A stretch of 63,302 nt of DNA, the filler included, from Craspedostauros australis (Eukaryota): NCBI GenBank assembly GCA_030167865.1. It is 13 parts of 12 records of this genome, joined end to end, with 100 filler letters (N's around TTAATTAATTAA, not from the genome) between each part and the next. Parts side by side here need not be neighbours in the genome. Positions count along the whole stretch, not along the records: positions 1 to 4,249 come from JALAGF010006165.1; 12 more parts are not named here. The stretch is one strand, 5' to 3'. Made by a program: the position numbers and the translations under genes. The notes beneath the pieces were generated by a model. It made no database searches, was not told the origin of the DNA, and saw only the letters and a program-made list of their open reading frames with translations. Positions 1 through 63,302 of this stretch are shown piece after piece (the stretch's first letter is position 1; each line of letters begins with the position of its first letter).

Positions 1-81
1 GTAATGAAATAGCAAACGAACGACTATCAACCAACACCATCTTCCACGATCGTAGGTTACCGTGCGCGGAACTTGCCAACA
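1..81 (+). mobile_element. 3' end of a family-A copia LTR (cut by window edge)
   Basis: Matches the last ~80 bp of the LTRs at 168-957, 15298-16095 and 54610-55392; ends ...GGAACTTGCCAACA. Confidence 0.9.
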
Positions 82-167
82 ATCTGATCAACTCACAATG
101 CAGACTATTCAAAATAACCAATAGCACAACTCAAGATCAGCACAACAACACAAATCTACTCATTGTC
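82..167 (+). mobile_element. Internal fragment of a family-B LTR sandwiched between two A LTRs
   Basis: Near-identical to ~56465-56550 and to the reverse complement of ~2172-2256. Confidence 0.85.
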
Positions 168-957
168 TGTCGAGATGTACATGTGAGTATATGTCGAGAT
201 GTACGAGTATATGTGCATCGTTCACCTGTTATTCTCTCATACGCACTTGGACGGTATAACTACATTCGTGTCGATAGTATACTGTGATTCATCAGAATTA
301 CAGTGGAAATGGAACACACGAAAATGAGCAGAATATCTGGAGGAAATTTGCAATCGACGATTTCTGAGAGAGTTAGAACATCGTCCGTCCATCCATCAAT
401 GGTACCAAGAGAATCTCGAGGTACTTCCCAACTAAACCTCAGATGACAATATCATCNNNNNNNNNNNNNNNNNNNNNNNNNNNNNNNNNNNNNNNNNNNN
501 NNNNNNCCTACTGACGTCGACAGGATGTCATCATGTCACCACGTCGACATCTGTCTCCAAGTCAGAGCAGGAGGCGAAGATCCAATGACCGAAAGGCATC
601 AAGATCATGGATACAGAAGGTGAACTTCAAATGGTAAGTACTCATGGAGTAGGAGCCAGTACTGAATGAACGGAGTGTCAAATGCGGAGTACGCATCGAA
701 CACGGAGTATCGTGTAGCACGAGCACACGATGTTGAGAGAGAGAGAATACAGAGAGGAGCGAGAGAGCATCTCGCATACCGACTCATAGTCGGAGACCGA
801 ATCTACGAAACAGATTGAAGCACCGAGAGCATCGGGCAAGAGAACGAACGGACACCGAGAGGATCAGAGTGCCAACGTAATGAAATAGCAAACGAACGAC
901 TATCAACCAACACCATCTTCCACAATCGTAGGTTACCGTGAGTGGAACTTGCCAACA
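168..957 (+). mobile_element. Family-A copia LTR (~790 bp, TG...CA) without internal domain
   Basis: Begins TGTCGAGATG and ends GCCAACA; colinear with the 3' LTR at 15298-16095. Flanks TTGTC/TTCAT are not a TSD. There is an N gap at 458-506. Confidence 0.92.
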
Positions 958-1562
958 TTCATTGCATCTTCGAGAGTGAAGGAGGCGGGTGAGTTGAGGA
1001 CACACGTCATCTTAGAAGTCGTGGTGTCATCAGCGATATACGCCATTGTCAAGAGTCCTGTCTTGGCCATGTGGTTTCGAACCAAGCGGATGAATTGCTG
1101 GATGTTACCACCTTTCTTGAACTTGTTGGCCAATCCTTGTTCGCGCTTGGATTGGTTCGCAGAGTCAGCTCCGTTGTGGAGGATTCTCTGCTGTTGGGAG
1201 TTGGTCCACATGGTTTGGGACTCATCCTGGAGACCGCTCCATTCCACATTTGGTTCGCCTGCTGTCCAGGGTACCCAGTTGCGGCCTTGCTTGTTAAGTC
1301 CTCCCATGATGGGGACCACTGGCTTGCCGGCAAGGTCGTCGTCGTCATCGTCGCTGTCGCTGTCCGAGCTCTTACCTCCTTTGGGCGTGGGGCTCGTAAT
1401 AGCGTCAGCTGCGGCTTGGGAGGCGGCTGCTGCCATGTTCGCTGCTTGAGCGCTGGCTTCGGCTGTCAACGTTGCCTCTTGGAGGCGACGGTTTTCAGTC
1501 CGAATGGTCTCGAGCTGCGCTTGTAGCTCTTCCATCGTAGGGATGGGTTCCTCTTCCGCCAT
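958..1562 (-). pseudogene. N-terminal part of the gag-like ORF of the family-B LTR element, truncated by the A LTR
   Basis: ORF starts ~470 bp after the LTR+PBS. Coiled-coil/acidic N-terminus, then 'GLANKF..NIQQFIRLVRNHMAKTGLLTMAYI..MTCVLNSPASFTLE', resembling diatom CoDi gag (recognised from memory). Confidence 0.7.
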
Positions 1563-2034
1563 GGTGGGCGGTTTTGGCTCCTTGAGAGGTCTTCTGACTT
1601 CGAAGGGATCGATCTGTTTGCGTTCTACTGCTCTCGCTTCGACTTCACTTCGTTTTGAAGGTGTGCACTGAAGTACGATGCTGGCTTTGGAGAAGGCAAG
1701 CGCTTGGTTTTCAGGCGCAATTGAAGCTTGCTTGAGCAGAGGCTACTGCGATCCAATTGTTTGGTCGGTTATCGCAAGTTGGGACTTTTGTCCTCTCGAG
1801 ATGCTCGGTTTTCGAGCCGTGTGGTCTGATGTTTTGATCAGACGCATGCGTTGGGACCTGAGGGTCCTCTTGTGTTGCTTGGTTTGTGAGCTGTGGAGCT
1901 TAGTGTCCACCTTGGACCTGAGGGTCCTTGCAGGTTGCTCGGTTTGCAAGCATAGCCTTGGGGCTTGGTCTCAATGAGACCATACAAGCAGTTGGCAGAG
2001 GAAGTTGCTCAGAAGAGTTGGTGAACATTGGTGT

Positions 2035-2052
2035 AACCACTTGCAGCTACCA
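2035..2052 (-). promoter_or_regulatory. Primer-binding site, tRNA-iMet-like (TGGTAGCTGCAAGTGGTT)
   Basis: Directly follows the LTR on the minus strand. Complementary to a tRNA 3' end ...AACCACT-TGCAGCT-A-CCA; the TGGTAGC start is the known iMet PBS pattern. Confidence 0.75.
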
Positions 2053-2814
2053 GTTGGATTTTCGTGTGCTGTTGTGACACAATCTGGAAAGGATGGCCTA
2101 GTTGACTGCCAGATTTGAGGAATCTGATGATGAAGACAACTTGGGGCGACCATCTGGGGATTAGTAGTGAATGACAATGAAGTATATTAGTGTTGTTGTG
2201 CTGATCTTGAGCTGTGCTATTGGTTATTTGAATAGGTTGCATTGTGAGTTGATCAAGTTGAGATGTAGGATGAAGAAACGATGCTCAGTTGGATAGTGTG
2301 GCTTTGCACTGATCATAAGAGGTTCAGTGCTGAGAACGGATGATCTCTTCCTCTCTCTCTCTCTCTGCTATCTGCTATCTGCTATCTGTAGTAGTCATTC
2401 TATGCTTGAGTACAAAGGCTTGACATCTTGGTTGAGGGTGTGTTTTTGAGAACACAGGTTGTCAGGCGATGGGAATTGGTGTTAGATTCCCTGCTCTTGT
2501 TGAAGCAGAGAGGATCTCCTTGTTGTTGTCGGGTTACGTTGGCAGTTGACATGGCTGACAATGGAATCAGAGTTAGGTGCGACATGATATTTCAGAGGAG
2601 CATAGTTCCCGGAGTGTTTCGATCTCGATGATTCAAGTGAGTTTTGAATCAGCAGTGATTCGTGAGTGAGAGTGGGAGAAGGAGGGAAAATAGGGGTTTT
2701 CGTATTTGTAGGTGAAAGGTTTCGCGCCAAAATTGACACGCCAAAAACAATTTCATGGTGCGACACGGGATGCACTAAGTGGAAAGTAGTCTGTTCTTTA
2801 GATGAAATTCAACT
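2052..2814 (-). mobile_element. Family-B 5' LTR (763 bp) with AGTTG...CAACT termini
   Basis: Homology to 55917-56670 starts and stops exactly at AGTTG/CAACT; followed by PBS and gag. Confidence 0.88.
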
Positions 2815-3643
2815 CGATATCTCCCTAATTGGGTTTCACGTGTGTAATAACTTGCTGCAACAACGACAAGATCTGATTGATGTCAATCAGCACAGAGGGG
2901 GAGTGTGCTATTGGGACGAAAAGCCTCTCTCTGTGCAGGCTGCCAAAGACTGGTCTCCACGAACGTGGGCTTTCCTAGTCGTGGTTTCTAGTCCTTTTGA
3001 GAAGTTCTGCACAGAGCGTTTTGCGGAGGGAGAGGCGTCTTTCTCGATTCGAAGTCGTTCTTCCACAATCGGTTCTCATGAGACACGGGCAATTGTGAAT
3101 GGATCATCAGTTGGTGTCACAATTGTCGATTGGAACAGTGCGACACGTTGTTGGCTTCACGTATTTAACGCAGCCTTCGGTTCGACCATGCTGCTTCTGT
3201 CGTCCTCTTGAACAGGCCAAACGTGACTGCCTCCGCTGCATCAATTCGCACCAATTTTCGCCAATTCGACACACAGAGAGATTCAACACAAAAAGCGACA
3301 AAGCAAACAACAGCAACAGAATTCTCCCTCAGAAACATCACGCTCAGGCCCCGAGGCCAAGTGATCATTGTCGATCAACCTGATCGTGGGTGGCTATCAC
3401 CTCATGCAGCAGAAGATTGCATGGATGTGTCATACTCGTACGTATTATATAATATTAGCTCGCACGAGTACGAATACACAACCAAACCAACGCAAAGCAA
3501 GCCAAGACACCTCTGCATTGAGCCATCGAGCCAACGCGCAACCCATCACTCGATAGGCCTCCTCCGCAAGACAGATGTCGACAAACAACACATGATGGAC
3601 ACAATAATGTCTTCAAGCATCAACAGATCGACGACCTCCGCAT

Positions 3644-4249
3644 ATGTTTTCCAGCAGCACCACCACCACCAACACCACCAGCAAGAACTTGGAGACGGAA
3701 GGATCATTGATCACCACCACGAGCACTCCTACTCCTCCTACAGACATGGGGCCAGGCTACGTCGATCAGGACGAGGTGCCGCCGCTGCAGCAGGTGATGC
3801 AATTGCCTCAATCGCACTTGTCGCCCATGCAAGTGGGAACGCCAATGCCAAACATGGCGCAACAGAACAATCAAGGTGGTGGTGGTAGGGTGGATGATGG
3901 CCGTCGCATGCAGGTCAACCACCAGTCTGGTCCTCTGCAAGGCTACCAGAATGCACGCTACACCCATTTGCCGGTGGTGAAGCCACCTCCGCCTGCACTG
4001 TTCTCGTCTCCACTTATGCAGAATTCCGGACCACTGCGTCGATCACCCATCCAAAGTCCATCGCGCTCGCCGTTACCCAAGGCTCGTCGTCCCGACAACA
4101 TGTCCATGAACGCAATCTCTCGCAGCCCCATCGCCACTACCGTATCTGCGACTGGTACGGCGACGGCCATGGGTCCGGCCGCGATCCAAAGTCCGCCGTT
4201 CCACATTGACAATACCCAAGGCGCCACAGTGGACTCTGCTACCAGAACA
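3644..4249 (+). CDS. Pro/Ser/Gln-rich low-complexity ORF running into a contig break; unknown product
   Basis: Open for >200 codons with coding-like composition; no recognisable domain. Confidence 0.35.
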
Positions 4250-4349
4250 NNNNNNNNNNNNNNNNNNNNNNNNNNNNNNNNNNNNNNNNNNNNTTAATTA
4301 ATTAANNNNNNNNNNNNNNNNNNNNNNNNNNNNNNNNNNNNNNNNNNNN
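4250..4349. other. Artificial contig linker N44-TTAATTAATTAA-N44 (12-mer also at 7245, 22952, 25761, 27735, 29330, 36731, 38679, 40150, 42616, 45051, 60716)
   Basis: Identical six-frame-stop 12-mer centred in 100-bp N blocks. Confidence 0.97.
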
Positions 4350-4432
4350 CAGCATCAGCACCAGCACCAGCATCAGCACCAGCATCAGCACCAGCATCAG
4401 CACCAGCATCAGCACCAGCATCAGCATCAGCA
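4350..4432 (+). repeat. Tandem repeat (CAGCATCAGCAC)n
   Basis: Visible 12-mer/6-mer array at contig start. Confidence 0.9.
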
Positions 4433-4677
4433 CCAACCAGGCATGCTGTCGATGCTGCCATCACCACTGGCATCGCAATGCCAGCCTTGGGTTCCCCTCC
4501 CTACTCCCGCCAGCCCCTCCGTGCCTCTACGGAGGCGTCATGGAGTACTCGAAGGCCCCTCCTCTCACAAGCCCCAGCGGTCAAACCATTATCGGCAGCA
4601 CAAGCCAGAGCCTTCGCATCACATGCTGTGGCTCTGGCAGTACGGTCAGAATGAGCAGAAGCAAAGCCTGTGAAGGA

Positions 4678-4929
4678 GGCTGATGCAACCCAGGCTGATG
4701 CAACCCAGGCTGATGCAACCCAGGCTGATGCAACCCAGGCTGATGCAACCCAGGCTGATGCAACCCAGGCTGATGNNNNNNNNNNNNNNNNNNNNNNNNN
4801 NNNNNNNNNNNNNNNNNNNNNNNNNNNNNNNNNNNNNNNNNNNNNGGCTGATGCAACCCAGGCTGATGCAACCCAGGCTGATGCAACCCAGGCTGATGCA
4901 ACCCAGGCTGATGCAACCCAGGCTGATGC
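4678..4929 (+). repeat. 15-bp tandem repeat GGCTGATGCAACCCA (ADATQ in + frame), N gap inside
   Basis: At least 11 visible perfect units. Confidence 0.95.
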
Positions 4930-5260
4930 CCAGGACAGGCAACAACTGGGATTCACAGCAGGGATCAATGTCCCCATTGGTGATTCCATTGGCATTGAAG
5001 AGATACAATAGATTAATGCAAATGAGCACGAATTCATGCAGTTCAACAAAGATGGAGACGTGGAGGATGCCCAGGATGCAGTAAGCCCACTCGAAACAGA
5101 ACAGCTGGAGCCAGAGGATTCCGGTGAGGAGACAGATGAAGAGAATGATGATGATGAGGAGGATGCAGCCACAGAAAACACACATGTTACAGTATAGAAC
5201 GCACACACACAACTACTTTCAACTTCGTACTTCACAGATTTGGACACCAAATGACTTTCA

Positions 5261-7006
5261 TTGGTAGGTCCAAGCCATGACATTGATTCATTGCACAAGC
5301 CAAGAAGGACACTCTACAGTCTCTACGGAACTCAACAAAATGCAACTCCCTGTGACTCCGGATGCTGTGCCCGCTCCCTGGCCTCTCACAACAACAGCTT
5401 GCCAAAAGAAGACAAGGTGAAGGTCATTCTGCAACGCAGAGTCATGTTTCGCATACCACATAAAAGATTGTTGCATGCTGGTGGGATGATCCTCGCTGGC
5501 GACAAGTTTCCACACGATGACTACAAGTACCGTGTCAAGGAATCTAGAGTCCAGGGCGTGATCTCATTTCTTGCCTCCATGTTCCAGTACCGACCAGGCA
5601 TCACAAGAAGCACGAAGTTGGTTGGTGTTCTATTCCCGGCCCTGCCTATCTTCATTCGCGGATCAACATCCATAGCAGAACTCTTTGCGAAGTACAAGAA
5701 TGCAACAGATGACCCTGTTGGCAAGCCTGCCTTCAGGAGTATCCTGACACTGCTCACGCGACGTGGTAAGTGTCAAACGGGCCTGTCCTCCTTCTACACA
5801 GACACTCTGACTGTATTCATGCACTTCCAAAACATGATCAAGAGAGTCATGGAACTGCTTTGGATTCAGAACAAGAAAGATCAAGACAAAGAGCTCATGT
5901 CTGATCTTCTTGATGAGGCACAGGCCATGATCACAGATAACGATTCGGTTCTGTCATTTGCGAAATTGGAATATGCCAACAAGCACATCAAGGTGAAGTC
6001 AACCACGGATAATCTACATTCCGCAGAGCTCACACTGACGAATGGCTACCTTCCGTTTGTGGATCAGGCATGCAAGCAATGCGCAGATATCATTGCGTTC
6101 TTCCTGATTCACGTTCGTGACTTTGTGCAAACTGCCACCAACAACATCACTGGCAACACGTTCGAATTGGATCGCATGGCTGCAGCAATTAACCTGTGTG
6201 ATGACGCGCTGCGCCAGTACATGGCCCACCAAGTGAGACGAAAGGTACAAGTGCAGAAGATCAAGGAGGAAAAGGAGCACCTCAAGGACCATCCAGATCG
6301 CATCATTGCCGTCCTTGAACACAAACAACACGTTCTTCCAACCGAGAATCAGGAAGCACAGAATGAGATCTTCAGAAAGAATGGAATGTCTCTCCTTGGT
6401 GCCATAACAATCCAATACAAGAACGGCAAGTTCGAGTATCAATTCATTGACATGGTGATGCATGGGCGGAACAAGCAGGATCAAATCCAAGTTGTTGGCA
6501 CAATCAAGACTCTCCATTCCACCGTTCTTCCGAAGCTCCACAAGGGGGTCAAAGAGGTCGTTTTCCAGAGCGACAACGCCAGTTGCTTCGCAAGTCCAGC
6601 ACTGATGAGGCACATGCAAGGACTGAACCAAGGAGAGGTTGAAGTTGAGTACAAGATGCCAGAGTAGGAGAAAAGACGGAAGACGATGGGTAAGAACACG
6701 GACAAGGCTAAATCTCCACCTGCAGCAAAAATCGACACAGAAAAGCCATGTTCTCATGACGCAAAGACTGCATCATCCGCGAAGGCCAAATCACAACAAG
6801 ACGCCAAAACTCGCCTTCCCAAACCACGACTCCAAATCATCCAATGGTTGTACACCAAGGCGCAAGCTCACAGGAGTGCTTTGGATGGACACTTTGGTTT
6901 TCGTCTCGTGTCAACTCAGATGTATGTGGATAGCGCCAGGGATGCAAAGATCGCCCCCAAAGGCGATATTTTCAGAGTGCTAACATCTAGATCGAAATTA
7001 GGCTAA
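5261..7006 (+). pseudogene. Degenerate DDD-type DNA transposase (Sola3-like motifs)
   Basis: Motifs 'VLEHKQHVLP..QEAQNEIFRKNGMSL', 'FQSDNASCF' and, in the same frame after one TAG at 6665-6667, 'YTKAQAHRSALDGHFG'; upstream CxxC. Family assignment is from motif memory. Confidence 0.7.
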
Positions 7007-7116
7007 CATCTCACATGACTGGAACGTGATTCGACTTGATTGATAGTACAGTCGGATGAGGCTTTGATGATGCGATCATTCCCTGATACTACTGTCATTG
7101 GAACTGATGCAGGGAA

Positions 7117-7200
7117 TGGCATCAGAGGGTGGCATCAGAGGGTGGCATCAGAGGGTGGCATCAGAGGGTGGCATCAGAGGGTGGCATCAGAGGGTGGCAT
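7117..7200 (+). repeat. 13-bp tandem repeat TGGCATCAGAGGG
   Basis: Six or more perfect units running into a contig break. Confidence 0.95.
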
Positions 7201-8058
7201 NNNNNNNNNNNNNNNNNNNNNNNNNNNNNNNNNNNNNNNNNNNNTTAATTAATTAANNNNNNNNNNNNNNNNNNNNNNNNNNNNNNNNNNNNNNNNNNNN
7301 CTAATAGACGATCTCGTTAAATATGATACTTAACGACACGACATGTACTGGTCATTTTCAGCGAATGCAACGACACAGATTGTGGAGGTAAGACTAATTG
7401 GATTAAACAGCCTCGATTCATCTCTCTGGTCAAATGAGTCAAAAAACGCACGTTTCAATGGACTTGCCGGGTGTCCCGGACTTTGCGTTTTGTTGCTGTG
7501 AGAAAATTGTTTGTTGCGTTGCCTTGAGCAAGCGTTCAATGTCGCAACTCGGACCGACTGATGAAGCTGTTTGATGTCAGAGTTTACAATGGGAAGACAA
7601 GAGTGAATGCAATTGATTTGTACTGTGTTTGAAGAGTGTTTTGAGTTGTGAACTTTTGCAAATTATGATTAAGTTGATGATGAAGATAATGAAGATGATG
7701 ATGAAGACAATGAAGAGACAACAATCATGCAGGACATGTTTCTTGGCAGTGTTGTTTGCAGAGAGAGAATACGAAGAGTGGCGAGAGAGCATCTCGCATA
7801 CCGACTCATAGTCCGATGACCCAATCTACAAAACAGATAAACGCGCCGAGAGCATTGGGCAAGAGAATGGACACCGAGAGGATCGGAGTGCCAACGTAAT
7901 GAAATAGCAAACGAAACGACTATCAACCAACACCGTCTTCCACGATCGTAGGCTTCCAATCATGGAACTTGCCAACATATTTATAAACAATAGATCAGGG
8001 CAAGCCCGCGAATCGGATCGTACGAGGAAGACAACATCATTCAAGAGCAGCAGGCTGA

Positions 8059-11000
8059 ATGAACAAGGAAGAGGAATTGAAAGACATCCGTCTGTCCAAT
8101 CCGGCTATCAAGCAAGAAGAAGGTGCGAGTGAGACTCGACCACGACAACAGAAGGAAGCAGGCGCGCCCACTGTCCTGTCTAGCGCAGAAGCAAGCGCTG
8201 TCGACGAGACCGAAGAGGAACGGTCTGCAAGACTACATCGCGAGGGGGAGAGCATTCCCAAAGCGATCAAGCAAGAGGAGACTGGTGTGACAAAGAGTAT
8301 TCGCACGGCCAAACAGGGTGAGAAAAGTGAGACACCATCAGGAGGAGAATTTGTGACGAAAACAATCTCCGCGCAAACACAAGCGAAAATCGAAAAAGTG
8401 ACCACACAGAAACAAACGGAAGCAAGGAGCGTGCGCGCACCATCGACGAGACAACGAATCAACATGGCGACATCAGCTAACATGAACAAGCAACGTATCA
8501 AGGCGCCAATGTTCAGCGGTGACCAAGAGGATTATAACACATGGGAGTCCCAGGCGAAGGCGTACGCGCGTACGCAGAAGACGAGAGACGTGATGTTGGG
8601 CAAGACAAAGATCCCAACGATGAGCGAGATCGAAGCAGCCACCGGAGAGGCCAAGGAGGCAATGGAGGAAACCCATGAGCTGGCAGCCGACTGCTTCAGC
8701 AATCTGATCCTCATGATAGATGCAGAGAAAGGGAAAGGGCAAGCAGGCCATCCAATACATCAATCAGTGCATCTCCGACGACTACCCTGAGGGGAATCCA
8801 CACACGGCGTGGAACGTTCTCGCGGAGAAGTTCCGGCCATCCGACGCAGCAACGAAGATCAAGCTCAAGCGTCAATTCAACAACGAGAAGATGAAGAGAG
8901 ACACGGACCCCGATGTCTACATCACGCGACTCGAGCTTCTACGCTCGCGTCTCCACGATGTCGGATACACGATCACCGACGAGGAAATGATCATGAAAAT
9001 CCTCAGCACGGTGAGCAGCGAATACAGAACACACATCGTGAACTTCCATCACCAAATCACATTCAATCCTGACGTAGTCACCATCAACGCGATCAGAGGA
9101 GTACTCCGCACAGTACACGCCACTCATCAAGGAGGAAAGGCGTATGTCAACAACTTCCAAAACAGCAACATGAAGAGCAACAACACCGGCTTCACGAGCA
9201 CCGGTAACTTCAAGGGTACTTGTCACAACTGTGGCGTGTATGGCCATAGATCCGCCGATTGCCCCGAGCGTAAGAAATCAAATAACAAGAAATCGAACAA
9301 CAACAAAATGAACGGAAAGCGCAACAACAAGAACAAGGGAAGCGGCTTCAACAGGAAGTGCAACTACTGCGGCATCTTCGGACACTGTGAGGCGGAGTGC
9401 CGAAAGAAGAAGTTCAACGAAAAGAAAAAGGCCGACGAGCAGGCCAACACAGCAATGGAAGGACACGACAAGAGCGGGCACGAGATGGTACTCTCAGCAA
9501 AGGACACGCCGCTCTGCATGTTGGTGTCCGACGACTACATCAAAGACTCCTTCTTCGATAACTTCGAGTGCGTCGGGAGTGACGACGAAGTGCAGGATGA
9601 TGAGATCATCCCGGAGTGGCTCAGCGAGGAGCCAATCATCCACGAGGTGGATCCAAGACGCGAAGTGAGCTACGAATGCTGCTTCAACGCGCACGACCTG
9701 ATCGGTCCATACGGCGACGGAGCTGAGATGGACGACGAGGCCAACGATAGCGACATCGAAGAGGCAATGAGCGAAGACGATGAAGACGCCAACGAGAATG
9801 GCTCAGACGAAGACGCCGACGAGGACGGCGCAGATGGAGATGACGACGACACCATCAGAGACGGAGCGAACCGCGCCGAGGCGCCGCCTCCCCCAGCAAT
9901 GCGAAACAAGAGAACGGGCATCTTCGATGAAGAGGACAGCGACGAAGCTGAGGACCGTCCAAGCGATGCGTTCAATCCATATGAACACGTCGTCTATCCA
10001 ATCAGAATCCAATTCCCACCGGAACCAAACCCCAGAAGAGTCGACGACATCTACCGACTCCAGACCTTCCCAGAACCAACGATCACTGCAAAACGAATGC
10101 AGAAGCAGCTCATGTACGACGCGGTTCTAACAGCTGCATTACCGATGTTCCCAGGGTTCGTGAACGAACCATTGCGATACATTTGGGTGAACATGGTAAG
10201 CACCATCCTATCCGATAACTTCAAATCAATTGAAGAGATCCTCGCAAACGCAGCTATCCTCAACCGACTACTGCAAGCAAACGAAGAGGAGGAACTCTCT
10301 GAACTGGACTTACATTACGTGCTCGGAGGATGCATGAAGGTGCTCCTGCGCGAGTGACCACGCGTCACACCGTATGACACGGTCACCGGATTTCATCGGA
10401 ACAGTACGATTCCATCGGACTACGCGCAACTACCCGATGACATGAACGACGAAGAGCACCGCAATCCATACAACGAAGATGGAGTTCACGAAGACGACGA
10501 TGACGGCAGCTTCAACGACGAGATAGCTGCGGCAGCCGTGGAGCAGCTCCATGAGCTAAGCACCAGATACAAGGACAAGGTCAACAAGGACACCTGGCTT
10601 GCCGACAGTGGAGCTTCGTGTCACATCGTCAACTCAGACGCCGCTCTCTTCAACGTGCGGCACATCAAGTCATTCGTCCAAGTGGGAGACAGCACGAAGC
10701 TGGACTCTCCCAAGATGGGATCCATTCGCTTGAAGGTCAAGCAACGAGACAACACTGGCCACATCATCTGGCTCGATGATGTGAAGTACACACCCAAGAT
10801 GGCGATGAACCTTTTCTCTACGAACAAGGCTCTGTACAACGGTTACCAGCTTGGTAACAACGGCATTCTGATGGACATCATCAACGGATCNNNNNNNNNN
10901 NNNNNNNNNNNNNNNNNNNNNNNNACATCCAACGGATTCATCACGGGAGTGCAGATGCATCCCATCATGCCAACGGACGACGACAAGGCTTGCACAGCCA

Positions 11001-14000
11001 TCATCAAGAATCCGTCGAAGGAGATCAGCGCGGCGAACTTACATTGAATGCTCGGCCACGCACCGCTCGAGGCCATGAAGCGGACAGCCGCCCAATACGG
11101 ATGGAAGATTATTGGCGAGATACCGGTATGTCGCGACTGCGCGATCGCGAACGCAAGAGTGACGAACATCTCGAAGGCAACGATTCCAAGAGCAACTCGC
11201 TGCGGCGAACGTCTCTTCATTGACATTAGTTACACTAAACACATAAGCTTCGGAGATAAACGCTACTGGACCCTGATCNNNNNNNNNNNNNNNNNNNNNN
11301 NNNNNNNNNNNNNNNNNNNNNNNNNNNNTAAACGCTACTGGACCCTGATCGTGGACGACTGCACAGATCACTGCTGGAGTTTCTTTCTCAAGAACAAGAG
11401 TGACCAACCAGGGTACATCAAACGATTCGTCCAGACAATCAAGTCACAGACTGGTGATCAACAAATCATCTTCCGAGGAGACAACAGCGGAGAGAACAAA
11501 TCCACGCAGAATATTCTCATCGATGCAGGACTGAACGTGAAATTCGAATTCACGGCATCGAACACGCCGCAACAGAACGGCAGAGTGGAACGCAAGTTCG
11601 CGTACCTCTACACCAAGATCCGCTCCATGCTCAACGGAGCACAACTCGACAAAGAGTATAGGCATGGCCTGTGGGCAGCAGCTGCAAGCACTGCCACCGC
11701 CATTGCCAACATCACCGTAGCGAAGAATCAGAAGGAGTCACCATATCGCCAATTCTTTGGCAACGATCCACCATACGCGGATGCACTCCGCACATTCGGA
11801 GAGGTGGGTGTTGTGAAGACTACCTACGGCGGGATCACCGCCAAACTCAAGAACAGAGGAGAGGAGATGGTGTTCATTGGATATGCACATCAACACGCAT
11901 CAGGGGTCTACAACATGTACAGACCATCGACCAAATCACTGGTCTGCTCTCGCGATATCAAGTGGCTCAACCAATCATACGGACAGTTCCGTGGCTGGGC
12001 ACCAGCACCGAACATATCCAATGAAGCAATAACAACGGATGCAGACGGCTTCACAACCATCGGACGGAAGGGAGCAACGCCAAGGACGGCAACGCGTCAA
12101 ACATCAGAAGCGAAGAGAGTATCTTTCGCTGACACGAACAAATATCCTATCCTATCAGACAGTGATGATGAGGATAATAAGGACGATGGAGTAGTAACTC
12201 AACTAACCAACAACGACGAGGAAGACCGGAGCGAACCCAATCATGAGGATGACGAGATCACACCATCCGGCGACGAAGCCGACGATAACACAGGCGTCAC
12301 TCCTCCCAACACACCAGCGAGGTCTACACATGACACACCATCCAGACCTCCACCAAGCAAGCGTGACGTGGCTAGAAAGGAGAGAATCCGACGTCACGAA
12401 GCACGAGGCAGGAAGGGAGAAGCTAATCCCAAACCGACTACAGGGAAGAGTATTCCCAGAGCTCTGCGTGAGCTCGCAGACTTCAACGAACGAGGTCGAA
12501 AGGAGGAAGGCTATGAGAGCAAGTCATCTGTCAGGAATCGGGTGTTGTGAAACACCAAATTGCCGCACCTCCCAAGAGTGTGGAGTTGAGCATTGTGGAA
12601 TGCTACATTACCGCATCTCCCAAGGAGGCAAGAGTCAGGAGTCGAATGTCATGATATGATACATTACCACAACTCCCACCTGTGGATCTTTGTGACAGGA
12701 AAATGTGAGCTGCACATGTTTTGTGATGGAGAACGACACGTGCCGAATGCGAACCGTACCTTGGCGTTCGTGACCTCAATGCAGGAATGCCAATCACACG
12801 TGTATGTCGCAGGGGGCACGGATGTTGGAATCGTGACCAACATCACGATACGAGCGACTACGGCCCCCATGTTGCAACCAATGAAAAAGAGTACTGGAGG
12901 AAGGCCAATGTCACGAAGTGTGAGACGGCCTGTGAACGAACCAGTGATGACGAACTTCCAGGAAGCCGGTGAAGTGATCGGCGAAGTAACAGGAGAAACG
13001 ACAGGAGAAGCATCGGAGAAGCATCGGAGATGATCGGAGATGTGTGATGGTCGAGGAGCTGAGTGAGCTCCCAACCAAGGTGTTCCCGCGACGAATGGGC
13101 AATCGTGATCTGATCGAATGAACCGATCTGTGTGATGCCTACGACTCGGTGATGTCTATGCTAACAAAACTATTGGTAGAGGGCAGGAGATGGAATATCT
13201 GAGATGCATGATGAGATGCATGATGAGATGAACCAATACTGCAAGATGAGATGTACATGGAGTACATGCTGCATGACATGATGAAGCAGGAGGACAGCAC
13301 TGCATGAGCAAGGGCAAGGCTGTGTGCTACTGTGGAATATGTATGCTTTGGCAAATGGAATTGAAAGTGATGAAAATGTTGTACTCACAGTTCCAACAAT
13401 GCAATAACATGAATAGGTAACCAGAGACTACTACTAGAGACTGGGGTACCCCGGATTTCCAATAGTCATCATCCGAGGAAGATAGTGACGAACTGAGTGA
13501 TGAGATAACTGACGAATCCAACAACGAAACTACAGATGACGAAGAAATTGTAGATGAAGATGAAGAAATCGAGATCACTCATCACAGCACAACTGGACTA
13601 TACAGGATGAATGCAATCATCACCGAAGCACCAGCGATCGACATTGGACTGTCGATGCAGGACGAGAACAAAGAACCAGAGAAGCACATTGAACCAACAA
13701 CATTTGATGGAGCCTTCAACCACCCAGATCCCATCCATCGAAAGGGATATCGAGCAGCCATCAAAAAGGAGTTCGACTCAATGGATACACGCAAGGTGTA
13801 CAGCAAGATCAAATGAGACGCCATCCCACGTGGCCGTAGATGCTGCAAGTGCAAGTGGGTCTTCAAGTTGAAGCGTGACGGCACACATCGAGCGCGACTC
13901 GTTGCATGTGGCTATTCACAAGTCGCAGGAGTAGACTTCCAAGAGCACTACTCACCCGTCATCCATGACGTGACATATCGAGTCATGATGGTGATCATGC

Positions 14001-15277
14001 TGATCAAGAAGATGGACTGCGCACTCGTCAATGTCGTAACGGCATTCCTACACAGAGACCTCAACAAGGAGATCTACATGAACTGTCCCAATGGGATGGA
14101 TCATCAACCAGACGAAGCCCTGACCCTACACAAGCCAATCTACGGACTTGTNNNNNNNNNNNNNNNNNNNNNNNNNNNNNNNNNNNNNNNNNNNNNNNNN
14201 NNNNNNNNNNNNNNNNNNNNNNNNNNNNNNNNNNNNNNNNNNNNNNNNNNNNNNNNNNNNNNNNNNNNNNNNNNNNNNNNNNNNNNNNNNNNNNNNNNNN
14301 NNGGAGACTCCAAGGCACTGGAGACATTCCTGAAGGACATCCAAGGCAGCAAATTCAAGGTAACAATCGAGCGTGGACTCGGAGACTACCTCAGCTGCAA
14401 CATCGAACTGAACCATGACAAAACTAGAGCAACGTTGCGTCAACCACATCTCATCCGGCACCTTATCGAAGAGTTCGGAACCAAGGTTGAGAAGATGCAA
14501 CGCTACGCGACACCGGGAACCCCAGGTCAAATCATCGTACGACCATCCGAAGATAACGGACTGCAGAAGGTCGGACCGGAAGAACATGTCGAATACCGCC
14601 AAGGCGTCGGTATGCTACTCTTCCTCATCAAGCACTCGCGACCAGATATCGCGAACCCTGTGAGAGAACTCTCCAAGGTATTGATCGGGCCCACCAAGGC
14701 CGCAATGAAGGAGATATATCGGATCATCAAATATGTGATTGATACAAAGGACTATGGATTGAAGATCCATCCAGCGCGTCCAAACGACGACGGCTGGGAC
14801 ATGGAGCTCTTCTGCGATAGCGAATATGCAGGAGACAAGAACACGAGAATCAGCGTAGGGGGATTCATCCTATACCTGTGCAAGATACCAATCCTTTGGC
14901 GATCCAAGGCACAGAAGGCCGTCACACTCAGCTCATCCGAAGCAGAATATGTTGCCCTTTCCAAAGCGGCAAAGGAAATCTTCTTCGTCATGCAGCTACT
15001 CGAAAGTGTGGGCGTCCCAGTGAAGACACCGATCAAGGTCNNNNNNNNNNNNNNNNNNNNNNNNNNNNNNGCCAAGAACCCATCAACATCCCAACGATCG
15101 CGGCACATCGACGTGCGCCATCACTACGTGAGGAACATGGTAATCAACAAAACCATTGAAATCAGTTTCGTCAAATCCGAGCAGAACACAAGCGACGGAT
15201 TCACCAAGAACATCAAGGCCGACTTACAACGAGAACATGAGAAGTCTTACCTTGACACATCGAGAACATTCGAATGA
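8059..15277 (+). pseudogene. Copia gag-pol polyprotein, disrupted
   Basis: Two CCHC knuckles (CHNCGVYGHRSADC, CNYCGIFGHCEAEC), protease WLADSGASCH, integrase (DDCTDHCW, DNSGE, PQQNGRVER), RT (KWVFK..RARLVACGYSQ), RNase H (CDSEYAGD, AEYVAL, HIDVRHHY). Frameshift near 8737; in-frame TGA at 10355, 11045 and 13814; insertion at 12529-13464. Confidence 0.95.
12529..13464 (+). mobile_element. Family-C insertion (solo-LTR-like, TGTCAGG...TCCAATA) with 6-bp TSD GTCATC
   Basis: GTCATC at 12523-12528 and 13465-13470; removing the insert plus one 6-bp copy restores the pol frame (KSSSEEDSD...). Confidence 0.92.
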
Positions 15278-15297
15278 CCGAATGCACACAGGAAGGG

Positions 15298-15850
15298 TGT
15301 CGAGATGTACATGTGAGTATATGTCGAGATGTACGTGTATATGTGCATCGTTTACCCCTTATTCTCTCATACGCACTTGGACGGTACAACTACATTCGTG
15401 TCGATAGTATACTATGATTCGTCAGAATTACAGTGGAAATGGAACACACGAAAATGAGCAGAATTTCTGGAGGAGATTTGCAATCGACGATTTCTGAGAG
15501 AATTAGAAGATCGTCCGTCCATCCATCAATGGTACCAAGAGAATCTCGAGGTACTTCCCAACTAAACCTCAGATGACGATATCATCTGACAGGCTACTGC
15601 ATCACCAATGGAACATGACATCTGGAGAGCAGAAGGATGCCTACTGACGTCGACAGGATGTCATCGTGTCACCATGTCGACATCTGTCTCCAGGTCAGAG
15701 CAGGAGGGGAAGATCCGATGACCGAAGGGCATCAGGATCTTGGATACAGGAGATGAACTTCAAATGGTAAGTACTCATGGAGTAGGAACCAGTATTGAAT
15801 GAATGGAGTGTCAAACATGGAGTATCGCGTAGCACGAAGCACACAATGCT

Positions 15851-15887
<37 letters not shown>

Positions 15888-16095
15888 CAGAGAGGAGCGA
15901 GAGAGCATCTCGCGTACCGACTCATAGTTGGAGACCGAATCTACAAAACAGATTGAAGCGCCAAGAGCATCGGGCAAGAGAACGGGTGTACACCAAGAGG
16001 ATCGGAGTAGCCAAGTAATGAAATAGCAAACGAACGACTATCAACCAACACCACCCTCCACGATCGTAGGTTACCAATCATGGAACTTGCCAACA
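15298..16095 (+). mobile_element. 3' LTR of the family-A element
   Basis: TG...CA, follows PPT, contains a (GA)n tract; colinear with 168-957. Confidence 0.95.
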
Positions 16096-17030
16096 AGTTC
16101 GTGCCATTTTGCTTTTTCAGATCACATCACCGGTGCGCGGAGAATGTGTACATCTCTCAACGCATGGTCCATCATGGGACCATGCCCTATGTGTCAAGCA
16201 TCAGATCGACAACGCTCCAACAAAGACATCGTTCATCCAACTAATTCGATCTAATAGATCTAAGCTAGCAGTTAGGCAAAGGAAGGATTTCTTGGCACAC
16301 ATGACTTGTTTCCCACGAATTGGCCCAAACCACGTTTCGAACATAACCACGTTTGGAGCATGCACAAACCATTAAAGGAGATCTTTGAAACCCAGGATAC
16401 ATGGAAAAAGGATTCCAATGACCTGGTCATCGGAAACCTTCTTCGCCGAAATCTTGATGCCTGGACAAGACTGCCAGATCAAAGGATTGGTACCCCACAG
16501 GAACGCACACCGAAAACCTTTGCCTCACTCCCGACTCGACAAAGGGAACCTCCTGTGGTACCGGGGCCATGCAAACCCTAGGACCCTTCTTGAGGGTCAT
16601 CACAGGAGATCTCCCCAAAAACAAGAAGCATAGCAATAACTCTCATAATCCGAACATTTCTTCACCATCTACCAGTATTCTCAATTGACTACTTGTGGAA
16701 CAGAAGTACACTCATTTGGACCCGCTTGCCAATCAAGCCTCTACAGCCAACAACATCTAACAAGTGATGAGCCATTACATTTGAGCTCTATTATGATCAT
16801 GGAGCGTTATTGTATCAGACTCAATTCCAAACTCGTCAACGCATCCATCCAACGCATCCGTTTCAGTTTCACTTTCATCTCACTCAGCACACATGCACAC
16901 TCCTCACACTTGCCAATGGTGCATCGCAATGATCAGACCATCGGCCTCCGCACCTCAGTCAACTAATCATAAAACCAAAGTTCTTGCATACTAAGAAGTT
17001 ATCGCTGTTGGGGGCCATGGAGAATACCCA

Positions 17031-18627
17031 TGTTGGAAATCCGGGGTACCCAGTGTCAGGAATCGGGGGTACGCTTTTACCAAGATACCCATGATTGCCG
17101 CACCTCCCAATAATATCTTCACAACTTGACGAGATCAACTTTGTTGACAACACTCGGACCACCTTGTAGCCTGTCCCCCATCACTCCTCTGTCCATGAAT
17201 GACATCAACATCAGTCATGTCCCGCCATGGAGCCTATCCATGTACCACCGCTGTAATGAGGGCGAACCTATGGATCGACCACTAGGGATGTAATCGCACA
17301 TGAGCCAAGACTATGGGCAAAACTGTTGATATGTGCCAGACATGTCGACGCGCATCGACGGACAAGGGATCGCTTTCTTGAGAAAGAGAAACGGAGGCAA
17401 TCCCCCTATCCGCTCAAGAGCACGAATGACGACAACGCGACATACATTGAACATGACCGGTGAGTATGTGATGATAGCACAGGAGGAATACTGAGGAACC
17501 GAAGACCATGTGGGATCGATCAGGATGAGACCCATGCCGAAGGTACCCATGCGTCTATGAGGGATGCTGCTCGAATGTAGAAGATGCAAACCACTACGAT
17601 GATGCACGATGAATCTACAGAAAAGAGCATGAGAGCAAGATGGTGAAGCAGATGAAAGCAACAATGAACAAGGGCATGATCATGGAGAGTTGCTAAGCAT
17701 TCCACTTGCTGCTGAATTGGAATTGAAGAGCCAAGGAGTTTGTTCTCACAGTTCTAAATTGGTACAGATTGATAATAGATTAGTCTACTACCTTAACCCC
17801 GGATTTCCAACAACCCAGTCTCTAGTAGTAGTCTCTGGTTACCTTTTCATGTTTTTGCATTGTTGAAACTGTGAGCACAACATCTCCATCTCTTTCAATT
17901 CCATTTGCCATAGCATACAGAATCCACAGTAGCACACAGTCTTGCCCTTGCTCATGTAATGCTGTCTCCTGTTTCATCATGTCATGCAGCTCAGATTTTT
18001 CATCTCCTGCTCTCTGCATGCATCTCATCATACATCCATCATCATGCATGCACAGCAGTGTTGCCCATCTCATGAATTCATCATCATGTCTTGCTTCAGA
18101 TAGGTCCATCAGTGTAGTCAGTTGCGATTCACAGGCATTCCCGACTTGCTTCATTCAGTCGGATCGCCATCTCCATGTTTCACAAAAACAGATCGGACGA
18201 CTGGTCTCACAATTTCTCGTGTTGAGACAGTCATCCATTATCACTCAACACTTGCCGGTTTCTCATGTGGGATTTGCACACATGAAATTTCCTACTTTGT
18301 GACCCTGGTCCTGTCGGAATACTCCTTCCTTGTTCGCTGCGATATGGGGCAGTAGCCGCGTGTATCATGATGTTGGTCATGCATCGTTCATCTCAGCCCC
18401 CTGTAACATTGACATTTGGATCAGAACGATAGTGTCCAACTCACACACATTGCTCTCCAGTTCACACTTGTCATGCGATGTTCACTCCTCTGCCATGCGC
18501 CTCACATTTTGGTGTCTCACAAGGAGCCTGATTGGTAGGTGCGGCAATCTAGTGTTTTACAGCACTATGTCCTTTCTGCCTCTGGGGGTGCAGCAATTCA
18601 GTATTCCAGAACACCCGATTCCTGACA
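17031..18627 (-). mobile_element. Family-C element (minus), itself interrupted by 17054-17812
   Basis: Reverse complement of the 12529-13464 type; + strand reads TGTTGGAAATCC...GATTCCTGACA; no TSD (TACCCA/CAGAGA). Confidence 0.88.
17054..17812 (+). mobile_element. Family-C element (second subfamily, 759 bp) with 6-bp TSD ACCCAG
   Basis: TGTCAGGAATCGG...CCGGATTTCCAACA; ACCCAG at 17048-17053 and 17813-17818. Confidence 0.92.
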
Positions 18628-20496
18628 CAGAGAGCCCCAGGATGACTGGACTCGAGTCGGTCATGGCATTGAGTCATCAATGGTTTGTGAATGAGAGAGG
18701 AGGAAACGGAGAAGAGGAGGGTGTTGCGTTCGTTGAAGTCAGTTAGGATTCGGGCTCAGTCGACGCGAATCGGTGGAGGATGCCTTGTGAATCTGCCAGT
18801 TTCAGGATAACCGTGTGATGCAGTTCAAGAGAGGTGTACTGGATAGAAGATGTGTTACTATAACGATGAGTAGATGAATGCTTTGGAGCTAATCTTTGTC
18901 TGTTTTTATGAGTTAGCTTGTAGTGTTGGTAGGGTGAAGAAACGATGCCACACAACTTGGTGAGACCCTGCACTGATGTACTTGGTTCAAAGCTTGAGGG
19001 TAGATGGTCATAACAGTTCCTTGCTCTCCACACACATAGACACGCTGCAGTGTAGGTCATGACACTCAATGGTGGCGGTCATGAAGCAATGGCTGTGGCT
19101 GGAGTTCACTCTTGGATTCCATTGCTTGAGTTGCAAATTGGATATACGTGTCAGGACTACAGCAGTAATGCAGTAGTCATTGGCATGGAGGGAATCGAGG
19201 TATGTTGTAGTGAAAGAATCTGAGGAGCATATAGTTCCCAAGGTGAAATGTGAGTCAGGTCGGTCATGTTTGAGTCATGATGGATTCGTGAATGGAGGAG
19301 AGAAAGAAAGGGGGAAAAGACTTGGTGGTCGAGAAAGTCGGAAGATTTCGCACCAAAACAAGAATTTCTCCCGTCGGAGGTGGATACCGTGTCCGGTAAT
19401 AGTCTGTCCCTTATTTAATCTCAACTAAGTCGGATGGTTTTGTGTCATTAGTTGAATTTGTGATGATCGGGAGACGATACGGATGTGTGTTGTGTTGTGT
19501 TGTGTTGTGTGTGTGTGTCATGTGTGTGTCGTGTGTGATGTGGGTGTGTCGTGTGTGTCGTGTGGTGATGTGTGTGCCACAGCGACAGCGAATATCAGAT
19601 AATCCCAAAAGCAAACTGTACAGTATGACGCGGGTGTGTTGTNNNNNNNNNNNNNNNNNNNNNNNNNNNNNNNNNNNNNNNNNNNNNNNNNNNNNNNNNN
19701 NNNNNNNNNNNNNNNNNNNNNNNNNNNNNNNNNNNNNNNNNNNNNNNNNNNNNNNNNNNNNNNNNNNNNNNNNNNNNNNNNNNNNNNNNNNNNNNNNNNN
19801 NNNNNNNNNNNNNNNNNNNNNNNNNNNNNNNNNNNNTACAGGCAGTGCAAGTGCTGCAAGCGCGAGTGCAAGGGCACGAGAGCAGCGATGGAGCATGATC
19901 AAGGGGCCTTGATACACACACAACAAAGGTGAAAGCAGCGATGATGGTGCTGTTTCGCACAGTGGTGTGGCATGGGATCATGACAAGTGCCAGTTGTTGA
20001 TGACATGTTCGCCAATAATGATTTCGCAAGCACGTCATGCTTGGCTGGCGTGTAACGAAATCTGCATGTTGCATAATTGGTGTGTGTCAACTGACAAATG
20101 TTTGGAGTTGGCATTCCCATGCACGGATATAGTAATATTGTGGCATGCATTTGAACAGTTAACTGTCGGAAACCGTCAGACACGAACCACAGAAATCAAA
20201 ACACATATATACACACACAATGATCGGTAAAAAACAGGGGATTGCCTGGATGTGTGTGTGTGTGTGTGTTATGTGTGTGTGTTGTGTGTGTGTTGTGTGT
20301 GTGTTGTGTGTGTGTTGTGTGTGTGTTGTGTGTGAGATGGAATTATTATGTTTTCTCTGTTTGTCTCCGCAGAGGCTGCGAACATGGGGATTTGCTGCTG
20401 CTCTGTCTGTCATCTGACCGTATACCAACAGAATTTCAGGCATCGGCGAGGGACATCAAAAGTTGGAGATAGTCTGTCCCTTATGGAACTTCAACT
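18628..20496 (-). mobile_element. Divergent family-B-like LTR remnant, interrupted by 18741-19426 and by GT-microsatellite-rich sequence
   Basis: Minus-strand start AGTTGAAGTTCCATAAGGGACAGACTA at 20496 matches B LTR starts; 18635-18720 resembles 19235-19310. Confidence 0.55.
18741..19426 (-). mobile_element. Family-B-like solo LTR (686 bp), AGTT...AACT termini, 5-bp TSD AAGTC
   Basis: AAGTC at 18736-18740 and 19427-19431; shares start motif and internal blocks (GAGGAGCA.ATAGTTCCC, TTTCGC.CCAAAA) with 2052-2814. Confidence 0.88.
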
Positions 20497-21361
20497 CTCT
20501 TGGTGATTTTATTCCATGTAGTGAAGCGAACAATTGTCCGCATATTGTTCGTCCGAATTAGACTATCCGAAATTTTGGTTCGGCAACAACGGTCAATGGG
20601 CATTTTGGAAACAACGGTAAATTACATACAACATGTATTATTGCCTGTCATAATCGGACAGATAGTTCGAAAAAGAGGTTGTATGCAATTAATGGCCAGA
20701 ATTCTCGGACAATCCGTGAAGAGGAACACGACTCGATTCGCCCAATTTGCCAAACAACAACAAAATTATCACCAAACAAAGTCTGCACAAGCATCAACTA
20801 AGCCCGTCGCGAGTTCTTGTCGTGATGGCAGAAGCGCCACCACCGCGACCACCATGCTACAACATGAGGCAAACTGGCGAATGGAGGCAAATGTCAGGGT
20901 GCACAAGCAACTACTGCCGACGTATTGGCACGCAATAAATTGCGTGCCCTGGTCGGAGCTCTTATGTGTTTATTGTGAGTTGTCCGACCAGTATTTTCTA
21001 TTAATACGATTAGTAAGTAGCAAGAAGCGAAGCGAAAGCTGTCAGCAAGGACGAGGGCAATGGCTGCGGGACCACTTCCACTGGAACTGCTACGATCAGA
21101 AGTTTGCTCAGCAGAGCGAAGGGATCTCCATCAATGGCTCATGAGAGACGTAGAGAGAGAGAGAGAGAGAGAGCTTTTCTGAGCAACAGAAATACCAGCA
21201 GAGCTCTGCAGATGAACGCATCGATTACTTTCACTGCCATCTGGAGGAACGGGGCTGTCGCTGGAGCGCATTGTAGCGCGATTGGAACAGCAAGAATCAA
21301 ACTGCACTGCATGAAGACTACAAGTAGAAACCGCATCGAAGAGGCGTGCATATGAGGACGC

Positions 21362-21440
21362 GAGTGCAAGCGAGAGTGCAAGCAAGAGTGCAAGCAAGAG
21401 TGCAAGCAAGAGTGCAAGCAAGAGTGCAAGCAAGAGTGCG
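21362..21440 (+). repeat. 12-bp tandem repeat GAGTGCAAGCAA
   Basis: About six units downstream of the DUF6824 gene. Confidence 0.9.
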
Positions 21441-21604
21441 AGTACGAATGCTAAAAAATTGGCTACGATTTCCAGAGAGCACTCTTCGAAATCCCCATCT
21501 ACTCTCTGATGGTCACCGCCTGCGAGTTATGATCGAGCTATGCCAGATCATGGCATGGCATGGCATGCTGTGCAGTGAAATGCTGAAGGATCGGACTACG
21601 ATCA

Positions 21605-22393
21605 TCATCTTCCCGACAGGAAGAGCGTCTTGTACTCCTCCATCAGCGTTGTGTCCTCCTTGATCGTTTCAAGCAGCTTCGTGTTTGCTTGCAAGAACAC
21701 TTCATGAATGGTGTCATCGGAGCACGGTGCTTTGCCGACGATTTGCTCCTTCACAGAGTCGTACATTCCCACGACGTATGGTTTTGATTGCACGATGGCT
21801 TCAAGACCGCGATTCACTCGAGTCTTGATCGCCTTGCCTCGCAGCTTCTTCGATTTGGTGCTGGACTTGTACTGATCCTGCAATCTATCGCGGATGCTCT
21901 GGCCGATCTTCTCCCTCACAAAATCGGTGCTGCATCTCACCCAATACTGCCCGTCGGCGCTGCGCTTGACGAATCCGCTGTGCGGTGACCATGCGTCGAT
22001 AGCATCGGCAATCTCGGAAACGATGATGCTCTTTTGCAGTCGGAAAGTTGTCTTCGTGTATCGTGGGATAGCGTTCTCGATGAGATGTCTGTACATGACG
22101 TTTCCTTGATGGTGCCAGTATCCCGTGCCTCTCGCGCAGATCACATGGTCAGGTTTCGGAGTGAAGGAGTCGGGAAGAACGCGATCAACCTTGTCTTCTG
22201 TCTTCATGCGGCCGATATGCTCGAAGGATGATACTGGCGATCGTCGCCAAGGCTGTTGCCCCCATTGTCCTGACTTTTTCTGTTGCTGTTGCATCGTGAT
22301 GCGCTGCGATATGTGCCTGTTTGTTTTGGTTGTGAGTGTGGCTGCGGATGCGGCTGAAGCTGAGGTGGAGGTGGAGGTTGTGGGAGAGCCCAT
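21605..22393 (-). CDS. DUF6824-domain protein (diatom-expanded family); start codon uncertain
   Basis: 'DHVICARG..WHHQGNVMYRHLI....PRY......KSIIVSEI....GFVK.....W......VREKIGQSIRD' is the DUF6824 signature. The ORF is open upstream to 22660 through a microsatellite. Confidence 0.85.
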   Translation of the reverse strand: MGSPTTSTSTSASAASAATLTTKTNRHISQRITMQQQQKKSGQWGQQPWRRSPVSSFEHIGRMKTEDKVDRVLPDSFTPKPDHVICARGTGYWHHQGNVMYRHLIENAIPRYTKTTFRLQKSIIVSEIADAIDAWSPHSGFVKRSADGQYWVRCSTDFVREKIGQSIRDRLQDQYKSSTKSKKLRGKAIKTRVNRGLEAIVQSKPYVVGMYDSVKEQIVGKAPCSDDTIHEVFLQANTKLLETIKEDTTLMEEYKTLFLSGR

Positions 22394-23007
22394 GTCAGAT
22401 TTATGGCAATGTTCTCGGTGTTGCGGGCGATTTTTGGCTTCGAGATGTTTTTGCATTCGTTGCTGCCGTTCCTGTCGTTGAGTTTGTGTTTGCGGATGAT
22501 TTGATTTGATGTGCGGTGTGGTGTGGTGTGGTGTGGTGTGGTGTGGTGTGGTGTGGTGTTGTTTGTCGGCTTCGTTTTGTGAGCATGAAAATGCAATCGC
22601 CCACGAAACATCGCTGTCAAGCCTTTGTGTCTTATGAGAGACACACCTGGTAAAGGCCAAGAGAGCGTTGCGACACGAAGGCGATAGAACGCAGATACTC
22701 GAATCACGAGTTACTTAGCCGGATTTTGTCATGTCGGTGCCGCTCTCAAGCCATCCAACTGCGCGGCAGACACCACAGACCTTCTCACAATCTCCGATTC
22801 TTGCTCCATCAGTTGGACAAAGACATTCCAACCTTTCCTGCATGCGGCTGCAGTCAAATTGGAAGATCATTGTTTGGATGGATGGATGGATGGATGGATG
22901 GATGGATNNNNNNNNNNNNNNNNNNNNNNNNNNNNNNNNNNNNNNNNNNNNTTAATTAATTAANNNNNNNNNNNNNNNNNNNNNNNNNNNNNNNNNNNNN
23001 NNNNNNN

Positions 23008-25716
23008 CACAGCGCTTTGTCTAAACCCCAATTTGAGTAGGATGTCGACCAGCTTCTTGTTCCATTGTCTGGCACTCTGCACGAGTCCATATATCGTCTT
23101 CTTGAGTAGCAGGCATTCGTTGGCTTCATGCTTCATACCCTTGGGGCATCGCATGTAGATCTCCTCCTCGAGCTCTCCATGTAAGAATGCTGTCTCAAAG
23201 TCGATAATGATGCTGTCCAAGTGTAACAACATCTTCATTGTGAGCATAACGCGGTAGGTTGCGTCGTGTATCACTGGTGCGTGGTGTGCTGAGAAGTCAA
23301 CTCCTGCAATCTGCGAGTATCCGCATGCAACGAGTCTTGCACGGAACACACCGTTCCTCTTCTCCTTGAACACCCATTTGGTCTTCACGCATCGCCGATC
23401 CTTCGGCATTTGGTTCATCNNNNNNNNNNNNNNNNNNNNNNNNNNNNNCATATCGTTGAACTCCTTGTTGATGGCCTCCCGCCATTTCGTTCTCTTCTCA
23501 GGATCTGCATGATCCCAGCACTCCTCGAATGTGGTCGGGTCTAGCATCATTGCGACATTAGCTTGCTCGTACCCCTCTTCGAGTGATCGTTGGTCCAATC
23601 TTTGGCTCGCAGTGATGAAGTCGTCGAGTCTCATCTTACCATGAGTAGTATCTATCATCATACCTGCGACGTCTCTGTTGAATGTTGACCAATTCGTGTG
23701 GAAATNNNNNNNNNNNNNNNNNNNNNNNNNNNNNNNNNNNNNNNNNNNNNNNNNNNNNTCTCCTTCATCTGATTCTGACTCTCCACTGGATCCTAGGTCT
23801 CGTTCCTCCATTGGAATGGGTGAATTGTTGAACCCCGCGAGAGCCTTCAGCATCCTTGGCATCCCTCTAACAGGTGTTGCGACTGGGACCTCGTCTTGAT
23901 CGTGTGGTCTCTTCTCGTTGTCCCTTCCGGATTCATCGTCGTTATCATCGTACGAATCGTCATCCCCTTGGGTGGGGAGCAAGTCATCTTGCCCTTGAGC
24001 AGCGTCTTCTGTATCTATGTCTTTTCCGGCTCCTCTGCTCTGATCTGCGTCGTCGGTCTCCATTCCCTTGATGGTGTCCTCACGTCGCTCCCAAGTTACT
24101 CTATTGTNNNNNNNNNNNNNNNNNNNNNNNNNNNNNNNNNNNNNNNNNNNNNNNNNNGTCTAGCATCATTGCGACATTAGCTTGCTCGTACCCCTCTTCG
24201 AGTGATCGTTGGTCCAATCCTTGGCTCGCAGTGATGAAGTCATCGAGTCTCATCTTACCATGAGTAGTATCTATCATCATACCTGCGACGTCTCTATTGA
24301 ATGTTGACCAATTCGTGTGGAAATCCTGTCCTGATGTTGCCAATGGTGTGGTAGTCGTTGTTGGAGTAGTCTCATTCTCTCCTTCATCTGATTCTGACTC
24401 TCCACTGGATCCTAGGTCTCGTTCCTCCATTGGAATGGGTGAATTGTTGAACCCCGCGAGAGCCTTCAGCATCCTTGGCATGTCCCTAACAGGTGTTGCG
24501 ACTGGGACCTCGTCTGGCTCGTCCTCGCCTGACTCGTAGTGTCCCTTCTCGTCGTCCCTTCCGGATTCATCGTCGTTATCATTGTACGATTTGTCATCCC
24601 CTTGGGTGGGGAGCAAGTCATCTTGCCCTTGAGCAGCGTCTTCTGTATCTATGTCAATTCCGGCTCCTCTGCTCTGATCTGCGTCGTCGGTTTCCATTCC
24701 CTTGATGGTGTCCTCACGTCGCTCCCAAGTTACTCTATTGTTCGGNNNNNNNNNNNNNNNNNNNNNNNNNNNNNNNNNNNNNNNNNNNNNNNNNNNNNNN
24801 NNNNNNNNNNNNNNNNNNTTGAACTGCCCATATGACTGGTTCATCCATGTCACGTCTCTCGTGATTAGGATTCTCGTTGTAGCTAGATTCATCATCCGGT
24901 ACACACCACTAGCATGCGATTGGCCGTATCCGACGAACATAGCCGGTTTGGATCTGCTATCCAGCTTCGCCTTGATTGTTCGTCCTCCGATGTGGACCAT
25001 ACCTATTTCGCCGAATGTACGCAGTCCATCTACGTAAGTGGGGATCTGTTCGTTGAATAGGATGCAAGCTGGTTCTCTTGTCTTTGTTCCGATGATGTTC
25101 TCCAATTGNNNNNNNNNNNNNNNNNNNNNNNNNNNNNNNNNNNNNNNNNNNNNNNNNNCTGTTCGTTGAATAGGATACACGCTGGTTCTCTTGTCTTTGT
25201 TCCGATGATGTTCTCCAATTGCGTGGCTGTGCGAGCTGCTTCCGCCCACAGCTTACTTCGAGAGCTCTTCGGTAGATGCGTCTGATTTAGCATAGCTCTC
25301 ACCTTTCCGTATAGTACAGCGAATTTTCGCTCCACGCGACCATTTTGTTGGGGAGTGGCCGCGGCGGTGTACTCGAAAGTNNNNNNNNNNNNNNNNNNNN
25401 NNNNNNNNNNNNNNNNNNNNNNNNNNNNNNNNNNNNNNNNNNNNNNNNNNNNNNNNNNNNNNNNNNNNNNNNNNNNNNNNNNNNNNNNNNNNNNNNNNNN
25501 NNNNNNNNNNNNNNNNNNNNNNNNNNNNNTCACAAAGAAACTCCAGCAGTAATCGCTGTAGTCATCGATAACCAGAAGCCAGTATTTGCCTCGGCCGAAA
25601 CTGTACGTCTGAACACTCGATGTGTCCATGAGCAGTCGCTCTCCGACTTTCTTTGCTCTTGGCTGTAGAGTCTTCGTCAATCCTCTTTGTCGCGATTTGC
25701 CGATCGCGCAATCCAC
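23008..25716 (-). mobile_element. Copia family-D pol fragments (integrase, RT), partly duplicated across gaps
   Basis: DDYSDYCW, TPQQNGRVER, KWVFKEK..FRARLVACGYSQ, AFLHGEL, IYGLVQSARQW. Confidence 0.92.
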
Positions 25717-25816
25717 NNNNNNNNNNNNNNNNNNNNNNNNNNNNNNNNNNNNNNNNNNNNTTAATTAATTAANNNNNNNNNNNNNNNNNNNNNNNNNNNN
25801 NNNNNNNNNNNNNNNN

Positions 25817-28800
25817 TGTTGTACACTCCTGATGCATGTTGGTGTGCATATCCAATGAACACCATCTCTTCTCCTCTATTCTTGAGCTTGGCGGAGATCC
25901 CGCCATAGGTGATCTTCACAACAACCACCTCTCCGAATGTGCGGAGTGAATTGGCATATGGTGGATTGCTGCCAAAGAATTGGCAATGGCAGTGGCAGTG
26001 CTTGCAGCTGCTGCCCACAGGCCATGCCTCTATTTGTTGTTGAGTTGTGCTCCGTTGAGCATGGANNGGANCTTGGTGTAGAGATACGCAAACTTGNGTT
26101 CTACTCTACCATTCCGCTNTGGNGTGTTGGACGCCATGNACTCNAATTTNGCATTCAGTCCTGCATCGATGAGAGTATCCTGCGTGGATTTGTTCTCTCC
26201 GCTGTTATTGCCTTGGAAAATGATTTGTTGATCACCTGTGTGTGATTTGATCGTCTGCATGAATCGTTTGATACCCTGGTTGGTCCCTCTTGTTCTTCAG
26301 AAAGAAGCTCCAGCAGTAGTCCGTGAAGCCNNNNNNNNNNNNNNNNNNNNNNNNNNNNNNNNNNNNNNNNNNNNNNNNNNCGTCATTTCTGAATCGTTGA
26401 GTGTGTTTGGTGCTTGCGCCCAGCCACAGAACTGTCCATATGATTGGTTGAGCCATTTGATGTCACAGGAACAGACCAGTGACTTGGTCAATGGTCTGTA
26501 CATGTTGTACACTCCTGATGCATGTTGGTGTGCATATCCAATGAACACCATCTCTTCTCCTCTATTCTTGAGCTTGGCGGNNNNNNNNNNNNNNNNNNNN
26601 NNNNNNNNNNNNNNNNNNNNNNNNNNNNNNNNNNNNNNNNNNNNNNNNNNNNNNNNNNNNNNNNNTTGGCAATGGCAGTGGCAGTGCTTGCAGCTGCTGC
26701 CCACAGGCCATGCCTCTATTTGTTGTTGAGTTGTGCTCCGTTGAGCATGGAATGGATCTTGGTGTAGAGATACGCAAACTTGCGTTCTACTCTACCATTC
26801 CGCTGTGGTGTGTTGGACGCCATGAACTCAAATTTCGCATTCAGTCCTGCATCGATGAGAGTATCCTGCGTGGATTTGTTCTCTCCGCTGTTATTGCCTT
26901 GGAAAATGATTTGTTGATCACCTGTGTGTGATTTGATCGTCTGCATGAATCGTTTGATACCCTGGTTGGTCCCTCTTGTTCTTCAGAAAGAAGCTCCAGC
27001 AGTAGTCCGTGAAGCCGTCCACGATCAAGGTCCAGTAGCGTTTATCTCCGAAGCCTATGTGTTTAGTGTAACTGATATCAATGAAGAGGCGTTCGCCACG
27101 GCGAGTCGCTCTTGGGATTCTAGTCTTTGAGATGTTCTTCACTCTCGCATTCGCAACAGCACAGTCGCGACACACCAGCATCTCGCCGATGATCTTCCAT
27201 CCGTATTGAGCGGCTGTCTGCTTCATGGTCTCGAGTGGTGCGTGACGGTGCATTCCATGCAAGTTCACTGCGCTCACCTCCTTGGATGGGCTCTTGATGA
27301 TGGCTGTGGAAGCCTTGTCATCCTCAGTTGGCATGATGGGATGCATCTGCACTCCTGTGATGAATCNNNNNNNNNNNNNNNNNNNNNNNNNNNNNNNNNN
27401 NNNNNNNNNNNNNNNNNNNNNNNNNNNNNNNNNNNNNNNNNNNNNNNNNNNNNNNNNNNNNNNNNNNNNNNNNNNNNNNGTAGAGAAAAGGTTCACCACC
27501 ATCTTGGGTGTGTACTTCACATGATCGAGCCGGAAAATGTGGCCAGTGTTGTCGCGCTGCTTGACCTTCAAGCGGATGGATCCGATCTTGGGAGAGTCCA
27601 GCTTCATGCTGTCTCCCACTTGGATGAAGGACTTGATGTGCCGCACGTTGAAGAGGCTGGCGTCTGAGTTCACGATGTTACACGAGGCTCNNNNNNNNNN
27701 NNNNNNNNNNNNNNNNNNNNNNNNNNNNNNNNNNTTAATTAATTAANNNNNNNNNNNNNNNNNNNNNNNNNNNNNNNNNNNNNNNNNNNNGTGCTTTGTA
27801 CTCGGCACTCACTGTGCTGAGGAGCTGCATGATCATTTCCTCGTTGCTGATCTCGTGCCTGACGTCTTGAAGGCAGGAGTGCAATAGCTTGAGCCATGCG
27901 ATGTAGACATCTGGATCAGTGTCCTTCTTCATCTTCTTGTTGTTGAACTGCCTCTTGAGCTTGATCTTGGTGGCAGCATCGGATGGCTTGTACTTCTCCG
28001 TGAGAAGTTTCCACACCTTGTGTGGGTTCCCCTCAGGGAATATGTCGGAGATGCATTGGTTGTTGTATTGGATGGCTTGCTTGCCTGTACCCTTCTCTGC
28101 ATCCATCATGAGGATCAGATCGCTGAAGCAGTTGGCTGCCAGCTCGTAGGTCTCCTCCAATACTTCCTTGTCTGCTTCTGTGGCAGCTCCAATTTCGCTC
28201 TTGGTTAGGATCCTCGTCTTCCCCAACATCACATCTCTTGTTCTCTGCGCACGCATGTACGCCTTTGTTTGGGACTCCCAGGCATTGTAGTCCTCCTGAC
28301 TACCGCTGAATAGCGGCGCCTTGATAGGTTGCTTGTTCACGTTGGCTGATGTTGCCATGTTACTCTGTTGCTTCATTGATGTTACGTGCACGCTCGTGAT
28401 CTCCGTTTGTTTCTGTGTGATCACTTTTTCAATTTTCGCTCGTGTTTCCGCGGAGATGTCTTTCGTCACAAATTCTCCTCCTCGTGTTGTCTCACTTTCT
28501 CTGCTCTGTTTGGCCGTGCGAATGCTCTTCGTCACACCTGTCTCTTCTTGCTTCATATTTGTGAGAATGCTCTTCTGCACGAGTCGTAGTCTCGCAAACC
28601 AATCCTTGTTGGTCTCGTCGATCGCGCTTCCTTCTGCGCTAGAGAGGACAGTGGGCGCACCTACTTCCTTCTGTGGTTGAAGTGGAGTCTCACTCACACC
28701 TTCTTCTTGTTTGATAGTTGGGTTGGACAGAGGGATGTCTTTCAATTCCTCTTCCTCACTCATTCAGCCTGCTGCTCTTGAATGATGTGGTCTTCTTTGC

Positions 28801-29285
28801 ACGATCCGATCCGCGGGCTTGCCCTGATCTATCGTTTACAAACGTGTTGAAAAGTTCCGTAGACGGATACCTTGCAATCGTGGAAGACAGTGATGGCTGT
28901 TATGATGACAATTGCTATTTCATGACATTGCTCCTCTGATGCTCTTGGTGTCTCTCTCTGACTATGAGNNNNNNCACAAGATACTCTCTCGCCATTACTC
29001 GTATTCTCTCTCTCTCTCGATATTTCGCGTCCACAACAAGCAATATTTCGTACTCGATATGTGCTCTGTATTCGACACATGCTCAGCTGTCTTGTCCTCT
29101 ACTGGCCCACTACTCTGCGAGTATTCGTCAATGTTTTGTCCAAACTCCTCCTTGTATATCTACGATCTTGATATTGCTTGGCCATTGAATCTTTGCCTTC
29201 GTGATCTGATGTGGAGACAGCTGCCAACGTGGTGACATGATGACATCCTGTCAATGTCAGCTGTTGTCTTCCATGGTCCTTCAGA
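25817..29285 (-). mobile_element. Degenerate family-A-like copia: LTR part (28845-29285), gag, protease, integrase on two contigs
   Basis: Proteins closely match 8059-12000; LTR ends ...GGAACTTTTCAACA followed by the same leader as at 7978. Confidence 0.92.
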
Positions 29286-29385
29286 NNNNNNNNNNNNNNN
29301 NNNNNNNNNNNNNNNNNNNNNNNNNNNNNTTAATTAATTAANNNNNNNNNNNNNNNNNNNNNNNNNNNNNNNNNNNNNNNNNNNN

Positions 29386-32300
29386 GCTCACCAATACCAC
29401 CATCATCTCATTCACGAACGTCCTCGAGCGACTTGGCTTGACGACGGAAATCCTCAAGGCAATCGATGCCTCCAAGACGACCACTCTGCGATTCGAGGCG
29501 TCCGATTCGGCCGAGTTCCTCAGCGAGCAGCTCGTCGAGGTACCATCCAACACGAGCTTCCAGACCAAGGAGACTACCAAGACATCAGGATCCATGTTCG
29601 CAGCCACTGAAAAGACCACCGTTCACAACGTCGTCAAGAAGGTCAAGGAATATCATTGGAGGGTGACAGTGTCGTGGGAGATCTACCTGTATTCCGGAAA
29701 CGATGCTACCGGCACGAAGACATCGTTGAAATCACGCAAAAGCACCATCATGATCGTCACGCAGACCAAGGATCCTTCTCTTTCACCCCGCACTGATCAT
29801 TCGCCCATCGACATCTCCTTGAATTGGTTGCTCAAGATGATCGACACCAATTTGCTGGCGGCACAGTTCAAGGTCGATCGTCAGTCCAAGGATACGAAGA
29901 CGCCGCGGCGCAACACCCAGATCGAGGACGCATTCGCGTTCTTCGATGAACTGTGCGATTGGTGCCACAAGGTCAGCACGCACTTTGAGCATCGCGTGGA
30001 GATGTTCATCACCATGCACAATCCCGCCAAAGAACAGCCACGCAACATCAACATGCTCCGCTCCATCGACGTGTCCACTATTTTCTGCCCCATTCTTCCA
30101 TTGATGGAGGAAGCTGGGAGTGACGCGGACGGCAGCGACCCCAGCGGCGCAGAACAGCAATCCATGCTTTCCATGAAACCGACTACTTCTACGACATCAT
30201 CCACAGACGCTGCTGCTGCTACCACCGACGACGGCATGGAAGTCGATATCAGCAGCGGCGCCAGCAAACAATCTCCGATGCTATCAAGCGTGGACATGCA
30301 AAAGCTCATCAACGAGCAGATCAGAACCATCACGGAGGCGATTGCCAAATTGACATCGCAGTTCCCAGCAAAAACGCTGGATCGATTGGTATCAACTTCG
30401 GAGGCAACAGTCGTCTTGCTCTGCCATCACGTTGACTTGCTGAAACAGCAATACGTGCATGGCATGGGTTTCATCGAGGAGATGCTGAAGAACCAGCTGG
30501 TGGCGGCCATCGGCAAGACCGTCGAGTCGCACGATCTGGACCAATTCATGAGCTACCACAACGCCAAGCTTCTGAGCCGACCACCGCAAGCTTTCTGCCA
30601 CGCCATCCAACGCCCGGAGCATTCGCCGGAAGGCCAGCTCAGCATCGAAGCCCCCGACAGCGACGGAAAGATGGAATCGATTGAGACTCTGTGCCGGCAG
30701 GTCGAGGCTGACAGCGTCCTGGAAATCCCGCTGAATGCAGCCACCACCCTCGAATTGAACGGTGACATGAACCTGCATGGGTGGGTGAAGCACCGATTCG
30801 CAGACACCAAGAAAAGCTACGACNNNNNNNNNNNNNNNNNNNNNNNNNNNNNNNNNNNNNNNNNNNNNNNNNNCCATTGATGGAGGAAACTGGGAGTGTC
30901 GCGGACGGCAGCGACCCCAGCGGCGCAGAACAGCAATCCATGCTTTCCATGAAACCGGCTACTTCTACAACATCATCCACAGACGCTGCTGCTGCTGCTA
31001 CCACCGACGACGGCATGGAGGTCGATAACAGCAGCGGCGCCAGCAAACAATCTCCGATGCTATCAAGCGTGGACATGCAAAAGCTCATCAACGAGCAGAT
31101 CAGAACCATCACGGAGGCGATTGCCAAATTGACATCGCAGTTCCCAGCAAAAACGCTGGATCGATTGGTATCAACTTCGGAGGCAACAGTCGTCTTGCTC
31201 TGCCATCACGTTGACTTGCTGAAACAGCAATACGTGCATGGCATGGGTTTCATCGAGGAGATGCTGAAGAACCAGCTGGTGGCGGCCATCGGCAAGACCG
31301 TCGAGTCGCACGATCTGGACCAATTCATGAGCTACCACAACGCCAAGCTTCTGAGCCGACCACCGCAAGCTTTCTGCCACGCCATCCAACGCCCGGAACA
31401 TTCGCCGGAGGGCCAGCTCAGCATCGAAGCCCCCGACAGCGACGGAAAGATGGAATCGATCGAGACTCTGTGCCGGCAGGTCGAGGCTGACAGCGTCCTG
31501 GAAATCCCGCTGAATGCGGCCACCACCCTCGAATTGAACGGTGACATGAACCTGCATGGGTGGGTGAAGCACCGATTCGCANNNNNNNNNNNNNNNNNNN
31601 NNNNNNNNNNNNNNNNNNNNNNNNNNNNNNNNNNNNNNNNNNNNNNNNNNNNNNNNNNNNNNNNNNNNNNNNNNNNNNNNNNNNNNNNNNNNNNNNNNNN
31701 NNNNNNNNNNNNNNNNNNAAACAAGGATGAATTGATCATCCCGCTTCTGCTGGATGAGCTCCCCACCGCGAAGGAGTTCAAGGATGCCATCAAGTCGCTT
31801 TCACCGGAACAACAACGCTTCGCCAAGGCATTCCGCAGCATGCAGCTGGAGTCCTCCGTGTTCGGCGTTTGCATCGTCGAGATCAAGCCGCAGCTCGAGA
31901 AGCTGTTGGGATTGCCGACCGATGCCCTGGCCAAGGAGATGCAAATGATGCAGGACCTCATGAAGCTCTTCATCGAGTACCAGGTCCCGTCCGACTTGCT
32001 GTCGTTCGATGGGTTGCCGACCGCCGATGTCCACAGTAAGGTCGGCAATGTAAAGGCCCACGTAAAGGCCGTCATGGCTGTGATCGAAGCCGAGAAGAAG
32101 AAGCAACTTGACGAGGAGAGGAAGAAGGCCGAAATGGAACTGGAGATGCAAAAGGCTAGAACGCCGATGGCGTTTGGATCAGCGGCACCCGCACCTTCAA
32201 CGCTGTCAACACGGCAAGGAGCCTTTGCAGGGAGGGGAGGGATGAAGATGAAAAAGAAGGGGGCAATGATGAAGATGTCGGCGCCTGTCATGTCCTCGTA

Positions 32301-32997
32301 CCGGGCGGCCATGCCAGAAGTCGCCATGGATGCCATGGATCTTGCCATGGAGCCTTCTGCCGCTTCTGCTTCTCTGTTCGCAGAAACAGGCATCCAACAA
32401 CAAATCACTACCCTCGACCAAACACAGCAGATGGCTGCAGACGCAAACACGAGCGCCGATGTAACTGCCAATGCTCGCGAAGGCACGGGGGAGACAGGCG
32501 GCAGTGCACCATCATCGACGCAAATCGACTTCACTCTCATCCCGAAGATGTTGGATGACTCCATGGAGAAATACGACCCCGACAACGCTCTGCGATCCAC
32601 GATCATCAAGACATCCGCCTCGTGGACTCGCAAACGCAAGGCCAGCCTCCTGACGAAAGCGGAATCATCGGTCCTCACTTCATCAGAAATCAAGACGGAG
32701 AAGGACAAGGCTTTCGACCTCCTCGATGCGCTGAGCCGGAGCGGTTCGCTGTCCATCGATTGCTCGTCCTTGCACGTCCTCGTTTGCGTCACGCATTGCT
32801 TCGAGAACGATGTTATGGGCACCGTCATCCAGGACAACGTGAATCCGATCGAGAAGATGGAACGATCGACCTTGCTGATCGGATCCGCCATCCATGGTGT
32901 CCCAGCACACAACTTGGTCACCGATGCCGGCGGCAATCTCAATCGTTTGCGATCCAGCTTTCCGCTGCTGCTCTCTGACGGCGTCACCAGGACATGA
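29386..32997 (+). CDS. Conserved hypothetical protein, 5'-truncated; 30874-31581 is an assembly duplicate of ~30096-30801
   Basis: Long open frames with host-like codon use, globular blocks (LPTAKEFKDAIKSLSPEQQRFAKAFRSMQLES; AFDLLDALSRSGSL) and a coiled coil; function not recognised. Confidence 0.8.
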
Positions 32998-33412
32998 GCA
33001 GTCATCAAATCTTAATTGAAGTACACACAATTCTCCAATCCAATAGAGAGCATTTTTCTTTGTTCATTATCGGTGTGGTTGTCCGGGATCATGTACTCCG
33101 AGATGGCAGTGTCTCTGGCTTGGCATGCGTGTGAAGGGGTGTGCGACCCCCTCCGCCGGCTGCGTTGCAAACTGCCTTGGTTTGATCGGCTTCTGCAGTG
33201 ACCTTCGCCGCCGAAAGTTTCTCCCGTATCGGCAGATCGCCATCAATGTTCTGGATGAATTGTTCCGTGTCAAGATGGTCGGTTCTGCAGAGAAGAGTGG
33301 AGTATCGTACAGTCAATGAAAATTTGTCAAACTGCACAAGTAACTCCTGAGATGTATTGGCCGTTGTTGCGTGTCCTGGTCGACTCGCTCTTGCTGTTTC
33401 GTAAAACAGGAA

Positions 33413-35482
33413 GAGCGAGTCGACCTACACTCCGTTATTGGACTCTAGAAATTCTATCTTGGATATCCAAACCAAGCACATATTCGTAATACTTGTAGGT
33501 CTAATACGAATATTTAACCATTTTATTTTTGAGTTAGAGCTTATTTTAAGCTTGATGGACAGTCAAAGATATGATGAAGTCATATGGGTCGAACCCCACC
33601 AAACTCGTCGTTGTTTTTCGGAAAGTTCTAAGATGTTCTCAAGTATTTATCGTCAGGTCACCAGTCACGGAGACGACGCCGAAGGTGTCATTCGTTTGGT
33701 ACTCGTTAATTACACGTTAGCGTGTGTCACAGGTTTCCACATTTTGTGCATCCCAACAACGCACAAATTGTTGGCAAACGTCACCCACCAAACACCACAC
33801 ACCGCACGCCAAGCATCATCGTCACAATTTGGTTCCATTTCAAAGCTCTCTCCGCTAATGCCATGCACACTCGCTGTTGCGTTCCATGCTCGTTCTTGTC
33901 ATGGTAGTAACGGTAGTAGTCGTAGTAGTAGTCGTTGTTGTTGTCAACGAATGGTCGACCTTATCGCATGCTCTTGTTTCTGCACTTTGTCCTAGACTTG
34001 TGCAGCTCATCACATCCAACTTGCACAAAACACTACTCTACAGCGACAACTACATCATGCCTCTCTCTACCACCATCAAGGCCCTCTCCAAGGATGGCAA
34101 CCCCTCCCCCAGGTAGAAACCGCATTCTACTCACCCTGTACCTGATCCTCCCTTTGATTCAAAGGGGTTCCTGCTGCCTACCAACGAGCAACTATTGCCT
34201 GACATGCCATCCGCTGCATTCCAGAAGCCGAACACCATCACGAAAGTGATCGATGTGAAGCCGATGCTTGCAGCGGATGGCAGCCTTGTCGCGAACGGTA
34301 CGCATGCGCACGCTCGCAAGCTGCACATGTTCATCCACATCCTTGACAACAATGGAGGCGTCTTCGATGACTCCAATGTCAGGGTGCGCTCCGAGGGACA
34401 AGATGTCGGTGATGGGATTTTGGTGAGCGTTATCATAAACATGCCACCCCCAGCTGCACCTGACGTTGCACCACCTGTCAATCCCATGCCACCAGCGAGT
34501 CCATGGTGTTGCAATGCTGTTGTTGCTGGGAGATACACAGATAGCTTCAATGATAGCGACATCACCTACAATGACAACGACAAGGAGAAACGAATGCGCG
34601 CCAGCAGCGGCAAGAGAGGAGGTCAGTTCAGGTATCATCCGCAAGAGGGAGAGAACTGGGGGTGACTTGCTGTGATTCACATCATGGAGGAGCTCACAGA
34701 CCACTTCAACGTAAATGTGCTTAACTCAATGCCTCCCACGGGATTCATGCTTGGTAGCAAGTGCGATAGGCCAACAGGGTGGAACTTAACACATATGTGT
34801 GTCACCATGGCTACTGCGCTCTGGGGTGTCTTGCTCCCTTGTGAGGAATTGCCAACTCACCAGATGCAACAGGTGGTGACGTTTGTCCACACTTGTGCAG
34901 ACCTACGGCCACCTACACTCAGTCCAAATCTGCACACCCTATGTGTGAGGGGGAAGACACTGGCTAACACAGCCAGAGCTATTCTCGCTGCAACAATGCC
35001 ATGCAACAACAGCTCTGCAATCCTGTCTTGTCATGTAGAGACTTGCCAGAGGAACTATGTGTTCGTGACGAGCCCACACGCGCCGCTATCACCCGAAGCC
35101 AGCTCACAAAGTTGCGGCTCCCAACAAATGCCAAAAATCCACAGCTGGTGCCATCGTGGATGCAATGTTGGGTTGTCTGGTGGGAAAACCAAAAAAGAGA
35201 CTAAACAATTCAAAATGGGAACAAAATCGCTGAAACAAATAGCAGGAGCGTGTCAAGTTGGATCGATGTCGTCGGAAGCGCTGCGCTGAATCCCGGAAGA
35301 GATCAAAGCACGCGCACATCCATCGGCCCATAAAACCTAAAATAGGATCTAACTCCAAAGTGTATTGGTAAATTATTTATAAGGAGACTACGAGGATCAC
35401 GAATATGCGCTTGGTTTGGACATCCGAGACACAATTTCTGGAGGCCAATAGTAAAGTGCAGGTCGACTCGCTCGGTGGGCTC
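33413..35482. mobile_element. Non-autonomous DNA transposon-like element with long (~150 bp) imperfect terminal inverted repeats
   Basis: 33413-33560 aligns with the reverse complement of ~35325-35473 (GAGCGAGTCGACCT.CACT...CCAAACCAAGC.CATATTCGT...GAGTTAGA); interior holds a decayed ORF at 34057-35130. Confidence 0.75.
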
Positions 35483-35765
35483 GGACACCCATTGTTCCGC
35501 CCGAACAATTCTCTTCACCTTGGGTGTCGCTGATTGTTGTTGTTCTTCGTGTGGTTTCAGAGCACTTGTGATTCTCGACAGACACATGCACACTCTACTC
35601 GTGCAACTACGATGATGATTGGAAAGCCACGGTACCATACATGCTCATGGCAGATGCGGATTCATGATGCATTTTTCATTGGTGTCATAATCTCGTCTTC
35701 TTCCACACATCAATCAACGACTGCCGACCAACTCGCAACTCGAAACTCACAACAGCGTTCACACC

Positions 35766-36432
35766 ATGAAATTCCCCATCGTCAACCAAGCTTCTCCGCT
35801 GCTCCTGGCAACCATCATTGGTATCGTCAACGTGAGGCATGTGGCATCCGCCAAGTGCGGTGATCCTTGGCGCGAACCGTGTCTCGGCGACACCGACGCC
35901 AGATACAAAACAGACCGCAATTATGATATCGAAGCGCAGAGCGATCTTGCGGTAGGTCAATCATTGCCCAGTCACTCTGAGGATTCAGTTGGGTTGATCA
36001 TGCATGCACGGATACCAGCTCGCCGTTGCACAATATGTGCGATGAGTGCCAAACGTTTTCAATCACTGATGGTCTGTTTGTCTCGGAGCGGCCCCTCCGC
36101 CCTGCGCAATCCCACGAGCATTCTAACATACGGTACAAATTCATTCATTCATCCGTCCATCATCTGTCTGGCTCCATTGCATTACTTACTCTTTGATCAC
36201 ACAGCAAGCATATGCGGGATACTACGTGTGCGACATGTACTCGTACGGACCGGATGGTCAGCCGTTGCAGAGTCGTCAAGTGGACGTTCCCGTGTGGGAT
36301 AATATGGTATCCGAGAATCACATGCGGGACTCAATTGGTATCCAAGACACGAATCGACCGACTCAAAGGTATCCGAGAGCCAGACATGTGACGCGATCGT
36401 ATCCGAGACTGAGAAGGATCCCAGAAGCATAG
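35766..36432 (+). CDS. Putative secreted Cys-containing protein, spliced (intron 35952-36204), probably truncated
   Basis: Signal-peptide-like MKFP...LLLATIIGIV..VASA; a phase-0 GT..AG intron joins SDLA to QAYAGYYVCDMYSYGPDG; 3' end uncertain. Confidence 0.55.
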
Positions 36433-37107
36433 CTCTACCGCCCCGCACAGTATACTACTTCAAATCGGATCCTGGAAGAGAGGCATGATTGGTTCAANNN
36501 NNNNNNNNNACCAATGACACGGATGCACGATACATTCAAACCAAAAGAGGAGAAACTTCAGATAGCAACGCGAATGCCAAGCAACTCAATGAAGCAACAT
36601 CTATACATAATTACACTCACAATTAGCAGCACAGTTACAATGCATTCCTAAGTTGCTAGTTGTCACCAGAGCCAAGCAGCGTCCTCNNNNNNNNNNNNNN
36701 NNNNNNNNNNNNNNNNNNNNNNNNNNNNNNTTAATTAATTAANNNNNNNNNNNNNNNNNNNNNNNNNNNNNNNNNNNNNNNNNNNNTGCGTGTGGGTTGT
36801 GTAGCCCGAGTACCGTGGGTCGAGATCCGTCGTCTGGGTTCTGTGAGAGACAATGGGCGATGATGCCCGTAGTTGTGGCTTTGGTTCCGTGCGTCGGTGT
36901 TTTGGCGACGGCGGGTGTCAGAAACTTGGTTATCGGAACCCCATTGGTTCCTTGACACGAATTCCGAAGATCCGCTTCAAGGTTCTGGATCTGTCTCCAA
37001 ACGTGGGGTTCGGCGAAGTGTCCGTTCGATCTACTGGAATGCCTACGAGTCGGATGATTCGTAGTCTCTCTCGCTAAGGTGGTTACTAGTTTAGCTCTAT
37101 TAGATGC

Positions 37108-38634
37108 TGTTGATGGTGACAATGATGATGACGACGATTGTGGTGTGTGTGAAGCCAACGGGGGAACTTCTGCCGCACACGATTTGCGTCATCGTGGATC
37201 CAAGACAACATCAAACCAAAATTGGATACATGTACCAAACACAAGGTAACCAATTCAGATACCTTGAGTATCTCTGTATGAGTCGATACCATGGGACGAA
37301 ACCGAACACGCGGAAACTTCATGTCTTTTTACACGCGTCTACGGTTTGGACAGACGGTCAGACGAACCAATCCTGCATACAATCTTGGCAACGTGGCCAC
37401 ANNNNNNNNNNNNNNNNNNNNNNNNNNNNNNNNNNNNNNNNNNCAACTTTCTCTGTACCTTCTTACCTCTTTACTAATCATATTAGTCACAAATACTGGT
37501 CGGGGGTTTGTCTTCGGACAACTCACAAATAAAGAACAAGAGCTCCGACCAGGGCACACAACAACGGGCCAATACGTCTACAGTAGTTACTTGTGCACTT
37601 TGACAGATTAAGAGTTGTGATCTACCATCAAGCTTATCACATTACAATACCAACCACCATGGCAAGACCAATCAACAACCGTACCTGGACGACCGTCATC
37701 AAGGAGCTCATTGAGCTTGTTGAGCNNNNNNNNNNNNNNNNNNNNNNNNNNNNNNNNNNNNNNNNNNNNNNNNNNNNNNNNNNNNNNNNNGGAGAAGAAC
37801 ATCATCCAGGTGCTGTCTCTTTCGCCAACACTCACCTCAATCAACATTGAGAACATCCTCCGCATCTTTGCCTTTGCCAAGGAGCGCCAGGTTGATCAAG
37901 CTACTGACTGGGACGCAATCAACAAGTTCATCAAGTCCTCTGGGTACACAGTGCCCTCCATCAAGACTCCCGTCGCGCTCAAAGCCATCCAGCTCCAATT
38001 GGAGGCGGATATGAAGGCAGCAAGCCGCNAACTCACTGAGGCTGCAAGCCGTGAGGTCGTGGTACATTCGCCACGGCGCCAGCAGGAACTTAGTTGATCA
38101 CCATCGACGCCAACCGGATGGAAATACGATAAGATCACCATGCCGGAGGCTGAGACATTCAGTGGTCTCAACATCGAGTGGTACCAATGGAAGACGGACT
38201 TCATGCGACAGCTGGTCACCTCCAAATTCGCGGACTACATGCTGCAAGAGAAACCATCGCACTACCGCGCATCAGTGGACGCTCAGTTCTACGCAGTGCT
38301 CCGCTCCAAAACCTGCAAGGGAGACGCGCAGTACATTGTCACAGCAGAGGAACCCAGCNNNNNNNNNNNNNNNNNNNNNNNNNNNNNNNNNNNNNNNNNN
38401 NNNNNNNNNNNNNNNNNNNNNNNNNNNNNNNNNNNNNNNNNNNNNNNNNNNNNNNNNNNNNNNNNNNNNNNNNNNNNNNNNNNNNNNNNNNNNNNNNNNN
38501 NNATGTCCCTCCATGCAATCGAGGACAATGGCAAGCCAATGAACGATCAGGAGAAGATCGCAAGGTTTTTCCGCAGCATCCGCGACGAGCGATTTGCCAG
38601 CGTGATCACAAGCCTACAGCAGACCAAGGAGTCC
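37108..38634 (+). mobile_element. Copia-like family E: putative 5' LTR (to 37605), PBS and gag fragment (from ~37659)
   Basis: ...TTGACA followed by GATTAAGAGT, then an ORF with gag-like 'FSGLNIEWYQWKTDF' and 'DQEKIARFFRSIRDERF'; LTR start is tentative. Confidence 0.6.
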
Positions 38635-38734
38635 NNNNNNNNNNNNNNNNNNNNNNNNNNNNNNNNNNNNNNNNNNNNTTAATTAATTAANNNNNNNNNN
38701 NNNNNNNNNNNNNNNNNNNNNNNNNNNNNNNNNN

Positions 38735-39782
38735 GTTGGTGATGCCCTCTTGGATGCGCCTTGCCCATTCGTAGGTGTTGGTGTGCCCTGTGCATGGAGT
38801 ACACAGGCTACATCCAACGAGCCAATTTGCCGCATTTTGGAGACGTTTGCGCGGAGGCCTGCGGCGGCCCCAAATCAACCGCTCTCGCAGCCTCCGCTCG
38901 TCCACCCACCAAGGGTTGCATGGCGGTGACGGCGATGTGCTTGGATTTGTCGGTGGACCGCTGGTTGGTGCGGCGCCGAGGATGCCGTTGGACGGCCATT
39001 GTGGGATTTTTTTTGGGTTTCCACCATCGTCATGTTGTTGTTTCGAGTTTGGCGCTCTCAACCAGTCGCACATCTTGGGGTCTGAGGCAATTATCAACTA
39101 TTGTACCAACATGAACGAAGGCAGCATGACACAAAACACTTCGGGAGTACCAACCACACTCAACCCTTCCGTCACAACGAAACACACAAGACGATGTTTC
39201 ATGTCGTCCTGTGATTGGTGGTTCATGACGCAGCAGCCAGTTTGGTGACGTAGACGGATCAGACAAACGGAGGGTAGAATAAATGCAAACGCGCACTCAC
39301 CGCTTCTCCCCAAACTCTACAACTAGCGCTATCGTGGAGGAGGTGTGGGATGGTCTCATCGGAACACCTCNNNNNNNNNNNNNNNNNNNNNNNNNNNNNN
39401 NNNNNNNNNNNNNNNNNNNNCCGCTTCTCCCCAAACTCTACAACTAGCGCTATCGTGGAGGAGGTGTGGGATGGTCTCATCGGAACACCTCAAAAGGAGA
39501 CTAAGCAATTCAAAATCGGAACAAACTTGCTGAAACAAAGAACAGCAAAGGGTTAAGTTGGATCGATGTAGTCGTAGCCAAAAGGCTGAAACCCGAAGGA
39601 GATGGACGAATGTGCAAATCCATCGGTCCATAAAACTTAAAATACGGCCAACCTCGGAACTGGAATGGATTGGTATATGTTTTAGATCTATNAAGATTGC
39701 GAATATGTGCTTAGTTTGAAAATCCCAGAAATTCGACTCCACTCTTCATTTCAAACGATTGGTCGACTCACTGATCGGGCTC
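38735..39782. mobile_element. Right part of a second copy of the long-TIR family
   Basis: 39483-39782 is colinear with 35184-35482 and ends ...GGTCGACTCAC..GGGCTC. Confidence 0.75.
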
Positions 39783-40205
39783 ATATGTGATCAAACAGAG
39801 ATCAAGATTAGGCAAGACCAGGAGAGATGAAGAAAGACCCAAGGGCAAGAATAACACGGGATATCGTGTAAATCAACATGCCATCTTGGGCAATGTTTTA
39901 GGAAAGACTGCGAGATACAACACAAGGTAATCAAGCAGCACGTTAGAAACCGTGTGATAGAACGATAATGAAAACGAGGTGAACTTACTGAACGCCGAAG
40001 GGTGATCAATCCGTGGTAGTACAGTAGGTTGGTGAGTTTGATTGCAAGAGTGGTCTTAGTCTTTAGAGCTGTACGAATCCAAATGAGACTTTCAATTGGA
40101 TTGTGNNNNNNNNNNNNNNNNNNNNNNNNNNNNNNNNNNNNNNNNNNNNTTAATTAATTAANNNNNNNNNNNNNNNNNNNNNNNNNNNNNNNNNNNNNNN
40201 NNNNN

Positions 40206-42571
40206 CGTCCCTTCCGAATTCGTCGCCGTCATTATCGTTCGACTCATTTTTCCCTTGGGTGGGGAGCAAGTCATCTTGCCCTCGCGCAGTGTCTTCTGTA
40301 TCTTCTTTCTCTCCGGCTCTGCTGCTGCGATCTGCGTCGTCGGTCTCCATGCCTTTGATGGTCTCCGATCGTCGCTCCCAANNNNNNNNNNNNNNNNNNN
40401 NNNNNNNNNNNNNNNNNNNNNNNNNNNNNNNNNNNNNNNNNNNTATTGATCTGTTGGCATTCTCGATACCTCTGAATTGCCCATATGACTGATTCATCCA
40501 TGTCACGTCTCTCGTGATTAGGATCTTAGTTGTTGCGAGGTTCAGCATTCGATACACTCCCTTCGCGTGTGACTGGCCATATCCAACGAACATAGCTGGT
40601 CTGGATCTGGCATCCAGCTTCGCCTTTATCGTGCGGCCTCCGATGTACACCATGCCTATTTCCCCGAAAACGCGTAACCCATCCACGTAAGTTGGGATCC
40701 GGTTNNNNNNNNNNNNNNNNNNNNNNNNNNNNNNNNNNNNNNNNNNNNNNNNNNNNNNNNNNNNNNNNNNNNNNNNNNNNNNNNNNNNNNNNNNNNNNNN
40801 NNNNNNNNNNNNNNNNNNNNNNNNNNNNNNNNNNNNNNNNNNNNNNNNNNNNNNNNNNNNNNNNNNNNNNNNNNNNNNNNNNNNNNNNNNNNNNNNNNNN
40901 NNNGCAGTGTACTCGAACGTTGGACCGAACCCTGCGACGAGCAGTTGCTTCTCCGCGGAATAATTTTCTCCTGCGTTGTCACATCTGACAATTTTCACTC
41001 GTGTTTGCTGATTGACATGGAGCCATTTAAGCAACAGAATCATTTTTGTTCCAACCTCACTTTTCTCCTTCAGGAAATAGCTCCAACAGTAGTCACTGTA
41101 ATCATCGAGGACTAGGAGCCAATACTTTCCTTGTCCGTAGCTGTGCNNNNNNNNNNNNNNNNNNNNNNNNNNNNNNNNNNNNNNNNNNNNNNNNNNCAGA
41201 ATAATTTTCTCCTGCGTTGTCACATCTGATAATTTTCACTCGTGTTTGCTGATTGGCGTGGAGCCATTTAAGCAACAGAACCATTATTGTTCCAACCTCA
41301 CTCTTCTCCTTCAGAAAATAGCTCCAGCAGTAGTCACTGTAATCATCGAGGACTAGGAGCCAATACTTCCCTTGTCCGTAGCTGTGCGTCTGGACACTTG
41401 ATGTGTCAATGAACAGTCGATCACCAACCCCCTTCGCTCGTGATTGGAGTTTCTTNNNNNNNNNNNNNNNNNNNNNNNNNNNNNNNNNNNNNNNNNNNNN
41501 NNNNNNNNNNNNNNNNNNNNNNNNNNNNNNNNNNNNNNNNNNNNNNNNNNNNNNNGTGTAAGTGTCAACATGGCCTAACATTTTATGGATTTGGTTGACG
41601 TCCACCGCGGTCTGGGTGGACACGCCAACATTGGCTTGATCGTGAGGGTGAGGGGCGGTGATCATGTTGACGCCGCTCACGAACCCGCTATGGGTTGCCA
41701 TGAGTCTGTCGAACGTGATGCGTTGCCTGCGCTTCTCCAAGCTCATCACGACACCTTGGTTGCTGATGTCGAAGCCGTGCTCGAGAGCTTTGTTGATGCT
41801 CAAGAGGTTCACCCACAGGTTGGGCACGAACTTCACTTGCTTGAGCACGATGGTAGCTTGGTTNNNNNNNNNNNNNNNNNNNNNNNNNNNNNNNNNNNNN
41901 NNNNNNNNNNNNNGACCTTTGTTGCCTTGAGGTATCGGCCGCTGCCGATCTTGATGGAGTGGTTGGCCACTCGTACGTTAATCATTCCCTCTTCGCTGTT
42001 GGTGAGGTGGCATGAGGCACCGGAGTCACCCAGCCATGTGTTTGCCTCGTGGTGGTCGGGGGCGATGGTATGGCGGAGTGCGCTTGCATCGCCGAGGTCA
42101 CCGATCACCATGGCCATGTCTGGTTGAGCGTCTTGGTGGTCACCGATCACCATGGCCATGTCTGGTTGAGCTTCGGCGGCTCGGTAGATGGGGAGCTGGT
42201 TGAACTCCTCTGGGTCTCGGACTCCTTGGTCTCCTGGATGATGCATCCACATCAGCATCTCTGCGGCATGCTGGACCAGGCTGTCGATNAGCCCTCTGTG
42301 GATGGGTGGCAGGTTGAGCTCCTCAAGCCTTGCGTTNATGTGTTGCACGGCTTGCACCAGTTGCATTGGCGTGTACACGTCGATGCGGTGCATCATGTAG
42401 TAGAGCGTGCGAGGGTTCAGGCTTTCTCCTCCTCCTTCGGCGTACGCGTGCGCCGCGTCGCAGCACAGTAGGGCGAGCTCAGAGCGTACTTCATCAGCAA
42501 CCATCATGTTGCTGAGAGAGTATCTCATTGCGACATGCAGAGGTCCTGCAGTCCAGAGCTTCTGGCGGCGC
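40206..42571 (-). mobile_element. Copia family-D fragments (gag-PR linker, protease, integrase)
   Basis: WLGDSGASCH, HKMLGH, DDYSDYCW, RCDNAGEN; overlaps in sequence with 24500-25716. Confidence 0.92.
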
Positions 42572-42671
42572 NNNNNNNNNNNNNNNNNNNNNNNNNNNNN
42601 NNNNNNNNNNNNNNNTTAATTAATTAANNNNNNNNNNNNNNNNNNNNNNNNNNNNNNNNNNNNNNNNNNNN

Positions 42672-44621
42672 TCGTGAGATGGATGAGGTGCGACCTTCCT
42701 GGCGGGGCAATTTTGCAGTCGTGAATGGTTGGTTTTTACCATAAGTGGAAGTTTTTGACTGGTTCCGGTAACGACGTTTTGATCTGTGATTGCGAGTTTT
42801 GGTCCGAGTTTGGGGACGCCACACACTTTTTGTTCGTGGGGAGTTCACTTTCGACACGTTCACAGTTTTGGGTCCATCTGGGTCAAGGCTTTCCATCACG
42901 AGATCGTAGAGACTGCGTTTCACAGCTCCATTGAAATGTGTGGGACGTTTGTGCACTTGCTTGAACCGTTCCTTGACTCGTGCCTTGTTATAGGCTAAAT
43001 CAGTAGAGTTGATTAAGTTGGGTCTTCGTGGAACGTTCGTGTGNAGGAGGAGTAGAGTTACGGCGATTAGCATCCAGGCATTAGCTGCCACGATGTACCA
43101 CCCATACTCTACTCCGATGGTGATGACTTGGAGTGAAGCGAAGAGGAGAACCGTTCCAACGATGCTACCGAAGTAGTTGAAAGAGGTGCAGAGGTTCCAT
43201 ATGAGGGACCACCAGGTGTCTTCGTCTTGGCTGGAGGCGGCTGTGAAGCATGTCCAGGCAGCCATGTCGATGGAGAGGTTTTCTTGTTTGGGAACGTTCT
43301 TGCCCTTTGCCTTCGCCTTGAACTTGAAGTTGTCCTGGTGGCTCTCGGTGTTGTGCGAGAGACGCCAGNNNNNNNNNNNNNNNNNNNNNNNNNNNNNNNN
43401 NNNNNNNNNNNNNNNNNNAGTCCGCGGGCTTGACCCAAAACTCACACAACACTTCGCTTGGACTTCTGGGATCCGCGTGAAACTACCCAAACTTTATCTA
43501 GGTGCGACCTTCCTGGCGGGGCAATTTTGCAGTCGTGAGTGTTTGGTTTTTACCATAAGTGGAATTTTTCGATTGATTCCAGTGACGACGTTTTGATCTG
43601 TGATTGCGAGATTTGGTCCGAGCCTTGGGATGCCACACACGTTTTGTTCGTGGGGAGTTTCCTTTCGACACGTTCACGGGTTTGGGTCCATCTGGATCGA
43701 GACTTTCCATCACGAGATCGTAGAGACTGCGTTTCACAGCCCCATTGAAGTATGTTGGACGTTTGTGCGCTTGTTTGAACCGTTCTTTGACTCGTGCCTT
43801 GTTATAGACTAGGTCAGTAGGGTTGATTGAGTCGGGTCTTCGTGGAACGTTCGTGTGGAGGAGTAGTAGAGTCACGGCGATGAGCATCCAGGCATTGGCT
43901 GCCGCGATGTACCACCCATACTCTACTCCAATGGTGATGACTTGGAGTGAAGAGAAGAGGAGAACCACTCCAACAATACTACTGAAGTAGTTGAAGGAGG
44001 TGAAGAGGTTCCAGATGAGGGACCACCAGGTGTCTTCGTCTTGACTGGAGGCGGCTGTGAAGCAAGTCCATGCAGCCATGTCGATGGAGAGGTTGTCCTG
44101 TTTGGGAACTTGCTTGCCTTTTGCCTTCGCCTTGAACTTGAAGTTGTCCTGGTGACTCTCGGTGTTGTGCGAGAGACGCCAGCGGCGGCACTTGGCGCAC
44201 CACATGAACGTCTTGTCGTTGACAAGCTTGCGCTGTGGTTCACCGGGCTTGGGAGCTTTGGACGACCAGCCCTGGCCGGCGTTGCGTTTGGCGTCGCGTT
44301 CCTTGGACTTCTTGAAGTTGTTTCTCTTCCCGTCGTTCTTGGAGAAACCCTTGTGTTGCTCGAGAACGTTGGCGCTTGGATTCTGGACGACGTTGTTGGC
44401 GTACGAGTACCTTGGCACGTTGCTATCTTTGGTACGCCTGATGGCATGCCAGCGATTTCCGCGCACTTCGTTTTCGTACGACGCCTCGGCCTTGTTGCAG
44501 ATTGCCATCCATGTGAGATCTTTTGCGGCGAGCTGGGGGCGAGCGTGCTCATACGTGAAGATGGGAAGACGCATGAGGATTTCCTCAAGGTCATCCTTCA
44601 TCACATAGAGAGGACGTCGGT
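42672..44621 (-). mobile_element. C-terminal part of a CoDi-type gag (two diverged overlapping copies) with CCHH finger and hydrophobic segments
   Basis: 'WSSKAPKPGEPQRKLVNDKTFMWCAKCRRWRLSHNTESH' resembles diatom copia gag ends; cut at 44622 by a family-C insertion. Confidence 0.72.
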
Positions 44622-45006
44622 TGTTAGGAATTGAGGGTACGACTTTGTCGGAATACCCGTGATTGCCGCACCTCCCAACATTGTTCGTCACAGCTTTGAA
44701 TATTATTCGTCACATGTTCTGAGACTATTTGTCACACCTTTATATGCCATGTCAATATGACTATGACTAAGGGTACGGACGCGATTGATACCTGTACCAC
44801 CGTGAGGAAGATAGCCTGTCCTCCAGTAACGCAAGGACGACACCTATGGCAGATCAGGAGGTCCCGATACCAAGCCAACCATGGCAACCATGCAGACGAC
44901 GACGTTGATCAGAACGGCAAGACCATGGGCAGGTGACGCACCTTCTTCAGAGGACAGCACGCGCCCCTCCTGCGGACAAGAACATCCGCAGGTTTGGAAC
45001 ATCAGA
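44622..45006 (+). mobile_element. Family-C element left part (third variant), cut by contig end
   Basis: TGTTAGGAATTGAGGGTACG...GATTGCCGCACCTCCCAA matches 17054-17111. Confidence 0.8.
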
Positions 45007-46547
45007 NNNNNNNNNNNNNNNNNNNNNNNNNNNNNNNNNNNNNNNNNNNNTTAATTAATTAANNNNNNNNNNNNNNNNNNNNNNNNNNNNNNNNNNNNNN
45101 NNNNNNGTGGGACGAATCCCAAACTGCAGGTTCTTCGTTGGCTCGGCTTGGGCTCTCAGGCCTCTGAGCATCATCTTCGCTCCTGATGTTGGGCGATTTG
45201 CGTTGGTAGGTTGAACATAGTTGCAAGAGGACGGAGGGGTTGGCTGTTGATTGTGGTGATGGTGTCCAGCCATGCTGTTGGATGGTGAAAAAGAGAAGTT
45301 CATCGTCGTCCTTTTGATTTTGTGGGACGACTTTGGAAACGGAGAGGTGGCATCACTCATTTCTTGCGTGGGGAACTGCCTTCTCGTGATCTGCTGGATT
45401 GTCCTTGCTCCACCAAGAAAAACGAATCAAATACCATCCACGACAAGATTGGTATCATCAACATTCATAACACCGTTAAATGGATCAGCGAAGCGCAGAG
45501 AAAGCTGTTGTCATTGGAATTTCAGCGAGGAAGAAAAATCCAGCCAAGCAGTGTGGGTAGAAGAGAACAATCCAAGTTGCTGTAGTGTCAACGATAGTCA
45601 CGCGTACATTGCAGGACGTGAGTGCGCTAAATTGAGAACTGTGGCGAGTNNNNNNNNNNNNNNNNNNNNNNAAGCTGAGAATGAATTCTGACACTTGCGA
45701 GCTCGTACGTAACTACTAAATCGGTGGCGCTTTGGAGTCGTCGTACAAGACCGGATGACTGCACCGACCGACCGCCAGATTGTCCGGCCCGGATGATCCC
45801 GAGACTCGTTCTCCTGTGTTCTGGCTCCGCACCGCACACGACTTCGATCACTCTCCGCGCTTGCCGCCGAGGCGGATGACGAGTCCCGTGACCGATGCCA
45901 TGAAACCAAAAAATGAGACCATATTGGGCCCAGCGCACTTCCATGGAAAAAATGAGAATGAGAAACTCATTAATGAAAACAATCGCGCCCTGCTCACTTT
46001 TATAGAACAAAAATGAGAATGAGTTTCTCATTAATGAGAATTATCACGACTAGCCCATTTCTTGAGGTGTGGAAATCGAATTCGTGAATGAGGTCACAAA
46101 GACAGTCGCAATGACATTGAATATTTTTCTTGTGTACTAAAAAAGTATGTTGGTCATAGAGAGATGCGACATTAGTTACTGATTCTGGAGACCAGGATGG
46201 ATGGTCATTGTCACAGTTTCAATTATGTCCAACGAAGTGTTTCGCGCAGGTCAACGAAATAGAGGTCGAATTAGTCGGACATCGACCAATTTTCTGGATT
46301 TGCCGGGTGTCCCAGTGGATGCAATTGGCACAACACAAACCGAAAGACCCATCACAGTGTGATCACATTCAGATCCGAGTTGCGTTCTTCCCCACTGCGA
46401 TCTCACATTGTATTATTATATTATATCTGACACCAGCACTTCATTGCAAACCAGAGGCATTCAGAGGCATCCTGAGGCATTCAGAGAGCCAGGACGGAGG
46501 CCCGTGGAGGAGGAAGGCTGATAGAGAGGCCACACGATAGCAAAGAG

Positions 46548-49500
46548 ATGGCATCCACAGCCACACCAGGTACAACAGGTGCAGCAGGCACAACAAGCAC
46601 TATAGAAGTGCAGCAGGCGCAGCAGAATGTGGCGAATGCCGCTCTTGCGTTGGTGCAACCAACAACGGACGCGGCCACACGATCGCAGGCCTCCAAGTTC
46701 CTGGAGGAATGGAATGCCACGAAGGGCCCCGACGCGTGGGTGATCTACTCGCGGTGGCTGTCCTCCTTCCGAACGCAGGAGCCGGCCATCGCACCAGAGC
46801 AGATGGGAATGCAGCTGCTGTGCCTCACCATGCTGCAATCGAGGGTGAGATCGATGCTCACCGTGCATCAGCGGGCGCAGCAGACCGAGTCGAGGGATGC
46901 CATCCAGGCTGTGCAGAACGATCTGTGGCAGCTGCTGCGTCATCTGTCTCAGCTCATGGCCTCTACTGCAGCTGCTACAGCTTCCGCTTCTACTCCCACT
47001 ACCCATACTACTCATAACGCAGGCACCAACCATCCACAGATCGCCATTATCGCACCGTGCTGCAACTGCATCGTCGGTCTCACTGTGCGTTGCGGCGACA
47101 CCGCGCAGTTCGTGCACACCCTCGTGTCGCCGGATGCTGCTGCCAGCCACCACGGTCTCATCCCGGAGCTGTGCATCCGCCTGCTTGGCAGCCTGCCTCG
47201 CCAGATTGAAGATGCCTACGGGGCACCGTCGCATATCTCGGCATCTGCTGATCTCCAGTCGTCCCCGATGGCCGTGCAGGAACTGCGCCACCACCTTGCC
47301 CCGGTGCTCGTGGTGCTGCGTCAGGGCATGATGTCGGGAGACGGGGTCATCATGCTGACATCGCTGCAGGCGCTGCGAGAGTGGAATTCCACGTGCCATG
47401 TCACGCTGTCCGAGCTCAACATGCAGGGACACAGCGAGGCGGATCAGACTGCCATCAGCACGCTGTCGCTTCTCATCCAGCTCCTGTCAGTGGAAAATCC
47501 GCTTCCACCATCGCCATCGCAGACGAGACAGCAACAAGACGAGCACAACAAGCTCCGACCGCAGGTGTGGCAGGCCGCGAGCCAGGCCCTGTGCGAGGCT
47601 CTCATGATACCGTCGGATCATCTGACGCCACTGCGCCAGACCGCGGCTGGTTCCATATACACCGCCATCCACCAGCAGGGCATGATACGGACGCCCCTGC
47701 AAGTCTGCACGCAACAGATCAACAACGGCGGCGGCGGCGGAGTGGATGACAGCTGGGAGGACTCGGTGCGCGATTTGGGCATGCTGCTGTGCACGTTCGT
47801 TTTAGAGGAGCTGGATGATGTGATCCAGCAGCCGGCCGAGAATTGCCTGACGCTGCTGCTGGAGCTGACGTCGCACCCGCAAACACCGGTGGTACTGAAC
47901 GTGCTGGATGTTTGGTTGGCCGTGCTGGAGATGGAGGTGGCCCAGCGGCATGCGAACTGGCGTGGTCCGCTCTTCGATGATGTGTGCAACCGACTGCTGC
48001 GCAGGATGTCGCTGCCCGCCACGTTCACGACGTGGGAGGAGGAGCTCGATTTGGATTCGTCATCGTTCGAAGAACTGCGGCGCATGATACCGGATGTCCT
48101 GGTGGCATCGTACTACCTATCCAGAGTCTTCACTCTGCGCGTGCTGGGTCTGCCCATCCAGGAACTGGCGGAGGGCAAGCAGCAGCACCACTGGACAGCA
48201 CTCGAAGCATCCTTCACGGCGCTGGCGGACATTGCGAAGGACGTGTCATCGCGGGTGTCTGGACAGGGCGGCTCCCAGAACATGGCGCAAGATCGGCAGG
48301 CAACGGGACAGTACCTGCTGGGTATCCTGAGATTCGCCCTCTCCCTGAGGCCAAGCGATATCGTCCAACAGCACAACGTGTTGCTTCTGGTTTCCATCGT
48401 GAAGTTCTGCGGAGCGTATGCCGTGGCTTGGAGGACACTGGCAGAACAACAGGCTAACGATGGTAACATCAACGGCAACGGCAACGCGAGCAGCAACGCC
48501 AATGGCAGTGTCAATGGTGCGCAATCACCTTTGCAATTGATTATTCCACTTCTGGATTATCTACGGCTGTGTCTGCCTTTGGCTTCCTTTCAAGCGGCCA
48601 AGGCCATCCGTGCTATCTACGTTGCATGTTTCTGCAAGTCGAAGTGGCTGGCCAATGCATCATCCTCTGCATCGTCAGCACCAACAGCAGCAGCAACAGG
48701 AACAGGAACAACGAATCCAATGATCTCGGCAGTTGTCACGAACATTCGAGAGACGTTGCCGATAGCGCTATCCACAGGCGATGCGGATACCATGACTGCC
48801 GTGGCGGAGGGTGCGACACGCGTCATCACGCAGATCACGGATCCAACCGCGCTGCAGCAAGCGCTGTCCAATGATCTGTTCCGACCCGTCGTCGCATATA
48901 TTGAGCAGGTGGCGAACAGCATTCCCATCGATCCTTCCAGCGTCGCAGCAGCTTCGCCTGGCAACGACAACGGCCATGACCATCCTGATGCGCTGCTACA
49001 GGACAAGCTGGATTCGCTGTCCAGCCTGTTCGGGGTCGTCCAGAGCATTGTCCGTTTCTGCGACGCGTCACCCGTGCCTGGCATGGGCGAATGGGTGCTG
49101 ACGAATTGCGCGGCTCTGTTGGATGGCGTGGTGCCGCGGGTGTCAAAGTACCCGCACATGCTTCTCGCCAAGTACGTTGCAATCCATCAGCAGCTCCTCA
49201 AATCGGCCGCCACCAACCGGCAGACCATCGCACCAGTTTTCACCAAGACGGTGTCGTTCATCATCGAAGCATTCTCCCACACCTTTGAGAGCACCTGCCT
49301 CGCGTACATCGCGACCGCCGTGGAAGTCTTTGGACCACCGCCGCAGGCATCATCGCATGATCCAAATGATCCACATGGTTCAAATGCAGCTGCGATGGTG
49401 ACGTACGACCAATCGTTCAAGGATCTTTGGAATCATGTGACCGCCATCTTTGGCAAGCACCTTTCGAACAATTTGGTGGAGCACAACCCGGACCTCATCC

Positions 49501-50129
49501 AATCCTACTTCGAGGTGTGCCAGCGGTTCGTCCTGTACTGTCCAGCCGCGTTGCTCCACAACGAACAGCTCCCGACCATCCTCGAGCTCGCCATCCAGTC
49601 CATCGCCGGTTGCGGCGGTGAGCAACGATCCACGCGCGCGGCGCTCGGCTTTCTGAGCCACTTCTTTGGCTGGCAGAGTCTGCGGCTATCGCAGCACGCC
49701 CAAAGCATGTTCTCAGCTTCAGCGAACAGCGTGAACGAGCAGCTGGCGGCGAACGGGCCCAGAGTAGTGCAGGAATGCGTCGCATCGCTGGCCGGCGGAC
49801 CGCAGGCATTGTGGCCCGCCCTGAGCGATTGCGTGATCTCCATCGTGACGGCCGTGATGAATGCCTCGCCGGCCGAGAATGAGACGCCGGCGCATCAGTG
49901 GTTGCGGCAGGCAATGATGCAGGCCGGCGGTGGCAGTGACAGTGGTAGCAACGGTGGTGGCAGGATGAGCGAGGAAGTGTGCCAGCAGATCCTGGGCCTG
50001 CTGACGCACTTGTTGAAGCAGGAAGGGTTGAAGGGACGGAACAAGGCCAAGGTGCTTCTGTCGGACTTTGCTCGTATCTCCAGAGGGGAGATGGGTTCCG
50101 ACATGCTATTGAATTACATCCAACAATAG
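46548..50129 (+). CDS. Importin-beta family HEAT-repeat protein, transportin-SR (TNPO3/MOS14)/importin-13-like
   Basis: 1193 aa all-helical ORF; IBN_N-like start (RSQASKFLEEW..DAW), 'FEELRRMIPDVL..SYY..WTALEA', 'PDLIQSYFE..RFVLYCP'. Confidence 0.82.
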   Translation: MASTATPGTTGAAGTTSTIEVQQAQQNVANAALALVQPTTDAATRSQASKFLEEWNATKGPDAWVIYSRWLSSFRTQEPAIAPEQMGMQLLCLTMLQSRVRSMLTVHQRAQQTESRDAIQAVQNDLWQLLRHLSQLMASTAAATASASTPTTHTTHNAGTNHPQIAIIAPCCNCIVGLTVRCGDTAQFVHTLVSPDAAASHHGLIPELCIRLLGSLPRQIEDAYGAPSHISASADLQSSPMAVQELRHHLAPVLVVLRQGMMSGDGVIMLTSLQALREWNSTCHVTLSELNMQGHSEADQTAISTLSLLIQLLSVENPLPPSPSQTRQQQDEHNKLRPQVWQAASQALCEALMIPSDHLTPLRQTAAGSIYTAIHQQGMIRTPLQVCTQQINNGGGGGVDDSWEDSVRDLGMLLCTFVLEELDDVIQQPAENCLTLLLELTSHPQTPVVLNVLDVWLAVLEMEVAQRHANWRGPLFDDVCNRLLRRMSLPATFTTWEEELDLDSSSFEELRRMIPDVLVASYYLSRVFTLRVLGLPIQELAEGKQQHHWTALEASFTALADIAKDVSSRVSGQGGSQNMAQDRQATGQYLLGILRFALSLRPSDIVQQHNVLLLVSIVKFCGAYAVAWRTLAEQQANDGNINGNGNASSNANGSVNGAQSPLQLIIPLLDYLRLCLPLASFQAAKAIRAIYVACFCKSKWLANASSSASSAPTAAATGTGTTNPMISAVVTNIRETLPIALSTGDADTMTAVAEGATRVITQITDPTALQQALSNDLFRPVVAYIEQVANSIPIDPSSVAAASPGNDNGHDHPDALLQDKLDSLSSLFGVVQSIVRFCDASPVPGMGEWVLTNCAALLDGVVPRVSKYPHMLLAKYVAIHQQLLKSAATNRQTIAPVFTKTVSFIIEAFSHTFESTCLAYIATAVEVFGPPPQASSHDPNDPHGSNAAAMVTYDQSFKDLWNHVTAIFGKHLSNNLVEHNPDLIQSYFEVCQRFVLYCPAALLHNEQLPTILELAIQSIAGCGGEQRSTRAALGFLSHFFGWQSLRLSQHAQSMFSASANSVNEQLAANGPRVVQECVASLAGGPQALWPALSDCVISIVTAVMNASPAENETPAHQWLRQAMMQAGGGSDSGSNGGGRMSEEVCQQILGLLTHLLKQEGLKGRNKAKVLLSDFARISRGEMGSDMLLNYIQQ

Positions 50130-50649
50130 AGAGCACATCAGCATGATGGCATGATAGTACTCGGCGTCGTTGCTTTCGTTCTTGTAGCTCGTACGCCGCA
50201 AACATGGAATGTTGGATGTGGTGGAAGTTTACCAATGGAGGAGAGTCGTTGAAGGTTGTGATGATTCAATGTTATCTCCGGACAGTTGGAGTGCGAGAGA
50301 ACAGTGCGGAGGAGCTTGTATTCGTGCCAAAGAGGAGAACTCGCGTTTTGTTGTTGAAAAGACACGATTGGCTGATGGGCCTGTGCAGGATTCGCCATCT
50401 TGTTGATGGATCGCACACAAACAAGACGAAGGTCCGAACGAGAATTACGGCACAGAGCGGCGCATAGATCGTACCAATGGCATTCGTGTATTGAGCAAAC
50501 TGAGGAAGAAGAGCAACATCCCAGGCTGCATCACATTCATGAGACAGATGATCCATCATAGTCGTAGGCAGCACGACGGAAGTTGAACAAGCAAGCAAGC
50601 ATCAATCGCACAGTCCATGCAATATACTCGTAGTGTGAGCTGCAGAACC

Positions 50650-51582
50650 ATGACGCTAACCCAACGCTCCGGCTCACAAATACAGAGAAGCAATGCAAGC
50701 CAAGACGACAGGGCAGCACAGATACGAACAAGCAGCAATACAAGCAACAACATGCCCACAGCATCCACAGACGAAGTCCAGCCCAACGCTCACAGCAACA
50801 TGAGCGCATGGCAACGCCTCGCGATCCTGGCGCTCATTGGCGTGCCTGCGTTGCTGTATTCCAGGTTCGGCAAGGCCAGCGCCGTCGTCGAAGATGCTGC
50901 CGACAAACCGCGGATGCCCGAACCAAGAAACAACGCGCGCATGATCACGCACGAAGAATTGGCAAAGTACGTGCATTCGTCTTCATTGCATTCGAGTATC
51001 AGAGCGAAGGATGCGGTGTGCCGCGATGATATTGCGCATTGGAGTTTGCATTGGCAGCTTCCGACTCACCCTCCACTTTCTTTCTTTTTCCATTCCACCA
51101 TACTCAATTGCCACGACATAACATGGCACGACATAACATGGCACAACATGATATGATATGACACATCGCCGCGCAGATACGTGGACCCCGAAAATGAAGG
51201 CAAGGACATCTGGCTGTCCATCATGGGCGAGGTGTACGACGTCACCAACGGCCGCGACTATTACGCCGGCAAATCGGGATACGCGGTGTTTGCGGGACGC
51301 GATGCCAGCGTGCCATTCGTGACGGGGACTTTCACGAAGGAGGAATCGAAGAAGACCACGGATGGCGTCAAGCCGGGCGATCTGGATGCTTTGATTGATT
51401 GGAGGAAGTTCTACGAGGACGAGGACAAGTACGAGTTCCAGGGGTATCTCATCGACGAGCGGTGGTACACGGAGGATGGCAAGCGCACGCCGCATCACGA
51501 GAAGCTGCTGAGGCGCGCGGAAGAGTGGGAAGTGGAGAAGGCCAGGAAGAAAGCCGAAAGAGCGGCGAGGTCCAAGAAATGA
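50650..51582 (+). CDS. Membrane-anchored cytochrome-b5-like heme/steroid-binding (MAPR) protein; intron 50967-51176
   Basis: TM helix, then ITHEELAK|YV..IWLSIMGEVYDVTNGRDYY..GYAVFAGRDASVPFVTG..W.KFY..KY.F.G.L; the GT..AG intron restores the frame. Confidence 0.92.
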
Positions 51583-51936
51583 GCGTGCCATCATCAGTAG
51601 TATCATGATTGGTCACAGCAGCACCAGCAGCTGCCACAAAGACATCATGGTGTCTTCATCCTCGGGAAAAACTGGGTGCGAGAATTGCCTGCATGTATTG
51701 TTAGTACATGGCTACGCACATTATATCGAATGGCAATACGGTGCAACCAAACCACACGAGGACGCCATGTCGCAACACTCGACTCCCAACTCAAAACGAT
51801 GACTTTATCTCTCTTAGTATTACTCGTAGTGTACAATACGATGGTGGGCGGCGGCGCATCTACACATCCACATTTACTTGCTTGCCTGCCTGCCTGCCTG
51901 CCTACCTGGTTGTCGACCTATTCTCAACCATTTGTC

Positions 51937-53278
51937 TCAAAGCCCCAGGAACGAATCTTCATCGGCGTCATCATCCAATAAAAAGGAGTCCATCAAGGCA
52001 CCTACGGAGGATTGGCTCTTCTCATCTCCGAGCGACAATCCGTCGTCCATGTCCAGATCGTTGTAGATCTTGAGATCGTCCGCGAGGTCCAGCAGCTCGT
52101 TCAACGCCGCCTCTGTTGTCCATGCATGTGAATGTAAGTGCAAATGGAGTCAGTGTGTATCCAATTAAAAACATTTTACAAAGAAGGATGAGTGAAATAC
52201 GTGTAGCGATACTTGCAGAAAACACAGGCACAAAATCACAACGAATAGCAGAGCAGAACACAGAGCAGAGATGCTGACACCGCGAAGCCTTCATTGATAC
52301 AACAGCCCAACAATCGTACGCACCATCTTGCTTCTTCAAGGACTCATCGATGGATGCTTCAACCTTGCGCTCCATGGCCTGTAGTTCGCGACGTTGCTGC
52401 TGCTGCTGCTGTTTCATGCGACGTTTGATTTTCATGGTCATCTCATCGTCACCATCGACGTCTTCTCCGGGAAGACCGTCATCGCGGCTGTCGTCTTGCA
52501 CCTTCAGTTGCTGCTGCCATGTGCGTCCTGCCGGGAATTCCACATCCGCCAGCACGTCAATCGTCTTGCGTGGAAAGCCGGGTGTGGTGGTGGCGACGGC
52601 CTGAACCTGTGGGGCGAACTGGATGACCAGGGGTTTGTGCGATTTGGTGAGATTCTTCGTCTTGCCGAGGCCGCTGTTGCCATTGCTCGCAGTAGACGAT
52701 ATCTGCTTTGGAATGTCGAAGTCAACAGCCTTGCGCCGTGGATTTGAGATGACCGACTTGGAGGGTCCCTGCTGAGATCGTAAAGACATTCCGAGTGCCT
52801 TCTTGCTTTGTCCCGACGATGGACGTTGCATGCCTTGCTGCTGCTGAGGCTTGAAGGCCTTCAATGTCTTCTTGTTCTTCGACGATGCCGCTCCAGCATT
52901 CTCATCGTTCCACAGCAGCTGAAGTGGCTGCACCTTCATTACATTGGACGAGGAGGACTTGAGTCCTTTGGACGCCGACTTGGAACCTGACTTGGAAGAC
53001 GAGAATGGCTGGCGACCACCGCCGCCACCGCCACCATTGTTGGAGATATCGCCCAAGGCACGTCGTCGTCCTGTGCCGGGCGTCTTCGCTGATTTGAAGA
53101 CGGACGCGTTCTTGCCACCGCCATTGCTGTTGCCCAGCGCCTTGAGCGACTTGGCCGGAAGCAGATTCTCATTATTGGAATGAAACGAACCGCCATTATT
53201 GCCATGGCGCATCTGCATCTGCGTTTGGCCACGCGTGTGCATGGTCGATGGCGTCAGGCTCGCGGATCGGTGGAACAT
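51937..53278 (-). CDS. Disordered APC/C-degron protein, securin/PATRONUS-like; intron 52113-52323
   Basis: D-box RRALGDISN, NEN and DEN motifs, basic N-half, DVEFP motif, acidic C-terminus after splicing (QD-EAALNELLD...DSFLGL*). Confidence 0.7.
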
Positions 53279-53926
53279 GATGCCTTTCTTGATTGATGGG
53301 GAAGTGTCCTAATTGGTTCTCTGCTCGATGCTCTGCTCGATGCTCTGCTCGATTGAAGTGGAGCTCTTCGAGTAGGCTTTGTCGTCAAGGCAAGGTCTGA
53401 CGATGACGATGATCTTGCTCCTCTCTCTCCACGATGATGATGTTGATGGTGTTGATGATGATACTGTGATTGATGATGTCCTTGTTGTTGATGTTCCCCC
53501 AGTTGATGTCGTTCTCTTGTGTTTGAAATGGTCAGCACGGTTTCCATGTCCCGAATTTCGGCGATCAATCGTCGTCCGCGCTTTCAACGACCGAATCGGC
53601 AACGTCATATAACCGTTACGGTTAATTTATTGCACTGTCTCTTGTTTGAAAAAGATATGATCGAGGTGGTCGTGCCGAAATGTGTGACATCAGTAATTCC
53701 CGATTGTACGGGATTGAACCAAAATAGAGTACAGAAACAACAAATACCCCCCTATCGTCAACGTGGCAAGCGCATGATCGATCACTCCTGAGCGTTACAG
53801 GAGCACGTTACTTTTGGGACTACGGGGAATTTCGACATGGTCGATACACGTTGGTTGTTCATGCTGGTCAATCGAAACAGGATCACGAAGCGCGCGGAGC
53901 CAAGCAAGGAGTGATTCGCGCTTTGC

Positions 53927-54050
53927 GGACCCCTTGAGCAAGTTGACCTACACCTTGAAATGGACATTCTAACTTTTATCTGCAATATACAAATCAAGCA
54001 TATATTTGTAATACTTGTAATCTCCTTTTCAACAAACAATCAATAATATC
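53927..54050. mobile_element. Terminal fragment of the long-TIR family, cut by a family-C insertion
   Basis: GAGCAAGTTGACCTACAC...CAAGCATATATTTGTAATACTTGTA aligns to 33413-33500. Confidence 0.7.
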
Positions 54051-54609
54051 TGTTGGAAATCCGAGGTGACCCAGTCTCTAGTATAGTATCTGATTACCTA
54101 TTCCTGTTGTTGCATTGTTGGAACTGTGAGCACAACATCTCCATCTCTTTCAATTCCATTTGCTATAGCATACATAATCCACAGTAGCACACAGTCTTGC
54201 CTTTGCTCATGCAGTGCTGTCTCCTGCTTCATCATGTCATGCAGCATGTACTTCATGTACATTTCATCTTGCAGTATCGATGCATCTCATCATGTGCTTC
54301 ATCATGTATCTCAGTAGTTTCAATTTGCTCTACATTTGTGCAGTACATACTGCAGTCATGCATTCATCTCATCACAGGTTTCGTCTTGATCCTGTGCCAT
54401 TCTTGATTCCACCTGTTTTACGATTGGTCGGTTTTGATTGCTTTTCTGAAGGCTTTTCTGATCTTGTCCATCAGGAGCACGTGTTGCATCTCTTCACATT
54501 TGTTTCTGTTTCTCCAAGTGGGATATAATTCCTACCCACTGCCCCTGCACCCCTTCTGGTTAGACCTTACCAACCAAGAGGGTGTCTTGTTGGTTTGGGT
54601 CAGGACATA
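54051..54609 (-). mobile_element. Family-C element right part, cut by an A LTR
   Basis: TGTTGGAAATCC.. and ~300 bp match to 17031/17819-18000 and the reverse complement of 13170-13464; diverges further in. Confidence 0.8.
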
Positions 54610-55392
54610 TGTCGAGATGTACATGTGAGTACATGTCAAGATGTACGTGTATATGTGCATCGTTCACCCGTTATTCTCTCATACGCACTTGGACGGTATA
54701 ACTACACTCGTGTCAANNNNNNNNNNNNNNNNNNNNNNNNNNNNNNNNNNNNNNNNNNNNNNNNNNNNNNNNNNNNNNNNNNNNNNNNNNNNNNNNNNNN
54801 NNNNNNNNNNNNNNNNNNNNNNNNNNNNNNNNNNNNNNNNNNNNNNNNNNNNNNNNNNNNNNNNNNNNNNNNNNNNNNNNNNNNNNNNNNNNNNNNNNNN
54901 NNNNNNNNNNNNNNNNNNNNNNNNNNNNNNNNNNNNNNNNNCCTACTGACGTTGACAGGATGTCATCATGTCACCACGTTGACATCTGTCTCCAAGTCAG
55001 AGCAGGAGGCGAAGATCCGATGACCGGAGAGGATCAGCATCATGGATACTGAAGATGAACTTCAAATGGTAAGTACTCATGGAGTAGGAACCAGTACTGA
55101 ATGAACGGAGTGTTGAATGCGGAGTACGCATCGAACACGGAGTATCGTGTAGCACGAGCACACGATGTTGAGAGAGAGAGAATACAGAGAGGAGCGAGAG
55201 AGCATCTCGCATACCGACTCATAGTCGGAGACCGAATCTACGAAACAGATTGAAGCGCCGAGAGCATCGGGCAAGACAACTGGCGTACACCGAAAGGATT
55301 GGAGTAACCAACTAATGAAATAGCAAACGAACGACTATCAACCAACACCATCTTCCACGATCGTAGGTTACCGTGAGCGGAACTTGCCAACA
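54610..55392 (+). mobile_element. Family-A LTR without internal domain
   Basis: TGTCGAGATG...GCCAACA; N gap inside; no TSD (ACATA/AAGGT). Confidence 0.92.
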
Positions 55393-55865
55393 AAGGTGGC
55401 CAGCTCCATGTGGCAGCATGCCAACAACGCGAGGTCAGACAGATGGCTCTGAGACAGGGACTCCTAGTCCAGGATTGGATATCTCGGCAGCAGGAGTTCT
55501 TGCAGCAGCAGCAGTCCAGGAAATCAGCAGCGAAGTGGGCGAGGCAACTGATCTGACGCATTTGGCACATCGCTTGGGATCAGTGGGCATCGCGCAATGA
55601 AATCCAATTCGAAGGTCCAGATTCGGCCGAAGCTGAAATGATTCGGTCCCTGCAGGATAGGGCAAAATCACTTCGGCTTCGCCTTGGACAGGACTACGCA
55701 ACGCATCAGCGACTTCTGCAAACAGCGCCGGGTGAAGAAGCGGCGACAGCGCAAATCGCGGTGTGGGTGGAGCAAGCAACACTAGCATTTCATGAGCCGG
55801 CCACCTCCGGCGCCCTGCTCAAGTGGCTTCAGCGTCGCAGAACCGCGCACCCAGACTTCGGTTAG
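55393..55865 (+). pseudogene. 3' remnant of a non-LTR retrotransposon ORF (L1/Tx1/Ambal-type C-terminus)
   Basis: Frame reads GLLVQDW...KWARQLI*RIWHIAWDQWASRNE (WxxWxxRN motif) and continues into ORF 55638-55865. Confidence 0.65.
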
Positions 55866-55916
55866 AGATGCAGACAGCTTCGGCGCCCCAGACATACGTA
55901 TTACGTACACGACAAC

Positions 55917-56670
55917 AGTTGAAGTTCATCTAAAGAACGGACTACTTTTCACTCAGTGTGTTCCTTGTCGCACCTTGAAATTATTTTGGCGCGAAATTTT
56001 GGCGCGAAACCTCCCACCAACAAATACGGAACAATCGCTCTTTTCCCTCCTTCTCCCACACTCATTCATGAATCACCACTGACTCAAACACTATCCGAAG
56101 TCAATGGGATCAAGATACCCTGGGAACTATGTGCTCTCCTGAACTATTGTAATGCAGCCAACATGAATTCCGTTGTCAGCTAAACAACCTGACAACCTTG
56201 CATGACAACAGCCAAGAGATCCTTCCTGCTTCAACACACGCAGGGAATCTTACATCAATTCCTGCGGCCTGACAACCTGTGTTCTCGATCCCAAAACCTC
56301 AATCAAGGTGTCAAGGCTTAGTACTCGAACGTAGAACGACTACGATGAGATACTGGAGAAAGAGAGAAAGAGAGGACCCNNNNNNNNNNNNNNNNNNNNN
56401 NNNNNNNNNNNNNNNNNNNNNNCACCATTCAGACCGACTATCGTTTCTTCATCCTACATCTCAAACTGATCAACTCACAATGCAGACTATTCAAATAACT
56501 AATAGCACAACTCAAGATCAGCACTACAACACTAATCTACTCCATTGTCACATACTACTAATCTCCAGACGGTCGCCACACGTTGACTTCACCATCAGAT
56601 TCTTTGAATCTGGCAGTCAGCTAGGCCATCCCTTCCGGATCGTGTCACAACAGCACACGAAAATCCAACT
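55917..56670 (+). mobile_element. Family-B solo LTR, AGTTG...CAACT, 5-bp TSD ACAAC
   Basis: ACAAC at 55912-55916 and 56671-56675; colinear with the reverse complement of 2052-2814. Confidence 0.92.
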
Positions 56671-56794
56671 ACAACACACAGATTCCGTGCTCCCTTCGCG
56701 CCAGGCGCGAAGTTGAAAGGAGGCGGAGAAAAGCGCCATCGGCGCAGCCTCATAAGAGGGTTTAATCTTTGCGTTTCTTGTTTTTATTTTTGTT

Positions 56795-57889
56795 TTATTT
56801 GTACTCATCATCAGTACTATCACTCTCGGCTCTCCCACTGCAAAACACGTGGATCTCCCTCATCAGTTGGGGCTGTGGAATTAGTTTGCCGAAATCTGGA
56901 TGAGTGAAGATATCTTTCTCACTTTCAGCTGCCATTCTCATTGCGGTATCCTTCAACACCACACAGTTGTGTTGATTGGCGAATATCAACACATCTATCA
57001 TGGTGTCCTCTGTGAGATGCTTTCGAGCCAACTCCACTTCAAGAACAAGCTTGAGTCGCCAGAAGCCGAACTCGTTGGCCACAAGGATCAGCTGGTGCAG
57101 ATCATCCTGTCCAGTGAGGGTGGGAGTTGGCTGGTGAGAGGCATCATCGCCAGCGTAGTCATGAGTGTTGTTGTTGAAGGATATCTCGCCTGTGTAGATG
57201 CATTGGAGGACGTATCGGACGTGTTTTGGTTGAAAGTTGAGAAGAGGGATGGTTACTTGCATTGGGGCCGCGTCGTCTTCGGTGTCATCATTCGCGTGCT
57301 GATGTTGGATTCCTTTGTCGATCAGTGTCTCAACGGAGGGGACATTGATCATGAGGACTTCGGAGTTTGCTTTGATTGACTGTTGGTCGTCTCCTTGTCC
57401 ACACAAGAAGATGGTGTCTGGCCTGTTCTCGGTTTGGAAGGATCTGTGCTGGTCCTCTCCAATGCTGATCTTGAGATGTTGTTGTAACTGCCATTTCGGT
57501 TGTTCGGTCTCCAGGTGGCCATTGTAGCATGCATCATGAAGGAGCGCGTTTCCATAGTTGCTTTGGCAGTTGATGTTGCCCTCACATGATTCGATGAGGT
57601 ACTTCACACACTCCAGCTTGCCGTTGGAGCATGCGTGATGAAGGGGAGTGTTTCCAAAGTTGTTTTGGCAGTTGATGTTTGCCTCACATGATTCGATGAG
57701 GTACTTCACACACTCCAGGTGGCCCTCAATGCATGCCTCATGAAGGGGAGTGGAACCAGCCCCGTCTGTAACCTTGTTGACATCAACTCCTTCATTCTGC
57801 GTCTTGTTCTGCTTCTTCCATTCCTTCAACACTGACAAGTCGCCTGCCTTGGCAGCACCAAGGAGTTGTTCATTCGTGACATTCGGCAT
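56795..57889 (-). CDS. Ankyrin-repeat + BTB/POZ(-BACK) protein
   Basis: GSTPLHEAC..GHLECVKYLI, GNTPLHHAC..; BTB 'DTIFLC..IKANSEVL..VRYVLQCIYTG..LILVANEFGFWRLKLVLE'. Confidence 0.88.
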   Translation of the reverse strand: MPNVTNEQLLGAAKAGDLSVLKEWKKQNKTQNEGVDVNKVTDGAGSTPLHEACIEGHLECVKYLIESCEANINCQNNFGNTPLHHACSNGKLECVKYLIESCEGNINCQSNYGNALLHDACYNGHLETEQPKWQLQQHLKISIGEDQHRSFQTENRPDTIFLCGQGDDQQSIKANSEVLMINVPSVETLIDKGIQHQHANDDTEDDAAPMQVTIPLLNFQPKHVRYVLQCIYTGEISFNNNTHDYAGDDASHQPTPTLTGQDDLHQLILVANEFGFWRLKLVLEVELARKHLTEDTMIDVLIFANQHNCVVLKDTAMRMAAESEKDIFTHPDFGKLIPQPQLMREIHVFCSGRAESDSTDDEYK

Positions 57890-60800
57890 GTTGAGAGGAT
57901 GGTTGATGGTTGGTGGTCTTTTGGCGTTGGATTGGCTGTCGAGAAAGTGTGTTGTCTGAGCTATCTACTATGAGGCAGAGATATCGATGGTGTGTCTGCA
58001 ACAGCTTGTATTAGTATGAGTACCATGCACTGCGTGATGAATATGAGTGGCAATTCGATTTCTGTTGTCGATGTGCTGGAGTATGGGGTTGAGTGGTGAG
58101 TGTTGTTGTCTTGTTCGCATGGTCTCCTCCTTTTGTTTGCCTGTGTTTGTCTCCTTCTCTTCATCAAACGCGTCTGGTTCGTGTGGCTTGGATCTTTCTG
58201 TTCCCATCCATCACGAAAATGCGTGCGACCAACAACAAGAAAGAAGGACCACAAGGAGGTTGCGGTATTGTTGGGATATCGCACCGTATTTCGGACATTA
58301 TGCCGTATTGTCCGATTTTGAATACACATTGATCGTACTTTAGTTAACAGTTGTGCGCATATCGGACATTGTGAAATAGCACGTTATCCAACGTTGGTCC
58401 TACATCATGTTCGTTTGTCCGTTCAATGAATATCAGTTTTAGCCGGGACTCCTGGTTTCGAACTGCTGACCAAAGTAGGATGTGTTTCATGATTTCCACC
58501 ACAACATCAACAGCAACGCCATCATCTGATGTGTCGATTGATAGGAGTTCTCTGTGTGGCCAACTGTACTATGTCTGAAGGAACGCACATTGCCACCGCA
58601 CCAATGATTGCGTAGAATGATGCTGTGCCACAATCCATCGAGCAAGCAAATCGAGCGAAACGCAAAACGTCATGCAATCGGACCGTGGTTTTGCCGGACC
58701 AAAAATGTCTTNACACAACACAGAGGAAATGTCAAGTCAAACCGTACCCGCACAATGCTTGTATNATNNTTGAGTGAACNNCACAACAGCCATTGCATCA
58801 GTGGTTGGGGGAATGTCACTGTGACCGCCACGGCGCCATCACCTGCGGAAGCGGAGTTGCCCACGTAAACAGGCAACAACGACACCTGTGGGTGGAACAT
58901 CTTGTGCGACTGAGGACTGCAAAGCACACAACAGTGGTTGCAAAGGCAGCAGCGCGCTGTCGTGTTCATTGCTGTGTCTCGTGAGATGACTGCGCTTCAC
59001 CAGAATACTATTAATCGTGTCTAGAGTACAGCATTGTTGGAGAGAGGAGTGTTGCTCGTGGTCGTTCGCAGTCGTACCGCAAATGTAGTTGCCTGGTGAT
59101 ACACCTGTCTGGTAATCGATGTTGCTTGTGATGTTGTGGATGATAGATCTTGCGCGCATCCCCCTTTCTGGTATTGGCATGATAGCGCCCAGTTCGTTGA
59201 CACATTCGTCGTTCAGGTCTTCCTGAGCTGCCCCCGTTCTGCGCCGAAATGACGTGCGCAAACAGGGATCGCCCACCACTGCTGACCTATGACTATTGAT
59301 AGAAAACAATGCAAACTACTTGGTCGTAAAGATAAAGCACTTTTTCTTCTGTTGGTTTGCCGTGACTGCCGTCGAATGTCAAACCGCAAGAGAATGTCAG
59401 TTTCTGTTCAACCTTGTGTGTGGCGAATCCTCCGCTGCGGTGATGGCGAGAGGTGGATGGTTAACTGTTGTGCTTCTTTGGTGAGCAACAGAACGGACAT
59501 GTGTCACGCAAGGACAACTCGTTTGCTACCGCGAGGATGATGAACATCGCTGCTTCGTTGATGTTGTGTATGCAGGCATGTTTCCGCACTAGACAGACAC
59601 ATGTGCGCTGTTGTGGCAAACAGTCACGTCGCTATGAGGTCCAGTCNACGTCGTACGACGTTGGTCGGACCAGCATGCACAGCAAGCTGATCAACATCCG
59701 ACGTCAGTATGCAATCAGCTGACAAACATCATACATTGGTATGATGTATGTCTGACATGTGAATGACGTAATTGACATTTTTGCAAGGAGTAAGGCTAAT
59801 CACACCAATTTAGACACCCCCTGTAGAGATAACTATAATATTAATGGGAACAAAAGCGCCACTACGTGATAGGGGAGACCTCCTTTGGTCATTCTATGTG
59901 TATAGTTGCGAACTAATCATTCTGAGTGATCGCAGAGGGGGGTGGCAAGTTGCGCCTTCGAAACATGGAAAAANNNNNNNNNNNNNNNNNNNNNNNNNNN
60001 NNNNNNNNNNNNNNNNNNNNNNNNNNNNNNNNNNNNNNNNNNNNNNNNNNNNNNNNGGTTGTTGAGATGACATGATCCGACGGAGGTACGACTTTGGTCG
60101 GATGTTGCAACGACATCGTCTTCCCCACGCAGTGTGTTGGAAAGGCGCGGCACACTGACATTCCACGCGTTCAAGAAACACGAAGCAGCAGACAGCCAGT
60201 ATCCCACAACACGTGCATGAACTTGACACCGGCTCGATGGTAACAGACAGAAGTGGTGGTCGCTGTACGAACTGGTGTTGGCGAAGAATGACTGTCTTTC
60301 TGTACATTGACGTACTAAGTTGGAATTTTGTTCGCAGATGTACGACTACGAGACATTTGTCATGGTCACAACAGGTGCTTGTGACAACACTTATTTCCAT
60401 TGCGTGTATCTCCGCTACCATCAATGCCCACACATAATGACCATCAGCAAGGAACAAATTATGTGACGAACATGTTTGTTCGGCACTACAACGTGGTGCG
60501 CTTGCATTGTGTGTTATGTGTGATGTGGTGTGTGTTAGCAACAAGACCTGTTCAGACGCCCTTTCTCATGTGGTCGTGTAATCATGAAATCTCACATCGA
60601 CAATGTCGAAGCCACAGGGAATCTACGAACATGTAGTGTGCCTGTGAATCGGTGACTTCCGCGAACTGTTGNNNNNNNNNNNNNNNNNNNNNNNNNNNNN
60701 NNNNNNNNNNNNNNNTTAATTAATTAANNNNNNNNNNNNNNNNNNNNNNNNNNNNNNNNNNNNNNNNNNNNTCTGTCTGGTTGCGAAGTACGTTTCGAAC

Positions 60801-61245
60801 AAAACGCAAATGGAAATTCGAAGTTTTCGAAGTCATGCCAGTCTATTTTTACGGTTTGGCCAAACTGCTAAAAAGAGAGTCTGTCGCAGTACATGCTCAT
60901 GATTGAGCGTTTTGGTTGTGTGCCACGTCATTTTATCTCGGACTAACTATGGGTTCTTCATGAGATACTATGATTGAGGTTGGAGTTACGGCCGATACCA
61001 CGAAGGCATGGTACTTTTCGAAGTGTTGACCCGAAACTTCGAAAAGAAGAGAATGCTCAATTCTCAGAACGTGTCACAAACGACGTTCTGAACTCTTCGT
61101 TCGCGTTCCTCCAATGTCTTGGAGTCATGTTTTTCGTTTTCTACTTAACGCTGCTGTGTTAAAATTCTCCGAAAATGGCGTCTATTCCGGACTTCTTCCA
61201 GCCCAATTTCGGGGTCCCATGCGGGAATCAGAATCAGACAAAGAC

Positions 61246-61965
61246 TGTCAGGAATCGAGGGCGCGACTTTATTCTAATACCTGTACTTGCCGCTCCTTCT
61301 CATACTATCTTCACGACTCAATAGAGTCCACTTTGTTTATCACACTCGGACTACCTTGTAGCTTGTCCCTCCTCACTCCACCTTTCATGACTGGCACCAA
61401 ACACAATCATGTCCCGCGATAGAGTCTATCCTTGTACCATCATGGAAATGAGGGCAAACCTGTAATTCGACCACTAGGGATGTATCCGCACATGAGTCAA
61501 GACTATGTACAATATTGTCAATAAATCCAAAGCAAGTCGATGCACCTGGACAGACAAGAGACACTCCAGAGTCGCCCCAATGGGAAAAACGGTGAGAAGG
61601 AGAAACGGAGGCGATTCCTTAGTCACCCAAGATCACAAATGATGACATGGCATCAGATGAACATGATTGCTGAGGGTGTGGTGGTGGCATAGGAAGAATA
61701 CTGAGGAATCAAAGATGATGTGGGATTGATTGGTCTGAGACCCATGCTGAGGTACCCATACGGCTATGAGAAATACTGCTTGAATGTAGAAGAGGCACAA
61801 TGCTACTGAAATGCATGGTGAAACCGAAGGAGAGAGAGTGAGAGCAAGATGATGATGCAGATGAAAGAAACCACGGACATGAATATGACTATAGTGAACT
61901 GGTACAGATTAAGATTGCTATCAAATTGGAATTGAAGAGAGTCCAGAAGATTGATCTCACAGTTA
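61246..61965 (+). mobile_element. Degenerate family-C element (17054-type), right end missing
   Basis: Starts TGTCAGGAATCG; blocks match 17160-17755 (CGACCACTAGGGATGTA, GAGACCCATGC..GGTACCCAT, AATTGGAATTGAAGAG). Confidence 0.8.
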
Positions 61966-63302
61966 TAATCAGTGTGATATGAGCCCATTCAGTCACAAAC
62001 CAACGAGTCGCGGGGGGAGCAGTCTACATGCGTTTTCAGGTTATTGCAGAATATTATGCAGCGTGTTGTGAAGTATATATAAAAAAATGTCCGAGGTGGA
62101 TCATCATTATATTAGATAAGTTACGGGCTGCTGTGGGTTTCAGGTAGACTCCTTGTAGGCACGCACGAAGTGAAGACGAACGGATGGTGTCAGAACACGA
62201 TTTCGTTGATGGGGCTTCGGGTGGACGAGAAATACAGCATCACAGTGGCCAGCTGGTGGTTTCTGGTGGATTCCAAAGAGAGACGCTAGCGCTAAGTAGC
62301 GAGAAGCNNNNNNNNNNNNNNNNNNNNNNNNNNNNNNNNNNNNNNNNNNNNNNNNNNTAGCGCTAAGTAGCGAGAAGCCTTGAAACCTTTTTGTTGGTCT
62401 TCGAAGATGTCAAACAAGACAAGATTGATCTTTTTGGGGAACAAGAGAATATCAACGTTAAACATGAATCATCCTTTGCATGTGCTTCTGTCGTGCGTTC
62501 TCTGTTTGACTCGTGCTGGAAAATATTCGAATTATTTTGATCCAATCGTTGTGTTTCCTACTGATCGACAGTTTGGGGGTCATGCGTACAGACGGATGTT
62601 CTGCCATGTACATAGCACCAGAATGAATTGACGATCGTGTGGTTCCGTTCCTGTTCCCGTTCCTGTCTCACCAAGAGACGCGCCGAATTGGTTGCATCTG
62701 GCGGGCGTGCTTCATGACTGTCGCAACGAAACGTCAGGAGAGCGAGACGAGATGATTGGACTGAGAATCAAATGATGACGTTTGATAGTGTCAACAACGA
62801 AATCAAGTGAACAATCATCTCATTTTGAATGTAAACCTGCATCATACACATATCACGCATGTAGACATTATGTAGACAAGTTCTTTTGAGGACGAACTCT
62901 ATTGTAGGACGTGACACAAGCCAATATGTAAACTGAACACCCCTGCTCCAACGTGATGATGAGCAGGAGGGTTCCACCATTTCCCTCCCCCAGCTTCCTC
63001 ACTACCACCCAGAAGACTACAGTCACTTCAATGCTTCATCAATGCTCTACTCCTGAGGTTTGAAATGATGGTGTCATATATATCCATGGAGAATTTTTTT
63101 TGCGTCAGGGTGCAAAAACGCCCATTTTTTGCATCCTGATGCAAGTCACCCAAAGATTCTCAATTTGTTGCGTCAGGGTGCAAAAAATAAACTCAACGCG
63201 GAGAATTAACACGGAGCGAAAAATGTTCTGACCCACTCGAATACTCGCCGAAAAAATCATTCAATGTCGTCATTTGTCGCCTGTGCTTTTGAACAAGTAC
63301 TG

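Follow-up and report, generated by a model that had tools for sequence, protein, structure and literature searches.

How does an LTR retrotransposon family with a copia-type gag come to be bounded by AGTT...AACT instead of TG...CA, and what does it mean that the last base of its LTR is at the same time the first base of its primer binding site (PBS)? These questions are raised by a truncated element on the minus strand of a draft contig of Craspedostauros australis. The window, that is, the whole stretch of DNA that was analysed, is a chain of 63,302 nt assembled from TE-rich draft contigs of this organism and contains many N runs. Pairs of 44-N runs spaced 12 bases apart occur at 12 sites (4250-4349, 7201-7300, 22908-23007, 25717-25816, 27691-27790, 29286-29385, 36687-36786, 38635-38734, 40106-40205, 42572-42671, 45007-45106 and 60672-60771). 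At both sites that were read the 12-base insert is TTAATTAATTAA, which places stops in six frames. These pairs are contig spacers; the window therefore consists of separate contigs, and adjacency across such a site is no evidence of linkage. The three LTR copies A, B and C discussed below each lie on a separate contig.

Several further features of the window were recorded. The Pfam scan located a DUF6824 gene at 22714->21605 (minus strand), a domain that we take to be a diatom one; along with the marine-metagenome relatives of the gag described below, it points towards a diatom. A 1217-codon open frame at 46476-50129 (plus strand) belongs to no Pfam family and lies in the GC-richest part of the window (57-59% GC). 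A 13-bp tandem repeat of GGCATCAGAGGGT occupies 7120-7200 and extends into a gap, and an ankyrin/BTB gene at 56795-57964 contains a 102-bp tandem duplication at 57509-57712.

LTR copies and their ends

Copy A, a 5′ LTR of 763 bp (2052..2814, minus strand), was delimited by reading of the sequence and by blastn comparison to copy B. It begins with AGTTGAATTT at 2814 and finishes with AAAATCCAACT at 2052, its last bases being AATCCAACT, so that the LTR starting with AGTTG and ending with CAACT on the minus strand, as given in the original prediction, is found at 2814->2052. The terminal inverted repeat of this copy spans about 10 bp, with matches at 9 of 12 positions. Copy B is a solo LTR of 754 bp including 43 N (55917..56670, plus strand) that reads AGTTGAAGTT...AATCCAACT and is enclosed by a perfect 5/5 target duplication, ACAAC, at 55912-55916 and 56671-56675. 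The alignment of A and B runs from end to end (query 1-763) and not beyond, with 74% identity over 769 columns; across comparisons, the identity of the two copies amounted to 74-80%.

A second solo LTR, copy C (686 bp, 18741..19426, minus strand), reads AGTTGAGATT...AATCCTAACT. Its target duplication, AAGTC on the plus strand and GACTT on the minus strand, is likewise perfect (5/5; 18736-18740 and 19427-19431). With blastn no match of copy C to A or B was obtained. In a MAFFT alignment it reached 355 matches compared to 271 ± 25 in 40 shuffles (maximum 309), and it is about 52% identical to the A/B group. Judged by this alignment, copy C is genuinely, if remotely, related. The two solo copies had been put forward as independently fixing the boundaries of the family. 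The perfect duplications at both do fix the ends seen in copy A. The LTR at 18741-19426 is, however, a diverged relative and cannot be counted as another copy of the family to which A and B belong.

A fourth LTR, copy E (19450..20496, minus strand), reads AGTTGAAGTT...AAATTCAACT and encloses a 194-N gap. It has no matching target duplication, the flanks being AAGAG and AATGA. Its overall MAFFT score of 315 matches vs. 294 ± 26 in shuffles is not above the null, and its likeness is confined to the ends, where 24 of 28 bases are common with the start of C. As a 5′ LTR, copy E was rejected, since no TGG follows its end. CA-rich microsatellites lie within it at 20255-20345 and 19480-19600. Additionally, an 83-bp fragment of an AGTT-type LTR, termed D (85..167, plus strand), corresponds to positions 560-642 of copy A with 92% identity and is sandwiched between two pieces of a different LTR, X, which is described below.

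The start AGTTGA and the end AACT are common to 4/4 LTRs (A, B, C and E). All four also share a TAA.G.AC.GACTA block about 15 bases from the start. Conservation across the copies covers the first 28-32 and the last 10-12 bases, and within the terminal inverted repeats 8-9 of 12 positions agree. As these ends are shared by three diverged groups (A/B, C and E), the ends are conserved while the interior drifts. The two solo copies combine short inverted ends with a target duplication, as is characteristic of LTR retrotransposons. Within U3, a tandem TTTTGGCGCGAAA-like motif was noticed at 2735-2765 (minus strand, copy A) and 55978-56010 (copy B) and in weaker form in copy C. This motif, which A and B have in common and which C retains in part, presumably resembles an E2F-type site.

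To describe the ends as integrated, the family is bounded by AGTTGA...CCAACT. Their sub-terminal inverted repeat, GTTGR...YCAAC, is what a typical copia element shows. Compared with the common TGTTG...CAACA, the change is limited to the outermost base pair, and each transferred strand consequently ends in ...CT-3′ and not in ...CA-3′. Both transferred strands finish with ...AACT-3′, the left end AGTT giving the same on the other strand. In place of the TG...CA of Ty1/copia elements, AG...CT is found in all four family LTRs.

Chance was controlled with 100 block shuffles, in which pairs spaced by 300-1500 bp and bearing a 5/5 target duplication were counted. AGTTGA...AACT pairs were observed twice compared to a mean of 0.07 in the shuffles, none of which (0/100) reached two; such pairs are thus about 30-fold commoner in the window than in shuffled sequence. 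Bare AGTT...AACT pairs were observed four times vs. 0.49 expected. Two of these four, at 15926-16641 and 35110-35747, do not show the family motifs; they probably arose by chance and were rejected as family members. Among the boundary shifts tried for copies B and C, none yields a target duplication with TG...CA ends. The AGTT...AACT ends of this LTR family are confirmed as real.

Gag, its relatives and neighbouring elements

A gag reading frame had been predicted to follow the PBS, and the ATG at 1562 opens such a gag-like frame. Its N-terminal part of about 201 codons covers 958..1562 (minus strand). The frame is cut at 957/958, and the final seven open-frame codons (957->936) derive from LTR X. 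Because the cut lies within gag, copy A is left without pol and without a 3′ LTR. LTR X (168..957, plus strand, TGTCGAG...GCCAACA), which abuts and truncates gag, belongs to an ordinary copia family with TG...CA ends. It holds a 50-N gap and its flanks are unrelated; the 957/958 junction may therefore reflect an insertion event, recombination or an error of scaffolding.

Further LTR copies of family X are located at 15298-16095, 54610-55393 and 7760-7977, the last beside a copia gag-pol. The internal region of this family (8720-15277) encodes Retrotran_gag_2, zf-CCHC, Pol_BBD, an integrase SH3 domain and RVT_2. No TGG site follows the LTR of family X (7978-8020 and 28845->28800). Instead, a conserved stretch, ..TAAAC.ATAGATCAGGGCAAGCCCGCG.ATCGGATCG, is present after the LTR in two diverged copies and may represent a non-standard primer site.

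For the gag of copy A, no Pfam family was matched. A word-indexed protein search returned no relative, and no usable match was obtained from the Protein Atlas. An exhaustive phmmer search of 1.84 billion representatives revealed 295 relatives at E<=1e-3, 51 of them at E<=1e-10. The best relatives are 33-37% identical, and residues of about 79-203 of the gag align with the N-terminal part of these proteins. The 20 longest relatives were subjected to a Pfam scan, in which zf-CCHC was found in 15, gag_pre-integrs in five, Pol_BBD in three, rve in one and RVT_2 in two. A gypsy-type domain occurred in none of the 20, and three were without any family. Multi-domain relatives show the order PR-IN-RT. 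In P0063 (2040 aa), gag_pre-integrs at 883-952 is followed by rve at 1013-1087 and RVT_2 at 1550-1787, and in P0105 zf-CCHC (372-388), gag_pre-integrs (680-745) and RVT_2 (1299-1528) follow each other. All 31 cluster proteins listed for ten of the gag relatives come from ENA, JGI, NCBI or Logan records. When the gag alignment (A3) was compared as a profile with the polyprotein alignment (A4), the probability came to 100%. This value involves some circularity, since most rows of A3 are gag pieces from A4's own family.

Since the long gag relatives have the copia domain order, we infer that the lineage is of the Ty1/copia type. This putative assignment is drawn from gag identities of 30-37%, at the protein level, to polyproteins of metagenomic origin. 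The target duplications ACAAC and AAGTC, both of 5 bp, have the length seen in Ty1/copia elements. The copia-type assignment finds indirect support in the homology of gag to copia-order polyproteins; copy A itself contributes no pol domain. Of the AGTT family, the window contains neither a full-length copy nor a 3′ LTR, and neither a polypurine tract nor a pol gene.

A second copia lineage is represented by element F (45006->40150, minus strand). The C-terminal part of a gag of the polyprotein lineage found above was detected in it at 43759..44637 (minus strand), which aligns with residues 251-568 of P0063 (24% identity, E 8e-16). Downstream, at 42615->40150, there are pieces of protease and integrase that share only 31-49% identity with their counterparts in family X. 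Possibly F is the body of an element with AGTT-type LTRs. It has no attached LTR because the contig starts at 45006.

Scans of viral contigs with P0063 and with alignment A4 gave no match. The comparison of alignment A4 with a collection of prokaryote genomes led to four mis-binned loci (L120-L123). Three of them, L121-L123, are truncated pieces, and the element of L121 adjoins GC-rich, bacterial-looking DNA. The fourth, L120 (noted at L120:657-1432), is a 7036-bp contig in a bacterial MAG and represents a whole copia-type relative from the same broad lineage in a circular assembly with a 99-nt end overlap. Past its pol stop, a purine run is followed directly by AGTTAT. Four TGG sites lie in the interval from that stop to the start codon of gag, none of them tRNA-like, and a second copy was not found in the MAG of L120. 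With no tRNA-like TGG site the LTR end of L120 is undefined, so this locus neither confirms nor extends the AGTT/PBS pattern.

Primer binding site and origin of the terminal T

The 18-nt PBS TGGTAGCTGCAAGTGGTT was read in the sequence at 2035..2052 (minus strand). The T at 2052 is both the last base of the LTR and the first base of the PBS, and the next bases are GGTAGCTGCAAGTGGTT. With up to three mismatches allowed, the 18-mer is unique in the window (one match; 0.07 expected). The dual role of the final T as LTR end and as start of a tRNA-type PBS, which had been claimed for this locus, is thereby reproduced. The site begins with TGG and adjoins the 5′ LTR, as a tRNA-type PBS of an LTR retrotransposon does, and copy A is the only PBS-bearing copy in the window. 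An untranslated leader of 472 nt (1563..2034, minus strand) with several short hairpin-forming inverted repeats separates the PBS from gag. For the region 1560-2814, a look-up of sequencing runs listed none.

The complement of the PBS shows U72, A73 and A60 (standard tRNA numbering), which we take to be hallmarks of an initiator tRNA. Within the window there are no tRNA genes. A metagenome scan with a 15-mer of the PBS complement returned at least 119 loci, and none of those listed has a tRNA context; the only listed one with a following CCA, L089, reads as bacterial coding sequence. The PBS 18-mer gave no match in a scan of viral contigs, and a search of literature text for PBS and tRNA strings matched only unrelated primers. 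Counting the T, the complementarity extends over exactly 18 nt, as the following element base, A, would not pair with A58. A PBS of 18 nt with an unpaired next base is consistent with a complete tRNA, CCA end included, having been copied between A76 and position 59. The modified base m1A58 is a stop for plus-strand copying of the tRNA.

The right end of the linear cDNA of such elements is set by the point at which RNase H removes the tRNA primer. We propose that the 3′ end of an initiator-Met-type tRNA would prime minus-strand synthesis, with A76 paired to the U at 2052. RNase H would then cut the primer one base short, and the minus strand would keep rA76 at its 5′ end, as happens in HIV-1. 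The plus strand would copy this rA as its final T, by which the 3′ LTR would gain a base equal to the first PBS base in the 5′ LTR. The integrase would join the final T untrimmed, and the left end AGTT would provide the identical ...AACT-3′ on the opposite strand. For HIV-1, PMC3185654 describes one rA:dT pair that RNase H leaves on U5 and that is later trimmed by the integrase. As in HIV-1, the linear DNA would be expected to end with the first PBS base. The HIV-1 integrase removes that base and leaves a provirus with CA at its end, whereas here the base belongs to the integrated LTR. Because retention of rA is known in HIV-1, the proposed mechanism carries an established idea over to another host lineage.

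The strength of this proposal differs between its parts. That we are dealing with a family with AGTT...AACT ends and of copia type is very probable. Retention of rA combined with the lack of trimming is put forward tentatively. For the locus as a whole, we lean slightly towards the interpretation as 5′ LTR, PBS and truncated gag of a Ty1/copia-type family whose ends arise through retained rA and untrimmed joining. Retained rA, priming by a tRNA that lacks the A, and further trimming would all have the same outcome in the sequence.

The same family with the same ends could also show the overlap without any mechanistic meaning, the final T being an ordinary U5 base. Priming would then start from a tRNA or tRNA fragment without the terminal A, or from an effective 17-nt PBS beginning at GG; the first DNA base would be placed opposite the U, and the primer would be removed cleanly at the RNA-DNA junction. 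A T before GG is expected by chance in about one of four cases, only a single PBS-bearing copy is at hand, and the resulting DNA would be identical to that observed. On the other hand, the complementarity including the T is exactly 18 nt and thus has the full length for a CCA-ended tRNA. Furthermore, in the gypsy lineage, another one with T-ending LTRs, the first PBS base is as a rule the last LTR base, as stated in PMC3286476. This recurrence of the overlap argues for a systematic link, and we consider a meaningless coincidence unlikely.

Similarly improbable, in our estimation, is a linear cDNA that is longer than AGTT/AACT and undergoes ordinary 3′ processing with cleavage after CT instead of CA. 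This might happen, for example, if more of the tRNA were left and copied and if bases were left between the polypurine tract and U3. Such trimming would be in line with most retroviral integrases, which remove two or three bases (PMC3185654, on HIV-1). Moreover, GG lies next to the LTR of copy A, and an extended inverted repeat CC/AGTT...AACT/GG is conceivable. Against additional bases speaks the purine run of L120, which abuts AGTT directly, at boundaries that are uncertain there.

Descent from a Ty3/gypsy (errantivirus-like) element, from which the AGTT...AACT ends would have been inherited, appears highly improbable. The ends and the one-base PBS overlap do match those of Zam and gypsy elements, but in the gag relatives gag_pre-integrs and rve precede RVT_2, which is the copia order with the copia RT family. 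Besides the missing gypsy-type domain in the 20 long relatives, both RT-bearing ones have RVT_2 after the integrase. The target duplications, finally, measure 5 bp here and 4 bp in errantiviruses.

The idea that the ends are a product of chance or assembly, with true TG...CA ends a few bases inside, could draw on the fragmented, N-rich assembly and on the approximately 0.5 chance AGTT...AACT pairs with matching duplication expected per window, but it was tested against the window and rejected as scarcely credible, given two independent solo copies with perfect duplications at identical end bases, an A/B similarity that halts exactly at the proposed ends and the failure of every boundary shift to give a duplication with TG...CA.

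Relation to known elements and significance

AG-starting LTRs had been ascribed to insect gypsy elements and errantiviruses, which agrees with PMC3601003, where the LTRs of Zam-clade errantiviruses are given as AGTTAYRK...TAAYT, also with the end TAACT. The AGTT family resembles the insect gypsy/Zam errantiviruses (Metaviridae) in its AGTT...AAYT ends and in the one-base overlap of LTR and PBS. Unlike these Ty3/gypsy elements, its gag is related to copia-order polyproteins. Its target duplication of 5 bp and its PBS, putatively of initiator-Met type, are also different. Elements of the gypsy group use tRNA-Lys or tRNA-Ser as primers.

With ordinary Ty1/copia elements (family X, plant Sire/Retrofit and the diatom CoDi groups) the family shares the 5-bp duplication, the sub-terminal repeat GTTG...CAAC and gag relatives with the order gag-PR-IN-RT. 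The difference lies in the outermost pair, which is A...T here vs. T...A there. For the plant Sire and Retrofit copia elements, Table 3 of PMC3601003 gives TGTT...AACA or ...CA. A survey of 50 plant genomes (preprint 10.1101/137141) reports seven non-TGCA end types, mostly in copia elements, and describes the first T as the one terminal base that is invariant. The main text of the CoDi paper (PMC2806351) contains no passage on LTR termini, PBS or tRNA.

Ends and overlap of this kind are thus already known, from another superfamily and another kingdom. Their occurrence on an element with a copia-type gag appears to be new within the literature searched. The AGTT family represents errantivirus-style ends on a copia-type element, which is modestly novel and not a new kind of element. 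Every ingredient of the interpretation has a described precedent; the interpretation is plausible and less novel than first presented. Whether a copia-type diatom lineage independently reached the errantivirus solution, with ends set by the terminal A of the primer tRNA and a 3′-T joined untrimmed where a 3′-A is near-universal, is doubtful on the present evidence, although we retain it as a conceivable outcome.

The finding has a practical side for the annotation of diatom genomes. According to PMC7466962, the annotation of Cyclotella cryptica employed LTRharvest with '-motif tgca'. LTR searches restricted to the TGCA motif would miss the whole AGTT family, and diatom TE content as well as insertion maps would in consequence be biased. 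If full-length copies bear this out, the family would depart, as a copia-type element, from the TG...CA rule at precisely the base that acts as nucleophile. The rule would be broken in the same way as in insect gypsy, which argues that removal of the tRNA primer can dictate the LTR end. If this holds true, these elements would show in nature how strictly retroviral-type integrases keep to their 'invariant CA' rule.
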